Shown here: piece after piece, positions 1 to 64,000 of the stretch
Layout of the letters: every line of letters starts with the position of its first letter
How positions within the stretch are numbered: the first letter of the stretch is position 1
The notes under the pieces: generated by a model
Seen by the model: only the letters and a program-made list of their open reading frames with translations
What the model was told of the DNA's origin: nothing
Database searches by the model: none
From: Nitrosopumilus sp.
GTDB taxonomy: Archaea > Thermoproteota > Nitrososphaeria > Nitrososphaerales > Nitrosopumilaceae
Reading direction: 5' to 3'
DNA length: 64,000 nt
NCBI GenBank assembly: GCA_965218785.1
Contig: OZ244650.1
Span: 768,001 to 832,000 of the forward strand
Position numbers and translations under genes: made by a program

Positions 1-1
1 T

Positions 2-637
2 CTGGAATACTATCCTGCAGACTATCTTAGATATTATCTCGTATCAATCAATCCTTATTCCCAGGACGATCTTAACTTTGATTGGAATGACTTTACTACT
101 AGGATTAATTCAGAACTGATTGGAAATCTTGGGAATTTCATAAATCGTGCCTTGGGATTTACCAAAAAATCATTTGATGGCAGAGTTCCCGAACATGATT
201 CCTTTGACGAGAAGGATTCCAATGCAGAACAGAAGATCATGACCCTTGCAGCGGATGTGGGATCACTCTTGGAGCAAAATCATCTTGACAGGGCCCTAAA
301 GAAGATAATGGAATTCTCGTCATACTTTAATCAGTATTTTCAACACAAAGAACCATGGAAGAACGGACCTGGAACTGCAAACTGTGTATTTCTTTCACTC
401 AACGCCGCTAAAAGCCTGGCAATTGTCATCTTTTCGTTTCTTCCAGAGTCTGCCCAGAAAATTTGGGAACAGCTGGGCCTGGATGGAAATGTCGATGAAT
501 CATCCTGGGATGAAATCTCCACACTTGGAATCTGCGCCGGACACGTCTTGGGGGATGTTGCCCCCTTGTTTCTCAAGGTTGAGGAGTCCGACATTGCAAA
601 ATACAAAAAACAGCTGGGTCCCTCTGAGCAGGCATGA
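2..637 (+). CDS. metG: Methionyl-tRNA synthetase, C-terminal part (gene starts before the window)
   Basis: Open frame from base 2 reads YPADYLRYYL...DLNFDWNDF...NSELIGNLGNFINR, then anticodon-binding helices (NQYFQHKEPWK, LPESAQKIWEQLG). Confidence 0.93.
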   Translation: MEYYPADYLRYYLVSINPYSQDDLNFDWNDFTTRINSELIGNLGNFINRALGFTKKSFDGRVPEHDSFDEKDSNAEQKIMTLAADVGSLLEQNHLDRALKKIMEFSSYFNQYFQHKEPWKNGPGTANCVFLSLNAAKSLAIVIFSFLPESAQKIWEQLGLDGNVDESSWDEISTLGICAGHVLGDVAPLFLKVEESDIAKYKKQLGPSEQA

Positions 638-1386
638 AACCGATTCCACGAATCTCTACTAGGGGATACTATGACAGGTCTACTGGAAAAACGATAAAAA
701 ACAATCCGTACCACCTGTATCCTAAAAAGTATTTTGAAAAACTAGCTGGCTCAAAGGAGCTCACCATAATGATTCATGGTCTGCAAAATGACAATGCCGG
801 TGCAGTAGCCAAGATCGTTTTGGCAAGAAACAGGCTGCGTAAACTGGGATATGCCCACCATGTGGTCGGTTTTAGCTATGATTCAAACACCATTGGTGCC
901 CATCTGATCACACATGCAAAACACGCACTTGCCGTAGGTCAGATAATTGCAAAGAAGAACGGACGAAACCTTGGAAGATTCATTGAGGACTTTAAAGACA
1001 CCAGTCCTGGGACAAAAATCCGCCTAATGGGTCATTCACTGGGATCGCAAGTAATTCTGAGCACCGTTGAATACCTTGCAAAAAAGAAACAAAACAAGGG
1101 CGTTGTTGAAAGCGTTTATTTTTTTGGCGCATCCATAACTGATGATGTCCCGGCTTCGAGAAAATACGGAAAGTTACTGCAAATCGTCGTTAATAAAAAG
1201 ATCATAAACTACTTTTCCCCGACAGACGAGGTTCTTTACTGGTCAAACATGGCAAACTATATCCGGGGACCGCTGGGTTTGAATGGCGCAACTGGCAGGC
1301 CCATCAGTAAATACCATCAAAGACTGGTAAGGCCGCAAAATCACAGATTTGCCAGCTATGCTCTGACATTAAACTCGTTTCCGTAG
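634..1386 (+). CDS. Alpha/beta hydrolase (DUF726/DUF900-like)
   Basis: IHG oxyanion motif, GHSLG nucleophile elbow, D-x-V-L and a C-terminal His; overlaps the metG stop (ATGA). Confidence 0.8.
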   Translation: MKPIPRISTRGYYDRSTGKTIKNNPYHLYPKKYFEKLAGSKELTIMIHGLQNDNAGAVAKIVLARNRLRKLGYAHHVVGFSYDSNTIGAHLITHAKHALAVGQIIAKKNGRNLGRFIEDFKDTSPGTKIRLMGHSLGSQVILSTVEYLAKKKQNKGVVESVYFFGASITDDVPASRKYGKLLQIVVNKKIINYFSPTDEVLYWSNMANYIRGPLGLNGATGRPISKYHQRLVRPQNHRFASYALTLNSFP

Positions 1387-1939
1387 ATCATATTCATCTC
1401 TGCTGATCCTAGATGATTCGTACACTAGTCTTTTATATGATAATTAAATTCACACCTTATGAAAGCACAGACCTCATCACGAAAATCCATACTGTACCAC
1501 CTCCACGTATTAGATGAGGTCTCTGAGAACTCTGCTGATCTTTCTGAATACCCGTGCTGAGATTCACTTTATGGGTTTTACCTGATGCCTGCACTCCTCT
1601 ACAGTATTCAAATAAGGGGGGTGGGGTCTTTTGGAAGGTAAATTAATTTAACATTTGGATTTTTTCTTAAAAATTCCCTGAGAACTTTTGCGCGATGCTG
1701 TGGTGCCCTATCAAAATTACTGCAGCCTTGTCCCGTTTTCTTTTTAATTTCTTGAGATACGACATGTGTATCTGTATTAAATTTCCAATATGCTCTAAAA
1801 AACCGTCTTCCATTTTTTGTGATGGAGCCATAATGATGATTCTCTGATGAGAAGATGCAAAAAAGATGTCATTCTAGGCATGAATTTGTAAAAATATGAT
1901 CGATTTTACTCAAAACATATCTGGAGAGACAATTTGAAT

Positions 1940-2390
1940 TTATAACATCGACCCCAAAATGCTTCTTGCAGTAGTTAGAAGAGCGTCAGCATCACCTATT
2001 AATCCAACAGTGTCTTGTCTACCAATCAATCCAACTTGATCATAAACTGCATTATTTCTATTTTGACGTGCCTTACCAAATGCCGTTAAAACATTGCCAG
2101 GAATCAGTCCTTTGAATTCTGATTTTAAATACTGCTCCACTGTCCAATGATGAGAACCAGAGGATCTTTTTGGTCTATACCCATGAGAATACATTAATGC
2201 CGTGCCCGTCTGGAGCAATACATTAGGCCTGAGCATAAGCCCATTCTATAGATCTGGCATTTTTTCCATTTATAGAAGATCTTGCCACATCAAGATCTGC
2301 CACTGCAATTGAAATTTTTTGCTTGATTTGATCAGATGAAGCAGTAAATGATTCAATTAGATTTTCATCCAACAGTTTTTGTAAATCCAT
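1940..2390 (-). pseudogene. HEPN-domain toxin, frameshifted
   Basis: ATG at 2390 gives MDLQKLLDENLI...EWAYAQA then TAA (2223-2225). A second frame continues NVLLQTGTALMYSHGYRP...HHWTV...RQNRNNAVYD. Restoring 2 nt gives the HEPN-like WAYAQAYN...GYRP...H...R-x-x-R-N-x-x-x-Y pattern. Confidence 0.75.
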
Positions 2391-3351
2391 CCCTGTCTCC
2401 TTTTATCATGATTACTTTATTCTTCTGGATATTATCGAGTAATGAAATTTTTTGCTTAATTTTTTCTTTGAATTCTTTCTCTGTCCATAACACAAAATTA
2501 ATCTCTCTGCCAATTTTACTTTCCAATTCTGAGACTGAATGTAATATGGAATTTCTATCCACATCTCCTATTATTAACAAATCCATATCACTTGTTTCAG
2601 TTTCTGTCCCTCTAGCAAATGAGCCATAAATTAACGCATATTTTATATTCAATTTTTCAAATTCTTTAGATATTATTTCATCAGTTAATTCAAATTTCAA
2701 AAAAATTCTTTTTAGGTCTTCAAAAATAACAGAATCTATGTTAATTTTGTAATATGTAATATGACCCCGACCTGATTTTATAACCAGGTTTAATGGACGG
2801 ATTTTATCTAATTCTCTTAATGCAGTTGATGATGAAATTCCGGCTTGGTCAGCTAGTTCACGCAGATAATAATCCCGAGTCTGATTCAAAAATAAAAGTT
2901 TTAGAATTTGTACGAGTGCTTTTGATCTAAACAATACTTCAAGTGAGCTCTTTTTTTTAGAAATTGGTTTTTCTGTTTTTGGAGATTTGAAAACACCATT
3001 TTTTACAGATTCTAATGCTTTTGTCAACTCTGGTCTTGTTATTTCTCTTACATCTTGATCAATTGAGATTAGACCTATTCCAAGACTTTTACATACAGAA
3101 TGTGTCTTTTCAGTTATGATGTCATCCGGAACAGCAAGATATGCATAGTTTGCAGCGTTTTTAAAGTGTAGTACTTTTTTTATTCCATTATCAAAATCCG
3201 CTCTTTTACTCTTTACTTCTACTATTGCCAATTTACCATCTTTTTCAACTATAAAATCAGGCCGGAATCCACGAATTTTGTTAGGAGAATGAAATTTCCA
3301 TCCTTCTTTTTTGAAATACTCTTCCACCCGTTCTACACAATATGATTCCAT
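2365..3351 (-). CDS. Minimal nucleotidyltransferase (MNT) antitoxin with N-terminal PD-(D/E)XK-like and winged-HTH domains
   Basis: C-terminal YGSFARG...SDMDLLIIG (MNT); middle YYLRELADQAGISSSTALREL (HTH); N-terminal RPDFIVE...IVEVKS. Confidence 0.82.
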   Translation of the reverse strand: MESYCVERVEEYFKKEGWKFHSPNKIRGFRPDFIVEKDGKLAIVEVKSKRADFDNGIKKVLHFKNAANYAYLAVPDDIITEKTHSVCKSLGIGLISIDQDVREITRPELTKALESVKNGVFKSPKTEKPISKKKSSLEVLFRSKALVQILKLLFLNQTRDYYLRELADQAGISSSTALRELDKIRPLNLVIKSGRGHITYYKINIDSVIFEDLKRIFLKFELTDEIISKEFEKLNIKYALIYGSFARGTETETSDMDLLIIGDVDRNSILHSVSELESKIGREINFVLWTEKEFKEKIKQKISLLDNIQKNKVIMIKGDRDGFTKTVG

Positions 3352-4083
3352 TACTTTAAACCCCTATTTCCTGTAGTGAAACAATCATTAGCTAATAGGA
3401 AATACTACTTTTGAGTATTTAAGATTTATGCGATCTAATGTAAAATTTGCGTTTGTAATCAAAAGTTCAGATTATGTGCCTTTGATCAACCCATCTCACG
3501 ATGGATCCGGTAGTCTGCTGTGAAACATGCCCTACGTGTGTACACAATACTCATCAACATCAACAGGTCTGCAAGTCAAGTGTGTTCATTGCATGTCCCG
3601 AGAAAAACCCAGAGTTTGTAAATAATAGGGACATGAAAAACATGAATGCTCTGACTGATCTGCCTGTGCTGGTGGCACGGGGTCTGACTGCCTTTACACT
3701 TGTATCTGTTCAGTACCTCACTCCCCTTGGCGAATCTGCTCTCAAAACAGATTCAAAATTCAAGTATGCCTTTGGCCGAGCATTTTGGATTGGAACTGCC
3801 TTTTGAGCAGCATATATCGGTACGGATCACAAAATCACTGGCATGACATGGTCTGAGTAATACCATCTTGTTACATTTATTCACTGATTTTCCATCCCTC
3901 CTTTCTTAATCCTATATGCAATCATTTCATGTTTGTCGATTTCCAGATTATCCAGTAACTGTATCATGAGAAAGAACTGAGCGTGATATTTTGAATGTCT
4001 CGTCGATGACACGCCATCAGTGTATGATTTCTAATGCCAAAATTTATGATAAATTCTTATGAACGATCTTTTATTCAAAATTA

Positions 4084-5004
4084 TTGGTCGAATCTGTAAA
4101 CTTTGTAGTCCTGGGCAAGCAAGAGATTGCATCTGAATTCGGAAAAAAGGGAACGGCCACTGATCTATCTCTTTATGATAGAAAAGAATCCGATATTATC
4201 AAGACATGGGTGACTCCAAGCGGGTTTCCTGATAAGATACAGCCCTTGTTTCAGGCAATCAATCTGGCAGAATACGTGGTATTACATGTGGATAAGCTAG
4301 ACAAGTTTACAGGCGAACAGATCATCGCACTTGATTCGTTAAAAAAAGAAAAGGGAATCATCTCCCACACCTTTGATGTGGATGAATCAAAACTGGATGC
4401 AATGATCAAGGGAACAGTAGTTGAGAAATATCTCAAAGTTGATCAAGACAAAATCAAGGAGGCCATGGATAAACTTGAACCGGTATCACATGACGGTTCT
4501 TCTGAAATGGTAGTCGATCACTGTTTTGATGTCAAGGGCGTTGGAACTGTGATTTTGGGCAAAGTAACTAGCGGAAAAATAAAACAGTATGACAATCTAA
4601 AACTCTATCCTGCGGGAATCGACATCCTCATAAAATCAATCCAGATGCATGATGATCCAGTAAGTGAATCTGTCTGCCCTGCAAGGGTTGGACTGGCAGT
4701 AAAGGGGGCAAAACCTGATGATGTGAACCGTGGAGATATAATTTCTGCAGAAAATACAGTTGATGTCAGGACTGAAATCGAACTTGATTTTCAAAAGAGC
4801 CCCTTTTACAAGAATGATATCGCAGGGAATCAGGGGTGTCTTGTCAGCATTGGATTGCAAATCAAGGCTGCAAAATTCGAATCAGTCTCCCCTCTGAGAC
4901 TGGTATTTGAAAAACCAGTCGTATGCAAGAAAGGCCAGATTGCCGTAATTTTAAAACCAGAATCGACTAGCATTAGAATTCTTGGCAGCGGCACAATTCA
5001 ATAG
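4084..5004 (+). CDS. SelB/EF-Tu-like translation factor with domain II and a degenerate G domain
   Basis: VDHCFDVKGVGTVILG and IKSIQMHD...RVGLAVKG...RGDII are EF-Tu domain II motifs; no intact GxxxxGKT P-loop. Confidence 0.8.
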   Translation: MVESVNFVVLGKQEIASEFGKKGTATDLSLYDRKESDIIKTWVTPSGFPDKIQPLFQAINLAEYVVLHVDKLDKFTGEQIIALDSLKKEKGIISHTFDVDESKLDAMIKGTVVEKYLKVDQDKIKEAMDKLEPVSHDGSSEMVVDHCFDVKGVGTVILGKVTSGKIKQYDNLKLYPAGIDILIKSIQMHDDPVSESVCPARVGLAVKGAKPDDVNRGDIISAENTVDVRTEIELDFQKSPFYKNDIAGNQGCLVSIGLQIKAAKFESVSPLRLVFEKPVVCKKGQIAVILKPESTSIRILGSGTIQ

Positions 5005-5040
5005 ACTGGTTTAATAAAATCAAATATAATTTCCTAATAC

Positions 5041-5160
5041 ATGGAACCAGTACGTGCATGCCCCATATGTCCAAACTGCGGCTCCAAGAGATTTACTAGG
5101 CTGCCTGGTGATAAAGTCACTGTAAAATGCCGTTCATGTGATAAAATAATCAAGATCTAA
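5041..5160 (+). CDS. 39-aa zinc-ribbon microprotein
   Basis: MEPVRACPICPNCGSKRFTRLPGDKVTVKCRSCDKIIKI: CPxCG plus CxxC; fills the gap before ilvC; below the ORF-track cutoff. Confidence 0.7.
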   Translation: MEPVRACPICPNCGSKRFTRLPGDKVTVKCRSCDKIIKI

Positions 5161-5198
5161 ATTTCATGGTTAATATTTGCTGTATTACTGCCAAAATC

Positions 5199-6197
5199 AT
5201 GGCAAAAACATGGAAAGATGATGATATCAGTCTTGATCCAATCAAGGATCAGATAATTGCTGTAATTGGTTATGGAATACAAGGTGATGCACAGGCCAAC
5301 AACATGAAAGACTCTGGTCTCAACGTGATAATAGGTCTTAAAGAGGGCGGCAACAGCTGGAAAAAGGCAGAAGCTGACGGCCACAAAGTAATGTCAGTTG
5401 CCGATGCTACAAAACAGGCCGACATTATTCACATACTGATTCCAGACATGATTCAGGGCCAGGTGTATGGGGATGAAATCAGACCAAATCTTTCAGAGGG
5501 AAACGCATTATCGTTTTCTCATGCAGCGGCAATCTATTGGAAATGGATTGAGGCGCCAGAGAACGTTGATTTAATCATGGCTGCTCCAAAGGGACCTGGT
5601 TCCAAAGTTAGAGAGACATATCTTAACAATTTTGGAACCCCATCCATAGTTGCAGTCGAACAGGACTTTACAGGAAAGGCATGGGATAGAACGTTGGGAC
5701 TTGCAAAAGCAATCGGAAGTGCAAGAGCCGGACTGATTCAAACCACTTTCAAAGAGGAGGTGGAGACTGACTGGTTTGGCGAACAGGCAGATCTTTGCGG
5801 CGGTGCGGCCTCGATGGTGACAAATGCGTTTGAAACCCTGGTTGAAGCAGGATACCAGCCGGAAATAGCATACTTTGAGGTTTTACATGAACTCAAGCTC
5901 ATCGTAGATATGATTCAGAGATACGGGATTAACGGAATGTGGAGACGTGTTAGCGAAACTGCCAGATACGGCGGCCTGACTCGCGGACCGATGGTTATGG
6001 ATTCTACAAACAAGGCAAACATGAAAAAGGTTCTTACCATGATTCAAGACGGCACATTCAACAAAGAATGGGTCTCTGAATACCAGAAAAGCGGCAAGGA
6101 TGCATTTGATAAATACATCAAACAGTATGACGAACACCAGATTGAAAAGGTCGGTAAGGAAATGCGCAAAATGATGTGGCCTGATTCCACAGAATAG
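5199..6197 (+). CDS. ilvC: Ketol-acid reductoisomerase
   Basis: IGYGIQGDAQANNMKDSG, APKGPG, ETDWFGEQADLCGG, AYFEVLHE, SETARYG. Confidence 0.97.
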   Translation: MAKTWKDDDISLDPIKDQIIAVIGYGIQGDAQANNMKDSGLNVIIGLKEGGNSWKKAEADGHKVMSVADATKQADIIHILIPDMIQGQVYGDEIRPNLSEGNALSFSHAAAIYWKWIEAPENVDLIMAAPKGPGSKVRETYLNNFGTPSIVAVEQDFTGKAWDRTLGLAKAIGSARAGLIQTTFKEEVETDWFGEQADLCGGAASMVTNAFETLVEAGYQPEIAYFEVLHELKLIVDMIQRYGINGMWRRVSETARYGGLTRGPMVMDSTNKANMKKVLTMIQDGTFNKEWVSEYQKSGKDAFDKYIKQYDEHQIEKVGKEMRKMMWPDSTE

Positions 6198-6357
6198 TGT
6201 TGTTAAAAACCCCGGATCTTTTTTATTTACCGTGACCAGAAAAAGGCAAAAGCAAACTGTAGATGGGCAAACTGACAGTCTCAATCCTGAGAAAAACCCA
6301 CGAATCTCAAAGAACCATCTGATAACTCTGATTTAATCCACAACATGAATCCTCTTT

Positions 6358-6783
6358 TCACATCTTTCTTAATTTGGAAACGCCGGTATTGATGTGATCA
6401 ATAATTGTCTGCAACGGCGTACCCGGACCAAACACGTGATCCACTCCTGCCTTGATCAAATCACTGTGGTCTATCTCCGGAATCACGCCTCCTCCAACTA
6501 CTAGTACGTCATTGAGCCCCTTCTTTTTTACCGCCTTGACTACTCTTGGAAACAACGTTCCATGTGCCCCGTTTAGCAAACTCATTGCAACTGCATCAAC
6601 GTCTTCGTCCTCTGCAATCTGTGCCACCCTTTCTGGTGTTGCAAAAAGTCCCGAATAAATCACCTCCATCCCTGCATCCCTAAATGCCCTGCACAGCACC
6701 AGCGCCCCCCTGTCATGACCGTCTAATCCCAGCTTGGCGACAAGAATTTTGACGCTTCGTGATGGTGCAGGTTTTTGTTTCAT
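6358..6783 (-). CDS. Methylmalonyl-CoA mutase small, cobalamin-binding subunit
   Basis: KLGLDGHDRG (DxHxxG B12-binding motif), SLLNGAH, GGGVIP, FGPGT. Confidence 0.93.
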   Translation of the reverse strand: MKQKPAPSRSVKILVAKLGLDGHDRGALVLCRAFRDAGMEVIYSGLFATPERVAQIAEDEDVDAVAMSLLNGAHGTLFPRVVKAVKKKGLNDVLVVGGGVIPEIDHSDLIKAGVDHVFGPGTPLQTIIDHINTGVSKLRKM

Positions 6784-6879
6784 AATACCATAATTATCCC
6801 GTATATTTTAAAGGCTTTTTCTATTTCTTGGTTTTGCCTTTGGAAAATCTACTTAAGGCGTCTTTGATGTGCCTATAAC

Positions 6880-9372
6880 GTGGATGTTACTCCGATTAAT
6901 TATGACCTGGTCTTCAAGCCAGATCTCAAGGGATTCACGTTTGAGGGAACCGAATCTGTTTTGGCAAACTGCAAAAAGTCCACCAATAAGATAACGATGA
7001 ACTGTGCCGAACTTGAAATAAAATCATGCCAGGTGACCTCTCGTAATACAATCATCAAATCCACCCATAAAACAAACGAAAAGAAGGAAGAATTGGAAAT
7101 CACGCTGGGTGAAAAAATCAGGGGCAGAATCATCATACATCTGGAATTTCAGGGAATCCTAAATGACAGACTGCTTGGATTTTACCGCAGCCAGTACAAG
7201 CAGGGTAAAAAAACAAAATATCTTGCCACGACGCAGTTTGAAGCAGCAGATGCAAGACGGGCGTTTCCTTGCTGGGACGAACCAGCGGCGAAAGCAACGT
7301 TTGTAATTTCAATAATTGCCGATAACAAGTTTACTGCCATCTCCAACATGCCAGTCCAATCAAAGAAAAAAACTGGAAACAAAACAACCTACAAATTCAG
7401 AAAAACCCCGATCGTCTCAACGTACCTGATCTATCTTGGTGTCGGCGAATTTGAATATCTTACCGGAAAGATAGGTAAAACACAGATTAGGGTTGTAACA
7501 ACGAAGGGAAATAAATCCAAGGGCCGATTCTCACTGGAACTTGGAAAAAAACTTCTTGCATCATATGAAAAATATTTCGGAATAAGATACCCGCTGCCAA
7601 AGCTTGACCTGATTGCGGTTCCTGATTTTGCGGCAGGCGCCATGGAGAACTGGGGTGCGATAACTTTCAGGGAGACAATCCTGCTTTATGATCCAAAAAC
7701 GTCTTCTACTAGGACCAAGCAGTTCATAGCCGAAGTAATCTCACATGAAATAGCACATCAGTGGTTTGGAAATCTGGTTACCATGAAGTGGTGGAATGAC
7801 CTGTGGTTAAATGAAAGCTTTGCAACTTTTATGGCGACTAAATTCGTTGACAAATTCTATCCCCAATGGGATCTGTGGAACCAGTTCGTCGATGATGCGA
7901 TGAATACTGCAATGGGACTTGATTCCTTAAAGACGACCCATCCAATCGACGTCAAGGTAAACTCTCCTGCGGAAATCAGGGAAATCTTTGATGCAATCTC
8001 ATATGACAAGGGGGGATGCGTGCTAAGGATGCTTGAACACTATGTGGGCGAGCCTAACTTTAGAAGGGGCCTGAAAAAATACCTATCTGATTTCAAATAC
8101 GGCAATGCCCAGGGATCTGACTTGTGGAATGCCATCGGCAAGGCATCAAAAATGCCTGTCACATCCATGATAAACACGTGGCTCAAACAACCCGGGTTCC
8201 CGCTAGTTGAGATTCATCAGGATGGCAGCACGCTAAAACTTGAACAAAAAAGATACCTGCATGAACCTGATAAGAAATTCAGCAGGGGGCTGTGGTCCAT
8301 ACCGCTGTCACTGGGTCTGGAAAACGAGATTTATAAAAAATTATTCTCCAAAAAGTCAATGTCTGTAAAACTGCCAAAAAACACGGTGGGCTTTGTTGCA
8401 AACTATGGCAGAAAGGGATTCTACCGTGTAAAATATGATCAGGGAATCCTGCTTGATCTAAAGATGCTAGTGGATCAAAAACGCATTCAGGCCATTGACA
8501 GATGGGCAGTACAAAACGACCTGTTCTCCCTCTGTCTTTCCGGGGATGAAAAAGTCAGGACGTATCTTGATTTTTCAGACGCGTATTTTGATGAGGATAG
8601 TTATCTTGCATCAGTCAACGTGGCACATAATTTGACTTCGCTGTATTTTCGTGCCTTTAATGAGGAATTCGTCGGTGAGATCCGCGATTATGCGGTAAAT
8701 TATCTTGGAAGAATTTTATCTGACCTGGGATGGGAGCCTAAAAAATCAGACAAGCACACTGATGCGTTACTGCGCTCCTTTGTAATCGCTGCATTGGGAA
8801 GGATGGATGACGAGGCAGTCACCGCGAAGGCGCTCCGCCTATATTCCAAATTCTTAAAATCCCCCAATTCCCTGTCACCTGACCTGGTAGAGCCGATCTG
8901 CTCAATTGCAGCATGGAATGGCAATGCCAGAACACATTCCGAGTTGAGCAGACTGTACAAAAATGCAAAAACCATGGAGGAAAAACTTCGTTTTCTGGGA
9001 GCCATGTGCGGATTTAAAGACAAAAAACTCCTCATAAAATCACTGGACTTTTCTCGGACTCCTGATGTCCGTTCACAAAACATGCAACTGCCGATAATGA
9101 GAGTTGCCGCAAATCCTTATGGTAAGAAAATATTGTGGCCGTGGTTAAAGAAGAATTGGAAGAGACTAAACGGCAAAGTCGGACATGGAAACCCGCTGTT
9201 TAACAGGATCGTAGCGAGCATATCTCTGGTATCTGATGACTCCATGGAAAAAGAGATCAAGGAATTCTTCAAAAGCAATCCCACCCCTGGAACAGAACGC
9301 ACCCAGACCCAAACCCTTGAGCGAATACGAATAAATTCAAGACTGCTTAGATCCATGAGAAAAGAGTTCTGA
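6880..9372 (+). CDS. M1 family aminopeptidase with ERAP1-like C-terminal domain
   Basis: GAMENWG, HEIAHQWFGN...WLNESFA (HExxH-x18-E), TQFEAADARRAFPCWDEP. Confidence 0.96.
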   Translation: MDVTPINYDLVFKPDLKGFTFEGTESVLANCKKSTNKITMNCAELEIKSCQVTSRNTIIKSTHKTNEKKEELEITLGEKIRGRIIIHLEFQGILNDRLLGFYRSQYKQGKKTKYLATTQFEAADARRAFPCWDEPAAKATFVISIIADNKFTAISNMPVQSKKKTGNKTTYKFRKTPIVSTYLIYLGVGEFEYLTGKIGKTQIRVVTTKGNKSKGRFSLELGKKLLASYEKYFGIRYPLPKLDLIAVPDFAAGAMENWGAITFRETILLYDPKTSSTRTKQFIAEVISHEIAHQWFGNLVTMKWWNDLWLNESFATFMATKFVDKFYPQWDLWNQFVDDAMNTAMGLDSLKTTHPIDVKVNSPAEIREIFDAISYDKGGCVLRMLEHYVGEPNFRRGLKKYLSDFKYGNAQGSDLWNAIGKASKMPVTSMINTWLKQPGFPLVEIHQDGSTLKLEQKRYLHEPDKKFSRGLWSIPLSLGLENEIYKKLFSKKSMSVKLPKNTVGFVANYGRKGFYRVKYDQGILLDLKMLVDQKRIQAIDRWAVQNDLFSLCLSGDEKVRTYLDFSDAYFDEDSYLASVNVAHNLTSLYFRAFNEEFVGEIRDYAVNYLGRILSDLGWEPKKSDKHTDALLRSFVIAALGRMDDEAVTAKALRLYSKFLKSPNSLSPDLVEPICSIAAWNGNARTHSELSRLYKNAKTMEEKLRFLGAMCGFKDKKLLIKSLDFSRTPDVRSQNMQLPIMRVAANPYGKKILWPWLKKNWKRLNGKVGHGNPLFNRIVASISLVSDDSMEKEIKEFFKSNPTPGTERTQTQTLERIRINSRLLRSMRKEF

Positions 9373-9373
9373 T

Positions 9374-9778
9374 ATGGCTAGAAGATTTACCGCCCCGATC
9401 TTTCTTGGACTAATCACCGTTCTTGCGCTGGTTTTTCTGACTAGTGGAACTGCCGACAAGGATGTTCTTCGTCAAACGTTTCAAGTCGAGGCAGTCTACC
9501 ATGATTCTGGAAATGTCGAGATCTCATATCTGGACAAGTCAGGTAAAACGGATTCTGTTGTTTTGGAAGTTCTTGGAATGGCAGAATCCTATCAAAAAAC
9601 GTTTTCTGGTTCCGAGTTTGTAGAAACGGTGCCATTTCCAACCCAATCAAAATTTGGCTGGTCTGTCAATCCTGTGGTTTTTGAAATTGAACATGAAGAA
9701 CTAGGCCACATTCAACTAAAAACCGAAATTCATTCCCCTGATGAACCCGCCCCACGTGTGATCTATTCCCGGCCATAG
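9374..9778 (+). CDS. Hypothetical secreted or membrane-anchored protein
   Basis: N-terminal hydrophobic segment; 1-bp gap after the aminopeptidase. Confidence 0.7.
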   Translation: MARRFTAPIFLGLITVLALVFLTSGTADKDVLRQTFQVEAVYHDSGNVEISYLDKSGKTDSVVLEVLGMAESYQKTFSGSEFVETVPFPTQSKFGWSVNPVVFEIEHEELGHIQLKTEIHSPDEPAPRVIYSRP

Positions 9779-9821
9779 ACCAGAACACAAGATTTTATTG
9801 CACCTCTAAAACATCACAGTT

Positions 9822-10739
9822 ATGGGCTTGCTTGAGGATCTCAAAAAGGGAAAACGCGGGGCGATTGCAAAGGCGATAACCATAATTGAAAATGATCCAC
9901 GGGAGGCAAAAAAGATACTAGGGAAGATCTTCCCGCACACTGGAAACTCCATTGTTATTGGCATTACCGGTCCTGCCGGCGCCGGAAAAAGCTCCCTTAT
10001 TGACAAAACCACCATCATTTTGAAGAAACTTGGTACAAAGCCTGCTGTCTTGGCAGTTGATCCTACCAGTCATGTTACCGGCGGTGCCATACTAGGTGAC
10101 AGGGTTCGAATGACTGATTCTACGGATTCAGGAACATACATCCGAAGTATCGCATCAAGGGGGGCTACTGGTGCAATATCTAATTCGCTGCGAAACAGCA
10201 TTCGCATCCTGGAATATTCCGGATTCAATCCGATTATTATTGAAAGTGTCGGGGCAGGACAGACTGAAATTGATATTTCAAATATTGCAGACATTACAGT
10301 GGTGGTCTTTAATCCTAATACGGGTGATAGCATACAGACGATCAAGGCAGGTCTGACGGAAATTGGAGATATTTACATTATAAACAAGAGTGACCTTGCT
10401 GGAACAAACCAACTCTTTGATGCCGTAATGAGCTTTATTGGAGATTCACAACGAAAACCTGCAATCCTCAAGACGTCTGTAAAAAAGAATACCGGAATTA
10501 CGGTATTTGCAAAAACACTCAAGGAAATGATGAAATCCAAAAATAAAACCAAAAAGGAGAGAGATCATCAGCGCCTAGAGGCAGAACTAAAGGATATTGT
10601 TTTAAATAACATCCAAAAAAAGATTGATGACATGTCTGACTCTGATAAACTATTCTCAAGGTATCTCAAAAAACTGCAGTTAAAAAGTATCAATCCGTTT
10701 GAAGCCGGAGATAAAATTACAAAATCCCTGTTAAAGTGA
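9822..10739 (+). CDS. meaB: Methylmalonyl-CoA mutase-associated GTPase MeaB/ArgK
   Basis: GITGPAGAGKSS, AVDPTS...GGAILGDRVRM, ESVGAGQ, NKSD. Confidence 0.94.
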   Translation: MGLLEDLKKGKRGAIAKAITIIENDPREAKKILGKIFPHTGNSIVIGITGPAGAGKSSLIDKTTIILKKLGTKPAVLAVDPTSHVTGGAILGDRVRMTDSTDSGTYIRSIASRGATGAISNSLRNSIRILEYSGFNPIIIESVGAGQTEIDISNIADITVVVFNPNTGDSIQTIKAGLTEIGDIYIINKSDLAGTNQLFDAVMSFIGDSQRKPAILKTSVKKNTGITVFAKTLKEMMKSKNKTKKERDHQRLEAELKDIVLNNIQKKIDDMSDSDKLFSRYLKKLQLKSINPFEAGDKITKSLLK

Positions 10740-12340
10740 AAATCATGGCCGCAAAAAAATCAAAACAACCTGAAAAAAAGTTTTTTACAGATTCAAACTT
10801 TTCAGTAAAGCGCATCTATCAAAAATCCTCCAAAAAAAGACCTGCTGAGGATGCGGGAACATACCCGTTTACTAGAGGAATCCATCCTGGAATGTTTCGT
10901 GACAGGTTCTGGACCATGCGACAGTACTCCGGATTTGGAGATGCCAAACTAACTAATGGGAGATTCAAATTCATGCTTGAAAAGGGACAAACAGGTCTTA
11001 GCATGGCCTTTGATCTGCCAACACAGATAGGGTACGACTCTGATTCCCCACAGGCCGAAGGCGAGGTGGGAAAAGTCGGGGTCTCTATAACATCAATCAA
11101 GGATATGATGACTGCCTTTGATGGCATTCCACTGGGCAAGGTCAGCTCATCGATGACTATCAACTCCACTGCATCTACACTGCTTGCATATTACATCGCA
11201 GTCGGCGAATCACAGGGATTCAAAAGCGTCCAGCTTCGCGGAACAACGCAGAATGACATTCTAAAGGAGTACATTGCAAGAAACACCTACATTTATCCGC
11301 CGCAGCCATCAATGCGGTTGATCGGTGATATGATAGAGTACTGTGCAGATAAAGTCCCCTCCTGGTATCCCGTATCAATCTCAGGATACCACATGAGGGA
11401 GGCCGGCTGTACTGCAACCCAGGAAGTGGCATTCACACTGGCAAATGCCATTGCATACATTCAGACCTGCCTGGATAAGGGGCTGAAGATTGACGACTTT
11501 GCACCACGTCTGTCATTTTTCTTTTGCTGCACCATAGAATTCTTTGAAGAGGTTGCAAAGTTCAGGGTTGCAAGAAAAGTCTATGCGAAAATCCTCAAGG
11601 ACATGTTTCATGCAAAAAATCCGCGCTCATTACAATTGAAATTCCACACTCAAACCAGCGGCGAGTCGCTGACTGCACAGCAGCCTGACAACAATATCGT
11701 GCGCGTCGCAATCCAGACAATGGCCGCAGTAGCCGGCGGTACCCAGTCACTGCATACGAATTCCAGGGATGAGGCACTGGCACTTCCCACACAGGAATCT
11801 GCCAAAATTGCGCTCAGAACACAGCAGATCGTCGCCCATGAGAGTGGCATTACAAAGACTGCAGATCCGATGGCAGGCTCTTACTATCTTGAGGAATTAT
11901 CTGATCAAATCGAGGACGGCGTGTGGAAGTATCTTAAAAAAATCCAGAAAATGGGCGGTTCTGTCAGGGCAATCGAGAAGGGATTCTTCCAGTCAGAGAT
12001 AAGGCAGAATGCCTACCGTCTGAAGAAGGAAGCAGACGATGGCAAGCGGATTCTTGTCGGTGTAAACAAGTACCATGATGAGGATGAGAAACAGCCTGAC
12101 CTGCTTAGAATCGGCGGCAAGGTTGAAACCCAGCAAAGAAAGGCACTCAAGGCATTGCGCTCATCTAGGGACAAGAAGAAATGGGAAAAGGCGTTATCTG
12201 CAATGCAGGCCGTAGCTGATACTGATGAAAACCTCATGCCGTACATAGTTACTGCCGCAAAAGCGTTTGCCACCACCGGTGAAATCAGCGATACCTTCAG
12301 GGAGGTCTTTGGGGTGTATCATCCAAAGGAGGTCTTTTAA
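10736..12340 (+). CDS. Methylmalonyl-CoA mutase large subunit (3-HP/4-HB cycle)
   Basis: YPFTRG, WTMRQYSGFG, GLSMAFDLPTQIGYDSD, QNDILKEY, SLHTNSRDEA. Confidence 0.96.
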   Translation: MKIMAAKKSKQPEKKFFTDSNFSVKRIYQKSSKKRPAEDAGTYPFTRGIHPGMFRDRFWTMRQYSGFGDAKLTNGRFKFMLEKGQTGLSMAFDLPTQIGYDSDSPQAEGEVGKVGVSITSIKDMMTAFDGIPLGKVSSSMTINSTASTLLAYYIAVGESQGFKSVQLRGTTQNDILKEYIARNTYIYPPQPSMRLIGDMIEYCADKVPSWYPVSISGYHMREAGCTATQEVAFTLANAIAYIQTCLDKGLKIDDFAPRLSFFFCCTIEFFEEVAKFRVARKVYAKILKDMFHAKNPRSLQLKFHTQTSGESLTAQQPDNNIVRVAIQTMAAVAGGTQSLHTNSRDEALALPTQESAKIALRTQQIVAHESGITKTADPMAGSYYLEELSDQIEDGVWKYLKKIQKMGGSVRAIEKGFFQSEIRQNAYRLKKEADDGKRILVGVNKYHDEDEKQPDLLRIGGKVETQQRKALKALRSSRDKKKWEKALSAMQAVADTDENLMPYIVTAAKAFATTGEISDTFREVFGVYHPKEVF

Positions 12341-12608
12341 CTGGATACTTTTTTTATTGCTTTAGTTGGATGGATGGTTTGAGCAAATCAAGCTGTCTGT
12401 TCTCTTGAACTTGGACATACCATTACACTTTATTCCCATTCTAAATAGAATCATTCTGAATTAGCATCTTTATCAAGAGTCGATCTGACCTTTGATAACT
12501 TGACATGTCCACACCCATCAAAAACCGGCATGAAAAAACACTTCCTACAAGCTAACATAACTCTCTGCATAATATTGAATAACCATTAACTTCAACTCAA
12601 AGACAGCC

Positions 12609-13346
12609 TTGATCAGAATTAACAAAGAATCTGACATTACCATTCTCAATGCATCTGTTACTGATTTTGCAGATTCCCTGGGATACTGTGAATACAAAAT
12701 CCCTTTATCCATTGAGGGCATTAAACCGGTGCCTACTGAGGCACTGATTTCAGGTGCAAGGGCCCACCATGAGGAGGAAAAATTTGAGGCAGAACACGCA
12801 GAATTAGTGCCAGTCTCAGTTGAGCAAATTGAGGATAGGAAGGAAGACATTGAGTTTGCCAGGGAGAACATCTACTCTACTTTGATCATACCTTTTGAGT
12901 TTCCATCTGAGAACGTGTTGCTGAGACTCTCAGGGAGAATTGATAAAATCCTGCGAGTTGATGGGACTCTAATAGTCCAAGATGACAAGTTTGCAGGCAG
13001 GCCGCAAAACTATGATTCCAAGACCCAGCCATATCCGGGCCAACTGCTACAGGTTCTGGCCTATCTGAACTCTAGTTTTTCAGAAAAAAGAAGTGCAAAC
13101 CCCGATGATTTTTTTGACATGCCTCACAGCCAAAAAAAATGGAAGATTAGAATCTGCGATAGAAAGACTCGGGAGCCATACAAGGTATTCTCAGAACTAC
13201 AGGATTCATTTTCACTACATTACCTCCACACATCACTGGAAAAATTTGCCACTATCTCATTGGGTATTACAAAGCCGGAGCATCATAACAACTCAAACAA
13301 ATGTAATGCCTGTAATTTGAAATCATTTTGTGATTACAGATTATAA
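12609..13346 (+). CDS. Stand-alone Cas4-like PD-(D/E)XK nuclease
   Basis: N-terminal YCEYK, G-x-x-x-H (GARAH), LSGRIDKI...VQDDK, Q-x-x-x-Y (QVLAY), C-terminal CNACNLKSFC (Fe-S cysteines). Confidence 0.72.
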   Translation: MIRINKESDITILNASVTDFADSLGYCEYKIPLSIEGIKPVPTEALISGARAHHEEEKFEAEHAELVPVSVEQIEDRKEDIEFARENIYSTLIIPFEFPSENVLLRLSGRIDKILRVDGTLIVQDDKFAGRPQNYDSKTQPYPGQLLQVLAYLNSSFSEKRSANPDDFFDMPHSQKKWKIRICDRKTREPYKVFSELQDSFSLHYLHTSLEKFATISLGITKPEHHNNSNKCNACNLKSFCDYRL

Positions 13347-13586
13347 AACACTATGATCCAACTCATCTAATGGACATGCATGGATTTTGTGTTTTCAAGA
13401 ACCGCATTATGATTGCCACATTTGTGGAATTTCAGATAACAGTTGATGATCATAATTTTGTAGAGTACAAATAACAAAATGATCCTTTCTAATAAAATTA
13501 AGAATTGGTGTGTGTATGGGATGTTTTTAATTGGTAAAAGTACTTTTGATAGCATTGTTTTAATACAATACATCAAGATTGTAAAT

Positions 13587-13793
13587 ATGAAAGGATGGTT
13601 GCCATTGCTGGCAATACCTGTAGTTATGATTGCATTATTTGTGCCCTTTGAAGAATGTCGAGATGATGAAGATAAACCCACAATTTGGAGTCAGATTGCA
13701 TGTCCGGGATGGAGTTCAGGTGATAAAGCGTGTTTGGAGATGGGTTTTATGACTATTTGTGAAACAAAATCATTATTTGAATTAATAAAATAA
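13587..13793 (+). CDS. Small membrane-anchored Cys-containing protein
   Basis: Signal-anchor MKGWLPLLAIPVVMIALF followed by four Cys. Confidence 0.5.
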   Translation: MKGWLPLLAIPVVMIALFVPFEECRDDEDKPTIWSQIACPGWSSGDKACLEMGFMTICETKSLFELIK

Positions 13794-13905
13794 AAAAGGG
13801 TTTAACGATGTCCAACTCTTCTAATGTTTTCTCAAGGTAGAATCCATCAACAAAAATTATTTAGAACCCTAGAGTGATTGCAACAAACACACACCCCCTG
13901 AAATC

Positions 13906-14190
13906 CTATCTTAATCTCCTAAACCCCTTGATTCCTAATCTGACGAAATTATCATCAATTCCAAACCTCTCAAAGATCCGTCTCAAAAAGTAACTTCTAG
14001 CAAAAGAAACAGTGGCATAAACAAATGTAATTGCCAAGTTTGCGACAAGCGGATCTTCCTGAATCCATCCCAGTGACAGGGGTAAAATCACAATTCCCAG
14101 ACCATATCCCACCGGATATCCGCCAAATGAATTGACAAATGCTTCAGACAAACTCTTTTTGTGGGAATCAACTGCCGCCTGATTTGACAT
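13906..14190 (-). CDS. Small membrane protein resembling phage/plasmid proteins (DUF7220-like)
   Basis: SLSEAFVN...GY...SFARSYFLRRIF with two hydrophobic helices; family assignment from memory. Confidence 0.6.
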   Translation of the reverse strand: MSNQAAVDSHKKSLSEAFVNSFGGYPVGYGLGIVILPLSLGWIQEDPLVANLAITFVYATVSFARSYFLRRIFERFGIDDNFVRLGIKGFRRLR

Positions 14191-14483
14191 TATCTCATAT
14201 CCTCCATGACCTCATCTGAGAATGAATCCATTTTTGATGGGGCATCTCTATTCCTATTGAAACCGTTACTCCTCCCGTCATAACTGACATATTCCACTGC
14301 CCTCCAACTGCCATCTGAGTTGCAACACTTTTGGGAATACCTCCACACGATACACGATTCCTTGATAATCCATGCCAAATAATGCAAAACTATCAATCCC
14401 CAAGAAATTACGGGATTTACAAATTTTGACACCCTACAAAACATCCAAAACATGGCGGCGGTGATTTTTAACAGTGGAATCAT
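14190..14483 (-). CDS. Hypothetical protein
   Basis: Start and stop overlap both neighbours, as in a coupled operon. Confidence 0.5.
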   Translation of the reverse strand: MIPLLKITAAMFWMFCRVSKFVNPVISWGLIVLHYLAWIIKESCIVWRYSQKCCNSDGSWRAVEYVSYDGRSNGFNRNRDAPSKMDSFSDEVMEDMR

Positions 14484-14770
14484 TGATCATAAACCTCCTC
14501 AATATTGAATCCCTGATCAAAATCAAAAGAATCTATCCTGTCTGACTCTTCGTTATGTTCTGCATTGCCCCATCTATGCTGACAGTCAATGCATTCCCAT
14601 TTCGGGTCATGATCAGTAACCATGCATCCACCCATGACGATCTCTTTTTTATCTAGCTGCTCCTTTATTGAATCCATATCCGTATACCCCCAAAAAATTT
14701 CTGCAACACTTGAACTTTTACAGTTGGGGCAGTTCAACTTTTTTTGCCCCGATACTCGTGCAAACAGCAT
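14480..14770 (-). CDS. Zinc-ribbon protein with acidic tail
   Basis: CPNC...IFWG...MGGC...PKWECIDC; true start may be the TTG near 14737. Confidence 0.65.
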   Translation of the reverse strand: MLFARVSGQKKLNCPNCKSSSVAEIFWGYTDMDSIKEQLDKKEIVMGGCMVTDHDPKWECIDCQHRWGNAEHNEESDRIDSFDFDQGFNIEEVYDQ

Positions 14771-14922
14771 CCATTCTTTGATCGTTTCATCTTTTCTTCA
14801 ATGTGTGCTGGCAGTTGATCACCCTGTCTTTGAATCAGAGAATCCGCCCTTCTCTGATCTAAACCGTATAACATCTTTTGTACTGTCTGCTTAATACCTG
14901 TCCCGCTTTTACTGCAAGTCAT
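14734..14922 (-). CDS. Small hypothetical protein
   Basis: Overlap-coupled within the minus-strand cluster. Confidence 0.4.
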   Translation of the reverse strand: MTCSKSGTGIKQTVQKMLYGLDQRRADSLIQRQGDQLPAHIEEKMKRSKNGCCLHEYRGKKS

Positions 14923-15003
14923 TCAAATCTTTCCACATAAACTAGCGGTTCATCAGAATCCTCAAACTCTCGAATGATTCTAGGATACATTGCGGGTTTC
15001 ATT

Positions 15004-15429
15004 TTAAATTCCCCTCACAGTTGATGGATGAAATCCGATGACTCCGATAAACTCACAGGTCTTTAGCAGCATCCTATCAAAAGTTATTAAAATGAAATTT
15101 TTTGCTTGACAGAGACTGAGAATTTTATTGTCCCCGTTATGGCATATCTGAAACTGCATACTGATATTTCTGGCATTTTCTTTTTCCTGTTTTTCAACTG
15201 TGATAGTCTCTATGCTGCGATTAAGCAGTTTTGCAACAGTTGAGATTATTTTCTGATGTGTAAAACCCCTGACTCTTTGCACCTCGTTTAATACCACATC
15301 GCAGAGGATTACTCTGATCTGTTTTCCCCTTAGACGGGTTTTGAGTTTATAGGCTATTTGCGGCTTTTCAATAATGTCTATTACTACGCATGAATCTAGT
15401 GTAATTTTTTGAATCTGTATCTGTTTCAT
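15004..15429 (-). CDS. PIN-domain protein (VapC-like)
   Basis: TLDSCVVID, VLNEV, GDNKIL, LITFDRML: the PIN acidic tetrad. Confidence 0.85.
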   Translation of the reverse strand: MKQIQIQKITLDSCVVIDIIEKPQIAYKLKTRLRGKQIRVILCDVVLNEVQRVRGFTHQKIISTVAKLLNRSIETITVEKQEKENARNISMQFQICHNGDNKILSLCQAKNFILITFDRMLLKTCEFIGVIGFHPSTVRGI

Positions 15430-15494
15430 GAATCGCCTTGATGGTGAGAATTATTATATATCATGACAATAGTAAACATACTGATCATACTGTT

Positions 15495-16232
15495 ATGTCT
15501 AAAATTCCCAATCTGCGCATCCATATTGCCCCTGTGGGATATGAGATAGATAGAATCGTACTCCCTGCAAAAAAGATGCGTGCAGACAAGGTGATCCTGC
15601 TGGTCCATGAGAACCCAAGCGAGGACAAGGCGACAAAATTCTATCAAAAGATTTCAGAGCAGCTAGAGGCACTGAACATCGAAGTTGTAATGGAGTACCA
15701 TGATAGAACCGCGTTATTTCAAATTATCAAAACCGTCAAAAATTTGATTTCGCAAGAGTCGGGGAATATAATCTCAGTTAATCTGGCATCTGGTTCCAAG
15801 GTTCAGGCAATAGGATGCATGATGGCATCAATGATGTTCAATGAGGATTCCAATGTAAATCCATTTTACGTGGAGGCAGAAGAGTATCTGGGATTTTCAG
15901 GCAAGGCAATGTCCAAGGGAATCAAGGAGATAGAATACATTCCAACATATGAGATTCAAAAGCCCCAGGAACGGCACATCCGGGCGTTGAAGATTATCGT
16001 AGATAATGATGGACGAATTTCTAAAAAAGAGATGGCAAAAAAGGCAGTGGAGCAAAAACTAATTGTAGTTAATGCTGAAAACCAGTCACAGGCCACATTT
16101 GCAAGTCTTGACAAAAACATCATCTCTGTGCTGGAGAACCAGTGGAGGTTTGTCAAAGTAAGTAAGATTGGACGGACTCGGTGGATTGAGATTACCAAAG
16201 AAGGAAGACACGCAGTGGAATTTCTAATCTAG
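15495..16232 (+). CDS. HFX_2341/DUF6293-family regulator (CARF-like plus winged HTH)
   Basis: LRIHIAPVGYEIDRI, VNLASGSK (CARF-like motif), C-terminal wHTH ISKKEMA...KIGRTRWIEITKEG. Confidence 0.8.
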   Translation: MSKIPNLRIHIAPVGYEIDRIVLPAKKMRADKVILLVHENPSEDKATKFYQKISEQLEALNIEVVMEYHDRTALFQIIKTVKNLISQESGNIISVNLASGSKVQAIGCMMASMMFNEDSNVNPFYVEAEEYLGFSGKAMSKGIKEIEYIPTYEIQKPQERHIRALKIIVDNDGRISKKEMAKKAVEQKLIVVNAENQSQATFASLDKNIISVLENQWRFVKVSKIGRTRWIEITKEGRHAVEFLI

Positions 16233-16888
16233 TTTGAGTGCATCGTGCTAAATTCGCGGGGTATCTGATGCGTGAGACGTACTTGGTTCTTACTGCCTTG
16301 CATCTCTTATATTTTCTGATGTTTTGCATCTTTGTTTTTTTGTATGTGTCACATGGTGCAGTTGAATCTACAAACTGACTGGTTCAAAAATAACCTTGCT
16401 CTGATCATTGTTGCATCTGCCGTCTTTTGGCATTAACTGATCTAGTCATCCTAAACGTACCACTCTGATACTCACTTTTTTGATATCTCCAGTCTCTTGC
16501 CCTCATGAGGAATCTGTTATACCATTGGTTGTTTTGGTACGTCTTGCAGAATTGGGATATTTTTGATGGCTTTTTTTTGTCCCAAGACTCCCTGTTTTAT
16601 TCCCCGATGAAATTAAAAAACAGACTAATGACATCTGGTTCTCTGTCCCTGTAGTTATACTGCCAACGAATCAAATCTGATACAATAGGCTCATTTATCA
16701 AAAATGCCACCGGATTTAATCCTGAGAAGATCCAATTATGTCCTATAACATGTTACAGAGCCAATAAATAAAACCCATAAAACAACTAAATCGTAGAACT
16801 TTGAATGCTGATAAAGAAATGACTGATAATCCGTCCAAAATCGACTGTTATCTCTTACCGCTAATTCATAAAACCGGGGCTTACACAG

Positions 16889-17287
16889 ATGAAGATTGAT
16901 CATATTGCAATTGCAGTAAATGATGTGGAGGAATCTGCCAAAGTATACCGGCAGGCACTCGGTGTTGAGAGTGTGGAATTTGAGACAGTTGAATCAGAGG
17001 GGGTCAAAGTTGCAATCATTCATTTGGAAAACTGCCGCGTTGAACTAATGCAGCCAACAAATGATGCTAGTCCCATCAAAAAATTTCTGGACAAAAGAGG
17101 TCAGGGACTGCATCACATGGCATTGGAGACTGATGACATCAAAGGTGAGGTGGAAAGAATGGAGGGATGTGGCATTCAATTCTTGGGGCAGATCAGGCCC
17201 GGTTCTGCGGGAACCAAAGTTACTTTTATCCATCCAAAGTCCCTTCATGGTGTGCTAGCAGAACTCTGTTCACACTCTAAAGAATAA
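16889..17287 (+). CDS. mce: Methylmalonyl-CoA epimerase
   Basis: IDHIAIAV, VELMQP...FLDKRGQGLHHMA, FIHPK...GVLAEL. Confidence 0.93.
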   Translation: MKIDHIAIAVNDVEESAKVYRQALGVESVEFETVESEGVKVAIIHLENCRVELMQPTNDASPIKKFLDKRGQGLHHMALETDDIKGEVERMEGCGIQFLGQIRPGSAGTKVTFIHPKSLHGVLAELCSHSKE

Positions 17288-17391
17288 CACTCTTGTTTAC
17301 ATGCAATAGCATGCTGTTGACTGCAGAAGATTATCTTCTTTGATCGTCAATCCACTTTGCTGAAACATCTGCAGGTTTTAACTGGGAATAA

Positions 17392-17949
17392 TCATTCCAT
17401 CATCTTTAGCGTGTCTGATGCCGTAATTATTCCCACAACCTTGGATTTTTTTGAAACAAGAATGCATTTTGAATATCTAATTAATGGGACAAGGACGTTT
17501 GCCGGAGTATCAAAATCCACGATTGGCGGAATGGGATCCATCGTATCTGCCAGTTGGGCTTTTTTGAGATCGGCTTCTCCCAAATCTGCAAGATGTCTTA
17601 CAATCCCGTCCTCAGATACGACCCCCACAACTTCTGAATTGTTAAAAACGGGAATCTGACTGATTGACAACTGGTGCATCTTTTTGATTGCATCATGAAG
17701 CGTGTTGGTTGGTTTTAACTTTATGATATCCTTGCTACAAAAATCCCCTGCCCTGTGTGATGATGACTGGCCCTCTAGTTTTGCAAGATTCTCAAAAATC
17801 TTCTTTGCAGTATCATAACTTGGCTTACTCCTTCCGGATTCTATCTGGTTGATCATCGACGTGCTGACTCCAGTCATTGCAGCTAGTTTTTTCTGTGTAA
17901 TTCCGATTTTTTGCCGTATCTGCTTGATTGAATCGATCCTCGGTAACAT
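17392..17949 (-). CDS. XRE-HTH plus CBS-pair regulator
   Basis: RQKIGITQKKLA...INQIESG followed by two CBS motifs. Confidence 0.9.
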   Translation of the reverse strand: MLPRIDSIKQIRQKIGITQKKLAAMTGVSTSMINQIESGRSKPSYDTAKKIFENLAKLEGQSSSHRAGDFCSKDIIKLKPTNTLHDAIKKMHQLSISQIPVFNNSEVVGVVSEDGIVRHLADLGEADLKKAQLADTMDPIPPIVDFDTPANVLVPLIRYSKCILVSKKSKVVGIITASDTLKMME

Positions 17950-17951
17950 CT

Positions 17952-18344
17952 TTACAGGCCTCCGCCGGAAACTTTTCCCAACTCTATCTCATATCCGCTG
18001 GGATCCACAATATACACCGATTTTGATTTCTCCCAGTCTATGGGACCTCCATACAGTACCTCTACTGCCTGCTCCCTGCATCTTGTCATTATTTCATCAA
18101 AATTTGTAACGTTGAATCCAAAGTGGGCTATTCCGCCCTCTGGTGACATATCTGGAACCTCATACATGCATAGTTTAATTGAATCGTTGCCGATAATCAC
18201 TGATGGAACATCTGCCTTGTTTGGATTTTCCTCCTGTCTTATCTCAAAACCAAAAAGATTCCTGTAAAACCCCACACTTTGTTCCAGATTCTTGACTTTC
18301 ATATTTACGTGATCAATTAATACTGCATTGAGGAATTTTCCCAT
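17952..18344 (-). CDS. VOC/glyoxalase-family protein
   Basis: IDHVNMKVKNLEQS...FY, HFGF, YIVDPSGYEIEL. Confidence 0.88.
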   Translation of the reverse strand: MGKFLNAVLIDHVNMKVKNLEQSVGFYRNLFGFEIRQEENPNKADVPSVIIGNDSIKLCMYEVPDMSPEGGIAHFGFNVTNFDEIMTRCREQAVEVLYGGPIDWEKSKSVYIVDPSGYEIELGKVSGGGL

Positions 18345-18374
18345 GTCCTGTTGTAGATGTTGTAGATATTTAAT

Positions 18375-21032
18375 TTACCGCTTCTTTTTAGGTTGCTCGA
18401 TTGCCGCCTGTGCGGCTGCAACGATTGCAATTGGGATTCTATGAGGTGACGCACTCACATAACTCAGATTCACACCGTGGCAGAATTTTATGGAATTTGG
18501 ATCCCCCCCATGTTCGCCACAGATGCCGATCTCCATGTCTGGTCTGGCTTTGCGTCCGTGCTCAATTCCTATCTTCATTAAACTGCCTACACCGTTTACA
18601 TCAATTGACTGGAACGGATTTCTTTCAAGCAGTTCCTTTTCCATGTATTCAGGAAGGAACTTTCCCTCTACATCCTCCCTGCTAAAACTAAACGTTCCCT
18701 GTGTCAGGTCATTTGTCCCGAAACTAAAGAATTCCGCAGTACTTACAAGCTCATCTGCAGTCAGTGCGGCCCTTACCACCTCAATCATGGTTCCAAAGTT
18801 GATCTTTAGCTTTGTTTTGTGTTTTGCCTCCATCTCTTTTTTGATGGAATCATAAATCTTTTTGATGTGATTTAATTCTTCAATACTGCTGATTTGTGGA
18901 ATCATGATTTGAGGATGCGCTTTTACTTTTTTCTTTGATAGCTCCACTAGTGCCTCAAAAACTGCCCGAATCTGCATCTCATAAATCTCCGGATGCGTGA
19001 TGCCGACTCTTACCCCCCTGTGACCCATCATCGGGTTTATCTCTGCAAGCTCTCTTGCCCTTTTTAGAACGACTCTTGCCTTTTTGATCTGCACTACTGA
19101 CTTTTTTAGTTCCATCCTGTGTATCTTTTCGGCTAGTTCCTCGGGGTTTGGCAGGAATTCATGCAATGGTGGATCCAGCAGTCTAATTGTAACCTCGTAT
19201 CCCTCCATTGCCTTTAGAATCTGGATAAAATCACTTTTTTGCAGCTGGCCCAGCTTTTTTAGAACCTTGATCCTCGCGTCGATGTTTTCTGCCATTATCA
19301 TATCTACAAACAGGCCAATCCTGTCTTTCCCATTGAACATTCTTTCGGTTCTGCACAATCCGATTCCCTGACCGCCGAAACTTCTTGCCAGTCTTGCGCC
19401 TTCAGGCGTGTCTGCATTTGCCCTGATGCCTATCTTCTTTGCCATTTGCGCCCATTTCAAAATCTGTCTAAAGTCTGATGTTATTTTTGGCTCTATTGTT
19501 GGGATGTTCCCGATGTATACAATGCCGGAACTTCCGTCAATGGTCATGGCATCCCCCTCTAGTAATGTTTTTCCGTTTATACTGCATTGCCTGTCTTCAT
19601 AATTTATTTTCAAATCCGCACATCCGACAATACACGGTTTTCCCATTCCCCTGGCCACTACTGCGGCATGGGATGTCTTGCCTCCCCTGCTAGTCAGAAT
19701 TCCCACTGATTCAAAAAACGCCGGAACGTCTTCTGGTTTTGTTTCCTCCCTGATTAAGATGACTTTGGCGCCATTTTCCCCCATTGCAGCTGCCCTCTTT
19801 ACATCAAACACTGCTACCCCGCTTGCGGCTCCAGGTGATGCTGCGATTCCCTCTGCCAACTGCTCGTATTTACTGACTTCTTTAGGATCCATTCTCCTAT
19901 GTAGCAACTGCTCGAGTTGTTCTGCATGGAGTCTGGTTAGCGCCTTGTTTTTATCAATCAGCCTTTCTTTGACCATGTCTACTGACGTCTTTACCATGGC
20001 TATCGCATTCATCTTTGCATTTCTTGTCTGAAGCAGGTAGAACCTGCCCTGCTCGACTGTAAATTCAATATCCTGCGGCTCCCTGTAATGCTTTTCGAGT
20101 ATTTCACAGGTTTTTGCCAGCTGCCTGTATGATTCTGGAAGATCCTTTTTCAACTGGTCTACCTGCTTTCCTGTTCTTACACCTGCCACGACGTCTTCGC
20201 CTTGTGCATTGATTAGATATTCCCCGTAGATCTGGCGTGTACCGTCTCCTGGATTTCTCGTAAATACGACGCCAGTCGCACTGTCATCTCCCATGTTTCC
20301 AAATACCATCGAGACGATATTTACTGCTGTACCATCAGCTATATCCTTTGTAATGTTGTTCTTCTCCCTGTATACTACTGACCTCTCACCCGTCCAACTT
20401 CCAAAGACTGCCTTTATTGCAAGTTCAACCTGTTCGGTGGGATTTACCGGGAATTTTCTTCCGGCATGCCTGACACAAATTCGTTTGTACTGCTCTACTA
20501 TTTTTTTCAGGGAATCCTCACTCAAATCACTGTCTAGCGTTACACGCTGCTTTTTCTTTGCAGCACCCAAGACCTCGTCGAATTTCTCGTCATCTACTCC
20601 AAAAACCACCTTGCCAAAAAGTTGAATGAACCTCCTGTACGAGTCCCATGCAAATCTTGGATTGCCGCTTTTCTCGGCCAGACCCAGTACCGTCTGATCG
20701 TTTAGTCCCAGATTCAGAATGGTATCCATCATTCCAGGCATGGAAACTGCCGCCCCGGATCTGACTGATACGAGCAGCGGATTTGACTTTGAATTCCATC
20801 TCTTGCCTGTTCTCTTTTCTATCTTTGCAATATTTTTTTTAACATCTGCCATCAAAGTCCTTGGTAGTTTTTTGTTGTTTTCATAATATTTTTTGCATAC
20901 GTTAGTTGTGATTGTAAATCCCGGCGGTACTGGCAGCTTTAGTCTTGTCATTTCACAAAGACCTGCCCCCTTTCCACCCAGAAGCTTCTTGTTTTTGCCA
21001 TCTCCCTGGTCATAAAAGTAAACTTGTTTCAT
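18375..21032 (-). CDS. ppdK: Pyruvate, phosphate dikinase
   Basis: LLGGKGAGL, SVRSGAAVSMPGMMDTILNLG, GGKTSHAAVVARG, SFGTNDLTQ, GICGEHGGDP. Confidence 0.98.
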   Translation of the reverse strand: MKQVYFYDQGDGKNKKLLGGKGAGLCEMTRLKLPVPPGFTITTNVCKKYYENNKKLPRTLMADVKKNIAKIEKRTGKRWNSKSNPLLVSVRSGAAVSMPGMMDTILNLGLNDQTVLGLAEKSGNPRFAWDSYRRFIQLFGKVVFGVDDEKFDEVLGAAKKKQRVTLDSDLSEDSLKKIVEQYKRICVRHAGRKFPVNPTEQVELAIKAVFGSWTGERSVVYREKNNITKDIADGTAVNIVSMVFGNMGDDSATGVVFTRNPGDGTRQIYGEYLINAQGEDVVAGVRTGKQVDQLKKDLPESYRQLAKTCEILEKHYREPQDIEFTVEQGRFYLLQTRNAKMNAIAMVKTSVDMVKERLIDKNKALTRLHAEQLEQLLHRRMDPKEVSKYEQLAEGIAASPGAASGVAVFDVKRAAAMGENGAKVILIREETKPEDVPAFFESVGILTSRGGKTSHAAVVARGMGKPCIVGCADLKINYEDRQCSINGKTLLEGDAMTIDGSSGIVYIGNIPTIEPKITSDFRQILKWAQMAKKIGIRANADTPEGARLARSFGGQGIGLCRTERMFNGKDRIGLFVDMIMAENIDARIKVLKKLGQLQKSDFIQILKAMEGYEVTIRLLDPPLHEFLPNPEELAEKIHRMELKKSVVQIKKARVVLKRARELAEINPMMGHRGVRVGITHPEIYEMQIRAVFEALVELSKKKVKAHPQIMIPQISSIEELNHIKKIYDSIKKEMEAKHKTKLKINFGTMIEVVRAALTADELVSTAEFFSFGTNDLTQGTFSFSREDVEGKFLPEYMEKELLERNPFQSIDVNGVGSLMKIGIEHGRKARPDMEIGICGEHGGDPNSIKFCHGVNLSYVSASPHRIPIAIVAAAQAAIEQPKKKR

Positions 21033-21189
21033 TTTTACGATTAACCAATCCAAGAAAGGGGGTATTAAACCATTGACTTTAATTATGATTGTCAGTTATA
21101 CTGATACTTTTTTCATGGGTTCTCCAATATCAAATCCTTTCCAGTATTCTGGAAACCTGCTAACATCATATGCCGGATCAGACTGATTT

Positions 21190-21850
21190 TGCCATGTGTT
21201 TTATCTTATACTTTTGTTCTGTGAGATCCCTATTCTGTGTACGATACACCACGCCGTTAGTCCGTATGTACCATATTATCTCCAGTATGTGTCTTGCAAC
21301 TGCAATCTTTGCCTTCTGCCATCTGCGTCTCTTGGTTATCCCCTGATGATGGATTTCATCCTCTCGTCATATCGTATGGCGGTGCTTACAGCATCCACCA
21401 TGGCATTGCGTATCCATACTGTATCCCGTTTGGCTATGCCGCCACTCTTATGCGTGTCGGCACTCCTTGTGGGATGGAACTAGGCTTGCATATGATATAG
21501 TTTTTCAGCCGTTGCAAACCTCTTGATGTCTACAATTTCAGATATTATCGTCAGTGCCGTGATGTGGCTGATTCCAGGTATCGTTAATAGTAGTCTTGTT
21601 CTTTCATCATTTTCGAATATTGATGCAATATTGCATTCCAATTTATGAATCTGCTCTTGTATCCTGAATACGTTCTCAAGGTTCATGTCTACTGCAATCC
21701 TGTCTATTTCTGAGAGTTTTATCTCCTGTAATGATGCCACAGTTGATTTTAAAAATACACTGTGTGTGGATATACCATAATCGTATTTTACAAGTATCGA
21801 GTGAATCTGATTCTTGTATTTTGTCACATCATGTACCAGATTTAGTTTCT
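21190..21850 (-). mobile_element. IS110-family transposase pseudogene (C-terminal part, several frameshifts)
   Basis: YKNQIHSIL, LLTIPGISHITALTIISEI-DIKRF, then in shifted frames LVPS...GGIAK...WIRNAMVDA...KAKIAVARHILEIIW. Confidence 0.8.
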
Positions 21851-21909
21851 GCTATGAATTGCCGACATAACTGCATTGATTAGTTGACAGATGTTTTTAG
21901 GTTGAAAAT

Positions 21910-22296
21910 CTAAAATGGTGTACTATCAAATATTTTTGATCCGGATAATTGTTTAAGAACCTGAAATATGTTGTTACTTATAACACCTCCAACCAGTACC
22001 ACTAGAACCCAAGGATCTATATGAAAATAACTTGGAAGAAAACCAGACATCACTATTGCAAATGTCATCAATGCGTAACCCCAATACGTTGTTCTTTTAA
22101 AAAGCTCCACCGTTTTTCTGATTTCCAATTTATTGGATTTACGATCATCAGGATCACCTGCACTAACCATGCCTCGTTCTAGAATCTTTTTCTCTTTTTT
22201 TGCATTATCGCCAATTCGTGTGGGTTTGACAGGAGGCGCTATTACTGGTTGTTGATTATCCTCAGTATGACTAATATCCCTGCTTGCCATCGTCAT
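21910..22296 (-). CDS. Two-TM membrane protein, candidate toxin partner of Panacea
   Basis: Overlaps the Panacea gene; charged N-terminus then two hydrophobic helices. Confidence 0.6.
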   Translation of the reverse strand: MTMASRDISHTEDNQQPVIAPPVKPTRIGDNAKKEKKILERGMVSAGDPDDRKSNKLEIRKTVELFKRTTYWGYALMTFAIVMSGFLPSYFHIDPWVLVVLVGGVISNNIFQVLKQLSGSKIFDSTPF

Positions 22297-22777
22297 TCAT
22301 TTTTTGTTCATAAAATTCTTGTATGATATCATTGGGAATCAATGTAAATAATTTGCCACGTTGATAACATTGATGCCAAGGCGTACCTTTCTCATGTGTG
22401 AGTGATGATAATTCAAGTGCAGATAAGCAACCAAAACGTTCACCCATCTGATCAAGTATGTTGCGAGTTTCAGGATCAATTAAAGATTCGATGAATTCTT
22501 TTCTTTCCTGAAATTCTTCATTATCTGCAGACAATGTGCCACAGTAATTGAGTTTATCGATGATGTCTCCCCCGTATCCCTTGTATGTTTGATATAGTAA
22601 CGGAATTACAGGACCCAATTTCCATGCCTCAATTCTTGATGCTATAAGAGGGTTTTTTGTAATGGCGAGTGTAAAGCCATGTGCAATATACGTCATTTTG
22701 ATCATGTGCATTGCGGTAAGGGAATTATTTGTATGAGTAAGAAAATAATCAGCTATCAGTTGTGCAGAATATGTCAT
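22271..22777 (-). CDS. Panacea/SocA (DUF4065, GepA-like) antitoxin
   Basis: IADYFL...M-x-x-IKMTYIAHG...IEAWKLGPVIPLLY...LSSLTHEKGTPW. Confidence 0.88.
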   Translation of the reverse strand: MTYSAQLIADYFLTHTNNSLTAMHMIKMTYIAHGFTLAITKNPLIASRIEAWKLGPVIPLLYQTYKGYGGDIIDKLNYCGTLSADNEEFQERKEFIESLIDPETRNILDQMGERFGCLSALELSSLTHEKGTPWHQCYQRGKLFTLIPNDIIQEFYEQKMNDDGKQGY

Positions 22778-22879
22778 AGTATCCTATAAAATAAAATAAG
22801 ATATTTTAAATGTTTAGTGTGAGTAAAAAGACAGTTCGATCAATGTTTGATCTACAAATTGAAAAATTTGTGCCTGTTT

Positions 22880-23330
22880 GGAATTTATATGATGCTAAAA
22901 TCAACCATTTGTCCGAATATCTCTGGAGATATTTATGTTTCATCAAATTGATGGCAGTGACAAAGGTACGGAGGATGTAAAACCAATGTTTGTAAATGCA
23001 ATGATGACTGCAGATAAAAAACCTGCAACATTGATTTCAGATGGAGCAGCCAACTTTCACGATGCGTGAAAGTCAGAATACCGACAGAAAAACTCTCTAC
23101 ACAAGAAGACCAAACACATCCACATGAAGATGACATAAACAACAATCAAATGGAGAGGTTAAATGATACCATCAGACCGAGAAACCCCATACCGGAAAAT
23201 AAGATGATAAACAGCTCACGTTTGATGGATTTCAAACATTCTATAATTTTACCAAAAAACATGGATCTTTGAACGGTAGGACACCTGCTGAAATGGTGAG
23301 AATTATGGAACTGGCAGGCCTGATCTCCAA
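22880..23330 (+). mobile_element. Degraded DDE transposase (IS6/integrase-core type)
   Basis: Fragments across frames: ISDGAANFHDA*, NNNQMERLNDTIR, YN-F, HGSLNGRTPAE. Confidence 0.7.
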
Positions 23331-23402
23331 AATATTTTCATCAATGTTGGTTTTTAAATTACAGGTTAGTCGTCTCTCCACTGTTTTTATCCTGGTGGAG
23401 AG

Positions 23403-24044
23403 TCACCTGTCCTGCCCTAGAATCTTTCTGATTCTTTCCACGACTGGTGGTTTTTCATTTTGTTCTAACAAAAAATCCAGATCCTCGGTATTATCAACAT
23501 CTAGCATGACTCTTTTCACAAAGACTAGTGCCACATTCCGTGTGTGTTCTTTGGCAGTATTCATGTGGATTTTGTAACTATCTTCATCATAACTGGTCCC
23601 CATCAAATCTACTGGCATTCTGACTAGCGCATTAGTCCCGTCAAATCTTCTAGATGGAACAACTATGGCAAAATTTGGCGGAGTCATATAATTTAGCATA
23701 AAATCAATGTCCTGGGTCTTCATAAACGGTATGTCTTGAGGAAATACAATCGAGGCATCAAAGCCATTCTCCAAAAGGTACTTGTCTGCAAGTGCAACTG
23801 CACCATTGACGCTTTCCTCTTTTTCATCAATTATGATTACGGCATTAAATTTTTTGCCAATCTCAATTGCCTTTTCTTCTTTTGTTACGATGACTATCTC
23901 TTTGATTTTGGGGGATATTGACACGGTGTACAGAATCTCCTCTAGCATTATTTTGCACAGTTCTTCTTTTTGATCTGGGGATAAATCTAGACGGGTTTTT
24001 GCATTAGAGAAAGTCTTTACGGGAATTATTGCAGCTATTTTCAA
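23403..24044 (-). CDS. cofC: 2-phospho-L-lactate/PEP guanylyltransferase
   Basis: IIPVKTFSNAKTRL, QDIP, DGTNAL, LDVDNTEDL; adjacent to cofD. Confidence 0.93.
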   Translation of the reverse strand: MKIAAIIPVKTFSNAKTRLDLSPDQKEELCKIMLEEILYTVSISPKIKEIVIVTKEEKAIEIGKKFNAVIIIDEKEESVNGAVALADKYLLENGFDASIVFPQDIPFMKTQDIDFMLNYMTPPNFAIVVPSRRFDGTNALVRMPVDLMGTSYDEDSYKIHMNTAKEHTRNVALVFVKRVMLDVDNTEDLDFLLEQNEKPPVVERIRKILGQDR

Positions 24045-24045
24045 G

Positions 24046-24966
24046 TTATACGTGTACTTGTTTTAAAATAAAATTTGCCAACGCGTCCTCAGCTATTTTG
24101 TTCTTCATGGTAATTTTTGTTTCAAACACCTTCATGTCCAAACTCTGTATCTTTTTTACAAGCATTCTATCCTTGGTATCTACAATGATGTTGGAGCAAA
24201 CGTCTGAATACATTTTTGCCAATCCGTATGCGTTTGATTCTATTCCTGCGGCCTGCATATATTTTCCGCCCGGACCGCTAATGGTATCATCCCCAATTAG
24301 CGGACTGACTGCAACCACCTTTTTCTTTATTTTTGATAATTCCTTTCTTATTCCCTTGATTTGGAGCATCGGTCCAATTGATGTCAATGGATTTCCCGGT
24401 GCTAAAATTATCATGTCTGCATCATGTATTGCGTTTACTGCCTCTGGATTCGGACGTGCCTTGTCTGCGCCGATATACTGAATTCCTATGACGGGATCTT
24501 TTCCCCTGTGCTTGACCCAGTATTCCTGCAAATGTAATTCCCCCTTGTCTGTAGTTATTCTTGTTTCAATACTGTTGTCTGTTACTGGTATGATGTTTGC
24601 ACTAACTGCAAATTTTTCACACATCCATTTTGTAATGTCACTGAGATTCTTTCCATTCTTTAGCATGTTTGTTCTGATCAAATGCGTTGCAGCGTCCCTG
24701 TCTCCTATTCTAAACCATGTCTCTTCTCCAAAAACCTCCATCTGGCGCAAAAAATTAAAGGTGTCTTTTTTTACCCCCCACCCCTTTTCCTGATCAAGCA
24801 AATCTGCCAGGCCATAAACAATGGTGTCAATATCCGGACACACGTACAGCCCATAAAGCCAGTAATTGTCCCCTACATTACTAATTACATTAACTTTGGA
24901 TTCCTGAGATATCAATCCTCTGATTAACTTGACTGAACCTGTTCCTCCTGCCAAAACTGTGATCAT
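24046..24966 (-). CDS. cofD: 2-phospho-L-lactate transferase
   Basis: LAGGTGSVKL, NVGDN...VCPDIDTI, IGDRDAATH, HLQEYWV, PGNPLTSIGPM. Confidence 0.95.
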   Translation of the reverse strand: MITVLAGGTGSVKLIRGLISQESKVNVISNVGDNYWLYGLYVCPDIDTIVYGLADLLDQEKGWGVKKDTFNFLRQMEVFGEETWFRIGDRDAATHLIRTNMLKNGKNLSDITKWMCEKFAVSANIIPVTDNSIETRITTDKGELHLQEYWVKHRGKDPVIGIQYIGADKARPNPEAVNAIHDADMIILAPGNPLTSIGPMLQIKGIRKELSKIKKKVVAVSPLIGDDTISGPGGKYMQAAGIESNAYGLAKMYSDVCSNIIVDTKDRMLVKKIQSLDMKVFETKITMKNKIAEDALANFILKQVHV

Positions 24967-25078
24967 ACCATTTCTCCTAAAACCACTAGTCTTCATGCCT
25001 TGCTCCATATTACTTTTTCAAAATACAGCGATCAATAACTTGGTAAAGTTTATTACTTTCTTGAGCCTGATTTTTTTC

Positions 25079-26491
25079 GTGTCAAAGGGTATAGTTTTAA
25101 CAGTTTTGATCGCATGCCTCATAGTTATCGGTACTAGTACCTCTGCATGGGCCGCACAACTAGATACTACAATCAATCCAAACAATGACTCATCACCATT
25201 TAAGATGAGTTATCAAAAGACCATTTTCATCGATTACCCGGATGGAGGGGATCTATATGATGCATTAAAAGGAAAGGATTGGACCGTACAAGGGACTGCT
25301 GATTCGTCAGATCCCGGAGTTCAAGATCTTATAAAACAACTCAATAACGGAATTATCGCCGATCGAAGTCAGGCAAGAATTTCAGACTTGAACGTATCTT
25401 ATGATTTTCATCTCATAGCAAGAAACCCCACCATTGGTACCTCTATTGATTACAGGGTAGTTCTGGAAGGCATGTTAACTGATTATGTAATTGTAAAAGA
25501 CTCTATAAAGTCTCTAGTTGATTTGAACTGGAGGGGATTATCTACTGACGGTAAAGTTGTAATTAACGGCGTGGATATCAACCACCCAATAAACTTACTC
25601 CGGGATCAAGAACCGGACGTCCATGCAATATTTGCTGGAACTGAGGCAGACACCATCTTTAATCGAAGTCTTATCAATGCCGACTATATCCTAGAACAGC
25701 CAATAACAAACTGGCACTTTTTGTTTGATCCCACCGGAATTAACGTGGATGCAGGAACATTTGGATTAAATGAAGAGATCTCCGGATTTATCGTATCAAA
25801 GTGGACCATGGGGGAGAGCAGTATTAGAGAAGGCAGACAGGTTGAATCAGATATTCAAGTAGAAATAATCTCTGATGAAAGATACATTGTTCGAAGTGTC
25901 CAGTCAGCTGATCAGGGTAATTTATCAATAATTGGATTTGGTTCAAATGACATATTGGATGGAATAGAAATTGCAGGTATTACTCCGACTGCTCCTCCAG
26001 ACCTTGGTGGACCTCAAGGCGGTTTTCCTATTATGATAGTTTATGGGATGGCAGGAATTGCAGCCATTGCAGGAATTGGATTCTTTATCTTTAGTAACAG
26101 ATCACTCAAAAATGAAAAACAGGGACAGCAGGGAATTGATCCTACTAAATTGGTAGGTTACGCAACTAGCGCATCTTCAGGCGGTTATCAAACCAACAGG
26201 GGTGAGGCTCAACTCAAAGATGATACTGGCTATCAGCAAACCCGAAATGTTTATGATGCAAATACACAAAGTACTCCACCTCCACCACCACCACCACCTT
26301 CTACCACTACTCCCCCTCCCTCCTCTCTCCCGGCGGCTTCTTCTGCTGTTGAAGATGCGGCATGTGGATGCGCTGCCTCTGCAGACATGGGTTCTGAATG
26401 TGACTGTGCAATGCAGAGTGCATGTCTTTGTGATGCCACATGTGGCTGCAATGCAGATATCTGCAAAGAGCAGGCTCACGCCATGAGTTAA
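25079..26491 (+). CDS. Secreted, membrane-anchored protein with Pro-rich linker and Cys-rich C-terminal tail
   Basis: GTG start, signal peptide ending SAWAA, TM helix IMIVYGMAGIAAIAGIGFFIF, poly-Pro run, nine-Cys tail. Confidence 0.82.
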   Translation: MSKGIVLTVLIACLIVIGTSTSAWAAQLDTTINPNNDSSPFKMSYQKTIFIDYPDGGDLYDALKGKDWTVQGTADSSDPGVQDLIKQLNNGIIADRSQARISDLNVSYDFHLIARNPTIGTSIDYRVVLEGMLTDYVIVKDSIKSLVDLNWRGLSTDGKVVINGVDINHPINLLRDQEPDVHAIFAGTEADTIFNRSLINADYILEQPITNWHFLFDPTGINVDAGTFGLNEEISGFIVSKWTMGESSIREGRQVESDIQVEIISDERYIVRSVQSADQGNLSIIGFGSNDILDGIEIAGITPTAPPDLGGPQGGFPIMIVYGMAGIAAIAGIGFFIFSNRSLKNEKQGQQGIDPTKLVGYATSASSGGYQTNRGEAQLKDDTGYQQTRNVYDANTQSTPPPPPPPPSTTTPPPSSLPAASSAVEDAACGCAASADMGSECDCAMQSACLCDATCGCNADICKEQAHAMS

Positions 26492-26510
26492 AAGAAATTT
26501 TAAAAAATAA

Positions 26511-26792
26511 TGTGTGCTGGGAGTAACCCTCCTTCTGTTTTCACGATATTTCGCTTTGCAGCCTACCTGAACTTGGTACAGGAACCTCTAGTTCTGTTTG
26601 GCCTTGCTCCATGCGGGTCGGCTTTTTTCATTCCTTTTATGGAAATCTCAGGTTTTGCCATCATTGTGCGCCATATTGGATTTTTTTCTGCTCCGTTGCC
26701 AACCATCTCTGGTTATCCATCTCCGGATCGCATTTCCTGTATGGAGGGAGGAGTTTCCTCTGCCGTAGCAGCGTGTCGTGCTCCAGCTCACA
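26511..26792 (-). ncRNA. rnpB: Archaeal RNase P RNA
   Basis: Minus strand starts TGTGAGCTGGAG, contains GAGGAAACTCCTCCC (CR-I) and ends AACAGAAGGAGGGTTACTCCCAGCACACA (CR-V); the ends pair as P1. Confidence 0.92.
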
Positions 26793-26802
26793 TTATACCA
26801 TT

Positions 26803-27450
26803 TCATCTCTTGGATTTGAGTATTGCCCGGGGTTTTGTGCCTGTTATAAATAATGTTCCAAACTCCCTCTTCCACTTTTTCCTGCTTTTCAAATCTTTGA
26901 TGTGTTTTGTTCTGACACCAAAGCCTGCATTTTGAAATAATGTCCTCCATTCCTTTTTTGAATGCAGGTGCATCTGTATCTTCATAACATCTGCCCATCT
27001 TGCAGTTGCCTTGTTATCTGTGTAAAAATCAGTTCCACAAAAAAACATCCCGCCTGGTTTTAACAGCCTGTATATTTTTTCAAGTGCCGCCTTGATGGAA
27101 TCTGCATAATAAAGCGACTCCATTGAAAAGATAAAATCAAACCCTCTCCTGTACTTCATTGACTCTATATCCGTATGAAAGAACTCCTCTTTGCTGCTGA
27201 GTATCTTCTTTTTAGACTGTATGATCATCTTTTTGCTTTTATCAATGCCTATGACTTTTTTGCAATTTTTTTCCTGGGCAATCTTTCTTACAACCCATCC
27301 ATTCCCGCACCCTACATCAAGAAAGGTAAACGGTACATCAAATGATATGGTCTGTAAAAACCTTGCAACGTTTTTGCCGTGCTCTGTCTCCATCAACTCC
27401 GCCCTGCCGTTTTGAGCCCATACATCAAATGTCTTTCTGACTGTATCCAT
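26803..27450 (-). CDS. Class I SAM-dependent methyltransferase
   Basis: FLDVGCGNGW, GIDKS, FDFIFSMESLYY, LLKPGG. Confidence 0.9.
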   Translation of the reverse strand: MDTVRKTFDVWAQNGRAELMETEHGKNVARFLQTISFDVPFTFLDVGCGNGWVVRKIAQEKNCKKVIGIDKSKKMIIQSKKKILSSKEEFFHTDIESMKYRRGFDFIFSMESLYYADSIKAALEKIYRLLKPGGMFFCGTDFYTDNKATARWADVMKIQMHLHSKKEWRTLFQNAGFGVRTKHIKDLKSRKKWKREFGTLFITGTKPRAILKSKR

Positions 27451-27768
27451 GATTCCTGAATATTTTATTTACATTATAATCTTCGTCTTGCATGTCTTTG
27501 CTGGGTGGCTTTACCTTCATCCTCTTTGATTTTGCCTTTTTGATGCATGGGATCGGTTTTCTGCCATGGTGAGACAAACGCCTCTGATACAATGCGGTGT
27601 GAATAGCCAATAAAATTATTCAGTTAATTGATGTGATGTGACATATGATGCATCTTTTGCAGTCTGCCAGATTCTAAAAGGTGGTGTTGCCATTGATATG
27701 TGTGGTGCTTACCCTCAAATTCATAGGAATTAATATCTGATTAATTCTTAATAATGTAATTATTTACA

Positions 27769-28176
27769 TCATTGAGAATTATGATGTTTAGAGCCTATAT
27801 CACGAAAAACATATGCAATTATGAGCCAAAAAATCAAATTTGAAATTACCAATATTATTGGAATTGTAAACCAATCATATTGATGCAAACCCCTTTCAAA
27901 ATAAAATGGCATATACAACAAACCATCTATCCCAAGTGGTATAAAATTAAAGAAAAGCCATACGTGAAAAAGAAAATCCCCTCTATCAAGTATGGGAATA
28001 TTGATTATTTCAAATCGAATAATTGAAAATAAAATTCCTTGAAGCGGTAATACTGTAAATAATAGAATTTTCTTTGGATTCCAAATAAAAAAGAGATTTA
28101 GAAATATCATGCTGGATGTAAAATTCAAAGTATGATATACATCAACTGTTATCTGAATCAATCCTGCGATCTTCAT
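27769..28176 (-). CDS. Hypothetical AT-rich membrane protein
   Basis: Several hydrophobic helices; start uncertain. Confidence 0.45.
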   Translation of the reverse strand: MKIAGLIQITVDVYHTLNFTSSMIFLNLFFIWNPKKILLFTVLPLQGILFSIIRFEIINIPILDRGDFLFHVWLFFNFIPLGIDGLLYMPFYFERGLHQYDWFTIPIILVISNLIFWLIIAYVFRDIGSKHHNSQ

Positions 28177-28278
28177 GTGTAACTTCCTGTCTCATGGATG
28201 ATCTCATGACTAGGCACGTAATCCCCATATCGTTTAGTATGATTACTGCATAAGTTTTAAGTAAGACAAGCATCGTTT

Positions 28279-31242
28279 TTGATCTTTGTGAGACAAATTT
28301 CAATATTATTTGGCGTAATTGCGCTTCTTTTGATACCTGCGTATGCATCTGCCCAATCCCCTGACAGAATCACGGTTTTAGATACTTTTGGCACTTATGT
28401 TGAGGGTGAACCACTGTTCATTTATGGACAAGTTGCAAGCATCGTTGATGACTCTTTTCTAATAATGCAGATTATTAATCCACAAGAGGATTTGTGTCAA
28501 ATCCAGCAGATCACGCCACTGCCAAACGGCGTCTTTATCACAGATGTGATTCCGCTAAAAGGCAGAATCTGCGGCCTTCCTGGCGAATACGAGGTCAGGT
28601 TATTCTACGGTGATTACTCCAAATCTACGATCTTTAACGTCACTCCCGGTCCCTTTTTGGGACCAAACGATTTTGAAAAGATCTTCCTGGCACAAAACCT
28701 GATACTTGCCCATCAATCCATAATTGATGAGGCACTTGACATTTCATCCCCTGTAACGGAGCTATCCGATGATGATTTATCTGCGTTGGAAACTGTCTTT
28801 GTTGATTTATGGGACGGATTCTTCGCCGATGAACTGCTTTTTGAGGTAGACCCGCTAATACGACCTGCCATCTCTTCGTCACTAGAATCCGTGCAGCAGC
28901 TGCTAGATAACGATGAGATATCCTTTGAGATTGCAGAATCCATTGACCGCAGAATTTTTACAGCTGTATTTTATTATGAGATTGGCGATAAATCCCAGTC
29001 TGTTGGCCTGCTAACTGATGCATTTGTTGATATAAGAAATGCAAATCCTGAAAAAACGACCCTGCCAGTCCTGACATTTGATCAACTAGAAACAACATTG
29101 CTAAACCTGATGAAAAAATCTGACACCGTAATGAGCAGAGACGTCAAACATGAAATTGCGTTTATCTTTGCTCGAGGAACAGCCCCCGTCTACTCTGATG
29201 AAATCCCCCAACTCATAGACATTCTTTCAAAATCCCGATATCTTGATGTTGTTTCAAGAAAAGACAGTGATCTTTACAGGCTCGTCAACAACAACTGGGA
29301 GTTTCTAAAGCCGTCCCTGCAGGAGAAAGAATCCATTGAGGAACTACTTGCCTCCAGTGCAGATGTCTCAAAGTTACACACCGCTGCAATACTCTTGCGG
29401 GAACTAGACGGTGTTGGAAGATTCATCCTCGCTGATTCTGAGGAAAACAGCGAGCTTGCCAACCTCTTGGTGCCTGACTGGGATGATCTACAGTCTGATT
29501 TGACACTGGCAACTTCAGTCGATGATATCCTGGAAGCTGAATCTGAAATTCATCAGATGAGCCAGATTATAGACATCTCGGCGCGAATTAGCGCAAGTGT
29601 TAAGATTTCACAATCCAACAATGTCAACTCTGCAGTCATCTCTGACTGGGAATCACTCTTGGAACGTGTTGAAAACGCCCAGTCTACAGATGAGATACTG
29701 GAAATTGTTTCTGCCTTTGACCAGTCAATGACTGAACTCAGGGAAAAACGAAATCCTTTGACTTTGTTGGAATTTCAGTATGGCACCCTAAAGGACAGGG
29801 CTGAAATTCAGGCAGACTATGAAAATCTGGTTCTAATTAATAACGCATTGAAAATTTTGAATACCGCCAAACAGATGGAATCTGGCAATCCGTCTATTAC
29901 CCGAATTGACAGGATTGAGGTATTGCTGACCTGGGCTAGCGAAACTGCACCCAAGATAAAGTCAGACTTGGATTCCTACAACAAGGACACATCGAAAATC
30001 CGCGCAAGTGACATCCTACAGCGAGCACAATCACTTGAGAATCTAGTCGATCTGAGTCTGACAAAGAACAGATTCCTGCCAAACTATGTCGCATTCACCG
30101 AAGATTTCAGCGAAAAGATTGCCGTTGTAAGGGATCTCGTAATTAAGAAAGATCTAGATTTTGCCAATACAATGGTTGAGGATCTGTTTGATGAATGGGT
30201 TCTTGTTTCAACTGCATATGCTAATAATCCCGACGGCTCCAAGGTTGGATACAACGTCGATGAGATAAAACGTATTGAATTCCGTGAAAAACTATCTGCA
30301 TACTCTGATACGGTCTCCAATTTCCGCAACAGCGGATTTGACGAACATGCAAGCGAGTACCACAAGCTGATGGATGAGGCGTATGAGTTAATTGAGATTG
30401 CAAATTTTGTTGATGTTGAATCGCATATTAAAAAGATCGGCGATTACCTCAGCGAGCATCTGACGCTGCGTGCTGATAATATAATCTTTGATCTGTCATT
30501 TGATGCTGAAAAAGACATCTGGATTATAAACGGCGCCACTGAAAAATCCCGCTTTGAGTCTCGAGAAAACCTCTATGTCACTGTTTACAAAATGGATGGC
30601 AGCACCCACAGCAGTTTGAAATTTACTGATACCAGACAGGGGAATTTCTACACCCAGTGGAACGCGCCGACTGATCCCGGTCTTTACGTCGTATCCCTGC
30701 AGTATCTAAACTCAAAGGCCACGCAGATTGCATACATTGAGGAAGAATTCACCACCGAATACGCCCAGCCTGACTTGGATGCGGCCAAACAGTCCCGCGT
30801 GTTTGACGAGTTAAGGTCGTTTGCCAAAGAATTTGGCGGTGCCAACTTTGATAATAATCCCAGGATCACATCCATCATTAATGAAATAAAATCAGGGATT
30901 GCAGATAAAAACACCCAAAAGGTAAAAAACAGCCTAGATGAATTAAGAAAGAACATTGAACGATACCTGCCAATAAGGGATCCTTCTGCCCCCATTGAGG
31001 CAGCGTATGATGGAAACAAGCTTGTCATAACCGGACGCGTTCTAAAGGCAGTCGAATTCAGCGAGGATCTCTTCATTGACGTATATGATCAGCAGGGCGA
31101 TCTTGTAAAGGCGATTGCCCTCAGAGACGATCCTACTGGACTCTTCAACGAGGTAGTCTCAGAGCCCTTTGACACGGGCATCTATGTCGTCAGATTACAA
31201 TATCACGATCTAGTGGTAACTGACTTTTTCAATGTGCCGTAG
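28279..31242 (+). CDS. Large secreted acidic protein with repeated Ig-like modules and a helical middle
   Basis: Signal peptide ending AYASAQ; repeated PGEYEVRLFY / PGLYVVSLQY / TGIYVVRLQY motifs. Confidence 0.85.
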   Translation: MIFVRQISILFGVIALLLIPAYASAQSPDRITVLDTFGTYVEGEPLFIYGQVASIVDDSFLIMQIINPQEDLCQIQQITPLPNGVFITDVIPLKGRICGLPGEYEVRLFYGDYSKSTIFNVTPGPFLGPNDFEKIFLAQNLILAHQSIIDEALDISSPVTELSDDDLSALETVFVDLWDGFFADELLFEVDPLIRPAISSSLESVQQLLDNDEISFEIAESIDRRIFTAVFYYEIGDKSQSVGLLTDAFVDIRNANPEKTTLPVLTFDQLETTLLNLMKKSDTVMSRDVKHEIAFIFARGTAPVYSDEIPQLIDILSKSRYLDVVSRKDSDLYRLVNNNWEFLKPSLQEKESIEELLASSADVSKLHTAAILLRELDGVGRFILADSEENSELANLLVPDWDDLQSDLTLATSVDDILEAESEIHQMSQIIDISARISASVKISQSNNVNSAVISDWESLLERVENAQSTDEILEIVSAFDQSMTELREKRNPLTLLEFQYGTLKDRAEIQADYENLVLINNALKILNTAKQMESGNPSITRIDRIEVLLTWASETAPKIKSDLDSYNKDTSKIRASDILQRAQSLENLVDLSLTKNRFLPNYVAFTEDFSEKIAVVRDLVIKKDLDFANTMVEDLFDEWVLVSTAYANNPDGSKVGYNVDEIKRIEFREKLSAYSDTVSNFRNSGFDEHASEYHKLMDEAYELIEIANFVDVESHIKKIGDYLSEHLTLRADNIIFDLSFDAEKDIWIINGATEKSRFESRENLYVTVYKMDGSTHSSLKFTDTRQGNFYTQWNAPTDPGLYVVSLQYLNSKATQIAYIEEEFTTEYAQPDLDAAKQSRVFDELRSFAKEFGGANFDNNPRITSIINEIKSGIADKNTQKVKNSLDELRKNIERYLPIRDPSAPIEAAYDGNKLVITGRVLKAVEFSEDLFIDVYDQQGDLVKAIALRDDPTGLFNEVVSEPFDTGIYVVRLQYHDLVVTDFFNVP

Positions 31243-31246
31243 CACT

Positions 31247-32461
31247 TCATCTCCCCCCTACCAGGCTGAAGAGCTGCCGTACTGCCAGTTTTGGATGCCG
31301 TGTTGCCAGTTTTATCATGTTGGCCAGTCCAAAGTCTGCCTTTATAAAATCCAGAAATTCCTTTGAATTTAATTCCTTGATAATCTCCAGCTCGCCGTCC
31401 CATTCCTTATCTGATAATCCAATCCATCTGTCCTGAACCTTTCTGGCCGAATTTATCTTTGATTCAACTGCCTTTCTCCAGATCTTTTCATATGGATAAA
31501 GTGATTCCCTGTCTGTTTTTCCAGACAGTATGGCCTTTGAGGCGACATCTCCTGCAACCCTTCCAAATTTTATCGCGTATCTTATTCCCTCCAAAACAAG
31601 CGGATTTGCCTGCCCTGCCGAATCGCCAACTAACATCAGATTGTTAAAAACCGTCTTTCTTGAGAGCCCGTCATTTGGAATCAGCCCGTAATGAAATTCA
31701 ATGGGTGTCATCTCTCCGAGTTTCTTTATCGGACCAAGCCTTGCATCCATTATTTCTTTGAGTCTCTGTGTTGGATCCACTCCTGACTCTGGCTTTCCTA
31801 TGCCGACTCCGATTCTTACAGTGCTGCCTCCTACGGGAAAAATCCACGCATATCCTGCAGGGGAATACTGCTGCCCCACCATCAGCCACCATGTATGGGG
31901 ATCTACATTCTCTGCCTTTACTTCATATTCTGCACCTGCCCCAAATCTTTTCCACTGTGTTGCAAACCCCATCGCCTTGCACACCGTTGAGGGAAACCCG
32001 CTTGCGTCAATTACTATCTTGGAGTGAAATGTGACATCTCCATCGCCGTGTCTGCTCCCATTTATGCCGATAATATCGCCTTTGTCGTTTTTGATAATAC
32101 CGTTGACGTTGGTTCCCACAAAAATATCTGCCCCCTCTTTTTCTGCCTGGTCTGCCAGCCATCTGTATGTTTTTCTTACATCCAAAACTGCCGCCCTTGG
32201 AACCGAATCACTAATTGTAACCTCGTTATTTGGAGAGCAGAATGAAAAATTTTTAATCGGATTGTAACAATCATCTGGAATTCCAAACTCCCTGATGTTC
32301 TGAATCCATGTCACCCCGCTGGTTCTGACTGTTTCTGCAATTGCATCCTCTTTTTCCAGCAGGGCCACCCTGACCCCGTTTTTTGCAGCTGCAAATGCCG
32401 CAGACGATCCTGCCGGACCTCCCCCCACAACTACGACATCATAATCGAATTTCTCTGGCAA
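31247..32461 (-). CDS. Geranylgeranyl reductase-family FAD oxidoreductase
   Basis: DVVVVGGGPAGS, GYAWIFP, LVGDSAGQANPLVLEGI. Confidence 0.9.
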   Translation of the reverse strand: MPEKFDYDVVVVGGGPAGSSAAFAAAKNGVRVALLEKEDAIAETVRTSGVTWIQNIREFGIPDDCYNPIKNFSFCSPNNEVTISDSVPRAAVLDVRKTYRWLADQAEKEGADIFVGTNVNGIIKNDKGDIIGINGSRHGDGDVTFHSKIVIDASGFPSTVCKAMGFATQWKRFGAGAEYEVKAENVDPHTWWLMVGQQYSPAGYAWIFPVGGSTVRIGVGIGKPESGVDPTQRLKEIMDARLGPIKKLGEMTPIEFHYGLIPNDGLSRKTVFNNLMLVGDSAGQANPLVLEGIRYAIKFGRVAGDVASKAILSGKTDRESLYPYEKIWRKAVESKINSARKVQDRWIGLSDKEWDGELEIIKELNSKEFLDFIKADFGLANMIKLATRHPKLAVRQLFSLVGGR

Positions 32462-32509
32462 TGATTATTCACTATTATTCTAGAATATAATTTTGAGGCA
32501 TGCCCAAAG

Positions 32510-32719
32510 TCATTTTTTTAAAACTGCCACTCCTGCCGAGTCGTTTTCTCTCTCAGAGTCAAAAGTTTCCATGTGTGCCGGATCCCTGTGCATGTAACTG
32601 TGGGTTTCCCCCTCTTTTTTTCTACAGAATTTTGAATGAATCTTTTCTTCTATCTTCAGCGTGGTCTCATTTTCATGAAATAACCGCTTTCCGCAATCCG
32701 GACAGATGATTTCAGGCAT
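32510..32719 (-). CDS. Small zinc-finger protein
   Basis: MPEIICPDCG...H...C. Confidence 0.65.
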   Translation of the reverse strand: MPEIICPDCGKRLFHENETTLKIEEKIHSKFCRKKEGETHSYMHRDPAHMETFDSERENDSAGVAVLKK

Positions 32720-32786
32720 GAATCCAGTCTGCAACAAATCTATTTAGATGTTTATGACTAAACTGCATCCTGAACCGAAACTTTAG

Positions 32787-32936
32787 ATGTTTGGAAATTC
32801 ATGGTTACATGTGGATGAATCCGTGCTCTTCTCATTTGCAATGTGGTCTGCTGTTACCGGAATCGTCATGGTAACTGCCGGAATTAGCTACCGTGCATAT
32901 ACACGGAGAAAAAACCATGAGATCCCTACATCTTGA
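32787..32936 (+). CDS. 49-aa single-TM protein
   Basis: MFGNSWLHVDESVLFSFAMWSAVTGIVMVTAGISYRAYTRRK...; TM helix with basic tail; overlaps the next start. Confidence 0.5.
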   Translation: MFGNSWLHVDESVLFSFAMWSAVTGIVMVTAGISYRAYTRRKNHEIPTS

Positions 32937-33498
32937 AAAAAAAGGCCTGCGTGGACTGGCAATTGCCGAGAGCTTTAAACAAAACTCCCAGAAATCCGTC
33001 TTTGCCGGGGTTGTAATGCGCCGGGATTTTGTAATTGACGGCTTTGTGTTTGGGGGTGCGACTCTAAAGGGTGATGATGCCACTGATGCCGTCCTTGAAA
33101 TGTATGATGATCTTCAAAGACCAGACATTGGCTACGTTTTGATCTCCGGATTAATCGTATCAATGTATAACATCATAAACATCAAAAAATTGTATGACTC
33201 TCTAAACATCCCAATCATTGGAATCTCCTATCATGACTCGGCAGGACTTGATGATATAATAAAGAAGCATTTTCCAACCTTCTTTGAATCAAAGATCACC
33301 GAATATCAAAAACTGGGAAAGCGAGAAAAAATCACCCTGAACACGTCTCATGATGTTTTTATCAGAAGGGAGGGCTGCACCACATGCGAGGTCAAAGAAC
33401 TTTTAGACGGACTGACACTGCACGGTTCTGTTCCTGAACCGGTGCGTGTATCACAACTGCTTGCAAAAACATTTCTAAGGAATCAATCATCCCTCTGA
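32917..33498 (+). CDS. DUF99-family (endonuclease V-like) protein
   Basis: LAIAESF...GVVMR...IDG...GDDAT...YNII...VPEPVRVSQL. Confidence 0.85.
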   Translation: MRSLHLEKKGLRGLAIAESFKQNSQKSVFAGVVMRRDFVIDGFVFGGATLKGDDATDAVLEMYDDLQRPDIGYVLISGLIVSMYNIINIKKLYDSLNIPIIGISYHDSAGLDDIIKKHFPTFFESKITEYQKLGKREKITLNTSHDVFIRREGCTTCEVKELLDGLTLHGSVPEPVRVSQLLAKTFLRNQSSL

Positions 33499-34248
33499 GG
33501 CTGTTTTACCGCCGTCAACATTCAGAATTGTTCCTGTAACCCAGTTTGCCTCGTCAGATGCCAAATAGAGTACGGCATTTGCGACATCTGCTGGTTCACC
33601 AACCCTTGCTAGCGGCAGTCTGTCTTCTAGGACTTTTCTTGCCTGGGGATCATCAAGATACGGCTTTATCATGCCTGAATTTATGATTCCCGGATTGACA
33701 CAGTTGCATCTGATGTTTCTTCTTGCATATTCTACTGCGATTGATTTTGTAAACATTGAGATTGCGGCCTTTGTGGCAGAGTACACTGCCAGATGAACCC
33801 TTGGAATCGCCCTCTCGCTGGAAATAGAACCGATGTTTATGATTGTACCGCTTTTTACATCCGACATTTTTGAGAGCACGGCTTTTGTCATGTGAAAAAC
33901 ACCAAGCAAGTTGATGTCGATGAGATTTTTAATCTCCGCACCTGGCATCTCATGAAAATGTACGGGATCATTAATTGCCCCCGCACTGTTGACTAGAATG
34001 TCAATCTTGCCGTATGTATCCATGACTTGGTTTACAACCTGCGATACCTGTGATTCGTCAGTCAGGTCACATCTTAGCGATGCGGCAGACTCTGTGCCTC
34101 CTATCTCGCTTCTTGTCTTTTCTAGCTTTTCTGGATTTCTTGCAGTCAGGATCACCTTGGCGCCTTCTTCTACGAATCTCTTTGCAATGCCCCTGCCTAT
34201 GTCACTTGATGCACCCGTGACAATTGCAACTTTGTTAGTTAATCGCAT
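33487..34248 (-). CDS. SDR-family oxidoreductase
   Basis: [32 protein letters not shown]. Confidence 0.93.
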
Positions 34249-34297
34249 ACACTTGTATTACTGTCATAACTTAAAGAATTTTTGCAGTATCTGCCTA

Positions 34298-35179
34298 TCA
34301 GTCGCTGGATTCGTTGATCTTTTTAATATACTCGATAACTCCGGTGTAATCTATCTGGCCAAATCCCTCTTTGATGGCCCCCTCGTATACCTTTTCTGCC
34401 TTTCTAGTCATCGGAAGTTCAATTCCCAGTGATTCTGCAGTACGCCTCATGGTGCTGATGTCTTTTTTCAGATTGGCAAGCGTAAATGTCGTATCGTACA
34501 TTCCATCGATCATCTTGTATGCCTTTTTTTCACTCATTCCGGTTTTAAAGTATGTAGAATTCAAGACCTTGAGGAATATCTTCGGGTCTACACCCGACTT
34601 TTTAACAAGTGTGATTCCTTCAGATAACGCAAGTGCAAGCATGGTTATCTGCAGGTTCATAGCTAGTTTGACTGAATGGGCCACCCCCGTACCTCCCAGA
34701 AAAAACATGGTGCCTGCAATCTTTTCAAAAACATCCCTGCAATGATCAAAGCATTTTCTGTCTCCTGATGCCATCATGATCAAATCCCCTGTTATCGCAA
34801 CGTTTGGTCCTCCCATCACCGGAATCTCCAGTTTCTGGATTTTGTGATCCTGGAATTTTCTTGCAATGTCTTTTGATTCTGATGGATCTATGGTGCTCAT
34901 GTCTGCAACTATCAATCTTTTGTTTTGAGCCTCTATGATTCCGTTTTTTTCAAATGATACATTTTTTACCGCATCTGCGTCTTTAACTACTATGATGACT
35001 AATTCCGAGTTTTCTGCGACTTTTCTTGGCGATGCTGCAACAATGGCGCCCCTTTCTCTTACCTGCGCTGTTTTTTCCATCGTCCTATTGTAAACTGTAA
35101 CTTTGAAACCCGAATCAAGCAGGTGCAGTGCCACTGCATTACCAAGCATCCCCAGTCCGATAACTCCTATCTTTTTCAT
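34298..35179 (-). CDS. Beta-hydroxyacid dehydrogenase family (3-hydroxyisobutyrate dehydrogenase-like)
   Basis: [36 protein letters not shown]. Confidence 0.9.
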
Positions 35180-35199
35180 CTTTGCTCCAACATCTGCGT

Positions 35200-35586
35200 T
35201 CAACGACGTTCCTCCTTTTGGATCTCCCACTGTTCGTTTCCAAATCTTGATACTGCAAATTCCAGCTGTCCTACCGTCTTGTCCCCCTTTTTGACTTTGG
35301 CATAATCAAATTTCTTCATTCTAAAGACTTTTTCCTTTGGCTTGTATCCTCCCTCGATGACTTTGATCTTGAATCTTTTGCTTGCCCTTATGACCAGCTT
35401 CCGGGCAATCTGTACGTCACCCATCCATGAAAACATTTCAAAATCGCCAAAATTTTTGGTGGATATCTCGTGATTATACAGTCTTGCCTCAAGTTTTGTA
35501 CCGTGGGTTCTTGCCTGCTCGTTTATCCACTCTAGAACCTCCTTACCGCGCCCTTTTTCAACTCCAAAAGTCTCCGAAATTGCCAT
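35200..35586 (-). CDS. Hypothetical protein
   Basis: Intact ORF co-oriented with the dehydrogenase cluster. Confidence 0.7.
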   Translation of the reverse strand: MAISETFGVEKGRGKEVLEWINEQARTHGTKLEARLYNHEISTKNFGDFEMFSWMGDVQIARKLVIRASKRFKIKVIEGGYKPKEKVFRMKKFDYAKVKKGDKTVGQLEFAVSRFGNEQWEIQKEERR

Positions 35587-35661
35587 CTACAAAAATTTAA
35601 CGCCTCAGCATAATAATCATATGTCTGTTAGACTAAAATATCGACCTGACTTTGAAATTAC

Positions 35662-36036
35662 ATGCTGATAATTGAATGCAAGGATGTCCTGTCGATAAAA
35701 AATGAGCTGTTGGTTTACGTCTCAGATAAGGTTGAGGCCATACCAACCCTGAAAAACCATCAATTTACCCTGTCTACTTTTGATGATGATGACGTTATTG
35801 ACACTAATACGGTAATTTCTGCAATCAAGGAATATCTAGAGTCAATTGGCGAGGCCTCTCACTTTGCTGTGATCTCCAACCACGATGTGATAAGTATAAC
35901 ATCCATTTCCGGTAGAATCATAGAAAAAAAAGCCCAGCAGCAGCACTCACCTGAAATGTTTTCATGCACCCATTGTGGATTCGTAACACAGTATGAAGTC
36001 GAGCTCAATATTCATATGCGGATACATTATCTCTAG
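35662..36036 (+). CDS. Protein with C-terminal C2H2 zinc finger
   Basis: FSCTHCGFVTQYEVELNIHMRIH. Confidence 0.8.
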   Translation: MLIIECKDVLSIKNELLVYVSDKVEAIPTLKNHQFTLSTFDDDDVIDTNTVISAIKEYLESIGEASHFAVISNHDVISITSISGRIIEKKAQQQHSPEMFSCTHCGFVTQYEVELNIHMRIHYL

Positions 36037-36090
36037 ACTCCATCCGGATTTCTGAGCTGATCTTTATATGTATAGACGTGCAAAATAAGC

Positions 36091-36288
36091 GTGGAAAAGC
36101 CCTCAAAAAACAACGTGAGAAAAGTTTATTGTGAAAAATGTGATCTGATCTTTGAATCACGGGAGAAATTTGACAGGCATTTTGACAGACACTACTCAAA
36201 TGCCGCTGCCTGTGAGATGTGTCCGATCGATACTGTGATCTCAAAATTTGTAAACATGTTTAGGCGAAAGTCCAATAACTTGGAATAA
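36091..36288 (+). CDS. Small C2H2 zinc-finger protein
   Basis: YCEKCDLIFESREKFDRHFDRH plus CEMCP. Confidence 0.75.
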   Translation: MEKPSKNNVRKVYCEKCDLIFESREKFDRHFDRHYSNAAACEMCPIDTVISKFVNMFRRKSNNLE

Positions 36289-36319
36289 GTTTTTTAACTC
36301 ATTTTTACTGCATTAGACA

Positions 36320-36985
36320 ATGATGGACAAAAAGGGCATAATCATAGGATCTGCTGTAATAGTGGCAGTTATTGCTGGAATTGCAGCATCATACACTTCT
36401 GAGACTTCCAGTCCTAGTATGGAGAGAACACATGGCACAATCTCCACTGTCATGGGACCCCGATTTTAGGTGATCCGTTAGCACCAATCACCATTAGTAG
36501 AGTTTGGTGACTATCAATGTCATCAATGTTACAACTGGTTTCATAACACAAAGCCCGAAATAACTCGCAATTACATCGAGACTGGAAAGGCAAATTTGGT
36601 TTTCGTTGATCTGGCATTTTTGGGAGATGATTCTCCAAAGGCTGCCCAGGCATCGTACTGCGCAGAGGATCAGGGGATGTACTGGGAATATCATGATCTT
36701 CTTTATAATTTTCAGGAACCTGTAATTGATGGCGGCTGGGCAAATTCTGAGCGACTCGAGGCTTTTGCTTTTAGTCTGGATCTTGAGATGGAACAGTTTG
36801 AAGAGTGTTTTGATTCTGGAAAACACTCAAAACGCGTCCAGTATAACATTCAACAAGCAAGGGAACACGGTGTCAAGGGAACCCCCGGATTCTTTATTGT
36901 GGGTCCTGATGGGCAACAGCAACAACTTGGCGGTGCACAACCATTTTCCGTCTTTCAAAGAGTACTGGATTCCATGATTAAATGA
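36320..36985 (+). pseudogene. DsbA-family thioredoxin-fold protein with two compensating frameshifts
   Basis: Signal-anchor start at 36320; PILGDPLAPITI is out of frame between ~36457 and ~36496 (two in-frame TAGs); then VEFGDYQCHQC...GVKGTPGF...GAQPF. Confidence 0.8.
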
Positions 36986-37461
36986 CGCATGTAACACGGC
37001 AGGTCTTTTCTAATCCAAAGTATCTCTTGCTTGCATCTGTAATCTTTGCCTCAATGATGACTGGGTTGTTGATCCTCTCCGGATTTATCTTTCTGGAACC
37101 TTTTGTAGTGAGTCATCTGCCTGTTGGAACCGAACTGGGGTTTGTGTTAATAGTGGTGCTCTCGGCGCTCTCTGCGCTGGTGGTCCCAATGAACGTCTAT
37201 CGAATTGAGATTCTCAAAAGCTCAAAACAGAAAATGAGCGGGGGAATCCTCGGCTCGTTTATTGGAGCTGCCGCAGGTGCATGCAGTTGCGGGCCGGTCG
37301 GATTTGCCCTAATCTCCACCTTTGGCTCTGTGGGGGCCACTGCCACGGCATTTGTGACAAATTACGAGACTCCAATCAGGATAATTGCCATTACAATCCT
37401 GGCTATCACCTATTTTACGACCGTAAAATCCCTAAAATCTGAATGTAAATACGCCCCCTGA
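36982..37461 (+). CDS. Membrane protein with CxC motif
   Basis: Four hydrophobic segments, AGACSCGP; ATGA overlap with dsbA. Confidence 0.75.
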   Translation: MTHVTRQVFSNPKYLLLASVIFASMMTGLLILSGFIFLEPFVVSHLPVGTELGFVLIVVLSALSALVVPMNVYRIEILKSSKQKMSGGILGSFIGAAAGACSCGPVGFALISTFGSVGATATAFVTNYETPIRIIAITILAITYFTTVKSLKSECKYAP

Positions 37462-37690
37462 TGATGTATTAGAAATTACCAATTAGGCAAATTTTTGTAA
37501 CCTTGGAATGTATCTTTGAGTTAGCTGAACAGATTATGTGACAATCATTTATGTTCCAATTCGACCTCATAAAAGAGATCCAGAATTTGATGAAATCGAG
37601 GATGCAGAAGATTAGCATCCCCTGCTTTGCATGATGGATTTCCAGAATGCATAGTCGAGATATTTATTTGGTATTTTTTAGATTAACACA

Positions 37691-38632
37691 ATGCAAAATT
37701 GGAATCTCATAATTGGAATTCTGATAATCTCTGCTCCGATCCTCTTTGCAATAATTGCATTTCCTGATTCTATCTCCTGGAGCTGGAATGAGGGGAGGGG
37801 TGGCTATCTTTTTGCCCTTGTATTTGTAGTAGCCGAACTTGTCGGTCTTAGAATTGTCATCTCTAGAAAGCGGTTACTTGCGGTAATACCGATGGCACTT
37901 GCCGCAATCTCTTATCTGGCTTTGCTTGAATACGGTCTGCGGGATTATATCATAGAATCAGCAGAACTGTTTGACGTACAACTAATCTACTCCTGGACAT
38001 GGATGTGGGATTTTATCGTGATGGGGGCCTTTATCGTTGCCGCCCTGACTATCTTTTTTGGAAGACGCTGGATTAGAATCGCCCCTGCCGGACCGATCTT
38101 TCTGACAGGTACTGCAATAATTCTCTCACTTGATGCATTCTTCCCGTATGACACGCTTGGTCCCCTACAGTATATCGTTCCATACTTTGTTCAGGCAAAC
38201 GTGTGGCTGATTACCGCACTTGATCTGGGAACTGCGATAGCTAGGGATAACGTCATGTTCCTACGCGGTGATCACGGTTCAATAGCGCTGCAGGTGTTTT
38301 GGCCATCTGCCGGGGTTCACAGCATCATAATATTCTCCCTGGTGATCGGTGCATTCATGTTAAAGATGAACATTCCTAGAAACAGAAAGGCAGTCTATTT
38401 TGTTTTGGGAATAATCGGAACGATCATTGTAAATCTGATTCGGATATTCTCGCTGTCGTGGTACGCCCTCAAAGTCACAACGGATCCCGTGGCGTGGGAG
38501 GAATACCATAAAATTGCAGGCGAGATCATGTTTCTGCCGTGGCTGTTTTCATTTATTCTAGTTGTAATCCTGATAGAATCCCGGCGCCTTAAAAAATTGG
38601 AGAGCCAGGCACCCCCTAAAAATAACTTGTAA
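37691..38632 (+). CDS. Thaumarchaeosortase (exosortase/archaeosortase family)
   Basis: Multi-TM; WNEGRGG, VFWPSAGVHS (Ser at the usual Cys position), NLIRI, H-x-x-x-GE. Confidence 0.88.
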   Translation: MQNWNLIIGILIISAPILFAIIAFPDSISWSWNEGRGGYLFALVFVVAELVGLRIVISRKRLLAVIPMALAAISYLALLEYGLRDYIIESAELFDVQLIYSWTWMWDFIVMGAFIVAALTIFFGRRWIRIAPAGPIFLTGTAIILSLDAFFPYDTLGPLQYIVPYFVQANVWLITALDLGTAIARDNVMFLRGDHGSIALQVFWPSAGVHSIIIFSLVIGAFMLKMNIPRNRKAVYFVLGIIGTIIVNLIRIFSLSWYALKVTTDPVAWEEYHKIAGEIMFLPWLFSFILVVILIESRRLKKLESQAPPKNNL

Positions 38633-39707
38633 TGTCCCTTTGCCCCTCCATCTCTGAAAGCTCTGAAACCCTTACTCCCAGCCGCCTGATCGTAATTTTT
38701 TGATCCTCTAACGCCTCTTTTAGCAGATGATTCGTGTTTTTTTGCAGTTCCTCAAGACTCGCAGCCGGATTTCTCAGCATTTTTGATCTTGACTTGTTTG
38801 ATAAATCAGACTGGACAAAATGTATTCCGACTGATTTGAACATTTGATTGTTTTCCATGACGACACCGTGCACCTTTTTGCATAACTCCATCATGTTTTC
38901 AGAGAGGAACTGGTAATCTTTTGAATCCTTTTTCAGTGTTGTAATCTTGCTGTACTGTATCCTGGCCTCCCTTTCCTTGACCGGGTCGTAGTCTATCCCC
39001 CTGACTGCGTTGTAGATGTATGTGCCGTTTTTTCTTCCAAACTCTTTGTTTAAAGTAAAAACGTCTAATTTTTTTACATCCTGGATTGTCCCTAGATTCA
39101 TCTCTGAAAATCTTTCCTCTGTCTTTCCTCCGATGCCCGGTATCGTCCTGATTTCCAGCCGTTCTAGAAACTCTTCGATTTTATCCGGGGATACAAGTGT
39201 GAGGCCGTCTGGTTTTTGAAAATCAGATGCAATCTTTGATAACAACTTGTTTGGTGATATTCCTATAGAGCAGCCAAGCTTTGTTTGGTCCCTGACTGAA
39301 TTTTTAATTTGCTGTGCAAGATGGCTTGCTTTTTTAAAATCCCCGCCGATTCTTTTTGTTACATCCAGGTATGCCTCGTCTTTGCCGACATATTCAAAAA
39401 CATCCGCATACTCGCTTATGATATTCATTGCCTTTTCAGAGATTGCTTCATAGTACTCAAAATCCACTGGCAAAAACACCGCGTCTTCTCTATCCTGCAG
39501 TTTTTTCTTTGCAAAGATTATCGGCATTCCTGATTTTGCACCATATTTTCTTGCAGTGTAGTTTGCCGTGGCAATTGCACCGGTATCCGTACCCCTCTCT
39601 GAATACACGCAGACACATACCGGCTTGGGTTTTAGCTCGGGCAATCTTATCTCCTCGCATTGGGCATAAAAATAATCAAAATCTATGTGGAAGACCACTC
39701 TTTCCAA
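38616..39707 (-). CDS. dinB: Y-family DNA polymerase IV (Dpo4/DinB)
   Basis: HIDFDYFYAQCE, ATANYTARKYG, DEAYLD, KIASDFQKPDG, IPGIG. Confidence 0.95.
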   Translation of the reverse strand: MERVVFHIDFDYFYAQCEEIRLPELKPKPVCVCVYSERGTDTGAIATANYTARKYGAKSGMPIIFAKKKLQDREDAVFLPVDFEYYEAISEKAMNIISEYADVFEYVGKDEAYLDVTKRIGGDFKKASHLAQQIKNSVRDQTKLGCSIGISPNKLLSKIASDFQKPDGLTLVSPDKIEEFLERLEIRTIPGIGGKTEERFSEMNLGTIQDVKKLDVFTLNKEFGRKNGTYIYNAVRGIDYDPVKEREARIQYSKITTLKKDSKDYQFLSENMMELCKKVHGVVMENNQMFKSVGIHFVQSDLSNKSRSKMLRNPAASLEELQKNTNHLLKEALEDQKITIRRLGVRVSELSEMEGQRDITSYF

Positions 39708-40288
39708 TATTTTCTGGATTTTTTTTGATTATTACAATATTTGGATCGTAAAATATGGTCTTAACGCGTGGATATCTGATCTGATTTCCAGCCGGTTTTC
39801 TGCCTGCCTACAGACACGTCTTTTGTGTATCACATTTTATTTTATCAAAAATGACTAGCCACGCGTATTATGGCTTTGAGTCGGTTTTATCTGGTGATGC
39901 CTGTGCATGTTTGTATCATTTACCCTTGTTTTTTCTGTCTTGTCGGAATCTGGTTCTGGCAGTGATATGTGTGTGGTTTATAGATATCTGTGACTTGCAT
40001 CTTCTTGCCTGCAAGATGTATTCCAGGTTGCAAGTTTTTATTCATTGATTGATTGCAATGTCTACCAATATGACATTTTTTCTCCTTGCACCAAGTTTGG
40101 CAACACCATCGTAAAACCTTGATTCGCAAATCCGGCAATTCCCAGAATTTATGTCGAATTATATTAGATCTGTTTACTCCAAAATATTTGATCCTGTGAC
40201 TGGAATACCCTTTTACTGAATCGTAAGTAATTTTTGAACTATGCATAAATAACAATTATGATGTGATATTGTTCATAGTTGGGATTAA

Positions 40289-41446
40289 ATGAAATATGAA
40301 AAAATTACTTTAAAAAATATTGGTCCTATAGAAAAAGGTCAAATTCAGCGTCATAAAATCAATGTATTTTTTGGACCTAATAATTCTGGTAAATCTATGA
40401 CATCTAGACTGATTCATGGTATCGGTCAGCTAAATACTGGTTCTAGAGGTCTTCAAGGAATGGTTAAAAAAGAAATGAATTCACAGAAAGAACTGCATGC
40501 GTTTTATAGATATTCTATTCTAAATAGCGCTGGTCTTGGCATGCAAGATCTCTTATCGTATAAGAAAGAATCATGTCATCTAACTGTCACATTTAGTGGA
40601 AAAACACCTGAAATGGATTTTGGCTTTAAAAAAAACACGTCAATTACTAAAAAACATTTAATGTTACAACACCATGCATCAGTGCTTTCTCAAACTTCAA
40701 GAGACAGTGTGTATATTCCAGCAGGCAGAACTGGAACCATCCAATCTTTCACGAGTATCACTAAAATGAGAAATCAACTTCTTCGAGATCTTTTGGGCTC
40801 TTTTCAAATTGACGATCCTTCTAATATTAAAAAAACATCTGCAAAAGAAATTAAAAACTTTACACGTTCATCAAGTAAGTTACCTGAACATCTGGAACAA
40901 TTCCATGATTTGATTCTTGATACACATGCTAAAGGAATGAGTAAAGACGTTCAAGATTCATTTTCAAATTTACTCCTTGGTTTAATTGAATCTACGGATA
41001 CTGGAGGACTGCCTGAAATAATTTACCGAGATCCGACTGGATTTGTGACTGAAATTGAATCTGCAGGTTCTGGAACGGTGTCATCTTTTCCGATTGTTGC
41101 AGGTGTTCATTGTGTTAACAAAAATGGTATTTTGATTATTGAGGAACCAGAGGCACACTTGGAACCGGCAAAACAGCTTAGGCTTATTGAAGAACTTGTT
41201 ATGATTGCTGAAAAGAAAAAAATAGATTTGATTTTTACAACTCATAGTGATTATGTTGTTAAAAAATTATTGGCACTGGTAAGTAGAAAAAAAATAAAAC
41301 ATAGTGATTTGGGTTTATATTATTTTAATCGAACTCCTACATCCCTAACACATATAGAAAAAATCCCTGTTGATAAAACTGGGGAAGCAGAACAGGCACT
41401 ATTTGAAAACGCACTAGATACACTGGTGGAAGAATTTTCAGAATAA
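40289..41446 (+). CDS. AAA_15/AAA_21 ABC-type ATPase (AbiEii/OLD-like)
   Basis: LKNIGPI, GPNNSGKS, YIPAGR, AGSG signature, IEEPEAHLEP, TTHSDY. Confidence 0.88.
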   Translation: MKYEKITLKNIGPIEKGQIQRHKINVFFGPNNSGKSMTSRLIHGIGQLNTGSRGLQGMVKKEMNSQKELHAFYRYSILNSAGLGMQDLLSYKKESCHLTVTFSGKTPEMDFGFKKNTSITKKHLMLQHHASVLSQTSRDSVYIPAGRTGTIQSFTSITKMRNQLLRDLLGSFQIDDPSNIKKTSAKEIKNFTRSSSKLPEHLEQFHDLILDTHAKGMSKDVQDSFSNLLLGLIESTDTGGLPEIIYRDPTGFVTEIESAGSGTVSSFPIVAGVHCVNKNGILIIEEPEAHLEPAKQLRLIEELVMIAEKKKIDLIFTTHSDYVVKKLLALVSRKKIKHSDLGLYYFNRTPTSLTHIEKIPVDKTGEAEQALFENALDTLVEEFSE

Positions 41447-41449
41447 CTT

Positions 41450-41670
41450 GATTCACAAAAATATTGCCTAGTCCTTGATACTAATGTTCTTGGAGGTATT
41501 TTTGAAATTGATAGTTTTGAGAATATTAAAATTGTTTTAAAAAATTGGATTTTGAAAATTATTACAAATATGGAAAAAAATCAAAAGTAAAAACAATTAC
41601 TGTTTTTGCATCAACAAATATCATACATGATTATAAGACAGGATTGAGTAAAAGTGGATACAAGGTCCAT
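41450..41670 (+). pseudogene. Remnant of a PIN-like partner gene
   Basis: KYCLVLDTNVLGGIFE... (PIN first-strand LDTNV) followed by a frameshift/stop near 41590. Confidence 0.45.
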
Positions 41671-41788
41671 CCCCATCCTCAATTTTGTATGTCCCACTCG
41701 TGATATTGAACCTTAAATTAATGATGAAAAAACACTTACGAATAATTGACCTTATTCATCTAAATAATTGATGATTATTGAATATTTT

Positions 41789-42037
41789 ATGGAATACCCC
41801 ATATCTGTGGATGAAAACGGTTTAAATTTAAAACCTGAAAAAATGGAGAAAGAGAAACTCTATCACTGTATGTTCAAAAACAAGGCAATCCTGATCTTCA
41901 AGGATTCCCAAGATGTCCTGAATTGCTATGAAATCGAGGAAAAGGAGTTAGTTGAGAAAATTCAAAAATGTGCCAATGATGATGATCTCGAAAGGTTGTT
42001 TGAAGACTATGTTAAAGGACAGGATCTTAAAAATTAA
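41789..42037 (+). CDS. Hypothetical protein
   Basis: Intact acidic ORF MEYPISVDENG...; backbone-like context. Confidence 0.7.
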   Translation: MEYPISVDENGLNLKPEKMEKEKLYHCMFKNKAILIFKDSQDVLNCYEIEEKELVEKIQKCANDDDLERLFEDYVKGQDLKN

Positions 42038-42080
42038 AATAAAAGTGAAAGAAGGTTTTGTTAGAAAAGGAATTTGAAAA

Positions 42081-43073
42081 TTGAACGACACTAATAAATC
42101 AAAAGATGCAGAAGACATTTTATCAGAGTTTGATTCTAGAACCAAGCTTGCATCAGAGCCAGAATCCGATCCGGAACCCGAATCTGAGATAGAGCCAGAA
42201 TCCGATCCAGAGCCAGAATCCGATCCAGAACCAGAATCTGAGACAGAGCCAGAATCTCGGCCAGAAGCAACATCCGAACCAAAAGCAGTATTTCATTCAG
42301 AACCAGAAACTGCACAAGCCTCCGAATCAGAACCTGATACTGCACAAGCTTCCGAATCAGAACCAGAGACTGCACTTGCATCAGAACCAAAGGCAACATT
42401 TCAATCAGAACCAGAAACCGCACAAGCCTCCGAATCAGAACCAGAAACCGCACAAGCATCAGAACCAGAAACCGCACAAGCCTCCGAATCAGAACCAGAA
42501 ACCGCACAAGCATCAGAACCAGAAACTGCACAAGCTTCCGAATCAGAACCAGAAACCGCACAAGCTTCCGAATCAGAACCAGAAACCGCACAAGCTTCCG
42601 AATCAGGACTAGAAACTGCACTTGAATCAGAACCAAACACAACATTTCAATCAGAACCAGAAACTGCACAAGCCTCCGAATCAAAACCAGAAACCACACT
42701 TGAAACCGATTCCAAAACCGCACAAACATCCGAATCAGAACCGGAAACCACCATTGAATCTAAACCCCTTGACGAATCTGCCGACTCCACCAAACCTGTA
42801 GAAGACCGTAATGTAATCTTCATTGGTACAAAACCAATAATGGCTTACGTATCGGCAACTTTGACTCAACTCTCAACACGAAAAACTGTGACCATTCAGG
42901 CCAGGGGAAGAAAAATCACGCAGGCAGTTGATGTATCACAAATGATTGTTAAAAGAATGGATTTTGTAGGCTATGTAATCAGTGATGTAAGAATTTCATC
43001 TGCTTCCCTTACCTCTCAAGATGGAAAACAACGTAATGTATCTGTAATAAAAATTGACATTTCAAAAAATTAG
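42081..43073 (+). CDS. Alba DNA/RNA-binding protein with long acidic repeat N-terminus
   Basis: C-terminal IFIGTKPIMAYV...IQARGRKITQAVDV...RNVSVIKI (Alba domain). Confidence 0.88.
   Translation: MNDTNKSKDAEDILSEFDSRTKLASEPESDPEPESEIEPESDPEPESDPEPESETEPESRPEATSEPKAVFHSEPETAQASESEPDTAQASESEPETALASEPKATFQSEPETAQASESEPETAQASEPETAQASESEPETAQASEPETAQASESEPETAQASESEPETAQASESGLETALESEPNTTFQSEPETAQASESKPETTLETDSKTAQTSESEPETTIESKPLDESADSTKPVEDRNVIFIGTKPIMAYVSATLTQLSTRKTVTIQARGRKITQAVDVSQMIVKRMDFVGYVISDVRISSASLTSQDGKQRNVSVIKIDISKN
42150..42770 (+). repeat. Coding tandem repeats: 18-bp EPESDP units, then 30/36-bp (SE)SEPETAQA units
   Basis: Recurrent TCAGAACCAGAAAC(C/T)GCACAAGC(C/T)TCCGAA; unit lengths keep frame. 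Confidence 0.92.
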
Positions 43074-43293
43074 TTTAAGAAATTTAATATTTGCCGTAAC
43101 TGGAATTTTGATTGTTGGCATTCTCATTAGTTATTCTGATGAATCTTGCGGCATACAGCACATGATGATTTTAAATAAAATCAATTCATATGAAAAATCC
43201 CTTGATCCGGAGGCATGTGAGACCATAGTTGAGAAAATAGATCTGTTTAATCCTTCATGTGAGCCACAAATGGAAATTTTAGACTGCGGTTAG
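43054..43293 (+). CDS. Small membrane-anchored protein with four Cys
   Basis: TM helix then SCG...DPEAC...SCEP...DCG. Confidence 0.65.
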   Translation: MTFQKISLRNLIFAVTGILIVGILISYSDESCGIQHMMILNKINSYEKSLDPEACETIVEKIDLFNPSCEPQMEILDCG

Positions 43294-43910
43294 AGTGATA
43301 TCTCACTCAAAAACGTAATTCCAAAATAGATCAACATCACACTCAGACCTATCATGGCTATCTTGTAATTCTTGTTAGAAAGAATTTTTGAACTTTTATC
43401 TGCAAGAAACGCCACTGCCCCCAGCCATGCAAAGTCCATCCAAATATGCAGCACAAATACGACTAGCACTCCTGCAAACGCCCACATCAACATCGCATCT
43501 GAAATTAACTTTAATCCGATCGTCAGCCACCAGATAATGAAAAACGGGTTTAATCCGGTAAATACAATTCCTGTAATCACCGCCTCTTGTTTTGGATTAG
43601 ATGGCACAAGTTCTTTTTTTCCAAGTATTCCTCTGATTTGCAATCCTGCAAATACAAAAAGCGTGATTGCACCAAAAACCGAGATTACCGTCCGGAATTC
43701 TGGAAATGCCTCTAAGGAAAACGACCCGATTCCCAGCAAAACTACCAGCGGCAACTCTACAATTGTATGACCCACTGCCATCTTGTATCCTGCCTTTGCC
43801 CCCTCCCGTAGCCCATATGATACATTTGCCGCAAAAAGTGGTCCGGGCGCCATAACTCCGGATGCTGAAACAACTATGACCAGTACTGCAAATTCAATTA
43901 TCTGAACCAT
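43290..43910 (-). CDS. LysE-family transporter
   Basis: SGVMAPGPL, GHTIVE, LNPFFIIWW. Confidence 0.9.
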   Translation of the reverse strand: MVQIIEFAVLVIVVSASGVMAPGPLFAANVSYGLREGAKAGYKMAVGHTIVELPLVVLLGIGSFSLEAFPEFRTVISVFGAITLFVFAGLQIRGILGKKELVPSNPKQEAVITGIVFTGLNPFFIIWWLTIGLKLISDAMLMWAFAGVLVVFVLHIWMDFAWLGAVAFLADKSSKILSNKNYKIAMIGLSVMLIYFGITFLSEISL

Positions 43911-43956
43911 GTCTATTTGTTGTTTTCAATCATAAAATAAAGATGATTGGAAAATC

Positions 43957-44670
43957 CTATCTATACATAGAGTCTTTGAGGTGTTTTGATTCCTCTTCTG
44001 TCTCCTTTATTCTCACTTCAGCTTTCTCTGCTTCTTTTTGCAGTGAGGGAATATCGCATGACACTCCTGGAATCAATTTAGACATTGCAAGACAAAGCTG
44101 CGTACTTGACTTGAAATCAGGACCCTTCCCATTGGTGTGGAATATTATCACAATTACATCCTGACCTGTCAAACTTCCCTCATTTAGTAATAATCCCGGA
44201 ATTCCCGGAACCGTCCCATGTTCCAAAATTTTCAAATTGGCTTTTTTGATTTTATCCCTTGCAGAATCCGTGCTTCCAATGCAGATAATTTCCTCAACGC
44301 CCTCTGTTGTCTTGACTGCAACACTGCTAATAATTAATTCAATCTTGTGTCTCTTTGCCCATTTTAGCATGGTCTTAGCTACGGTTCGATGGAATGCCTG
44401 ATCAAGTGTGAGATATGACAGGAATATCCCGACCTTTAGATTCTCGTTGGTGAAAATCCTGGTCGGATAGTTGGGCTTGCCGTTTTTAATTACGCTAATT
44501 GGCGGAAAACTATCCGAATCAATAATCCCGCTTACCTCAAACTGCGATGTGTGTACCATCGATTCAGTTGCAATCGCACTGCTGAATCCTACCGAGGGAA
44601 ACCCGTCAATAAGATACCCGCCTTCTAAATTCAGCGGTTTTAGTTCTTTTACTCTGATTCTGGGAAGCAA
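43957..44670 (-). CDS. PAC2-family proteasome assembly chaperone
   Basis: LIDGFPSVG...IA, FPP...P-x-RI, GIPGLLL, PD...L-x-KEAE. Confidence 0.88.
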   Translation of the reverse strand: MLPRIRVKELKPLNLEGGYLIDGFPSVGFSSAIATESMVHTSQFEVSGIIDSDSFPPISVIKNGKPNYPTRIFTNENLKVGIFLSYLTLDQAFHRTVAKTMLKWAKRHKIELIISSVAVKTTEGVEEIICIGSTDSARDKIKKANLKILEHGTVPGIPGLLLNEGSLTGQDVIVIIFHTNGKGPDFKSSTQLCLAMSKLIPGVSCDIPSLQKEAEKAEVRIKETEEESKHLKDSMYR

Positions 44671-44851
44671 TGATTGGTTTTTACATCCATAGAATAATAG
44701 TTTTTACCTAATTTTTTTAATTTTGTAGGATCCGAAAAGTGATTTGCCCCTAGATACGCATGATATCTCTTCTCTCCTGTCCTCTTAGTTTTCCCCTCAT
44801 TTACCCACGAGGAGCAAACCACTTTTTGGACAGAATAAAATTCTTGATTCC

Positions 44852-45351
44852 GGTTCTGTCGGGTTATCGTGATATAGACATGAAATATGGATTTTCTCCA
44901 GATCAGTTATTGTAAAGTTATTGGGAGCTAGAAATGGGCTTGGTGTGTTTTGAACCCACGTAATCCTAAGATAGCTATCTGACAAACAGCCGTGTTTAAC
45001 CTAGCTTTACTACAAGCCCATTAAATGTTAAAATACTACAAGTTAGTAATAATATTATCTGACAAACAGTATCCATAGGAATATGGCGGTGGAATGATCC
45101 AAATTAATTAATTAATTTGGAACTCCACTTTTTTCTATTCTATTCAAACTAGCATTTTGGATCAAAGTAATCCATTTATTCTTACCATCAAGGAGACCAC
45201 ATCATACCTTGGCACAGGGGTGGGAGAACAATCGAAGATAACTGCCAGATAATTTGTAAGGACTGTAATAGTAAAAAAGCAGGTAAATAAGAAATTTCAA
45301 TCTGGAGAAGATCGTTATTTCATGTCTATATCACGATAACCCGACAGAACC
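44852..45351. mobile_element. 500-bp non-autonomous IS6-like element (MITE) with 51-bp TIRs and 8-bp TSD
   Basis: TIRs 44852-44902 and 45301-45351 (GGTTCTGTCGGGTTATCG...; first 36 bp identical, 3 mismatches in 51). TTGATTCC is repeated directly at 44844-44851 and 45352-45359. No transposase inside. Confidence 0.88.
44935..45019 (-). tRNA. Atypical tRNA gene: Leu-type body with long variable arm and GTC (Asp) anticodon; possibly a pseudo-tRNA
   Basis: GGGCTTG/CAAGCCC acceptor plus A73; D loop AGCTAGGTTAA; anticodon arm GCTGT-TTGTCAG-ATAGC; variable arm ATC-TTAG-GAT; T arm GTGGG-TTCAAAA-CACAC (one mismatch); 85 nt. Confidence 0.75.
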
Positions 45352-45385
45352 TTGATTCCTAACTCTTTTTTAGTGGTGCAAATAC

Positions 45386-45529
45386 ATGAGACACATATCC
45401 GATGCAAGACAGGCAGATGATCTCACTCCTGAGGAGATCAAGGATATTGATGAGTTTTATGCAGATGACAAAGGCAGGAAAACAGTGTCTTTTGATGAAT
45501 TCATGAAAGAGCTAAAAGAAGAATCTTGA
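45386..45529 (+). CDS. 47-aa acidic putative antitoxin (RelB-like)
   Basis: MRHISDARQADDLTPEEIKDIDEFYADDKGRKTVSFDEFMKELKEES; stop overlaps a RelE-like start; paralog at 53557-53688. Confidence 0.6.
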   Translation: MRHISDARQADDLTPEEIKDIDEFYADDKGRKTVSFDEFMKELKEES

Positions 45530-45685
45530 GTGACATCTGGAATGCTGCAAGAAAGACAAAATTTCTCAAGCAATACAAAAACCTTGTTCTCAAATTCAGG
45601 AAAGTAAACCATTCAATACGGGAATTACAATCTCGGAGAATCCCACACTCTGGAAAATATAAACAGGACAAACTATTTTTGGGAA
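45526..45685 (+). pseudogene. RelE/ParE-like toxin remnant
   Basis: TTG start, SDIWNAARKTKFLKQYKNL (RelE-like N-terminal F-x-K-x-Y-K-x-L); similarity is lost afterwards. Confidence 0.45.
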
Positions 45686-45689
45686 TAAG

Positions 45690-46631
45690 CTAGTCTTTTA
45701 ATTTTGAAACAAGCGCGGCATAAATGAACGGCAGGATCGTCGTTACCTCGGCATGAAGTGTTGCCTGTTTTGCTTTTCGTGTCACCTTTCCCCAAGAGAT
45801 CGCCTCCCTGACTAGCGCACCGCTAAGGCTGCCGTCAAACTCCTGTGCCGTCGTAATGTAAAACGCATAGTCCAGCCCCTCCCTATACTGGTTCCACCAC
45901 AACGTATGGTGCTTGGAAATGCCCCCTCCAATCATAAATGCTCCTGATTTTTCAGCCTTGAAGATTAATCCAGAAAGTAAGTTTGCATCCCCTGTCATGT
46001 CTAATCTGAAATCATTGTGTTTTTGTGTAAAAAGCCAAATCTGGCTTCCTACTGCGCCATCCATTATTCCTGGAACTATTACACTGACGTCATTTTTGTT
46101 TGCCCAATAAAGAAACGAGTCCGGACCCAGGTGCCTGCCGATCATCTTGCATATTTCTGCAGTAGTCATCTCCCTTTTCCCGTTTTGATACTCTTCTTCT
46201 AAAAATGCCTGCATCTTTTCTTCAATGAGCGGTCCGTAGCTATCCATGGGCACAAGTATGTTGCCCAGTCTGTGGATGTTTTGATCAGCTAGCGCCATGT
46301 CATCCATTGCAAACGAGCCTTCCTTGTAATGTGAGAAATGCCTTGCAATATCGTGATCCAGCGCGCCACAGGTTGTTATGGCAACATCAAACCAGTTGTT
46401 TTTGATCATGTTTTTGATGATTCCCCGCTGCCCTGTTGAAACAACGGCGCCCACAAATGAGACAAATCTGAGACACTGCTTATCTGAGATCATATCAGTT
46501 AGAATCTCCAATCCGTCTGAGAGATTCACAGACTCGAATCCCCCTGACTGGGATAACTCTTCAAAGATTTTCTCTATTGATGAATTTGAATCAATTTCAA
46601 TATCCTTTACAGGTCTGCCTGGGTTTATCAT
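45690..46631 (-). CDS. dys: Deoxyhypusine synthase
   Basis: GAVVSTG-x-R, HRLGNILVP, PGIMDGAVG, GGGISKHH, FDGSLSGA...EAISWGKV, AEVT. Confidence 0.95.
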   Translation of the reverse strand: MINPGRPVKDIEIDSNSSIEKIFEELSQSGGFESVNLSDGLEILTDMISDKQCLRFVSFVGAVVSTGQRGIIKNMIKNNWFDVAITTCGALDHDIARHFSHYKEGSFAMDDMALADQNIHRLGNILVPMDSYGPLIEEKMQAFLEEEYQNGKREMTTAEICKMIGRHLGPDSFLYWANKNDVSVIVPGIMDGAVGSQIWLFTQKHNDFRLDMTGDANLLSGLIFKAEKSGAFMIGGGISKHHTLWWNQYREGLDYAFYITTAQEFDGSLSGALVREAISWGKVTRKAKQATLHAEVTTILPFIYAALVSKLKD

Positions 46632-47009
46632 GATCTGATTCGATGATACTGATATAAAATCGTGCCTTACTGTATACTGACAAACTGTGATGAATTTAAT
46701 ATTTTCAGACAGATGCAATTAGGTAATGCAGATGTATGGAGATGTCCTGGAATTGGCAATCAGATCATTATTTGCATCAGGTATTGTGGGCAGAGAGGAG
46801 AAAACCAATGTATTACAAGAAGGATGTCTGTGTTGGGATCTTTCTAAGATTCCACATTACCATAATGGGGTTCTGTAAAGTTATAGAGGCCGACTAGTCA
46901 TAATGTCTGGAATTAATAAAATGTGTAACCACTTTTCAATACATGAAAAGCAGTACACAAACCTGGGCTGTCAACTATGATTTTTGAGATGTAAGTATAA
47001 TAAAAAGTT

Positions 47010-47051
47010 ATGAATGGCTGGGAGTCGAACCCAGTTCCCCTGAGTTGACAG
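47010..47051 (-). tRNA. 3' half of a tRNA-like sequence with a CTGTCAA loop; 5' half absent
   Basis: Minus strand CTGTCAA-CTCAG-GGGAA-CTGGG-TTCGACT-CCCAG-CCATTCA; perfect T arm; no D arm or acceptor partner upstream. Confidence 0.55.
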
Positions 47052-47052
47052 G

Positions 47053-47970
47053 GTGACGGATTCTAATAGGAATACGGATTCAGAAAAAACAGAGACCATT
47101 CCAATTTACATTTGGTCAAGCAGGGATTTGGATAAAAAAAAATTGATTGCAACTGAGACAGAAACAGACACTGGAATTTTTGAGGCATCTGTATCTTTTG
47201 GAATGACTGATGATATAACTAGTCAGCAAATACAGGCATTTGAGGGGGACACACTATACACTCAATATTATAATTTTGTATCACCCACGCCATTCTCAAC
47301 ATCCCGTGAGTACAACACAGACATGGATACGACAATTATGGGATGGGCACATCCGGACTCTGTGTGGGGTGATAACTGGGCAAACATCGTGGTGCAAAAC
47401 AATGTCAAATTCATTTATGATCCCTGCATGGTTGAATTCATGGACAAAATAGGTGAGAATGATCCCGGATTTGACCTGCTTGACATACAGTACCCCACAC
47501 CACTAAAACAAATGAAATCTGGATTATACCCATTTGAGATAAAATGCAAGGATCATTTATTGCTGATCTTCAGGCATTCGGATAGTTCCCCCGTATGTGC
47601 AAGTCCGGAACATGCCATAAAATTAACTTCAAAAGCAGGCTGGACGAATAATTTTAATCCGCTTGTCCATCCGATGGCTGATTCACCGACTCTTGAATAT
47701 AGAGAAAAGTTTTGCGAGTCACACAATGGAACCTGGTCTGAGCAGTTCAATAACTGTGTTGGTGGACTCTTGAATGTGCCATGCGATAACATTGATAGAT
47801 CCGAATTGAGCCCTCCGGATATTTTCATAGGGGTATATGGAGAAACAACCTGTTCATCACATGAATTATTTTGCAGGTCCATGGGCGGGCATTCTGAATG
47901 CATGTCTTATGAACAATTAGGACACGGACGTGATGTTTGTAGTTCCATCTGTGAGTTTGATGATAAATAA
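47053..47970 (+). CDS. N-terminally truncated surface-protein-like ORF
   Basis: Starts mid-domain (VTDSNRN...ETETDTGIFE), contains PLKQMKSG...C...PVC and a Cys-rich tail; no signal peptide. Confidence 0.6.
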   Translation: MTDSNRNTDSEKTETIPIYIWSSRDLDKKKLIATETETDTGIFEASVSFGMTDDITSQQIQAFEGDTLYTQYYNFVSPTPFSTSREYNTDMDTTIMGWAHPDSVWGDNWANIVVQNNVKFIYDPCMVEFMDKIGENDPGFDLLDIQYPTPLKQMKSGLYPFEIKCKDHLLLIFRHSDSSPVCASPEHAIKLTSKAGWTNNFNPLVHPMADSPTLEYREKFCESHNGTWSEQFNNCVGGLLNVPCDNIDRSELSPPDIFIGVYGETTCSSHELFCRSMGGHSECMSYEQLGHGRDVCSSICEFDDK

Positions 47971-48295
47971 CAGTTCAAATCCCAGGTGTTGAAAGATACC
48001 TGAATGGAATCTGACTGACCTCATGAATTTTTGATAATCGCCACATCTGATGAATCTAGGTTATAGTGGATTCTAGTGATCTGATCACCAAAATGCACCA
48101 GAGCCCAGCAAAGCGTGATTTCACACCAGATCCACCCAAAAATAGATCAAACTATAAAAATAATCAAATTCAGGGTAATTTCTATATACTAATTATGACT
48201 ACTTTACTCATGGATAGATTCACTTTAATTAATTATGATATGCGGTTAATTGATTTTTATACTTTGAATTTTATCAGTAGGAGTGAAGTCAAAGC

Positions 48296-48553
48296 ATGAG
48301 TAATTCAACAAGTACTGTCAAATCTAGTTTCCTTAATCCCAAAGAACGTAAAGCATTAAAAGAATACCAGGAGTATAAAGAACTCAGAATAATTGTTACA
48401 AGACCAGTTAGGGCATTTAATGATACTGAAGCAATACTGAAAGATTTACAAGGTGAGGGACTCTCATCATTACAGAAAGAAATTGAGCGATCAAAAAAAT
48501 CTCAAACAAAAACCATTACCAGACCAAAACTCAAAAGATCGCATGTTAGATGA
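48296..48553 (+). CDS. Small basic hypothetical protein
   Basis: GGAGTGA Shine-Dalgarno upstream; overlaps the protease start. Confidence 0.6.
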   Translation: MSNSTSTVKSSFLNPKERKALKEYQEYKELRIIVTRPVRAFNDTEAILKDLQGEGLSSLQKEIERSKKSQTKTITRPKLKRSHVR

Positions 48554-49355
48554 AACTGGAAAGATCATCAAACAAATAGAAGAGATACGCAAATCAAAAC
48601 TTCTAGTTGTTATATGTCATCAGTCAATCAGTTTACAAGCAAGCTTATCAATAAATAAAATCTTGCGTAAAATCGAACATTTGGATCATTTGGATATCCT
48701 TTTGGAATCTGGAGGAGGTGATATTGATGCAGCATATAAAATTCTTAACTTATTCAAAAGTTATGCAAGTAAAATATCTGTAATAGTTCCTTTTTATGCT
48801 AAAAGTGCTGCAACGTTAATTGCCCTTGGTGCTGATGAATTAATTGTTTGTAAGGCTGGGGAATTAGGTCCTCTTGATCCTCAAGTTAGAGATCCGCAAA
48901 CTAATTCATTTGTACCTGCACATTCCATTAAGGAAGCAATGAGTTTCATAGAAGAGATTCATGATCCTGTGATGAAACTAAGTCTAACTGACAAGATTCC
49001 TGCATTATTGATTGGTGCATATAGGGCATCAGGAAAATCATGCAAGCAATATCTTGATGCAATATTCACAGAAAAAAAGATAAAAGATAAAGATAAAATG
49101 ATAAAAATATTTACAGAGAAATTTTTGTCTCATGGTTATCCAATGCACAGAGACTTTTTAGCAAAATATCCCATTAATTTGATTAAACATGATGATGTAT
49201 TGGAAGATAAATTCTCTGAATTACATGAAAAATACAGTGATTATTATAAACAATTATACCGTGATAATTCAGAGTTAGCAGGAGATTTACTACTTTTACA
49301 ATCAAATGAGCATTCTCTAGTCATGTTAGATGATGAAGAAATTGATAACACATAA
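48543..49355 (+). CDS. SDH-family ClpP-fold serine protease
   Basis: LESGGGD, AKSAATLIALGADE, ELGPLDPQ, SHGYP. Confidence 0.88.
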   Translation: MLDETGKIIKQIEEIRKSKLLVVICHQSISLQASLSINKILRKIEHLDHLDILLESGGGDIDAAYKILNLFKSYASKISVIVPFYAKSAATLIALGADELIVCKAGELGPLDPQVRDPQTNSFVPAHSIKEAMSFIEEIHDPVMKLSLTDKIPALLIGAYRASGKSCKQYLDAIFTEKKIKDKDKMIKIFTEKFLSHGYPMHRDFLAKYPINLIKHDDVLEDKFSELHEKYSDYYKQLYRDNSELAGDLLLLQSNEHSLVMLDDEEIDNT

Positions 49356-49660
49356 ACCACCAATCTTTTGTCTCCACATCTTACAACAGAAAACTCAAGG
49401 TATAGGTGATTGTTGCATATATGGATTCCTACGATAGGTAAACTATCTTAATTTGTAAATTGCAAATGTCAATTCAAAAATACATACTACAGTGAAAGTC
49501 CGTGGACAGTGAGGTTCTGGTAGATTCTAGTGATCTGATCACCCAAATGCACCAGAGCCTACAACACCCATGTCTGGATCTGAGATCATCCCTCAACTTG
49601 TACCAGAATTTTGTGCATAAAATATCAAATTTTAAATATCCATTATGATAAACATGTCAT

Positions 49661-49804
49661 ATGGCAGTAAGAGAAGTTGCACCACTTAGTCAAAGACAAT
49701 GGGATAAATTACAGGAACTTATGGCAAGAGGATCTACTAAGAAACAATTGAAAACAATTGCAGACGCTAAAGAACGTATTAAAAATATCAAAGTAGAATT
49801 TTAG
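49661..49804 (+). CDS. 47-aa putative antitoxin, copy 1
   Basis: MAVREVAPLSQRQWDKLQELMARGSTKKQLKTIADAKERIKNIKVEF; TTTAAATA box upstream; directly precedes the GNAT gene. Confidence 0.7.
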   Translation: MAVREVAPLSQRQWDKLQELMARGSTKKQLKTIADAKERIKNIKVEF

Positions 49805-49815
49805 GTTTTTAAAAA

Positions 49816-50379
49816 TTGTCCGAACAAATTGATTTCAATGATCCAAACTTGATTAGATTTCAAAGAGTAAAATCACCTGCCGATTTAGATGGATTTAACT
49901 CTGATGTTGTTGAGTTTAATGAATACATTGGTCCGGAGATTGCTTTTGATCTAGAACACAGCATTACACGGGCTTACTTGATTAGAGTTGAAGAGGACGT
50001 TGTAGGATATATTGATTTATCCATGGCTCATCTTAAAAATAATGCAACTCCTGCCATAGCAGATAAACAAATTAAAAGCAATGTTCCGGCAATATTGATT
50101 AGTCATTTGGCTGTAGATGTCGTATTTCAAGGACACGGTGTTGGGAGATTCCTTTTAAAATTGATTATTGATAAATTGATTCCGAAATTAAAAAAAATGG
50201 CAGGATGCAGATATGTAATATTGAATCCAAGAGATGATCAAGGTGTCCGAGATTTTTATATAAATTGTAAATTTGAGTATGTTAAAAAACTCAAAGATGA
50301 CAGAAAACCTGATAATGAATTGGATTTTTGTTTGTTTGATTTGATAGGTATTAAAGAGGAAGATGAGGAATACACCTAG
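49816..50379 (+). CDS. GNAT acetyltransferase, TA-toxin type (TacT/AtaT-like)
   Basis: VVGYI, VPAILISHLAVD-x-x-FQGHGVGRFLL, GCRYVIL, DFY. Confidence 0.85.
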   Translation: MSEQIDFNDPNLIRFQRVKSPADLDGFNSDVVEFNEYIGPEIAFDLEHSITRAYLIRVEEDVVGYIDLSMAHLKNNATPAIADKQIKSNVPAILISHLAVDVVFQGHGVGRFLLKLIIDKLIPKLKKMAGCRYVILNPRDDQGVRDFYINCKFEYVKKLKDDRKPDNELDFCLFDLIGIKEEDEEYT

Positions 50380-50718
50380 AAAAATCCGTGAACTAAAAAC
50401 CATCAAAAAACTAGAGAGGTTAATGGCTTTACCCAAGACCCCTGAATAATAAAATCAAAATATCCTGAAAATAAATCACAAACTGTTTTGCCACACATTA
50501 CAAGAAATTTTTCACGACAACACAACGACTGATGCAAAACAGTGATCTGAGCACCAAAATGCAAAGTCCATGGTTTGGTGGATTCTAGTGATCTGATCAC
50601 CAAAATGCACCAGAGCCTACAACACCATGTCTGGATCTGAGATCATCCCTTCACTTATGCCTGATTTTTATACATAAAATGCCAAAATTTTAAATATCCA
50701 TTATGATAAACATGTCGC

Positions 50719-50862
50719 ATGGCAGTAAGAGAAGTTGCACCATTTGATGAAAAACAATGGAAACAATTACAGAAAAGTATGGCAAGAGGACCTACTAAGA
50801 AACAGTTGGAAATGATTGCAGACGCTAAAGAAAGTACCAAAAACATCAAAGTAGAATTTTAG
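50719..50862 (+). CDS. 47-aa putative antitoxin, copy 2
   Basis: MAVREVAPFDEKQWKQLQKSMARGPTKKQLEMIADAKESTKNIKVEF. Confidence 0.68.
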   Translation: MAVREVAPFDEKQWKQLQKSMARGPTKKQLEMIADAKESTKNIKVEF

Positions 50863-50873
50863 GTTTTTAAAAA

Positions 50874-50990
50874 TTGTCCGAACAAATTGATTTCAATGAT
50901 CCAAACTTGATTAGATTTCAAAGAGTAAAATCACCTGCCGATTTAGATGGATTTAACTCTGATGTTGATGAGTTTAATGAATACATTGGT
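50874..50990 (+). pseudogene. Truncated GNAT copy
   Basis: Near-identical to 49816-49932; cut at the palindrome starting at 50988. Confidence 0.85.
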
Positions 50991-51135
50991 TCTGGTGGAT
51001 TCTAGTGATCTGAGCACCAAAATGCACCAGAGCCTACAACACCATGTCTGGATCTGAGATCATCCCTCAACTTATGCCATATTTTTATACATAAAATGCC
51101 AAAATTTTAAATATTCATTATGATAAACATGTTGC

Positions 51136-51279
51136 ATGGCAGTAAGAGAAGTTGCACCATTTGATGAAAAACAATGGAAACAACTTGAGGAAATGATGTT
51201 CAGAGGATCTACTAAAAAACAATTGAAAGCAATTGCAGACGCTAAAGAACGTATTAAAAACATCAAAGTAGAATTTTAG
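51136..51279 (+). CDS. 47-aa putative antitoxin, copy 3
   Basis: MAVREVAPFDEKQWKQLEEMMFRGSTKKQLKAIADAKERIKNIKVEF. Confidence 0.68.
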   Translation: MAVREVAPFDEKQWKQLEEMMFRGSTKKQLKAIADAKERIKNIKVEF

Positions 51280-51290
51280 GTTTTTAAAAA

Positions 51291-51362
51291 TTGTCAGAAC
51301 GAATTGATTTCAATGATACAAGCTTGGTTGAATTTGAAAGGGTAAGATCACCTGCCGATTTA
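51291..51362 (+). pseudogene. Truncated, diverged GNAT copy
   Basis: SERIDFNDTSLVEFERVRSPADL, after which similarity ends. Confidence 0.75.
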
Positions 51363-51545
51363 GTTATAACATGGATCCCATTAATAAAACGCTTATTCTT
51401 TTTCTTTATTATCTACAGGAAAGAATTTCGCAATAATTGTCTCTGAATCTATCTTCATAACGTTTCCTTTTGTTGTACAAAAAGTAGATATCTAGGATTC
51501 AAAAGATCATAGTGGATTAATTTTGAATGATCTTCATTTTATTAA

Positions 51546-52238
51546 TTATTGAAATAATTCCGGCATTTTGATGTCTGATGGTATATTCTCCAGGATATCC
51601 AGTGGTTCGTTAAGCTCCATTGCACCGTACTCTATCATTTTTTCAGGCCATTTCAAGTTATTATTGTGAACTACCGACTTGCAAATAAACAGTGGTCTGC
51701 CTAGTCTGAGTGTCTCCAAGCCCTGATGTAGCGAACCGCTTGAATCACCGGCTTCCACAATTACAGTGGCATCAGAAATCAACGCCATGGTTTTGTTTCG
51801 CAACACAAAATCCTTTGGCGTAGTTGTATGACCTGTAGGATACTGGGAAATCACCAAATGATTTTTCATAATTTCTTCCTGCAATTCTGAATTTTCTTTG
51901 GGATAGACCCTGTTTAACGGAGTGCCAATAACTGCAATGGTTTTACCTTCATGTCTGATGGCAGTTTGGTGTCCTGCCGTATCAATTCCCTTTGCGAGTC
52001 CGCTTACAATGGTTACTTTGTTTTCAATCAAGCACTTTGAGATCTCTTTAGCTTCTGATAGTCCCTGTTCTGATGCTTTTCTAGAACCGATGATTGAGAC
52101 TCTTGGACAGGGTAAAGGAATCCTCATGGGACCTTTGCAGAAGATCCTCTTTGGAGCAAATTTTGATTCAACATCATTTAACAGACGACCGAGTAGTTTT
52201 TCTAATCGAATATCCTGATATCCTGCGTCTTTAACCAT
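51546..52238 (-). CDS. DprA/Smf-family protein (Rossmann domain only)
   Basis: SIIGSRKAS, IVSGLAKGID, F-x-x-RNKTMALIS, VEAGDSSGSL. Confidence 0.9.
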   Translation of the reverse strand: MVKDAGYQDIRLEKLLGRLLNDVESKFAPKRIFCKGPMRIPLPCPRVSIIGSRKASEQGLSEAKEISKCLIENKVTIVSGLAKGIDTAGHQTAIRHEGKTIAVIGTPLNRVYPKENSELQEEIMKNHLVISQYPTGHTTTPKDFVLRNKTMALISDATVIVEAGDSSGSLHQGLETLRLGRPLFICKSVVHNNNLKWPEKMIEYGAMELNEPLDILENIPSDIKMPELFQ

Positions 52239-52359
52239 CTATTAGGAAACCATCATGTTTGTATTTTAATATTAGTGACACGCAAATATTTTTGAGATCA
52301 ATTTTATCAAACCAAAAACTACAAGGATCATTCCTGTTCTAAAATAACATGAGATCAAT

Positions 52360-52645
52360 CATGCCGGAAGATTTCAGAAAAGCGTACAAAAAAGAAAAAG
52401 ATCCAAAAGTAAAGCCAAGAATGCTCAGTACACATGTTTTATGTACGTAACAAGGATGTGCAGGAAATAGCACAAGATCTACTGCAATGTCCTAACTGGG
52501 TCACCTAGTGAGTAGAACGCTTGGAAAATGAAGGTCTGGAAGGCTCCTGGATCTTCCCAAATATGAAAGACCTGTAAAAATTCCACACAAAAAAATGGAT
52601 CAGATAATGCCCAAAACATCCAGTGGACGCATTACGCCGGGATTC
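52360..52645 (+). mobile_element. IS630-family transposase N-terminal remnant
   Basis: AYKKEKDPKVKPRML...EIAQDLLQCPNWV...ERLENEGLEG-L-DLP, broken by stops and frameshifts. Confidence 0.65.
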
Positions 52646-52742
52646 CACCATTATTTGCACATCCATTTGTAATTTTGTATTATGATACAGCAACATCATG
52701 TATTGTAAAAATTTCAGAAATAGTTAATTCTCTAAATTTCAT
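52640..52742 (-). pseudogene. Doc/Fic toxin N-terminal remnant
   Basis: MKFRELTISEIFTIHDVAVS*YKITNGCANNGGI resembles the Doc N-terminus L-T-x-x-E-I-x-x-I-H-D...G; in-frame stop, abuts the IS630 relic. Confidence 0.5.
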
Positions 52743-52815
52743 CTAATGCATCAAAAATCACTCTTGACTCATTAATGCTTTTTCTAACTGCTTCTTGGAG
52801 CTCTTCTTTAGTCAT
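52732..52815 (-). CDS. 27-aa putative Phd-like antitoxin
   Basis: MTKEELQEAVRKSINESRVIFDALDEI; overlaps the Doc-like start. Confidence 0.45.
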   Translation of the reverse strand: MTKEELQEAVRKSINESRVIFDALDEI

Positions 52816-53333
52816 TTTCAATACCAATTTAACATTATAATATAATCTATTAAAGATAACGGTTGTCTGCTCTGGATAATTTGCGGGTGTTTTCACTGCA
52901 CTGTAATTGGGGTGTTTTCGAGAATTTTAGATACTTGTAGCGATCAAAAATTGCATATTAAGTCAATAATCCTGCTTTAAAAATATTCCAGCTATCTAAA
53001 AATGGAGATGTTAAACCTTGACCCACCAACCATTATTTTTTCCAGATAGGGTATTCCCAGTACCATCTGAATTTCGTTTTTTCTTCACATGTGGTTAATA
53101 GAATAAACGGTAGAATTTTTATTGAAATCTACTTTAATTTGGATGCTGATACGTAATTGGTTGCCTTGAAACACGATTCTGGTGTAAAACAGTGGTCTGA
53201 TCACCCCAATACATCAGAACCGGTGGGACTGACTCTGGAGAAGATCATATTTCATACCTCATGTCTAGCACACGATAATTTCACAGTACCGATCATACCA
53301 AAAAATTATAAAGTCATTTTGTTATAATATAAC

Positions 53334-53456
53334 ATGATACCAAAAGAAAAACTACTATGGACTGCTAAAGATAGTGAGGATGCTAAAGCATTCGTAGAAG
53401 GTGTAGATAACGGTTCAATTCAAACCGAGGATTTCTTTAATTTAAAAAGGACATAA
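53334..53456 (+). CDS. 40-aa microprotein, possible antitoxin
   Basis: MIPKEKLLWTAKDSEDAKAFVEGVDNGSIQTEDFFNLKRT; TTATAAAG box ~25 bp upstream. Confidence 0.4.
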   Translation: MIPKEKLLWTAKDSEDAKAFVEGVDNGSIQTEDFFNLKRT

Positions 53457-53556
53457 TATTCATTAGTAAATGCCTTGGATACCTTCAAGTCATTCTCCAA
53501 ATGTGGTTGATTTCAGTTTATGCATTTGGAATATGTCAGTCCAAGATAGATTACCA

Positions 53557-53688
53557 CTAAACTCTATCGAGTTCTTGCAATAGCTCCTTGAGGGTTTTTA
53601 TCTCTCCATCCTCACGGTTGCTTCTGAATTCTTTAATGTCCTTAATCTCTTCAGGTGTCAAATCATCAGACTGTTTTGTTTCAGTCAT
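53557..53688 (-). CDS. 43-aa putative antitoxin, paralog of 45386-45529
   Basis: MTETKQSDDLTPEEIKDIKEF...KTLKELLQEL; shares DDLTPEEIKDI with the 45386 ORF. Confidence 0.6.
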   Translation of the reverse strand: MTETKQSDDLTPEEIKDIKEFRSNREDGEIKTLKELLQELDRV

Positions 53689-54033
53689 ATTCTTTCTATT
53701 TTTTATATATTAAAAAAGACTATGAATCAAGATTATGCAAATTTGCAGACTCGATCAATCTTTTCCATATTTTGATGGTTATGATACCTGCTATCAATAT
53801 TAGATGATTCAGATTGGATGGTTCTACAAAACACTGTCTGAATCAATCCTCCAGTCTACAATACCCTCATTCTGACTTGGAAAAAACAGATCTGATGATA
53901 AACTGGAACACCACCACACACCATACAACTGCCAAATATGCGTAAAACCGTTCCACAGATGATATCATGCTGGGATAACTGACGGGATCCTGTCAAGAAA
54001 ACTTTAAACCTACTCAACAACACCAGTTTTTAA

Positions 54034-55128
54034 ATGGGAGGCAGAATTAAAGTCGGTTTAATAGGCATTGGTAACTGCTTTTCAGGGCTGATTCAAGGCA
54101 TAGAATACTATCGAAAAAACCCGTCGCAGCAGGTTATTGGAATTATTCATGAACAACTAGCCGGATATGGCATCCATGATGTTGATTTTGTATGCGGCTT
54201 TGATGTTGGTAAAAACAAGGTTGGCAAGCCACTCATGGATGCAATTTATGAATCCCCCAACATCGTTGACTGGATTCCCAAAAATGAAATGCCAAAGACT
54301 GCCGCCATGGTACATGAGAGTCCCATATTAGACGGGGTCGGACTGTGGGTTGAAAACAAAATCCTGCCAATTCAAAGTAACAAAACCATCGAGCAGATCA
54401 CCAAAGATGTAAAACAGATCATCCAAGATACAGGCGTCGAAGTTCTCGTATCGTACCTGCCTGTGGGTTCTGACAAGGTAACTGCATTCTGGGCTCAAAT
54501 CTGTCTTGATACCAAAACCGCATTTGTAAACTGTATTCCGTCATTTATCGCATCAGATGAGAAATGGGCTAAAAAATTCCAAGATGCAAACATTCCGTGT
54601 ATTGGCGATGACATAAAGGGCCAGGTTGGTGCCACCATAGTTCATAGGACTCTGGCAAAGTTATGTAACGACCGGGGGACCAAAATTGAAAAAACATACC
54701 AGATCAACGTTGGAGGCAACACTGATTTTCTAAACATGAAGGAGCAGGAACGGCTTGTTTCTAAAAGAATCTCCAAGACCGAAAGCGTTCAAAGCCAGCT
54801 TGATACCAGGCTAGATGATGATCAAATCTATGTCGGTCCGTCTGATTTCATCCCGTTTTTGGGCAATACCAAACTCATGTTTATGAGAATTGAAGGGCGT
54901 CAATGGGCAAACATCCCATACAACATGGAGGTTCGTCTGGACGTTGATGACAAGGCAAACTCTGCTGGTATCGTAATTGATGCAGTCAGGCTTGCAAAAA
55001 TCGCCCTTGATAGGGGGATTGGGGGGCCGATCAAGGCTGCCAGTGCATACCTGATGAAACACCCCATAGAACAAACCTCCGATGTTGCAGCAAAAATTGC
55101 ATGTGAAGAGTTTGTCGCAGACAAGTAA
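54034..55128 (+). CDS. ino1: Myo-inositol-1-phosphate synthase
   Basis: GIGNCFS, SYLPVGS, GDDIKGQVGAT, NVGGNTDFLNM, SKTESV, DKANSAG. Confidence 0.95.
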   Translation: MGGRIKVGLIGIGNCFSGLIQGIEYYRKNPSQQVIGIIHEQLAGYGIHDVDFVCGFDVGKNKVGKPLMDAIYESPNIVDWIPKNEMPKTAAMVHESPILDGVGLWVENKILPIQSNKTIEQITKDVKQIIQDTGVEVLVSYLPVGSDKVTAFWAQICLDTKTAFVNCIPSFIASDEKWAKKFQDANIPCIGDDIKGQVGATIVHRTLAKLCNDRGTKIEKTYQINVGGNTDFLNMKEQERLVSKRISKTESVQSQLDTRLDDDQIYVGPSDFIPFLGNTKLMFMRIEGRQWANIPYNMEVRLDVDDKANSAGIVIDAVRLAKIALDRGIGGPIKAASAYLMKHPIEQTSDVAAKIACEEFVADK

Positions 55129-55581
55129 CCATCAAACACTGTTCTGAAAATCCTGTTTTTTCTGCCTTTTTCGTGAGCGGATTGTTTTGAGCGTTAACCG
55201 AGTCGTGGCTTTAGTAGTATCATCCATGCCTGTAATCATGCCTGTCAGACTAAATCCGCCTGATTTCGGTGTCCACATCTGAATACCTGCATACTGTCAT
55301 GACCCCCCATAATCAGACTGCCTCAAACCGTTTAGTACCCTGCCCTGCAACTCCTGACAGCAGTCTGAATCAAATCTGCTTTCCACTTTTGGCATGTCTT
55401 CCATCCCAAACAACACAAATTAGAAACATCAGCAGACTAGCCACTGCTGCCATAAATTCAAAACGCTTCTAACGCGACAGCCGCTACGAAAAATCTCATA
55501 GTAAAACAAGAAAAATTATGCAATTATGTCAACTAAACTTGTTAACCATCGATTATCCAATCAGATGTGATAAGATACCTA

Positions 55582-58500
55582 TTGGTTCACATTAAAAAAG
55601 TCGAGATCTTTGGTTTCAAGTCATTTGGATTTAAAAACACCACCGTCCAGTTCGAACCCGGACTTGTATCGATCTCCGGTCCGAACGGTTCAGGCAAAAG
55701 CAACATCCTAGATGCAATTATCTTTGCAATGGGTGAGAACAAACCCAAAGTGATGAGGGTGGACAAACTGCGATCACTAATCCATGATATCGAGGGTGCG
55801 CACCGCAGTACAAAAATGGCACGATCCAGCGTTCATTTTGACAACACAGACAGAAAGATCCCAATCGATTCTGATCTTGTTGAGGTGACAAGAGAGATGG
55901 ACACAAACGGGGAGAACACGTATTACCTAAACAAAAAAAAGACAAACCGCGGGCAGATCCTTGATCTGCTTGATATGGCAAATGCCGGTCTCGGACAGTT
56001 AAATGCAGTCCAACAGGGAACAGTCACCAGAATTTCAGAATTCACATCCGAAGAAAAAAGAAAGACGATCGAGGATTTAATCGGTCTCTCCTACTTTGAT
56101 GAAAAAAAGACAGAGGCAGTAAAACAGCTAGACGAGGCTGACAGGCGGCTGGAGATTGCCCTGGCAAAGATGGGTGAAATCAAAAAACGCATTGACGAGC
56201 TAGAGGAGGAGCGAAACCAGAAACTGCGCCATGGCCTGCTTGGGCGCGAACTTGGCAGGTACAAAGCAATAGCTGCTGCCGATAAGATGAAGGTGGTCTC
56301 AACCCAGAAGGAATCCCGGGAATCCACGCTACGCACGATCACTTCCCAGATAACGGTATTTAATGATGAACGCACTGCCTCAAGAACCGAGATATCCGGA
56401 CTGGAGGCTGAAAAATCAGCTCTGATGGGGGAGGCCAACGATTACAGCCAGGAAAAGGCATCCCTTGATGCTGAGATCAGCTCTGCAATGGAGCAGTATG
56501 AGACAGACAACAGTGCAATCTCTGTATCCCACAAGCGAATAAAACAGCTCGATAACAGAATTCCTGAAATAAAAACAGAGCTGGAGAAGATCACCGGCAT
56601 CAGAGAGGATATTGACAGTCAAATTATAGATATGAACCAGTCCATAACAGAGACAAACCTGAAAAAAACCAAGATTGATGATGACATGAGAGTCGTCGAT
56701 TCCCAGCGAAATAAAATCCTCACAGAGCAGTCCAAGATTGCGGCAGAAAAATCCGAAATTGATGATAAAATAAAACGTCTTCGTACACAGCTAAATGATT
56801 CAGAGCTAAAACTCTCAAAGGCCAATCATAAAAAAGAGCAGCACGAAATCAACATCCAGAGAAACTCTACAAAATTCTCAGAGCTGGAACAGGACGTCAC
56901 AAAACTCTCCGGGTACAAATCCCAGCTTGAATCAATGATGAAAAACCACAATGCGTCCATCATCGAGCTAAAATCCAGAATTGCAAAATTACAAAAAAGA
57001 AAGCTAAAGATTACCAGTGACATGGATGAGCTGGGGCTGGTACTGGATAAATCCAGCACGGCTGCAAACCAGTACGAATCCAAAATAAAGACCGTAAAGG
57101 GATTCATGCACGAGGATTACACCATTGCAAAGCTAAAGGGGGATGCAGACCAGCTCGGCATCGAGGGTCTGGTGTATGAGATGATCTCATGGGATAAGAA
57201 ATACGAGCGCTCCGTACTTGCTGCCAGCTCCGACTGGATAAAGGCAATCGTCGTAAAGGACTTTGCAACACTTCTCGGTCTTGCCCAGGTTGCCAAAAGC
57301 AAAAAACTCCCGAAATTAAAAATCATCCCACTTGATGCCATACCTGATTTCAAACTAAAAATACCAGACAAACCCGGGGTTTTGGGGGTGCTTGCAAACC
57401 ACGTACAATGTGATCCCGCATACACGGCACTTCGGACATTTCTCTTTGGTAACATCATACTTGCAGAGACCCGGGAATCGGCATACACCATCTCCAGATC
57501 CGGCTACAAGGCAGTAACCCTGGACGGCGAGTATTTTGAGGCACGGGGCGGGACTGTAGTCATTGACATCAACTCAAAGATCTCAAAACTCACAAAACTA
57601 ATCTCGATGAGCAGTGATATTGACGGGTTGTTCCAGTCAATCAACGTCATAAAAAAATACGTGTTAAAGAAAAAGCACTCTTTGAAAAAACTCGACGACT
57701 CTATCCAGTCATATACGGCACGCCTCTCAGTTTCAGAGAGCTCCCTTGCAAAGACAAACGAGAACTACTCCAATTTAAAATCACGAATCGACTCTGCGGT
57801 AAACACAAAGGCACAACTAACAGATAGAATCTCCAAACTAACCTCGAGAAACTCTGTCATTGATTCTGAGACTGCCACAAGCGGATCCCACGTTGAATCA
57901 CTGCATCAGCGCATTGCAATCGTGGATGAAAACTATGCCACAGGCAAACAGACCAGCATTGCAAACGAACTATCCCGAATCAACTCAAAAAAAGACGACG
58001 TTGAAAAGCTGTTCACTGCAATCATGATTGAATACCGTGACAGACACTCACAGCTAACGGCACTGCAGACGCAGGATAACAGGGAGAAATCCCAGTCTGA
58101 CAGGCTGCACCAGGAAGAGGATTCCCACAACTCAGAACGCCTGGAACTAGAGGCAAAAATTCAGAGACTCGGGGAGCAAAAAGAGTCAAAGAGCGCGGTT
58201 CTTGTGAAACTAAGGCAGACAGAGCAGGATCTTATCTCCACCTCAGGTTCCTCCATAGGACGGCTCAAGGAATACGATGACAAGCTCAAAACGTTATCAG
58301 AGCGGGACAAGTATCTGACAGGACAGATAAACACATTAGAGCGCCAGTCTGACTCTATGAACCGCGACCTTGCCGATTTAAAAGAGAGCATGGGCGCACT
58401 GCGACAGATTCTTGCCGCATCAGAATTTGATAAAAACATGGAGACCTTTGATGTTGCCCCAATCATTAGCGGGCTCTCATCAGAACTCGCCTCCCTTGAC

Positions 58501-59106
58501 GCGCTAAATGCAAAGGCACCTGAGATATACGCCGAGATCTCCTTTGGTTACCGTTCCATGTCGACTCGAAAGAACTCCCTTGAGGAAGAGAGAAATTCCA
58601 TTGTAAAATTCATCGAGGGCGTTGAAAAAGACAAGCGCCAGACATTCCTTGACGCATTTGACAGGGTGGATAAAGAGATCCGTCTGATATTCAACAAGAT
58701 GACTGGTGGAAACGCCTGGCTGGAACTGCAAAACGAGGATGACATCTTCAACTCCGGCATCTCATACCTGATCCAGTTCCCAAACAAGCCAAAAAGAGAG
58801 TCCACTGCAATCAGTGGCGGTGAAAAGACGCTTGCTGCAATCGTGTTTGTGCTTGCACTACAAAAACTAAAGCCGTCTCCTTTTTACCTGTTTGATGAGG
58901 TTGATGCGCACCTTGATGCACCCAACGCCAAAAGACTGGCAAATATTCTAGAAGAGAGATCCAAGGAGAGCCAGTTTATCATGGTATCCCTAAAGGACTC
59001 TGTAGTACAAAGGGCAAAGCTAATCTACGGTGTCTTTCCAAAAAACGGCGTATCGCACGTTGTAACATACAAGGACAAGCGGATGCCTTCTGTAAACGCA
59101 TCCTAG
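55582..59106 (+). CDS. smc: Chromosome segregation ATPase SMC
   Basis: GFKSF, GPNGSGKSNILDAI, QQG, long coiled coils and hinge, SGGEKTL, FDEVDAHLD. Confidence 0.97.
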   Translation: MVHIKKVEIFGFKSFGFKNTTVQFEPGLVSISGPNGSGKSNILDAIIFAMGENKPKVMRVDKLRSLIHDIEGAHRSTKMARSSVHFDNTDRKIPIDSDLVEVTREMDTNGENTYYLNKKKTNRGQILDLLDMANAGLGQLNAVQQGTVTRISEFTSEEKRKTIEDLIGLSYFDEKKTEAVKQLDEADRRLEIALAKMGEIKKRIDELEEERNQKLRHGLLGRELGRYKAIAAADKMKVVSTQKESRESTLRTITSQITVFNDERTASRTEISGLEAEKSALMGEANDYSQEKASLDAEISSAMEQYETDNSAISVSHKRIKQLDNRIPEIKTELEKITGIREDIDSQIIDMNQSITETNLKKTKIDDDMRVVDSQRNKILTEQSKIAAEKSEIDDKIKRLRTQLNDSELKLSKANHKKEQHEINIQRNSTKFSELEQDVTKLSGYKSQLESMMKNHNASIIELKSRIAKLQKRKLKITSDMDELGLVLDKSSTAANQYESKIKTVKGFMHEDYTIAKLKGDADQLGIEGLVYEMISWDKKYERSVLAASSDWIKAIVVKDFATLLGLAQVAKSKKLPKLKIIPLDAIPDFKLKIPDKPGVLGVLANHVQCDPAYTALRTFLFGNIILAETRESAYTISRSGYKAVTLDGEYFEARGGTVVIDINSKISKLTKLISMSSDIDGLFQSINVIKKYVLKKKHSLKKLDDSIQSYTARLSVSESSLAKTNENYSNLKSRIDSAVNTKAQLTDRISKLTSRNSVIDSETATSGSHVESLHQRIAIVDENYATGKQTSIANELSRINSKKDDVEKLFTAIMIEYRDRHSQLTALQTQDNREKSQSDRLHQEEDSHNSERLELEAKIQRLGEQKESKSAVLVKLRQTEQDLISTSGSSIGRLKEYDDKLKTLSERDKYLTGQINTLERQSDSMNRDLADLKESMGALRQILAASEFDKNMETFDVAPIISGLSSELASLDALNAKAPEIYAEISFGYRSMSTRKNSLEEERNSIVKFIEGVEKDKRQTFLDAFDRVDKEIRLIFNKMTGGNAWLELQNEDDIFNSGISYLIQFPNKPKRESTAISGGEKTLAAIVFVLALQKLKPSPFYLFDEVDAHLDAPNAKRLANILEERSKESQFIMVSLKDSVVQRAKLIYGVFPKNGVSHVVTYKDKRMPSVNAS

Positions 59107-60080
59107 TCCGGATTTACATAACATGCACAATAGTGAGCATCGCCGATCCTCTCTAGGTCCGGCTCGTCCTTACATTTATCTATCACATATGGGCACCTGT
59201 TGCTGAACCTGCACCCCTGATACACGTCCGTATTACCTGCAGGTTCGTTTATCCTGATTATCTTCTCCCGGTGCAGGTTCTCCGGATCCGGCTCTGAGAT
59301 GGCATCAATTAACGCCTGGGTGTATGGGTGTCTGGGTTTTTGGAGGACTATATCCACCGGTCCCATCTCTACGATCTTTCCCAGGTATAATATTCCAATC
59401 CTCTGGCCAAAGTATCTGGCAGTTGCCAGATCATGGGTGATATACACAAATGTAATGCCGTACTTTTTTTGCAGTTCCTGTAGCAGCTCTAACATCTCTG
59501 CCCTGATTGATACATCCAGCATTGAGACTGGCTCATCAGCTAGAATGATTTTAGGTTTTAGTGCCAGCGCCCTTGCCAGAACCACCCTCTGTCTTTGTCC
59601 TCCTGATAACATGTGGGGGTACTTTGTCATCATATCTTTGGCAGGCTCCAGTCTTACCTCCTGCAGTACCTCCAGCACTCTGCGTTCTCTCTCCTCCCTG
59701 TCCCCTATATCGTGAATCTCAAGCGGCTCTGATACGATATCCTTTACCTTCATTCTCGGATTTATCGAGTCGTAGGGATCCTGGTGGATCATCTGGCAGT
59801 TCATTCTGATCTTTTTCATGCTCTCTGGCTCGTCAGTTATCTCCTGACCCTCAAAAAAGATTCTGCCTGAATCCGGCTTTATTGATTTTAGGATTAGCTT
59901 TGCCATGGTTGATTTTCCAGAACCTGACTCCCCTGCCAGGACAAATACCTCGCCTTTTCTTACCGAAAATGAGACGTCGTCTGCCGCCCTGACCGTATCT
60001 GATTTTGAGCCGGACAGCCATCCAGTTTTTTTGGTAAAATACTTTTTTAGATGCTCTACTCTGAGTATCTCGTCTTCCAT
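59103..60080 (-). CDS. Oligopeptide/dipeptide ABC transporter ATP-binding protein
   Basis: GESGSGKST, LSGGQRQR, ADEPVSMLD, ITHDL, HPYT...GCRF-x-x-RCP. Confidence 0.94.
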   Translation of the reverse strand: MEDEILRVEHLKKYFTKKTGWLSGSKSDTVRAADDVSFSVRKGEVFVLAGESGSGKSTMAKLILKSIKPDSGRIFFEGQEITDEPESMKKIRMNCQMIHQDPYDSINPRMKVKDIVSEPLEIHDIGDREERERRVLEVLQEVRLEPAKDMMTKYPHMLSGGQRQRVVLARALALKPKIILADEPVSMLDVSIRAEMLELLQELQKKYGITFVYITHDLATARYFGQRIGILYLGKIVEMGPVDIVLQKPRHPYTQALIDAISEPDPENLHREKIIRINEPAGNTDVYQGCRFSNRCPYVIDKCKDEPDLERIGDAHYCACYVNPD

Positions 60081-60152
60081 GAGTATCCCCCAGCAAAGAA
60101 GTATATCAAGATGATAACCACTCATAAATTCGGGATAACGCATTTATGTTGA

Positions 60153-61223
60153 ATGAATTTATTTTATAACTTGAGTAATACCCTACAAAAAAATCCCGGC
60201 TATAAAAAATACGTGGCTGATTCCAGACTTCAATACTTTAAACCGCATGCCACCAAAATTGAAAAGACGTTTGCAGAAGAGATTGCCGCCAGTCTGAGCA
60301 ATGACTCCAAATTCATAAATCCAAAGTTCTTTTATGATAAAAAGGGCTCAAACCTGTTTGAAAAAATATGTGATTTACCAGAGTATTACCCCACTCGGAC
60401 TGAGATTGCCATCCTAAAGAGCATGCAAGACGGGCTGCTCTCCCCGTATCTTGCCGGAGATCAGTTCCGTCTAGTTGAACTCGGATCCGGTGCGTCAGTA
60501 AAAACCCGGCTGATTCTTGATGTTCTTATGACGCTGCAAAAACAGACAGAGTACGTACCAATCGACATCTCTGAAATTCTCGCCGAAAGCTCAGAGCAGC
60601 TATTATCGGATTATACACGCCTGCACATCACGGGTATCATCGATACGTATGACGGCGGTCTGGAGTTTCTCAAAAACTATGATGATAAAAAAAACCTGAT
60701 ACTGTTTCTGGGATCCAGTTTTGGCAATTTCTCACCGGGGGATGGCCGTGAATTCCTGCGGAGAATCAACTCGACTATGAAACAGGGTGACCTCTTTTTG
60801 ATAGGACTAGACCTGGTAAAAGATGTGCAGACCCTGGAATCCGCATATGATGATATGCAGGGGATTACTGCCGAGTTTAACCTCAACGTCTTATCCCGGA
60901 TTAATGACGAGCTTGATGCCGACTTTGATTTGGGGAATTTTGAGCATCATGCCATATATGATAAAGAGCATCAAAGAGTGGAGATGTATCTGAGATCAGT
61001 TGTGACACAGTCAGTCGTGATATCAAAATCCAATCTGTTGTTACATCTGGCAAAAAACGAGTTGATCCACACGGAGCACTCGCAAAAGTTTGTGCTATCT
61101 CACATTCGTGAGATGCTCCACGATGCGGGATTTGAGATAAAACACATCTGGCTTGATGAAAAAAAGTATTTTTCACTGACTCTGGCATCAAAACTAGATG
61201 TTACTGGCACATCTGAATCCTGA
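60153..61223 (+). CDS. egtD: L-histidine N-alpha-methyltransferase (ergothioneine biosynthesis)
   Basis: PKFFYD-x-x-GS-x-LFE-x-I-x-x-LPEYYPTRTE, ELGSG-x-x-x-KT, FLGSSFGN, AYDD-x-x-GITAEFN, TEHSQKF; start may be the TTG at 60171. Confidence 0.93.
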   Translation: MNLFYNLSNTLQKNPGYKKYVADSRLQYFKPHATKIEKTFAEEIAASLSNDSKFINPKFFYDKKGSNLFEKICDLPEYYPTRTEIAILKSMQDGLLSPYLAGDQFRLVELGSGASVKTRLILDVLMTLQKQTEYVPIDISEILAESSEQLLSDYTRLHITGIIDTYDGGLEFLKNYDDKKNLILFLGSSFGNFSPGDGREFLRRINSTMKQGDLFLIGLDLVKDVQTLESAYDDMQGITAEFNLNVLSRINDELDADFDLGNFEHHAIYDKEHQRVEMYLRSVVTQSVVISKSNLLLHLAKNELIHTEHSQKFVLSHIREMLHDAGFEIKHIWLDEKKYFSLTLASKLDVTGTSES

Positions 61224-62609
61224 GAACTGCCACCTCTCATCTAATCTGAAGAAATTCCTGTAGCTTGCCCTAATTGAGATTTTCGGGGTTGCAAACGAGC
61301 CTCCCCTCAGCACCTTCTGATTTGTAAACCACTTGTCGTTGTATTCATCAAATCCTGATTTGAATCCTGGGTACCCGGTAAACTCTGAGGATGTCCACTC
61401 CCACACATCCCCAATCATCTGCTGGCATCCTGCAGGACTGGCACCGTCTGGGTATGCCCCTATCTCCGTGCACCCCCAGTGATGTGACTCTAGCAGGTTG
61501 CATCTCTGCTCTGTGGTGTGCGTATCCCCCCACGGGTATACTGTTTTCTCCTGGCTTTTCTCACTCCAGCATGCTGCCTTTTCCCACTCTGCCTCTGTTG
61601 GCAGTCTCTTTCCTGCCCATTTGCAGTATGCGTCTGCCTCATAGTAGCTGACGTGGCATACTGGCTCGTCTGGATTGATCTTATTTGCACCCCTGAAATT
61701 TCTGACACGCCACGTATCATCGGCCTTCTCCCAGTACATGGGCGCACACCAGCCGTTCTCTTTTACTTTCTCCCATCCGTCTGATAGCCAGTACCGGTAC
61801 GTGCCGTATCCTCCGTCCTCGATGAATTCCATATACTGCCGGTTTGTTATCGGAAAGACATCCATGGTGTAGTCATTCAGGTATACCCTGTGTTCTGGGA
61901 GTTCTATATCGTAACAGTATTGATCCCCGTTGTATCCCAGTGCGTATATCCCGCCTTTGATGTGTACATCTCCTTTTTTGACGTTTGCTGGTTTTGCCGG
62001 TGTGTCATTTTTTGTAACTGGTGTATACTGTTCTGCAAGCAGGTGCTGCAAGTCATACACCAAAAGTTCCTGATGCTGGCATTCATGATGAAATCCCATG
62101 GTGATCAGCCGGGTCTGCTCGTCGTCTAGCTCGTGTGTCCCGATGAGCTTCTCCATTCTTTGGTTAATCGTGTTAAAATACTGGAAGATCTGTTCAGTTG
62201 TCGGTCTTGAATTTATCCCGCGCTGCCCCTTTTCGTGCGGGACTCCAAACTGCTGATAGTAGGAGTTTAGATACTCTGTAAATTCCTTAGAGTAAAACTC
62301 GTAATTCTTCTCAATCTTGCTCATGACCACCTCGTAGATCCAGCTGACATGACCTACGTGCCATTTTGCCGGGCTGGTAAAAGCCGCGGTCTGTACAACA
62401 AAGTCGTCTTTCTCCAGTGTCTTTACTAGTTCTGCGGTTGTATCCCTAGTCTGCCTGAACCGTTCCAGCAGGGATCTTTGCTGTGTTAATTCCTGGTTTG
62501 AGGTCAATTGAAAAACCCTGATTTTTGCATGATTATATTTGTGTGGGTTATCTAGTAACCCCTGGCAAAGACTGGAATCACGGTGCTTTGCTGCTGGCAA
62601 TACACGCAT
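61194..62609 (-). CDS. egtB: Sulfoxide synthase EgtB (DinB_2 plus FGE-sulfatase)
   Basis: SPAKWHVGH, LNSYY, HHECQHQELL, RLPTEAEWEKAA, GDVWEWT, YRNFF; true start probably near 62508. Confidence 0.93.
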   Translation of the reverse strand: MRVLPAAKHRDSSLCQGLLDNPHKYNHAKIRVFQLTSNQELTQQRSLLERFRQTRDTTAELVKTLEKDDFVVQTAAFTSPAKWHVGHVSWIYEVVMSKIEKNYEFYSKEFTEYLNSYYQQFGVPHEKGQRGINSRPTTEQIFQYFNTINQRMEKLIGTHELDDEQTRLITMGFHHECQHQELLVYDLQHLLAEQYTPVTKNDTPAKPANVKKGDVHIKGGIYALGYNGDQYCYDIELPEHRVYLNDYTMDVFPITNRQYMEFIEDGGYGTYRYWLSDGWEKVKENGWCAPMYWEKADDTWRVRNFRGANKINPDEPVCHVSYYEADAYCKWAGKRLPTEAEWEKAACWSEKSQEKTVYPWGDTHTTEQRCNLLESHHWGCTEIGAYPDGASPAGCQQMIGDVWEWTSSEFTGYPGFKSGFDEYNDKWFTNQKVLRGGSFATPKISIRASYRNFFRLDERWQFSGFRCASNI

Positions 62610-63997
62610 TTTTTAGACGTATCCTCTGCCTTAAAGGGAATCACCCTGATATCTGCGCCTGTCTCTTCTTTTATCTTCTCCTCGCATTCGGTTTTCCCGC
62701 ACCAGGGGGCATAAAGGAATCCGCCTGTCTCTATCTTTGATTTGAATTCTGTGTAATCTGAGATATTGATGATCTGTCCTTCTGATCGTTTTCTGGCGGC
62801 ATTTAGCATGTCAGTCTGAATTTCATCTAGTGTTACGGGGATGTCCTTGATATCTGTAAATGGCATCTTTGATTTTTCCTGATTGTATCTTTTTGCCATG
62901 ACGATACAGTTCTGTTCGATATCCTTGGGTCCTATCTCTATTCGTATCGGAACCCCCTTTAACTCCCAGTCATTGAACTTGTATCCTGGTGATAATCCCT
63001 CCCTGTCATCAACATGAACCCTGACATTCATTGATTCCAGGTCTTTTTTGATCTCTGAGACCTTGGCTAGTATCGCTGTTTTGATGTTATCATCATTTTT
63101 GTATATTGGGACAACTACCACCTGCATTGGTGCCACCTTTGGCGGTAGAACCAAACCGCGGTCATCACCGTGTATCATGATCATCGCGCCAATCAGCCTC
63201 CAGGAGACACCCCACGATGTCTGCCATGCAAAGTGCTCCACGTTGTCCTTGTCTGCAAACTTTACCTCAAAGGGTTTGGAGAAGTTCTGCCCCAGAAAAT
63301 GCGAGGTGCCCATCTGTAACGCCTTCCCATCAGGCATAACCGACTCCATGGTAGTAGTGTATACGGCACCGACAAATTTCTCTTTCTCGCTCTTTTTTCC
63401 CACAGTCACCGGAATTGCCAGCTCGTCTTGGACCGTATCCTTGTATATTTCCAGGATTGCCATCACCTCTGCCTCTGCCTCTTTTTGTGTGGTGTGTACG
63501 GTGTGCCCCTCCTGCCATAGAAACTCTGATGTTCTAAGAAACGGCTTTGTTCCCTTGATTTCCGCTCTTAGTGCGGTATTCCAGAAGTTAATCTTTAGCG
63601 GTAAGTCCCTCCAGCTTTGAATCCATTTGGCGTATAACGTGTATGCCAGAGTTTCTGATGTCGGTCTTAATGCGAGCCTGTCTCCAATCTCGTTCTCACC
63701 GGAGTGTGTGACCCAGAACACTTCGGGATTGAATCCTGCAAAGTGTTTTTTTTCCTTTCCTAATAGTGATTCCGGGATTAGTATCGGCAGAAATCCGTTT
63801 CTTATGTTGTTGGCTGCAAATTTCTTATCAAACGTGTTCCGTAATGACTCCCAGATGGAGTATCCGTCCGGTCTGAGAACGATTAATCCTTTTACCGGGG
63901 CGTAATCTGCGAGTTTGGCCTTTAGTACCACCTGGGTGTACCACTCGCTGAAATCCTCCTTTTTTGAAACCGTAATGCCCTTCTCTTCCCTGCTCAC
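62552..63997 (-). CDS. proS: Prolyl-tRNA synthetase (archaeal/eukaryal type)
   Basis: FSEWY, LRPTSET, PFLRTSEFLWQEGHT, QTSWGVSWR, HGDDRGLVLPP, FARGY. Confidence 0.97.
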   Translation of the reverse strand: MSREEKGITVSKKEDFSEWYTQVVLKAKLADYAPVKGLIVLRPDGYSIWESLRNTFDKKFAANNIRNGFLPILIPESLLGKEKKHFAGFNPEVFWVTHSGENEIGDRLALRPTSETLAYTLYAKWIQSWRDLPLKINFWNTALRAEIKGTKPFLRTSEFLWQEGHTVHTTQKEAEAEVMAILEIYKDTVQDELAIPVTVGKKSEKEKFVGAVYTTTMESVMPDGKALQMGTSHFLGQNFSKPFEVKFADKDNVEHFAWQTSWGVSWRLIGAMIMIHGDDRGLVLPPKVAPMQVVVVPIYKNDDNIKTAILAKVSEIKKDLESMNVRVHVDDREGLSPGYKFNDWELKGVPIRIEIGPKDIEQNCIVMAKRYNQEKSKMPFTDIKDIPVTLDEIQTDMLNAARKRSEGQIINISDYTEFKSKIETGGFLYAPWCGKTECEEKIKEETGADIRVIPFKAEDTSKKCVYCQQQSTVIPVFARGY

Positions 63998-64000
63998 GGG

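Follow-up and report, generated by a model that had tools for sequence, protein, structure and literature searches.

The locus described here raises the question of how a tRNA gene with a leucine-type body and an aspartate anticodon came to lie inside a transposon-like element, and what it may do there. Nematodes and certain soil bacteria are known to have tRNAs in which the body and the anticodon do not agree (PMC3333845, PMC4300185, PMC5389517), and these reveal how the genetic code can be bent. In the literature that we searched, we found neither an archaeal tRNA with such a disagreement nor one located inside an IS6-family element. The best overall explanation, which we hold with slightly more confidence than doubt, is that the window (the whole 64,000-nucleotide stretch of DNA from the ammonia-oxidising archaeon Nitrosopumilus sp. 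that was analysed) contains an IS6-derived element that carries as cargo a tRNA of a rare class II family, and that this copy is weakly active or decaying.

The element is a 500-bp non-autonomous IS6-family derivative at window positions 44852-45351. Its terminal inverted repeats (TIRs), at 44852-44903 on the plus strand and, by repeat search, at 45300-45351 on the minus strand, are 52 nt each and 49/52 complementary (94%), with 396 nt between them; the earlier note on this DNA had rightly seen inverted ends but gave their length as 51 bp. The outer 18 nt of the left TIR, GGTTCTGTCGGGTTATCG, form an IS6-type tip, and its inner part carries the mini-MITE motif of this genome, TGAAATATGGAT(T/C)TTCTCCAGAT, which occurs 43 times genome-wide at up to 5 mismatches. 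The 500-bp unit with an exact 8-bp target duplication, as described before, is indeed there: TTGATTCC stands at 44844-44851 and again at 45352-45359, while the relatives G009 and G036 have it in single copy. The chance of an exact 8-mer at both junctions is about 1.5e-5. The repeat listing gives the 9-nt CTTGATTCC instead of 8 nt, since the match is fortuitously lengthened by the final C of the right end.

The uninterrupted homologous site, with one ...AAAATTCTTGATTCC followed directly by TAA(C/T)CCTTTTTT..., was located in G009 (= L051) and G036 (= L050), and thus the search for empty sites that the earlier note had proposed was successful in two relatives. The flanks are matched by 57 of 60 same-genus genomes, and wherever both flanks share one contig in these genomes the PAC2 and deoxyhypusine-synthase genes are adjacent; in G000 there is about 970 bp of extra sequence between the two genes. 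The element was inserted as a single unit at the stop-codon region of a gene that lies upstream of a small cassette present in multiple copies. In the contigs assembled from the DNA runs, no joint omitting the element is listed; these contigs end 30 nt inside the inverted ends, so that no junction is formally bridged by them. The locus represents a datable transposition event together with its empty site.

Hallmarks of the IS6 family are GG tips, a cTGTt motif and 8-bp direct target repeats (PMC7986276). Both ends of the element have the GG tip and the CTGT motif (GGTTCTGTC...), and together with the 8-bp duplication, the empty site and a PF13610-like tail (83%), they confirm the IS6-type reading proposed from the sequence. 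The 'caaa' motif given in the available text of that review is absent from the element ends, and related genomic copies have an AAAG-containing version, GGTTCTGTAAAGTTAT. In its GG tips, CTGT motif, 8-bp repeats and association with a DDE_Tnp_IS240 transposase (here a remnant and two genomic loci), the element resembles IS26, IS257 and the MITEs of this family. Short non-autonomous forms are also represented in the text of the review available to us by two MITEs of 227 and 336 bp, whereas the inverted ends given there are 15-20 nt instead of 52 nt (PMC7986276). Moreover, the element has captured foreign pieces including an RNA gene, in contrast to the sole passenger-gene member in that text, which encodes a protein (PMC7986276). 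The archaeal IS6 clades named in the same text belong to Halobacteria, Thermococcales, Methanococcales and Sulfolobales, and this lineage is not among them (PMC7986276); our genome adds many IS6-type mini-elements to it.

With regard to a mobilizing partner, the earlier note had reported no transposase in the unit, and there is in fact no intact gene but merely an 18-aa C-terminal remnant. The genome has two PF13610 (DDE_Tnp_IS240) loci. One is a degenerate IS6 copy at C1:1739866, whose one surviving end matches the element tip at 17 of 18 positions and whose transposase gene is frameshifted; its second end was not found. The other is an intact gene of 464 aa, around which no flanking inverted repeats were found. 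The search for a cognate transposase that the earlier note had suggested thus led to two loci, one of them with a closely matching end, but no complete autonomous IS6 partner with matching ends was found in this genome. The element would have been mobilized in trans by an IS6-type DDE transposase, presumably via the IS6 copy-in pathway.

The tRNA had been taken for the only recognizable cargo. This does not hold, as the interior is a patchwork of three pieces: a transposase tail, a tRNA module of 157 nt and part of a captured HNH nuclease gene. The transposase tail (45139-45192, minus strand) encodes the last part of an IS6-family protein, 15 of whose 18 residues (83%, tblastn E 2e-5) are identical to residues 443-460 of the genome's own 464-aa PF13610 protein; its DNA also matches beside both genomic IS6 transposase loci. 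The tRNA module lies downstream of this remnant in the same orientation, and between the two is an A/T-rich palindrome (45089-45130) with a perfect 12+12 core at 45098-45121, for which Rfam gave just weak chance matches to a microRNA model. On the plus strand, 39 codons (45171-45287) and a stop ending at 45290 encode the C-terminal part of an HNH endonuclease, which matches positions 12-44 of the 47-position profile PF01844 with 49.6 bits; both the start codon and the upstream part are missing. No parent gene of this fragment was found in the genome, and in the phage collection it drew only generic HNH matches, including an ORF of a Nitrosopumilaceae spindle-shaped virus (17/28 identical). A possible remnant of a nested second IS6/MITE end, AGTTATTGTAAAGTTATTGGGAGC, recognized by eye in comparison with genomic end sequences, lies at 44905-44930 on the plus strand and abuts the 3' end of the tRNA.

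The tRNA gene itself (44935-45019, minus strand) is 85 nt long, of class II, with anticodon GUC, A73, a Leu-type variable arm and no encoded CCA; it is supported by ARAGORN, Rfam, homologues and covariation. It is the sole tRNA that ARAGORN calls anywhere in the window (44934-45020 on the minus strand, with anticodon gtc), and Rfam RF00005 matches 44935-45019 over model positions 1-71 with 36.0 bits (gathering score 29, E 2.5e-5). The cloverleaf agrees with the earlier description: the acceptor stem is paired at 7 of 7 positions, the T stem has 5 bp, the anticodon loop UUGUCAG has 7 nt with U33, and the variable arm is AUC-UUAG-GAU. Like the acceptor stem, the anticodon and variable stems are fully paired. 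One mismatch each is flagged in the D stem (A12.C23) and the T stem (G52.A62). Folded by itself, the tRNA does not adopt a cloverleaf as its minimum free energy structure (z -2.3), though such folds are uninformative for tRNAs.

The body of this tRNA is of the leucine type. An ungapped alignment with three host tRNA-Leu genes of 85 nt is possible (46-49/85 identical), and it shares with them the T-stem 5' strand (5/5), A73, and a variable region, UAUCUUAGGAUUAC, that equals the host's UCUCUUAGGAGUUC in length and loop and agrees with it at 11 of 14 positions. These features uphold the previous description of a Leu-type body with an Asp anticodon, as does the family-derived model, whose best non-member matches proved to be ordinary tRNA-Leu genes in all 10 cases checked. 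The anticodon is not that of leucine (NAG/NAA): it is GUC here and UUC or AUC in the homologues. On the other hand, GUC agrees with tRNA-Asp but the class II body and A73 do not, whereas the host tRNA-Asp (C1:373678-373754) has a short variable loop and G73. It is thus a long-variable-arm scaffold with an anticodon for neither leucine nor serine. The word 'chimeric', if it means a recombinant of tRNA-Leu and tRNA-Asp, is not supported, as the family forms a lineage of its own, which has homologues elsewhere and whose stems have changed in a compensatory way.

Archaeal leucine identity consists of A73 and the variable-loop nucleotides A47c, G47d and U47h according to the rules for Haloferax volcanii (PMC9976931). 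Our tRNA keeps A73, the A-G of the variable loop and the basal U, with the variable-arm numbering being our own assignment and the rules being those of H. volcanii, not of this lineage. Archaeal LeuRS presumably reads A73 and the variable-arm loop and would ignore the anticodon. Because these determinants are kept, an expressed copy would be leucylated while pairing with Asp (GAY) codons, and the intact copy from another genus, described below, would pair with Glu codons. The gene may therefore be a naturally occurring example of a tRNA designed for mistranslation, although the window copy looks partly worn.

The element tRNA belongs to a very rare accessory class II family with three known copies. 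Among 401 genomes of the class, a full-length homologue was found in one (G148, another genus; 127/157 identical, E 5e-37), which also has a second copy that is 71% identical. One of these copies is intact (56.1 bits, anticodon UUC, no flagged mismatch) and followed by TTTTTT, and the other is degenerate (AUC); both sit in DNA that is missing from close relatives. The earlier note had named random anticodons and a lack of stem covariation among homologues as signs against a real tRNA. On the contrary, the three anticodons GUC, UUC and AUC differ at position 34 only, and 11 of 40 stem pairs have changed on both sides, compared with 5.5 +/- 1.6 in shuffled controls (0/500 reach it) and 0-2 in slid controls, in a set of three sequences of which one is degenerate. 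The non-random anticodons and covarying stems favour a real tRNA family, and this family has evolved under selection for the cloverleaf. The family model scores its members at 135-182 bits, and the next best match in 150 genomes of the taxonomic family at 70.6 bits.

The wider searches with exact patterns have the limit that such patterns miss diverged family members. The exact pattern of a Leu-type arm with a GTC anticodon had no match in genome_contigs or viral_contigs. The exact leader pattern had two chance matches to unrelated bacteria and one Cenarchaeum sp. record in genome_contigs, and none in the viral set. The exact pattern of the variable and T arms had no match in metagenomes and matched just that Cenarchaeum sp. 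record in genome_contigs, and a two-block leader pattern was absent from metagenomes and viral contigs and returned only the two copies in this same record. A blastn search of the phage collection with the tRNA gave no match, and no transposase remnants were found beside the other-genus copies. About 25 nt downstream of one of these copies (c1) is a sequence resembling an IS6 end, GGTTCAGTAACGTGAT. It seemed homologous by eye but was dropped, since its alignment was matched or beaten by 383 of 3000 shuffles; the motif is not enriched in that genome either (13 occurrences versus 7 in the control). The link between the tRNA and an IS6 end is thus shown in this window only. Neither ARAGORN nor Rfam found a canonical tRNA-Glu(UUC) in this genome or in the other-genus genome, and it is probably hidden by introns; the odd tRNA is missing from 4 of 5 genomes of the other genus and therefore cannot be the essential tRNA-Glu.

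The tRNA is preceded by a conserved 69-nt leader (45020-45088, minus strand), defined by alignment of the homologues. It is 84% identical to that of copy c1, compared with 78% for the tRNA. An exact repeat search revealed that the 14-nt sequence CTGTTTGTCAGATA of the anticodon arm (44976-44989, minus strand) recurs at 45056-45069 on the same strand, at -50 to -37 from the tRNA start; no third exact copy exists in this genome. Directly downstream, at -36 to -27, is an A/T-rich box, ATATTATTAC, where host tRNA genes have a TATA-like box. The 14-mer is exact between both positions in the window module and also in copy c1; the two versions differ from each other at 3 mirrored positions. The identity within a module is 14/14, 14/14 and 10/14, versus 6-11/14 across modules, so that the upstream 14-mer tracks the changes of the anticodon arm in 3/3 modules. 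Among the other host tRNA genes examined (n=41), none has a match of more than 8 nt between its internal and its upstream sequence. The leaders fold no better than shuffled sequences (z -0.65, -1.12 and +1.46), while pair counts hint at leader hairpins 2 and 3. The position of the upstream 14-mer, immediately 5' of the presumed TATA box, suggests that it probably has a role at the level of DNA, as a regulator or recombination site.

Is the window copy worn or active? It is the lowest-scoring of the 40 calls above the Rfam cut-off in this genome, and its G+C content is 44.7%, compared with 45.3-69.3% in 38 host tRNAs. Moreover, a variant at 44955 (C>T, G53A in the tRNA), which breaks the conserved pair G53-C61 and is the sole difference in 1.6 kb, is found in contigs of 2 of the 3 DNA runs containing the stretch, and either allele may be ancestral. 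Judging from these features and the two stem mismatches, the copy is probably decaying and at best weakly active. The mismatches are no proof of decay, however, as the host's canonical tRNA-Asp as parsed also has a 52.62 mismatch in the T stem. Furthermore, the 14-nt repeat is still exact here, which suggests that an identity-keeping process was active until recently and fits poorly with dead cargo. The decaying pseudo-tRNA that the earlier note had allowed for thus suits the window copy in part.

Several other explanations have to be weighed against a rare-family tRNA carried by an IS6 derivative. That the cloverleaf arose by chance, or that a host tRNA-Leu pseudogene drifted to GTC, is very improbable indeed. 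The low Rfam score and low G+C content would agree with it, as would pieces of the variable and T arms that are 87-91% identical over 30-32 nt to tRNA-Leu genes of relatives. However, the RF00005 match has an E of 5e-6 for the whole genome, 4 of 7 acceptor pairs have changed on both sides relative to host tRNA-Leu and still pair, and the other-genus homologues have further compensatory changes and a conserved leader. Homologues, covariation and family-model scores all contradict this idea, and the tRNA is no decayed host tRNA-Leu but belongs to a separate rare family with homologues in another genus. Another alternative is a tRNA in active use: the host LeuRS would leucylate it, and it would serve at GAC/GAU codons with low-level Asp-to-Leu substitution, as a selfish or stress trait or for the benefit of particular genes. 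The three retained leucine determinants, the perfect acceptor, anticodon and variable stems, the compensatory evolution in the family, the A/T-rich box at the TATA-like position of host genes and the fact that all three anticodons pair with codons for acidic residues are all consistent with such use. There are also precedents, as nematode nev-tRNAs are leucylated in vitro (PMC3333845, PMC4300185) and in E. coli, Ser is inserted by bacterial allo-tRNAs that have non-Ser anticodons, of which GUC is one of the most frequent (PMC5389517). We consider it conceivable though unlikely, because the mismatches in its D and T stems, its bottom rank in both score and G+C content and the G53A variant in the population speak against it, an Asp/Glu-to-Leu swap is non-conservative and likely costly, and the family, missing from nearly all relatives, is dispensable. 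The most far-reaching version, to which we give slightly less credence, is a mobile archaeal family of leucylated tRNAs reading GAN (Asp/Glu), carried in this case by an IS6-derived element, in which the co-evolving promoter-proximal copy of the anticodon arm controls expression by autoregulation or by an on/off deletion switch. If true, it would be the first natural module for deliberate mistranslation in archaea and a new coupling of anticodon and promoter.

The repeat itself invites two further readings, both less probable than these. Instead of serving in decoding, the module may be a tRNA-shaped regulatory or decoy RNA whose anticodon arm, perhaps in combination with its upstream copy, is a binding or cleavage site for a factor recognizing anticodon loops. 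Both copies would then stay identical since both must fit one factor (an anticodon nuclease, the toxin of a toxin-antitoxin pair, a synthetase or a modification enzyme), which would agree with their joint evolution in all three modules and with a leader more conserved than the tRNA. The element also adjoins a two-gene multi-copy cassette resembling a toxin-antitoxin pair, an NsnB/AriA-like defence ATPase is 3.4 kb away, and allo-tRNAs often lie beside toxin-antitoxin systems and transposon genes (PMC5389517). But the anticodon arm, GCUGU-UUGUCAG-AUAGC, has only UGUCA in common with that of host tRNA-Asp (CGGCC-CUGUCAC-GGCUG), the upstream copy is 5' of the presumptive TATA box and may escape transcription, and the leaders show no folding beyond that of shuffles. 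Neither small ORF of the cassette matches a Pfam or PADLOC family, and the two other-genus copies have no common protein-coding neighbour. PIN and HEPN genes had been reported nearby, yet the window has a single PIN match, at a distance of about 29 kb, and the sole PF05168 HEPN match in the genome falls beyond the window; a GNAT gene lies 4.5 kb from the element. We regard this reading as improbable. Slightly less probable again is that the 14-nt repeat is an att-like duplication left by site-specific recombination at the anticodon arm, with the tRNA being mainly an integration target that travels with mobile elements. The anticodon stem-loop is a classic target of integrases, and all three modules are in inserted or accessory DNA. 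In thaumarchaea, integrated elements mostly target tRNA genes, via short att sites with a median of 17 bp and down to 8 bp (PMC6563490). Nevertheless, the 66 nt between the repeats, which comprise the promoter region plus the 5' half of the tRNA gene, are far too small for an integrated element, and no integrase gene adjoins any copy. Moreover, both flanks of the repeat are homologous in the three modules, which indicates that the layout is ancestral, and a one-off scar would not stay identical.

The rare-family tRNA carried by an IS6 derivative can be compared with several known systems. Nematode nev-tRNAs are likewise class II tRNAs with a long variable arm and an anticodon for neither Leu nor Ser, and their leucylation in vitro is due to LeuRS not reading the anticodon (PMC3333845, PMC4300185). 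They are, however, eukaryotic, chromosomal and conserved across the phylum, with Gly/Ile anticodons (PMC3333845, PMC4300185), while the present family is archaeal, comprises three copies in accessory or mobile DNA, has Asp/Glu anticodons and is only predicted to be leucylated. Bacterial allo-tRNAs share the long variable arm and many non-cognate anticodons, with GUC in the top three; their genes are often near toxin-antitoxin or transposon genes, and some copies are pseudogenes with broken pairs (PMC5389517). They differ in having an 8/4 or 9/3 acceptor/T branch and Ser identity (PMC5389517), compared with 7/5 and the Leu type here, and an upstream copy of the anticodon arm is not mentioned in the available text of that paper. 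The thaumarchaeal att sites resemble our case in being short direct repeats (median 17 bp) that involve tRNA genes and lie in accessory DNA within the same phylum, but according to the available text they bracket kilobases and usually involve the 3' part of the tRNA (PMC6563490), unlike our 14-nt repeats, which bracket 66 nt and evolve in step. If the tRNA is leucylated, the spread of mistranslating tRNAs by mobile elements becomes directly testable; otherwise, mobile DNA of archaea has in this family a new kind of tRNA-like passenger all the same. Finally, the window copy has two stem mismatches where the intact homologue has none, and a worn and an intact copy of the same tRNA are thus available for comparison.

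A unit of 500 bp (44852-45351) is bounded by inverted ends of 52 nt (44852-44903 on the left, 45300-45351 on the right), which are complementary at 49 of 52 positions, start with GGTTCTGTC and are bracketed by two copies of TTGATTCC (44844-44851 and 45352-45359). Its target lay at the stop codon of an upstream ORF (ending ...KILDS). The flanks of the element were matched in 57 of 60 genomes of the same genus, and in the listed ones with both flanks on one contig a PAC2-family gene abuts the deoxyhypusine-synthase gene (for example, 671150-671668 beside 671656-671963 in G036; also G064, G081 and G007). The genome studied here has about 970 bp extra between these genes (window ~44722-45690), DNA missing from most relatives in the genus, and it contains the element and a small two-ORF cassette. 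At two loci paralogous to this cassette, in G009 and G036, the site is uninterrupted: ...AAAATTCTTGATTCC is followed directly by TAA(C/T)CCTTTTTT..., which is the exact join of the left and right flanks of the element. The 8-bp repeat is a target-site duplication, because these empty sites hold a single TTGATTCC.

A review of the IS6 family names as its marks direct repeats of 8 bp, a cTGTt motif and tips with a G dinucleotide (PMC7986276). There are two loci for PF13610 (DDE_Tnp_IS240) in the genome. One (L021:634-2028; 1217304-1218698 of C1, the contig of the window) is an intact ORF of 464 aa (45.4 bits), unusually long for an IS6-type transposase. Its N-terminal region carries two SWIM-like motifs, CxC...CxH (PF04434, 19.9 bits; cut-off 19.6), and no recognizable inverted repeats flank the gene; it may be a domesticated or atypical relative of IS6. 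The other is frameshifted and retains one end, TGTTCTGTCGGGTTATCG, which matches the element's tip at 17 of 18 positions. Moreover, the element itself holds a transposase remnant of 18 aa (45139-45192, minus strand), 15 of which are identical to the C-terminal end of the 464-aa protein (E 2e-5). The ends, duplication, empty site and remnant together show that the element is a non-autonomous IS6 derivative, bearing out the IS6-type mobile element with inverted ends and 8-bp duplication proposed in the earlier note. Its mobility today is doubtful, since no complete autonomous partner was found in the genome.

The inner part of the 52-nt ends carries a motif, TGAAAT..GATCTTCTCCAGATTGAAA, with 43 occurrences in the genome when up to five mismatches are allowed, and most of them represent mini-elements (about 85-230 nt) that have the ends GGTTCTGT.../...ACAGAACC. 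An inverted partner was detectable within 3 kb for only 5 of the 43. Most mini-elements are about 85-110 nt and a few are longer (224 bp, ~1.5 kb); examples on C1 are 699895-700118, 1292583-1292667 and 885356-886908. Within the window, the motif is found only at the two ends of the element.

The element carries a patchwork of a transposase tail, an HNH fragment and a tRNA module, so the tRNA is not the sole recognizable cargo as had been claimed. The HNH fragment comprises the last 39 codons of an endonuclease gene (45171-45287, plus strand; PF01844, 49.6 bits, profile positions 12-44 of 47), and no parent gene was found in the genome. The tRNA module (157 nt, with a 69-nt leader) lies downstream of the transposase remnant in the same orientation, and an A/T-rich palindrome (45089-45130) lies between them.

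The tRNA, the sole one called by ARAGORN in the 64-kb window (44934-45020, minus strand, anticodon gtc), matched the Rfam tRNA model at 44935-45019 with 36.0 bits (threshold 29; E 2.5e-5), which flagged mismatches in the D stem (A12.C23) and T stem (G52.A62). The acceptor stem (GGGCUUG/CAAGCCC), anticodon stem, 7-nt loop (UUGUCAG), variable arm (AUC-UUAG-GAU) and A73 are all as first described. It aligns without gaps to three 85-nt tRNA-Leu genes of the host with 46-49/85 identities, which cluster in the D loop, variable region (11/14), 5' strand of the T stem (5/5) and T loop, and A73 is common to them. Four of the seven acceptor pairs and the entire anticodon stem are unlike those of host tRNA-Leu with pairing kept. 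Because these divergent stems still pair, origin as a drifting copy of a host tRNA-Leu gene was ruled out.

Among 401 genomes of the class, BLAST with the tRNA and the preceding 56 nt as query gave one full-length homologue, in G148, of the same family and a different genus (127/157 identical). Hits in 72 other genomes (apart from the genome studied) were pieces of at most 46 nt, in the variable and T arms of ordinary tRNA-Leu genes. G148 has a second copy elsewhere, 71% identical. Searching about 185,000 species genomes for exact patterns gave two chance matches and one record, 'MAG: Cenarchaeum sp.', which holds both copies, and no match was found in collections of viruses, phages and metagenomes. 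With a covariance model built from the three modules, members scored 135-182 bits and the best non-member 70.6 bits among 150 family genomes (27 genera), of which G453, G454 and G201 are unpublished and contribute only absence of a member to this tally; the ten best non-member hits were all ordinary tRNA-Leu genes. The first homologue in G148 is intact (56.1 bits, no flagged mismatch, anticodon UUC, followed by TTTTTT) and resides in an insertion of 1.2 kb, flanked by argF and the gene for ribosomal protein L18 and missing from the four other genomes of that genus. The second is degenerate, with part of its 3' side lost and a loop CCAUCAA, and gave no tRNA call by ARAGORN or Rfam; the copy in the element is intermediate between the two. 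Both sides of pairs 6-67, 11-24 and 49-65 differ between the element and intact copies, and among the three modules 11 of 40 pairs show double changes (5.5 ± 1.6 in shuffles, 0/500 reaching the observed value; 0-2 in slid controls). This covariation over three sequences gives modest, consistent support for a selected cloverleaf. The anticodons GUC, UUC and AUC differ solely at position 34, and their codons are all for acidic residues. The tRNA belongs to a real accessory family, albeit a very rare one, in which a Leu-type body is combined with Asp/Glu anticodons. In G148, a repeat (~55 nt; L066:1394-1448) lies 40 nt upstream of the intact module, and that genome has at least nine further copies of it (87-96% identical). 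In the host, a sub-threshold tRNA-like sequence with a broken acceptor stem (C1:923962-924028, minus strand; 27.8 bits) is preceded by ATTATTAC..TTTGTATTTTTTAA, resembling the leader of the module.

In the one archaeon studied, leucine identity is reported to depend on A73, A47c and G47d of the variable loop and basal U47h, with the anticodon irrelevant (PMC9976931). The element and intact copies keep the A73, variable-loop and basal-U features (in our own numbering), so any expressed copy would be expected to be leucylated, yet to pair with Asp codons (element) or Glu codons (intact copy). On its sequence, the tRNA is a class II tRNA with a non-cognate anticodon, a kind known from nematodes and bacteria. 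The closest precedents include nematode nev-tRNAs (PMC3333845) and bacterial allo-tRNAs, for which GUC is described as among the three commonest non-Ser anticodons (PMC5389517). The same report places allo-tRNAs often beside toxin-antitoxin systems or transposon genes and regards some as broken pseudogenes (PMC5389517). Neither an archaeal case nor one inside an IS6-type element was found in the literature searched.

A 14-nt sequence, CTGTTTGTCAGATA, runs from within the anticodon stem (four bases of its 5' strand) through the loop and into the 3' strand (three bases), and an exact second copy is present upstream of the tRNA, at -50 to -37. These are its only exact copies in the genome, and the longest such upstream/internal match in 41 other host tRNA genes examined was at most 8 nt. 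In the intact homologue both copies are CTATTTTTCAGGTA, with the identical three differences at both sites, and in the degenerate one the two copies share 10/14, versus 6-8/14 with the other modules. Every upstream copy is closest to the anticodon arm of its own module, which is concerted evolution. In each of the three comparisons, conservation is higher in the leader than in the tRNA (84 vs 78%, 67 vs 52%, 72 vs 59%). From its position immediately 5' of the presumptive TATA box, the upstream 14-mer is suspected of a DNA-level role, possibly as a regulator site, or as a recombination or deletion site able to remove the promoter and the 5' half of the tRNA. It may instead be an RNA mimic within a long leader, though the leaders folded no better than shuffled ones. 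The repeats are of the size reported for thaumarchaeal att sites (median 17 bp; PMC6563490), but the 66 nt between them is far too little for an integrated element.

The tRNA copy in the element may be an active gene, as its acceptor, anticodon and variable stems are perfect, its 14-nt repeat is still exact, and an A/T-rich box (ATATTATTAC, -36 to -27) is placed like the TATA-like box of host tRNA genes. On the other hand, its Rfam score (36 bits) is the lowest of the 40 calls over the cut-off in the genome (next, 40.5), its G+C content (44.7%) is below all 38 host tRNAs compared, and two stem positions paired in the intact homologue are mismatched. Moreover, three DNA sequencing runs from two studies cover the locus, and over 1.6 kb they differ at a single position: 44955 C>T is present in contigs from X2 and X3 and not X1 (X1 and X3 share a sample). 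In the tRNA this change is G53A, which breaks the near-universal G53-C61 pair. Taken together, weakly active or decaying cargo is the most likely state.

The argument in the earlier note from nearby PIN, HEPN and GNAT genes proved weak: the window has a single PIN match, at 15058-15405, the only PF05168 HEPN match in the genome is outside the window, and the GNAT gene is at 49816-50379. An ABC-type ATPase of 385 aa (40289-41446, plus strand; Pfam AAA_15/AAA_21) gave NsnB (104.7 bits) and AriA of PARIS (72.9 bits) as best PADLOC matches, and no adjoining partner nuclease was recognized. The cassette beside the element (45386-45693, plus strand) has two ORFs of 47 and 55 aa with a 4-nt overlap and looks like a toxin-antitoxin pair; neither ORF matched Pfam or PADLOC families. 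Its paralogues are at C1:321230-321560, 736515-736624 and 1010461-1010729, and also in relatives. An ORF of 330 aa (42081-43073, plus strand) has about 20 tandem acidic repeats (SEPETAQASE-like), and its C-terminal part resembles, by eye only, an Alba-type nucleic-acid-binding domain. Outside the window, another odd GTC tRNA (L060; C1:1290014-1290084, minus strand; Rfam 42.9 bits) has the acceptor GGGCTTG/CAAGTCC, A73, an anticodon loop CCGTCAA (C32, C33) and a short D loop, with no homologue in 80 family genomes (only four from the same genus). With this second odd one, GTC tRNA calls in the genome number three, of which the one at C1:373678-373754 is canonical.

Follow-up and report, generated by a model that had tools for sequence, protein, structure and literature searches.

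A 47-nt imperfect palindrome (hereafter the hairpin) occurs in six copies, all on the + strand, at positions 48059–53221 of the 64,000-nt window, that is, the whole stretch of DNA analysed here, and it belongs to a real, multi-copy family that is dispersed beyond the window in Nitrosopumilus-type archaea. Homology blocks between loci break at the hairpin tips far above chance, and the arms resemble IS6-type ends at the nucleotide level. With a probability of about 0.5, we read the 47-mer as a miniature non-coding IS6-family derivative (an end stub) consisting of two ~23-nt terminal-repeat tips placed head to head around a single base, the tips of which would join unrelated DNA and give rise to arrays that behave like those of IS26.

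The hairpin family and the modules between its copies

The array is located in a low-GC island, with GC dropping from 0.41 to 0.33 at about 48000, and contains the following features.

48059–48105, + strand: hairpin copy 1 (nhmmer E 1.9e-15), left tip mutated (GGTTATAG), at the left edge of the low-GC island
48296–49355, + strand: module 1, an 85-aa ORF (48296–48553) overlapping a ClpP-like SDH-family serine protease ORF (48453–49355)
49513–49559, + strand: hairpin copy 2; the next base, 49560, is the start of homology with cassette copies in another genome
49560–50524, + strand: module 2 (unit A), a TATA-like promoter region, a 47-aa ORF (49661–49804) and a full-length 187-aa GNAT acetyltransferase gene (49816–50379)
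50525–50571, + strand: hairpin copy 3, a degenerate fossil without both tips at the 3' end of unit A (E 1.6e-9)
50571–50617, + strand: hairpin copy 4, abutting copy 3, left tip with a 1-nt deletion
50618–50987, + strand: module 3 (unit B), a 47-aa ORF (50719–50862) and the first ~38 GNAT codons, cut by hairpin 5
50988–51034, + strand: hairpin copy 5, truncating the unit B GNAT gene
51035–51363, + strand: module 4 (unit C), a 47-aa ORF (51136–51279) and a GNAT stub
51546–52238, − strand: DprA-fold gene resembling ShosA (PF02481 E 2.9e-52; PADLOC ShosA E 2.5e-72)
53175–53221, + strand: hairpin copy 6, diverged, within a ~400-nt module (53099–53497)
53334–53456: 40-aa ORF preceded by a hairpin copy

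The first-pass annotation had reported six copies, and all are found where it placed them, but the six comprise four near-complete copies (starting at 48059, 49513, 50571 and 50988), one diverged copy (53175, 67% identical to the reference copy) and one that is tip-less and degenerate (50525). An HMM built from 27 copies gave six matches in the window, all within 48059–53221, and none better than E = 1 in the other 58.8 kb, and a 30-nt core pattern allowing ≤3 mismatches matched four times in the window and not once in each of 100 dinucleotide shuffles. Seventeen of the 47 alignment columns are invariant, and the centre, GTGATCTGATCAC, is invariant as well, with the qualification that the genome-scan pattern spanned the centre and right inner arm, so that apparent conservation there is partly selection. 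The arms start GGTTCTGGTG... (one arm variant is GGTTCTGGTGCAAAAC), the tips are GGTTCTG/CAGAACC, and the internal mismatch region, GATTCTA opposite CAAAATG, is conserved.

A genome scan returned 21 loci, 18 from three Nitrosopumilus MAGs and three bacterial, the latter without the outer arms. At nhmmer E ≤ 1e-6 there were 35 hairpin copies: six in the window, 26 in OZ244579.1 and three in two other MAGs. The 2.36-Mb OZ244579.1 chromosome thus carries at least 26 hairpins, on both strands and without strand bias, between 28 kb and 2.27 Mb; these come from 13 non-overlapping loci (15 fetched loci include the overlapping L009–L011), about 13% of the chromosome having been sampled. Because copies are found elsewhere, an origin by local tandem duplication only, which would have undone the earlier claim, does not hold. 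Neighbouring hairpins within about 5 kb were in direct orientation in 13 of 17 pairs, although the bias was not significant among pairs outside the window (8/12), and the only two close neighbours in inverted orientation, in L004, lie 435 bp from each other with no ORF of 70 aa or more between them. Hairpins occupy every kind of position relative to genes, and single ones lie between housekeeping genes near PurK (L007) and argininosuccinate lyase (L018).

As annotated earlier, copies precede the 85-aa/SDH-protease pair, the three 47-aa ORF–GNAT units and the 40-aa ORF. The module 1 protease matched PF01972 (E 6e-17) and, below the curated cut-off, NF047768 (E 1e-20), and module 1 had no PADLOC match. 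The unit A GNAT scored 23.8 bits against PF00583 (cut-off 20.7); together with the 47-aa ORF it forms a putative toxin–antitoxin pair, a role that we infer. ShosA is the DprA-like partner in the ShosTA defence pair, and no partner gene is evident beside the ShosA-like gene at 51546–52238.

For each of the three antitoxin–GNAT units, the most similar copy is in another genome rather than next to it in the array; recent tandem copying does not account for them. Over a 5' aligned segment of ~345 nt, unit A shares 94% identity with the L014 copy and 90% with that of L012 (88–92% over about 1 kb). Unit B shares 97% with the L012 copy, compared with 91% and 89% with units A and C, respectively; the groupings of unit B with L012 and of unit A with L014 and L013 had tree support of 89/87 and 97/96, respectively. 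The units differ by 9–14%, and this makes a simple assembly error, by collapse or expansion of repeats, less likely. Homology of unit C to the other units stops at about 51363, where there is no hairpin. The place equivalent to hairpin copy 3 holds an intact hairpin in L012 and the same fossil in L014, and the module at 53099–53497, which includes hairpin 6, is 92% identical to L001 9908–10311 in a different chromosomal context.

Breakpoints at the tips and their likeness to IS6-type ends

Homology-block endpoints fell within 5 nt of a hairpin edge in 27 of 689 cases, touching 14 of the 35 hairpins, compared with means of 1.5 endpoints (maximum 8) and 1.0 hairpins (maximum 4) in 500 random placements. 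At L003 10030 and 10382, L013 9992, L018 10030 and window positions 49560, 50618 and 51035, for example, the boundary of a block coincided with the last base of the 47-mer, and the DNA past it was unrelated. Alignment confirmed that the copy at 50988 cuts the GNAT gene: the hairpin replaces the remainder of the gene after ...GAATACATT, and GGT is common to both partners. As evidence, this microhomology turned out to be weak, since a second GNAT truncation, in L003, is cut 18 nt further on and shares only 1–2 nt. In a third case of a gene cut at a tip, a 58-aa M1-peptidase fragment lies beside the L016 hairpin. Module ends and orientation are arbitrary, as the L003 fragment shows, which is inverted and truncated on both sides. 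Gene truncation at the tips and directly oriented arrays both fit the IS26-like behaviour proposed in the first-pass annotation.

Two further features of the window bear on the origin of the arms.

44852–45351, no strand assigned: 500-bp IS6-derived non-autonomous element with 52-nt inverted repeats, 94% complementary
53234–53290, + strand: solo right-end copy of the 52-nt inverted repeat, from its inner part as far as the tip; tip alignment with a 1-nt offset

The 500-bp element is flanked by a perfect 8-bp target duplication, TTGATTCC, at 44844–44851 and 45352–45359, and contains a transposase C-terminal remnant (45139–45192, − strand; 13/17 aa to the transposase P0001, E 0.014). Hairpins apart, its tips match the arms best, with ungapped identities over the 23-nt tip of 17 and 16, and among the 127,954 23-mers of the window at least 17 matches were found only in hairpin copies and at the two ends of this element. 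The resemblance of 53234–53255 to the inner repeat of the element was borne out (21/23) and continues to the repeat tip at about 53290. In OZ244579.1, the hairpin-rich relative, L018:30–662 matched PF13610 DDE_Tnp_IS240 (E 2.5e-13) and, below the curated cut-off, the NF033587 IS6-family transposase (E 2.4e-26); P0001 is the full protein of 289 aa, with 858 homologues at E ≤ 1e-10. The DNA 22 nt past its stop codon ends ...CACAGAACC, and this end shares the GGTTCTG tip and 14/23 positions (14 and 14 for the two arms), the other end being outside the fetched locus.

IS6-family ends are described in PMC7986276 as a GG tip followed by cTGTt and caaa, with 8-bp repeats. The hairpin arms carry these motifs in register, GG and then CTGGT, with G for T at one cTGTt position and CAAA only in the second arm variant, so the likeness to IS6-type ends noted in the first pass holds, with arm identities of 17/23 and 14/23. 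An IS6-type element does share the tip, which answers the objection that no IS would, but no intact IS with ends closely matching the arms, let alone exactly those ends, was found in the window or the fetched loci of relatives, and the IS6 content of the window consists of decayed remnants only.

The 8-bp duplications sought around the copies did not appear. None of the 27 hairpins with both tips had one (best 6/8), and the mean best match of the flanks was 3.74 compared with 3.72 for shuffled flanks. Likewise, none of 650 ordered OZ244579.1 pairs reached 7/8 for a duplication split between two hairpins; when the flanks were shifted by 30 nt as a control, four pairs were at 7/8. Copy-in transposition has therefore left no trace, and the hairpin lacks the IS6 insertion signature, which counts against a classical MITE. 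Overall, the earlier proposal of an IS6 MITE acting as a portable recombination site is partly supported.

In this reading, the tips are where DNA became joined to unrelated sequence, and accessory modules (among them the putative GNAT toxin–antitoxin pair, the ClpP-like protease pair and the ShosA-like gene) are consequently seen bracketed, truncated, reversed and stacked between hairpins, the window array being one such mosaic in a low-GC variable island. An IS6-family DDE transposase that is encoded elsewhere and works in trans on single tips may have made the joints, in the way that IS26 makes adjacent deletions and that its translocatable units are joined beside an existing copy without target duplication, and homologous recombination between hairpin copies would add duplications and losses. 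Use of single tips is assumed here by analogy with IS26; one transposase complex could not easily pair two tips 47 bp apart, and this counts against the reading.

Alternative readings of the palindrome

An unlikely alternative, yet the strongest of those considered, is that the palindromes serve the host, or are neutral, in the manner of REP sites (for instance as the target of a dimeric protein, as an element for transcript ends or stability, or as a cruciform) and spread with their modules, the IS6 likeness being ancestral or coincidental and unused by any transposase today. The lack of target duplication of any kind, the solitary hairpins near PurK and argininosuccinate lyase, the invariant centre, which looks like a dimer-binding site, and the strong DNA folds of the consensus copy (−14.7 kcal/mol, z −6.6) and of the L016 hairpin, a perfect palindrome (−26.9 kcal/mol), would all suit such sites. 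The GGT shared at the GNAT junction also suits this reading, in which edge breakpoints would be products of homologous recombination or of the repair of breaks that the palindrome provokes; however, crossovers within the repeat would leave collinear flanks, whereas blocks stop exactly at the outermost bases, and breakage usually destroys part of a palindrome. In addition, the match in tip register to two IS6-type ends stands far clear of the background level in the window, and no single regulatory role fits hairpins found in every position relative to genes.

It is improbable that the hairpins are integron-like or Xer/pdif-like sites at which a tyrosine recombinase encoded elsewhere exchanges modules within the palindrome. 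Same-strand sites do alternate with short toxin–antitoxin and acetyltransferase-type modules, and two arms of 11 nt with a 7-nt spacer between them are one possible reading of the centre; moreover, PMC9668308 describes cassette arrays with no integrase beside them as common, archaea included. However, RYYYAAC...GTTRRRY pairs sought at 44–145 nt spacing over the whole window on both strands numbered zero (single boxes, 37 and 30 on the + strand and 30 and 37 on the − strand), as the first reading had it, and the tips GGTTCTG/CAGAACC have the reverse layout. No tyrosine recombinase, and no integron integrase, was found in the 59 ORFs of the window, again as first noted, or in 254 ORFs within 10 kb of the relatives' hairpins, a scan that left out one ORF of 3,188 aa and, beyond the near zones, took in ORFs of 130–700 aa. 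Sequence rather than structure is conserved: covariation is absent, the observed score being reached by 75 of 500 shuffles, and the window hairpins fold weakly (z −1.2, −2.9 and −1.3; range over window copies −0.2 to −2.9), which together favour a double-stranded rather than a folded site. Further, modules vary in where they end and which way they face (the L003 fragment; the GNAT gene cut at two points), exchange inside the core would not place breakpoints at the outermost bases, attC sites are typically longer than 47 nt, and pdif modules are flanked by sites in alternating orientation, whereas the sites here are mostly direct (13/17). What is integron-like is therefore the look of the array only.

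Least probable of all is the handling of folded single strands by an HUH enzyme (an IS200/IS605-type or RAYT transposase, of the kind linked to REP and palindrome-associated elements, or an IS91-like rolling-circle transposase). Such enzymes leave no target duplication, the palindromes are imperfect and conserve the mismatch region in their interior, and their tips contain GTTC, an IS91 target. However, no scanned ORF encodes a Y1/Y2 HUH transposase, breakpoints lie at the tips whereas IS200/IS605 transposases cut at a set distance beyond the foot of the hairpin, the OZ244579.1 chromosome shows no strand bias, the window hairpins fold weakly, and the in-register match to IS6-type inverted repeats would be left unexplained. 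IS200/IS605 elements do occur in Thaumarchaeota, as PMC6563490 indicates.

Comparison with known systems

Like REP/BIME and pdif sites, the hairpins are short imperfect palindromes at many sites, and pdif sites have small modules, including toxin–antitoxin pairs, between them. Unlike in REP/BIME, the sampled DNA yielded no RAYT gene (no PF01797-type match in scanned ORFs, about 13% of OZ244579.1), and the arms match a DDE-transposon end; unlike in pdif, the flanking sites are mostly direct rather than alternating. With CALINs, including archaeal ones, the array shares a row of imperfect palindromes between small accessory genes, similar sites within one genome, and toxin–antitoxin and acetyltransferase cargo. 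It differs in being without attC boxes and integrase, in conserving sequence and not fold, and in its arbitrary module ends and orientation; archaeal integrons were found with standard attC criteria, as stated in PMC9668308.

IS6-family MITEs have both IS ends and no ORF between them, and the element at 44852–45351, with its 8-bp duplication, is a good example. Two are described in PMC7986276, of 227 and 336 bp, whereas the hairpin has 47 bp, ends that overlap at a single central base and target duplications in 0/27 copies. The IS26/IS6 arrays of bacterial resistance regions, with their pseudo-compound transposons and translocatable units, differ in several respects: the hairpin, at 47 bp and without a transposase gene, would need an enzyme acting in trans; the host is archaeal; the cargo is toxin–antitoxin and defence-like modules rather than resistance genes; and the mechanism proposed for the hairpin is read from sequence. 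As described in PMC7986276, PMC4196232 and PMC7885326, however, these arrays share with the hairpin array direct, short-ended copies alternating with unrelated gene segments, adjoining genes cut exactly at the element tip, many copies without target duplications, and ends that start GG...CTG.

Hairpins and modules in a low-GC island

The window is archaeal chromosome, with an archaeal RNase P RNA at 26512-26791 (the sole Rfam match at gathering thresholds in the entire window) and genes that include Alba, deoxyhypusine synthase, PAC2, SMC, methylmalonyl-CoA mutase with MeaB, pyruvate phosphate dikinase and EgtB/EgtD-type genes. All DNA relatives that turned up in the species-genome scan were Nitrosopumilus MAGs, and the source is probably a Nitrosopumilus-like thaumarchaeon. 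Overall GC is 41%, and the hairpin array is located inside a low-GC island (0.32-0.36; flanks 0.39-0.48) bounded by an ORF at 47053-47970 on one side and by the gene for inositol-1-phosphate synthase (54034-55128) on the other. As the first-pass annotation had described, the array contains six 47-nt imperfect palindromes on the same strand, and repeat finding, pattern search and profile search agree on all of them. Of these, four are near-complete; the other two are a diverged copy at 53175 and a copy at 50525 without its two tips. The hairpin pattern was matched 0 times in 100 shuffles, and the profile search of the remaining 58.8 kb of the window revealed no further hairpin (best match, E = 1). 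The modules are arranged among the hairpins as follows, the 47-aa ORFs being putative antitoxins.

Layout of the array, with start positions in brackets
Hairpin 1 (48059), then an 85-aa ORF and an SDH-type ClpP-like protease
Hairpin 2 (49513), then unit A (49560), a 47-aa ORF and a full GNAT, terminating in fossil hairpin 3 (50525)
Hairpin 4 (50571), then unit B (50618), a 47-aa ORF and a GNAT stub
Hairpin 5 (50988), then unit C (51035), a 47-aa ORF and a GNAT stub
Hairpin-free ~1.8 kb between unit C and hairpin 6 (53175), with a DprA-fold ShosA-like gene on the opposite strand and decayed mobile DNA

Small ORFs from the island and from related arrays gave nothing credible against Pfam, weak matches included, and a distant-mode search of the phage collection with 48059-53290 gave no match. 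The DprA-fold protein, encoded at 51546-52238 (-), matches the PADLOC ShosA profile with E 2.5e-72 over profile positions 96-294 of 303; as a neighbouring toxin gene that could be its partner is not evident, it may represent an orphan or truncated ShosTA-type pair. The stretch at 52253-52640 is 83% identical to L017 15573-15946 and 73% identical to L018 19424-19746 (L numbers denote loci fetched around hairpin-core matches in other genomes); stops break its reading frame, and on visual inspection it resembles a degraded transposase N-terminus. An IS630-type DDE_3 fragment is present in L015. A second dispersed repeat of ~100-135 nt is found just after the GNAT stop codon (50381-50484 in the window) and recurs at 75-91% identity in several loci of OZ244579.1, a hairpin-rich Nitrosopumilus MAG chromosome referred to here as the relative.

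Further copies of the post-GNAT repeat
L001, 8267-8403
L013, four copies
L015, 4664-4789
L017, 4530-4636
L012, 10352-10445

Elsewhere in the window, a second low-GC patch (40001-42000, GC 0.32-0.33) carries an AAA_15/AAA_21 ATPase (40289-41446) with matches to profiles of defence ATPases, namely NsnB (E 2e-30) and the AriA and GajA types. In an Alba-domain protein at 42081-43073 (+), the N-terminal region is long and acidic and has 24-30-nt tandem repeats with CAGAACC as its coding sequence; although the hairpins contain this 7-mer too, there is no relationship between the two. Decayed mobile DNA is clustered at 21116-23319, where 21116-21201 is 86% identical to L009 12132-12218, DNA directly adjoining a hairpin in that locus.

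Features in the decayed cluster
21480-21827 (-), IS110-family transposase fragment
22271-22777 (-), ORF with a SocA/Panacea antitoxin domain
23129-23319 (+), IS6-transposase remnants

IS6-type tips in the palindrome

The consensus of 27 aligned hairpins is GGTTCTGGTG-GATTCnA-GTGATC-T-GATCAC-CAAAATG-CACCAGAACC, and its left inner 7-mer occurs in two main forms, GATTCYA and CAAAAYA. A point of comparison lies within the window itself, in an IS6-derived non-autonomous element of 500 bp at 44852-45351. Its inverted repeats are 52 nt long (94% complementary), the 8-bp sequence TTGATTCC is perfectly duplicated at its two flanks, and inside it 17 aa match the C-terminal end of an IS6-family transposase (13/17 identical, E 0.014). 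Counted ungapped from the tip, the hairpin arms agree with the repeat of this element at 17 and 16 of 23 positions, and among 127,954 window 23-mers agreement of at least 17/23 was reached only by hairpin copies and the two ends of the element. Locus L018 carries an IS6-family transposase (L018:30-662; PF13610, E 2.5e-13; NF033587, E 2.4e-26, under its curated cut-off), whose full-length protein of 289 aa (P0001) has 858 homologues (E <= 1e-10), among which one is named in its source as a Thaumarchaeota DDE transposase. This IS6 element ends 22 nt past the stop codon with ...CACAGAACC, which agrees with the hairpin arms at 14/23 positions. According to an IS6 review (PMC7986276), members of the family have 15-20-bp repeats with a GG tip, cTGTt and caaa motifs and 8-bp target repeats, and the CAAAAYA form of the arm (GGTTCTGGTGCAAAA...) matches the motif register given there. 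From these sequence comparisons we conclude that the palindrome probably represents two IS6-type tips fused head to head, which upholds the first reading of two such ends placed back to back.

The resemblance noted earlier between the sequence after hairpin 6 and the repeat of the 500-bp element also held and could be extended: an isolated copy of this 52-nt repeat starts thirteen bases after hairpin 6 and runs from its inner part to a tip at about 53290. A single composite element, comprising either the whole island or 44852-53290, was rejected because the 8-bp flanks differ. Likewise, the hairpin was rejected as the terminal repeat of a decayed IS6, since the hairpin of L020 lies ~300 nt beyond the expected end of the decayed IS6 nearby. 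Two paralogous small ORFs, at 45386-45529 (+) and 53557-53688 (-), are 17/40 identical (E 2e-11), have a DDLTPEEIKDI motif in both and no family match, and each is found a short way outside the tip of an IS6-type repeat (45351 and about 53290). ARAGORN calls an 87-nt tRNA-Asp within the 500-bp element (44934-45020, -), which is doubtful because the Rfam tRNA model falls below its gathering score there.

Hairpin tips as joints between unrelated DNA

A scan of 185,579 species genomes with the degenerate 22-nt core of the hairpin returned 21 loci, the window itself not among them. Eighteen of these belong to three Nitrosopumilus MAGs, and 15 of the 18 lie on the relative (2.36 Mb), spanning 28 kb-2.27 Mb on both strands; the three bacterial matches consist of the core alone, without the outer arms, and were treated as chance. 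A profile search of the window and the fetched DNA revealed 35 hairpin copies at E <= 1e-6, with 26 coming from the ~13% of the relative's chromosome that was fetched. Thus, the family is present in three Nitrosopumilus MAGs, and the alternative raised in the first-pass annotation, that the copies arose by local tandem duplication only, fails. At L008 11140-11230 (-), a full hairpin and, directly after it, a half hairpin meet at their tips (...CACCAGAACC abutting GGTTCTGTTTGATTCTACGG), a case similar to the abutting window hairpins at 50525 and 50571.

The antitoxin-GNAT module is also present in the relative, in L003 (twice), L012, L013 and L014, at 77-97% identity. Homology to these copies starts at the first base past the hairpin in the window (49560, 50618 and 51035), and the equivalent module start in the relative is preceded by a reversed, degenerate hairpin and 31-33 nt. 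Unit B has 97% identity to the copy in L012 (tree support 89/87), compared with 91% and 89% to units A and C, respectively, and unit A is closest to L014 (94%) and groups with L014 and L013 (97/96); judged by these relationships, units A, B and C are not fresh tandem copies. The type of junction, window or relative, cuts across the module phylogeny, and therefore either the same joint formed repeatedly or exchange took place between copies. The ~400 nt surrounding hairpin 6 recur in L001 at 92% identity, with other neighbours.

The hairpin cuts the GNAT gene at two different points, at 50988 in the window and 18 nt further along in L003, and in L003 a GNAT fragment lies reversed between two direct hairpins with both ends cut. 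Further, a 2.1-kb repeat that L012 and L014 have in common stops early in L013, precisely at a hairpin edge, and a 58-aa piece of an M1 peptidase gene adjoins the hairpin of L016. (L016 was rejected as an empty site for window 6358-9372; the two are not syntenic and have this peptidase fragment alone in common.) Across all loci, 27 of 689 homology-block endpoints fell <=5 nt from a hairpin edge, touching 14 of the 35 hairpins, compared with means of 1.5 endpoints (maximum 8) and 1.0 hairpins (maximum 4) in 500 trials of random placement; for blocks that contain a hairpin, an end at the far edge follows from how they are built, and the homology nevertheless stops at the tip. Neighbouring hairpins are in direct orientation in 13/17 pairs overall and in 8/12 outside the window.

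The 8-bp target duplications that the first-pass annotation had suggested as a check were found around 0 of 27 copies with both tips (mean best match, 3.74 compared with 3.72 in shuffled flanks), the eight degenerate or tip-damaged hairpins of the 35 having been left out beforehand. No duplication split between copies reached 7/8 in any of 650 ordered pairs (four did in a displaced-flank control), leaving no trace of a copy-in route among these 27 hairpins and 650 pairs, and no target-site consensus is visible in the flanks of the 27. The missing 8-bp and split duplications argue against reading the hairpin as a classical MITE.

Candidate mechanism and comparison with known systems

A DDE transposase joins the 3' ends of its element to new DNA, so that joints form exactly at the outermost bases. 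Tip-exact joints with unrelated DNA beyond them are the expected product of such an enzyme, and therefore we favour an IS26-like process. IS26, the best-studied IS6 member, is described in three papers as truncating neighbouring genes and as stacking translocatable units next to copies already present, with no target duplication (PMC7986276, PMC4196232, PMC7885326). On our analysis, such a process may have acted at the tips of the 47-mer (probability about 0.5): an IS6-family transposase would be supplied in trans and act on the tips, with homologous recombination between hairpin copies contributing alongside it. No intact IS with ends matching the hairpin arms was found in the window and the fetched loci. 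More tentatively, the 47-bp two-tip stub could itself be a portable joining site, at which a transposase in trans exchanges single tips between copies in a conservative, IS26-like mode. Circular units of hairpin plus module would then enter existing copies and neighbours would be trimmed, and ammonia-oxidising archaea would thereby have a cassette platform, driven by a transposase, for defence genes and toxin-antitoxin genes.

That the hairpins are instead REP-like or passive sites is rather unlikely. The array is integron-like, as the first-pass annotation had called it, in appearance only, and site-specific recombination of the integron type is very improbable: attC box pairs are absent across the entire window, no tyrosine recombinase is encoded among 59 window ORFs or 254 ORFs near hairpins in relatives, structural covariation is not above shuffles, the window hairpins fold weakly and the module ends are arbitrary. 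Handling by an HUH enzyme is similarly improbable, as no such gene was seen among the window ORFs and the ORFs near hairpins in relatives, the hairpins have no strand bias along the chromosome of the relative and the breakpoints fall at the tips.

Archaea of the Nitrosopumilus type rank among the major nitrifiers. A survey of thaumarchaeal mobile elements catalogues proviruses, casposons, IS elements and integrated elements in them, and a term search of it revealed no passage on miniature or hairpin repeats (PMC6563490); open-access papers and preprints likewise yielded nothing on such repeats in these archaea. The IS6 review lists two known IS6 MITEs, of 227 and 336 bp, and none as short as 47 bp (PMC7986276). 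If the 47-mers are active joining sites, they would explain the shuffling and interspecies sharing of small defence and toxin-antitoxin modules, whose copies in different genomes show 90-97% identity and occupy different chromosomal positions. Even on a modest reading, the hairpin family offers a convenient marker for the variable islands of these genomes and for their rearrangement breakpoints.

Compared with IS26, the direct orientation of neighbouring hairpins fits IS26-type stacking, and IS26-style array building, if this holds, would need merely a pair of tips and would not be confined to bacterial resistance plasmids. Compared with integrons, a two-tip cassette platform, if true, would be convergent in outcome but built on DDE chemistry.

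Follow-up and report, generated by a model that had tools for sequence, protein, structure and literature searches.

A GNAT toxin homologue, its 47-residue partner and orphan partner copies in a tandem array of a Nitrosopumilus genome

The window, the whole 64,000-nucleotide stretch of Nitrosopumilus sp. DNA analysed here, holds a tandem array of three units at positions 49509-50566, 50567-50983 and 50984-51362 (Table 1). Each unit comprises a 47-nt palindrome, a TATA box, an intact open reading frame (ORF) of 47 amino acids and the start of a GNAT gene, and all of these elements lie where the original prediction, made from the letters alone, had placed them. The whole GNAT is present in unit 1 only. 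It had been claimed that GNAT copies 2 and 3 are broken off after 39 and 24 codons and that the three 144-bp small ORFs are intact, with conserved ends and variable middles. The break points match exactly, and an ORF comparison bears out the rest, the ends of ORFs 1-3 being identical. The units share a 300-nt repeat family (49518-49817, 50576-50875 and 50993-51292), in which ungapped identity to the middle copy is 77% for the first copy and 91% for the last. GNAT stub 2 differs from the unit 1 GNAT by 1 nt over the first 39 codons.

In each unit, TTTTAAATAT stands 22-31 nt upstream of the ATG, and the TATA box and start context are nearly invariant across the four close units of this genome. 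Leaderless archaeal transcripts follow a rule of TATA-to-start spacing, which the distances seen here fit. The region is an AT-rich accessory island with a GC content of 32-38%, compared with 41% for the window. Downstream of the array, the stretch 52239-54033 contains no ORF longer than 80 aa and has a degraded look. A ShosA-like defence gene adjoins the array region; no remnant of ShosT was found in the 15 stop-to-stop frames of 52234-54029.

Table 1. Features of the array and its surroundings (window coordinates).
Feature	Position	Strand	Remark
Palindrome, fourth copy in the window	48055..48105 (core 48069-48105)	+	Upstream of a cassette of an 85-aa ORF and an SDH-type ClpP-like protease
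Palindrome, unit 1, 47 nt	49513..49559	+	One of 19 genome-wide copies
TATA-like box, unit 1, TTTTAAATAT	49630..49639	+	Read directly; putative promoter
Small ORF 1, 47 aa	49661..49804	+	Predicted antitoxin cognate to the intact GNAT; co-folded with the GNAT
Intact GNAT, 187 aa, TTG start	49816..50379	+	Predicted tRNA-acetylating toxin (AtaT/TacT/KacT clade)
Palindrome, partial variant copy, 3' end of unit 1	50530..50566 (core 50541-50563)	+	Repeat family D3
Palindrome, unit 2, 47 nt	50571..50617	+	
TATA-like box, unit 2, TTTTAAATAT	50688..50697	+	
Small ORF 2, 47 aa	50719..50862	+	Intact, orphan
GNAT stub 2, 39 codons	50874..50990	+	Followed directly by the next palindrome; frame stops at 51005
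Palindrome, unit 3, 47 nt	50988..51034	+	
TATA-like box, unit 3, TTTTAAATAT	51105..51114	+	
Small ORF 3, 47 aa	51136..51279	+	Intact, orphan
GNAT stub 3, 24 codons	51291..51362	+	Followed by unrelated sequence; frame continues to 51446

In the palindrome, an outer stem of 10 bp encloses an internal loop, which is partly paired, and an inner stem of GTGATC/GATCAC. Its 37-nt core has four matches in the window versus none expected (100 shuffles). The fourth copy precedes the cassette of the 85-aa ORF and the protease and therefore marks the left edge of a palindrome-bounded cassette array. The original prediction had treated the palindrome as part of the unit. It is indeed present in every unit, but it is not specific to them: with 19 copies across the genome (at most seven substitutions in the core), it is a separate dispersed repeat and not a dedicated operator of the small-ORF units. 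The palindrome was not found in 40 other sampled genomes of the genus; one sister genome that was not among them has it. Where paired positions differ among the 19 copies, the changes give mismatches or G-T pairs and are never compensatory, and a search of 47000-53000 gave the palindrome no Rfam match at E <= 1. Two candidate identities were rejected. Against a REP element mobilised by a RAYT, Y1 (IS200/IS605-like) transposases (PF01797) number zero in this genome and were found in 6 of 14 controls. Against an integron cassette array, the sole two PF00589 matches (C1:374313 and C1:72057) lie far from every palindrome cluster; the palindrome was also compared with what we take to be the attC core motifs.

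What kind of enzyme is the GNAT? Its Pfam match is to Acetyltransf_1 (23.8 bits, with a cut-off of 20.7). Searched against the PDB with phmmer, the GNAT matched 7f37_B (AtaT2, E 1.1e-9) best and 9ilr_A (GmvT, 3e-7) next, and at least 14 of the 18 PDB sequences among the matches listed are AtaT, TacT, KacT or GmvT entries. The AF2 model (pLDDT 89.0) has GNAT topology. When this model was searched with Foldseek, the listed entries in ranks 1-36 were titled KacT, AtaT, AtaT2, TacT1-3 or GmvT, with the exception of 7byy, titled only 'bacterial toxin'; generic GNATs start at rank 38. The acetyl-CoA motif (Q/R-x-x-G-x-G/A) reads QGHGVG at residues 104-109. All 31 aligned homologues have Tyr148, which lines up with the Tyr of RNFY in AtaT2. 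From this position and the PDB titles, it is probably the equivalent of the catalytic residue Y144 in AtaT and Y145 in KacT. Sequence and predicted fold agree with the earlier claim of an AtaT/TacT-type relative and place the GNAT in the clade of tRNA-acetylating toxins, with AtaT2, GmvT, KacT, AtaT and TacT as its best matches in the PDB. As a member of this clade, it would be toxic through acetylation of aminoacyl-tRNA.

The 47-aa protein belongs to an unannotated family of 55 representative clusters (E <= 1e-3), almost all 46-55 aa long. Current pipelines call its genes hypothetical or miss them. The family is nearly confined to one archaeal family: it is present in 18 of 201 genomes and 10 of 27 genera of the host's taxonomic family, and outside it in one of 257 genomes sampled from the phylum. 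The small gene is the usual direct upstream neighbour of the GNAT, and this adjacency is conserved across genera. Downstream of 58 small-ORF matches with E < 1e-3 (the ten matches with E > 1e-3 being excluded), the GNAT was full in 21 cases, near-full in 5, broken in 15 and undetected in 17.

The predicted topology of the small protein, an extended segment (residues 1-10), a helix (11-23), a G-x-T turn and a second helix (27-40), resembles the strand-helix-helix of RHH proteins. Searches of Pfam (E <= 0.01), NCBIfam (0.1) and PADLOC (0.01) assigned no family to the window's copies. None of 43 family members has an RHH or DUF1778 (PF08681) match in Pfam even at E <= 10, a threshold at which 24 unrelated families match weakly and are scattered among these members. 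The PF08681 model spans 80 positions, with an N-terminal RHH and a C-terminal toxin-binding region, compared with the 47 residues of the small protein. Alignment by hhalign to one RHH family, NikR (26 sequences from related genomes), gave a probability of 0.3%. A profile search of the PDB returned no TacA, AtaR or KacA chain; it returned nothing but de novo TIM barrels and further chance matches. Foldseek found a single match to the monomer model (E 9.3), VIA-align against 48,161 chains gave an uninformative best Z of 3.4 with an rmsd of 6-12 Å, and the ESM Atlas gave three unnamed clusters with a score of 0.80, which is chance level. DUF1778 itself occurs in none of 43 sampled genomes of the host's taxonomic family and in one of 301 genomes of the phylum. 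Given this rarity and the lack of an RHH or DUF1778 match in the family, the term 'RHH-less minimal antitoxin', as first proposed, is a fair working description, although with this strand-helix-helix-like topology the protein may yet have an RHH-like fold.

Co-folding predicts that the 47-aa protein binds the GNAT. For the small ORF 1 protein, three runs gave ipSAE values of 0.66, 0.68 and 0.45, compared with 0.00 for the best control, these scores being the model's own confidence. The partner had a pLDDT of 75-81, and contact agreement between runs was at least 80%. The AlphaFold-type check suggested with the original prediction for every variant thus came out in favour of binding for the unit 1 variant, the one that was co-folded with the GNAT. 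The strongest predicted contacts are made by the N- and C-termini. Since these do not differ between the variants, a common specificity is favoured over separate ones.

In the genome as a whole, five of five small ORFs are intact, as is one of five GNATs. The two small ORFs outside the array (C1:1289200-1289340 and C1:900721-900867) each lie beside a broken GNAT. The sister genome has a similar balance, with five of six small ORFs and one of six GNATs intact; one copy there (L097) has lost part of its small ORF. Tandem arrays with GNAT stubs are also found in two other genera. Three genomes (G059, G071 and G001) have arrays of two or three small ORFs that end in a single longer GNAT, with stubs in between in two of the three. 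The survey was seeded from recognisable small ORFs and therefore carries an ascertainment bias.

How old are the variants? Counterparts in the sister genome differ at 4-9 positions per 144 nt, compared with 19-20 between units. The closest counterparts of ORF 2 (4 differences per 144 nt) and of ORF 3 (9 per 144 nt) are in the sister genome. Judged by these comparisons, the three variants are older than the species split and form paralogue lineages shared with the sister species. They appear as recombinant mosaics, reshuffled by recombination without rapid divergence in place. Pairwise dN/dS among the copies is 0.47-1.10; the values between units, 0.56-1.09, would fit constraint that is weak or lacking at the positions that vary. 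Between cross-species counterparts it is 0.25-0.66, based on 4-9 differences per pair, and one further pair has 0 synonymous and 4 nonsynonymous changes. Neither comparison gives a signal of positive selection.

We consider it fairly probable that the locus is a type II-like toxin-antitoxin (TA) module with a GNAT of the AtaT/TacT/KacT kind, in which an unannotated 47-residue protein has replaced the DUF1778 antitoxin, and that orphan copies of this protein have been retained. The small gene would have a TATA promoter of its own that yields a leaderless message, with the GNAT (TTG start) 11 nt downstream. The small protein would wrap the whole GNAT and keep the enzyme inactive, its C-terminal strand (residues 42-47) pairing with GNAT strand 13-17 and its helices lying on the GNAT surface near strands 90-94 and 132-137 and helix 112-121. 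Once freed, the GNAT would acetylate aminoacyl-tRNA, and translation would stop. The extra units, two in the window and two elsewhere, would be copies of the module from which the GNAT was removed by deletion or rearrangement, with one GNAT breakpoint falling exactly at the adjoining palindrome and each copy keeping its promoter and small gene.

Why keep the orphans? Most likely, they add to the antitoxin supply for the remaining, closely related GNAT or cross-neutralise it. The contact segments at both of their termini match those of the cognate copy residue for residue. There are also points against a TA reading. An antitoxin with no DNA-binding domain leaves autoregulation unexplained. Moreover, where a GNAT is preceded by a short ORF with no DNA-binding domain, the accessible text of PMC9177977 puts it outside the 'true TA clade' and allows for other physiological roles.

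The original prediction went further and saw in the small proteins a bank of specificity variants directed at incoming GNAT toxins. On this reading, each variant would neutralise a different toxin, for example one from a mobile element or virus. Orphan and chromosomal antitoxins are known as anti-addiction modules, and the copies described here are likewise intact, with putative promoters of their own, and persist without a functional cognate toxin; they differ in standing in tandem with toxin stubs, a layout that recurs in several genera. Three or four variant lineages remain intact here and in the sister species, though most of their own GNATs are broken, and the variation falls in the two helices predicted to contact the toxin. 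The recurrence of tandem arrays in other genera, the AT-rich accessory island and the adjoining defence gene also speak for such a bank. However, an excess in dN/dS is absent, and the predicted interface is not enriched in variable residues (17 of 22, against a background of 36 of 47 residues, by our own tally). In addition, the strongest predicted contacts are the same in all variants, and no foreign GNAT toxin was identified as a partner. We therefore think that this explanation is unlikely. The variants are old, recombined lineages, and their dN/dS, below or near 1, speaks neither clearly for a specificity bank nor clearly against one.

A further explanation, to which we give the same low probability, is that the extra units are decaying duplicated modules whose small ORFs have no function and are intact merely because they are short. 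Nine close copies argue otherwise: none has an indel or stop in its 144 nt, while their flanks carry indels. Substitutions in these copies sit in family-variable columns (one-sided Mann-Whitney p = 0.026), and all nine retain M1, R4, P8, W14, G24, T26 and Q29. By this comparison, the orphan small genes are still under constraint. The near-invariance of the TATA box and start context in the genome's own four units, and the survival of variant lineages beyond the species split, point the same way. In favour of decay, a GNAT offers a target of 564 nt and a small ORF one of 144 nt, from which the excess of broken GNATs is in part expected. The dN/dS near 1 between units, the partial loss in L097 and the degraded surroundings at 52239-54033 would also fit. 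A more elaborate account, which we hold to be distinctly unlikely, is that in an archaeal lineage a 47-residue antitoxin free of DNA binding replaced the two-domain DUF1778 antitoxin and neutralises a tRNA-acetylating GNAT by wrapping it, that its old recombining alleles, retained as orphan cassettes with promoters and often in tandem, provide standing immunity against the GNATs of mobile elements or viruses, and that the palindrome, specific to a species group, is a recombination site that assembles cassettes.

Could the pair be something other than a TA system? The GNAT might be a non-toxic acetyltransferase, and the small protein its regulatory subunit, its substrate or an independent small regulator. 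We regard this as very unlikely, as the nearest relatives in sequence and structure are almost all proven TA toxins. Additionally, the GNAT is often pseudogenised with its partner kept, which is the asymmetry expected of a toxin. The N-terminus of the small protein is conserved and Lys is frequent at position 7 in the family, a possible acetylation target, but the window's own copies carry Ala at this position. In the available portion of PMC9177977, such a possibility is mentioned for GNATs whose short upstream ORF has no DNA-binding domain.

The array itself is well supported by short reads. Error-free unitigs from two studies, one of which may be the assembly's source, cross the unit 1/2 boundary, the junction of stub 2 with the palindrome and the junction of unit 3 with downstream sequence. 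They span 50365-50601, 50864-50990, 50875-50990 and 51266-51600, the last crossing the stub 3 junction without mismatch, and stretches peculiar to ORF 2 and to ORF 3 are covered as well. This support is junction by junction, the whole array being in no single record. Joints in X2 and X3 that skip 369-378 nt (50609-50617 to 50987-50988) were not taken as a deletion variant because they are flanked by no more than 26-27 nt on each side, all of it within the repeat. It is extremely improbable that the array is false and arose when strain variants of one locus were collapsed. In favour of such an artefact, a dispersed palindrome bounds the units, which are repeats; short-read unitigs end at repeats; and runs X2 and X3 also include sequence from a related strain or species, as shown by loose ends that match sister-genome junctions. 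However, every unit-specific junction is crossed without error, the X1 depth of unique pieces (16-29) is near that of the flanks (16-18), the contig is 1.99 Mb long, and similar arrays are present in other genomes.

If the locus is a TA module, as we favour, the GNAT-DUF1778 systems (AtaT-AtaR, TacT-TacA, KacT-KacA and GmvT-GmvA) are its closest counterparts; their toxins have the fold of the GNAT and are its nearest relatives by sequence and structure. In those systems, too, the toxin gene is immediately preceded by a small gene of the same orientation, whose product binds the toxin directly, as is predicted here. PDB titles indicate that the C-terminal part of these antitoxins binds the toxin on its own, and its size is about that of the 47-aa protein. 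DUF1778 antitoxins are about 90 aa long. In contrast, the partner described here has 47 aa and no DUF1778 (TacA1) or RHH match, and its host is an archaeon. Autoregulation by conditional cooperativity is known for the GNAT-DUF1778 systems, according to the accessible part of PMC6698736; since the 47-aa protein has no evident DNA-binding domain, this mechanism has no obvious counterpart here.

GNAT toxins can exchange antitoxin families, as the available sections of two papers describe for DUF4065-GNAT clade C (PMC9177977) and for the GNAT-Xre system PacTA (PMC9561280). Unlike those partners, the protein found here is much smaller and has no annotated domain, neither DUF4065 nor Xre. The TA-like bicistronic loci whose GNAT falls beyond the 'true TA clade' resemble the present one, by their description in the same part of PMC9177977, in having a short domain-less ORF upstream of a GNAT-toxin homologue. 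Whereas those loci are left uncharacterised in that text, the partner here is a conserved family with predicted binding.

In the literature on GNAT toxins in Thaumarchaeota, Nitrosopumilus or ammonia-oxidising archaea, we found no paper on the GNAT/47-aa pair. To our knowledge, nearly all GNAT toxins described so far are bacterial and are paired with DUF1778 proteins. The accessible part of PMC6563490 makes no mention of the pair. Our work points to an archaeal family, relatives of abundant ammonia oxidisers, in which this toxin clade is joined to another partner that is very small and lacks annotation. Should binding and rescue be confirmed, no shorter protein antitoxin would be known for the GNAT toxin class, and the 47-aa protein would offer a clean model of neutralisation that is separable from DNA binding. 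The repeated amplification of promoter, putative antitoxin gene and toxin stub, with one intact toxin in each of the two fully examined genomes, would be a record of TA decay. Such arrays would document the origin of orphan antitoxins, and their recurrence in three genera makes this testable by comparison.

The best-supported reading of this array is a toxin-antitoxin module of the GNAT type whose partner is new and minimal. Reading 49000-52200 and listing its ORFs bore out the three-unit anatomy of the original prediction. In each unit, TTTTAAATAT lies ~70 nt past the palindrome and 22-31 nt 5' of the ATG of a small ORF of 144 nt (47 codons), and a GNAT frame opens at a TTG 11 nt beyond the small-ORF stop. 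Unit 2 matches the unit 1 GNAT over 39 codons and then directly enters the unit 3 palindrome, at a junction (...ATTGGT/TCTGGTGG) whose GGT is common to both partners; unit 3 matches over 24 codons, followed by unrelated sequence. A repeat finder reported a 300-nt family in three copies. We found short-read unitigs of the array stretch in three runs from two studies. Error-free unitigs cross from unit 1 into unit 2 (50365-50601), from stub 2 into the palindrome (50864-50990) and from unit 3 into downstream sequence (51266-51600), and error-free pieces specific to ORF 2 and to ORF 3 are also present. Depth in X1, one of the short-read runs, is 16-29 for unique array pieces versus 16-18 for the flanks. 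Misassembly is unlikely, on records none of which spans the whole array and with one study possibly the assembly source.

Features of the array, its neighbours and related loci (C1, contig of the same genome, G000; window positions unless a contig is named)
Feature	Position	Strand	Description
305-aa protein gene	47053-47970	+	NCBIfam WING-49 domain, E 9.3e-15, no Pfam family
Fourth window palindrome	48055-48105 (core 48069-48105)		precedes 85-aa ORF and SDH-type ClpP-like protease cassette
Protease cassette	48296-49355	+	Pfam PF01972, E 6e-17
Unit 1	49509-50566		head-to-tail with units 2 and 3
Unit 2	50567-50983		head-to-tail with units 1 and 3
Unit 3	50984-51362		head-to-tail with units 1 and 2
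47-nt palindromes opening units 1, 2, 3	49513-49559, 50571-50617, 50988-51034
Whole GNAT	49816-50379		187 aa, unit 1 only
DprA-like gene	51546-52238	-	PADLOC ShosA model, E 2.5e-72, profile positions 96-294 of 303
ORF-poor segment	52239-54033		~1.8 kb, no ORF >80 aa on either strand
Small ORF outside window	C1:1289200-1289340		intact; GNAT not intact
Small ORF outside window	C1:900721-900867		intact; GNAT not intact
Diverged module copy (L041/L005)	C1:899400-901000		small ORF 37% identical (tblastn); GNAT broken near residue 100
Further palindromes (examples of 15)	C1:37123, 38310, 631120, 631701, 900942, 923851, 924256, 1277464, 1278528, 1414681, 1416927
Sister-genome locus L097	sister contig:318399-321449		small-ORF codon 17 joined by a deletion to middle of GNAT

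The unit 1 GNAT is a relative of tRNA-acetylating toxins. Its Pfam GNAT match is modest. When PDB sequences were searched with phmmer, 7f37_B came top (E 1.1e-9) and 9ilr_A second (3e-7), with TacT, AtaT and KacT chains next. An AlphaFold model was built from 31 homologues (pLDDT 89.0, pTM 0.84). The Foldseek entries listed in ranks 1-36 are by title KacT, AtaT, AtaT2-AtaR2 (7f37), TacT, TacT2, TacT3 and GmvT (9ilr), except 7byy, whose title says only 'bacterial toxin'; ordinary GNATs first appear at rank 38. The acetyl-CoA motif is QGHGVG, and Tyr148, which aligns with the AtaT2 tyrosine, is kept in 31/31 aligned homologues. Because homologues conserve the N-terminus from the TTG onward, the TTG start call is sound.

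The 47-aa proteins form a genuine family that lacks annotation and regularly partners the GNAT. Searched with a profile, 1.84 billion representatives gave 55 clusters at E <= 1e-3, nearly all of 46-55 aa; the few long matches contain several short stretches each and look spurious as family members. The family consensus is MALREVKPLxxKQWxxLxxxMxxGPTxxQ...A.E..K..K, and the sole name its proteins carry in any source is 'hypothetical protein'. Record titles of relatives include Nitrosopumilus sp., Cenarchaeum sp. and Nitrosarchaeum sp. We found the family in 18 of 201 sampled genomes of the same taxonomic family (10/27 genera) and, outside it, in 1/257 genomes sampled from the phylum. Our pairing survey took 58 small-ORF matches at E < 1e-3, leaving out ten weaker rows, and counted family GNATs <=500 nt downstream on the same strand. 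The downstream GNAT was full in 21 of the 58 (one GNAT being counted twice), near-full in 5, broken or partial in 15 and undetectable in 17. The two genes are typically separated by ~10 nt or overlap by 4 nt.

What kind of protein is this partner? AlphaFold predicts an extended segment (1-10), a helix (11-23), a G-x-T turn, a second helix (27-40) and an extended C-terminus (pLDDT 91.9). A G-x-S/T/N turn is typical of ribbon-helix-helix (RHH) proteins, and the predicted outline recalls that fold; nothing further favours it. None of 43 family members has an RHH or DUF1778 Pfam match even at E <= 10, a profile search of the PDB found no antitoxin or RHH chain, and hhalign against an RHH alignment (NikR homologues from related genomes) gave a probability of 0.3%. 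Fold and Atlas searches were uninformative. DUF1778 itself was found in 1/301 genomes sampled from the phylum and 0/43 from this taxonomic family, so another partner accompanies the GNAT toxin clade in this lineage.

Co-folding supports predicted binding between the GNAT and the small protein. With alignments for both the GNAT and small ORF 1, ipSAE was 0.66, 0.68 and 0.45, against 0.00 in 3/3 controls; the mark is passed by 116/157 solved complexes and 2/215 mismatched pairs, a calibration that holds roughly, given our own alignments. The partner was modelled at pLDDT 75-81, with at least 80% of contacts shared between runs. In these models residues 4-47, nearly the whole small protein, contact the GNAT: the best-defined contacts join C-terminal residues 42-47 to GNAT strand 13-17, and the helices lie over GNAT residues 71-77, 90-94, 112-121, 132-137, 151-159 and 169-179. 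Since the partner has no detectable DUF1778 similarity, it is unlikely that the co-fold passed simply by reproducing solved AtaR/TacA complexes. PDB titles indicate that in AtaT/TacT-type systems the C-terminal part of the antitoxin alone binds the toxin; in function, the 47-aa protein may correspond to this part of DUF1778-type antitoxins. Two papers (PMC9177977; PMC9561280) give DUF1778, DUF4065 and Xre as GNAT partners and also mention uncharacterised short ORFs lacking DNA-binding domains upstream of GNAT homologues. Our literature search found no paper on this archaeal pair.

Small ORFs outnumber intact GNATs. All five in this genome, three of them in the window, are intact, and the sole intact GNAT beside them is that of unit 1; the remaining four GNATs are truncated at codon 39, at codon 24, at ~codon 14 and, with frame breaks, at ~codon 100. 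The diverged copy L041/L005 lies between two palindromes ~1.5 kb apart: one directly adjoins a tRNA gene at that gene's 5' end, and the other is degenerate and inverted. Six module copies are dispersed over a sister genome, that of a Nitrosopumilus sp. MAG with a chromosome of 2.36 Mb. The small ORF is intact at L083 (full GNAT), L080 (GNAT in two pieces), L081 (cut at residue 118), L084 (lacking the first 27 residues) and L082 (a stub of ~13 codons); at L097 the GNAT is deleted along with part of the small ORF. The L097 junction sequence recurs as a loose end against the window in run X2, so the sister strain or species must be present in that run too. Tandem arrays recur elsewhere. In G059, of another genus, a unit made up of promoter, small ORF and GNAT stub (~15 codons) occurs three times, the last carrying a full GNAT; in G071 a GNAT stub separates members of a row of three small ORFs, which closes with a longer GNAT; and G001 has two small ORFs ahead of one GNAT. 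This asymmetry is expected of a toxin and its antidote, and it is supportive rather than decisive because gene length (564 vs 144 nt) and a survey that started from the small ORF partly explain it.

How old are the variants? The three window ORFs differ pairwise at 19-20/144 nt, concentrated in codons 9-41 (18-19/99 nt, versus 0/24 and 0-1/21 nt at the ends). Each is much closer to its sister-genome counterpart (8/144, 4/144 and 9/144 nt differences for units 1, 2 and 3), so the variant lineages predate the species split, which contradicts rapid divergence in place. Judged from sequence, the three small ORFs are mosaics: the 5' half of ORF 1 is 1/72 nt from its sister counterpart and its 3' half is nearest unit 3 (3/72), units 1 and 2 differ at 1/128 nt in the GNAT stub and 20/144 in the ORFs, and upstream regions resemble one another more closely inside the array than between species. 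The simplest reading of these patterns is that paralogues have recombined or undergone gene conversion. Nei-Gojobori dN/dS is 0.47-1.10 among the genome's own copies and 0.25-0.66 between cross-species counterparts (one exception has 0 synonymous and 4 nonsynonymous changes), all on tiny counts. Among nine close copies, substitutions favour family-variable columns (one-sided Mann-Whitney p = 0.026) and family-conserved residues are unchanged in 9/9, which argues for continuing constraint. The original prediction also proposed a bank of specificity variants against incoming toxins. This attractive extension is unsupported: by our own tally, 17/22 variable residues lie in the predicted interface versus 36/47 of all residues, hence no enrichment.

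We read the palindrome as a young dispersed repeat marking cassette boundaries. The 47-nt repeat (GGTTCTGGTG...CACCAGAACC) has 19 copies in the genome with <=7 core substitutions, often paired 0.4-2.2 kb apart, and its 37-nt core has 4 matches in the window vs 0 expected. Pairs bracket accessory genes, including an AAA ATPase beside a STAND/KAP NTPase, a DndB-like gene and several unknowns. The repeat is also in the sister genome, including ~150 nt downstream of that genome's intact GNAT, where the window has it too; it was not found in 40 other sampled genomes of the genus or in the TA loci of other genera. Because the junction of units 2 and 3 sits exactly at its edge, the repeat probably favours rearrangement, and it could represent an undescribed type of cassette boundary or mobilisation site. 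We found no covariation among the 19 copies and no matching Rfam family. In our reading it is a separate element and not this operon's operator; the module copy at C1:1289k lacks it. The genome has no RAYT gene, and no recombinase lies near its palindrome arrays.

The array has accessory neighbours. The protease cassette, in which the 85-aa ORF and the beginning of the 300-aa protease gene (SDH-type ClpP-fold serine protease) overlap, has a GC of 32%, the lowest among the window segments measured. The WING-49 protein gene is flanked by deoxyhypusine synthase and the first palindrome. In the defence pair ShosTA, the antitoxin-like member is ShosA; over the 1.8 kb upstream of the ShosA-like gene we detected neither a ShosT partner nor a remnant of one, and the gene may be another orphan antidote beside the array. 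The ORF-poor segment (GC 34.5% vs 41% for the window), at the right-hand end of an AT-rich island (48055-54033), has the look of degraded accessory DNA.

Why carry small genes without toxins? The module would have multiplied through local duplication and recombination, with every toxin except one lost afterwards. Some constraint still acts on the orphan antidote genes, whose most plausible role is to supply additional or cross-reacting antitoxin.
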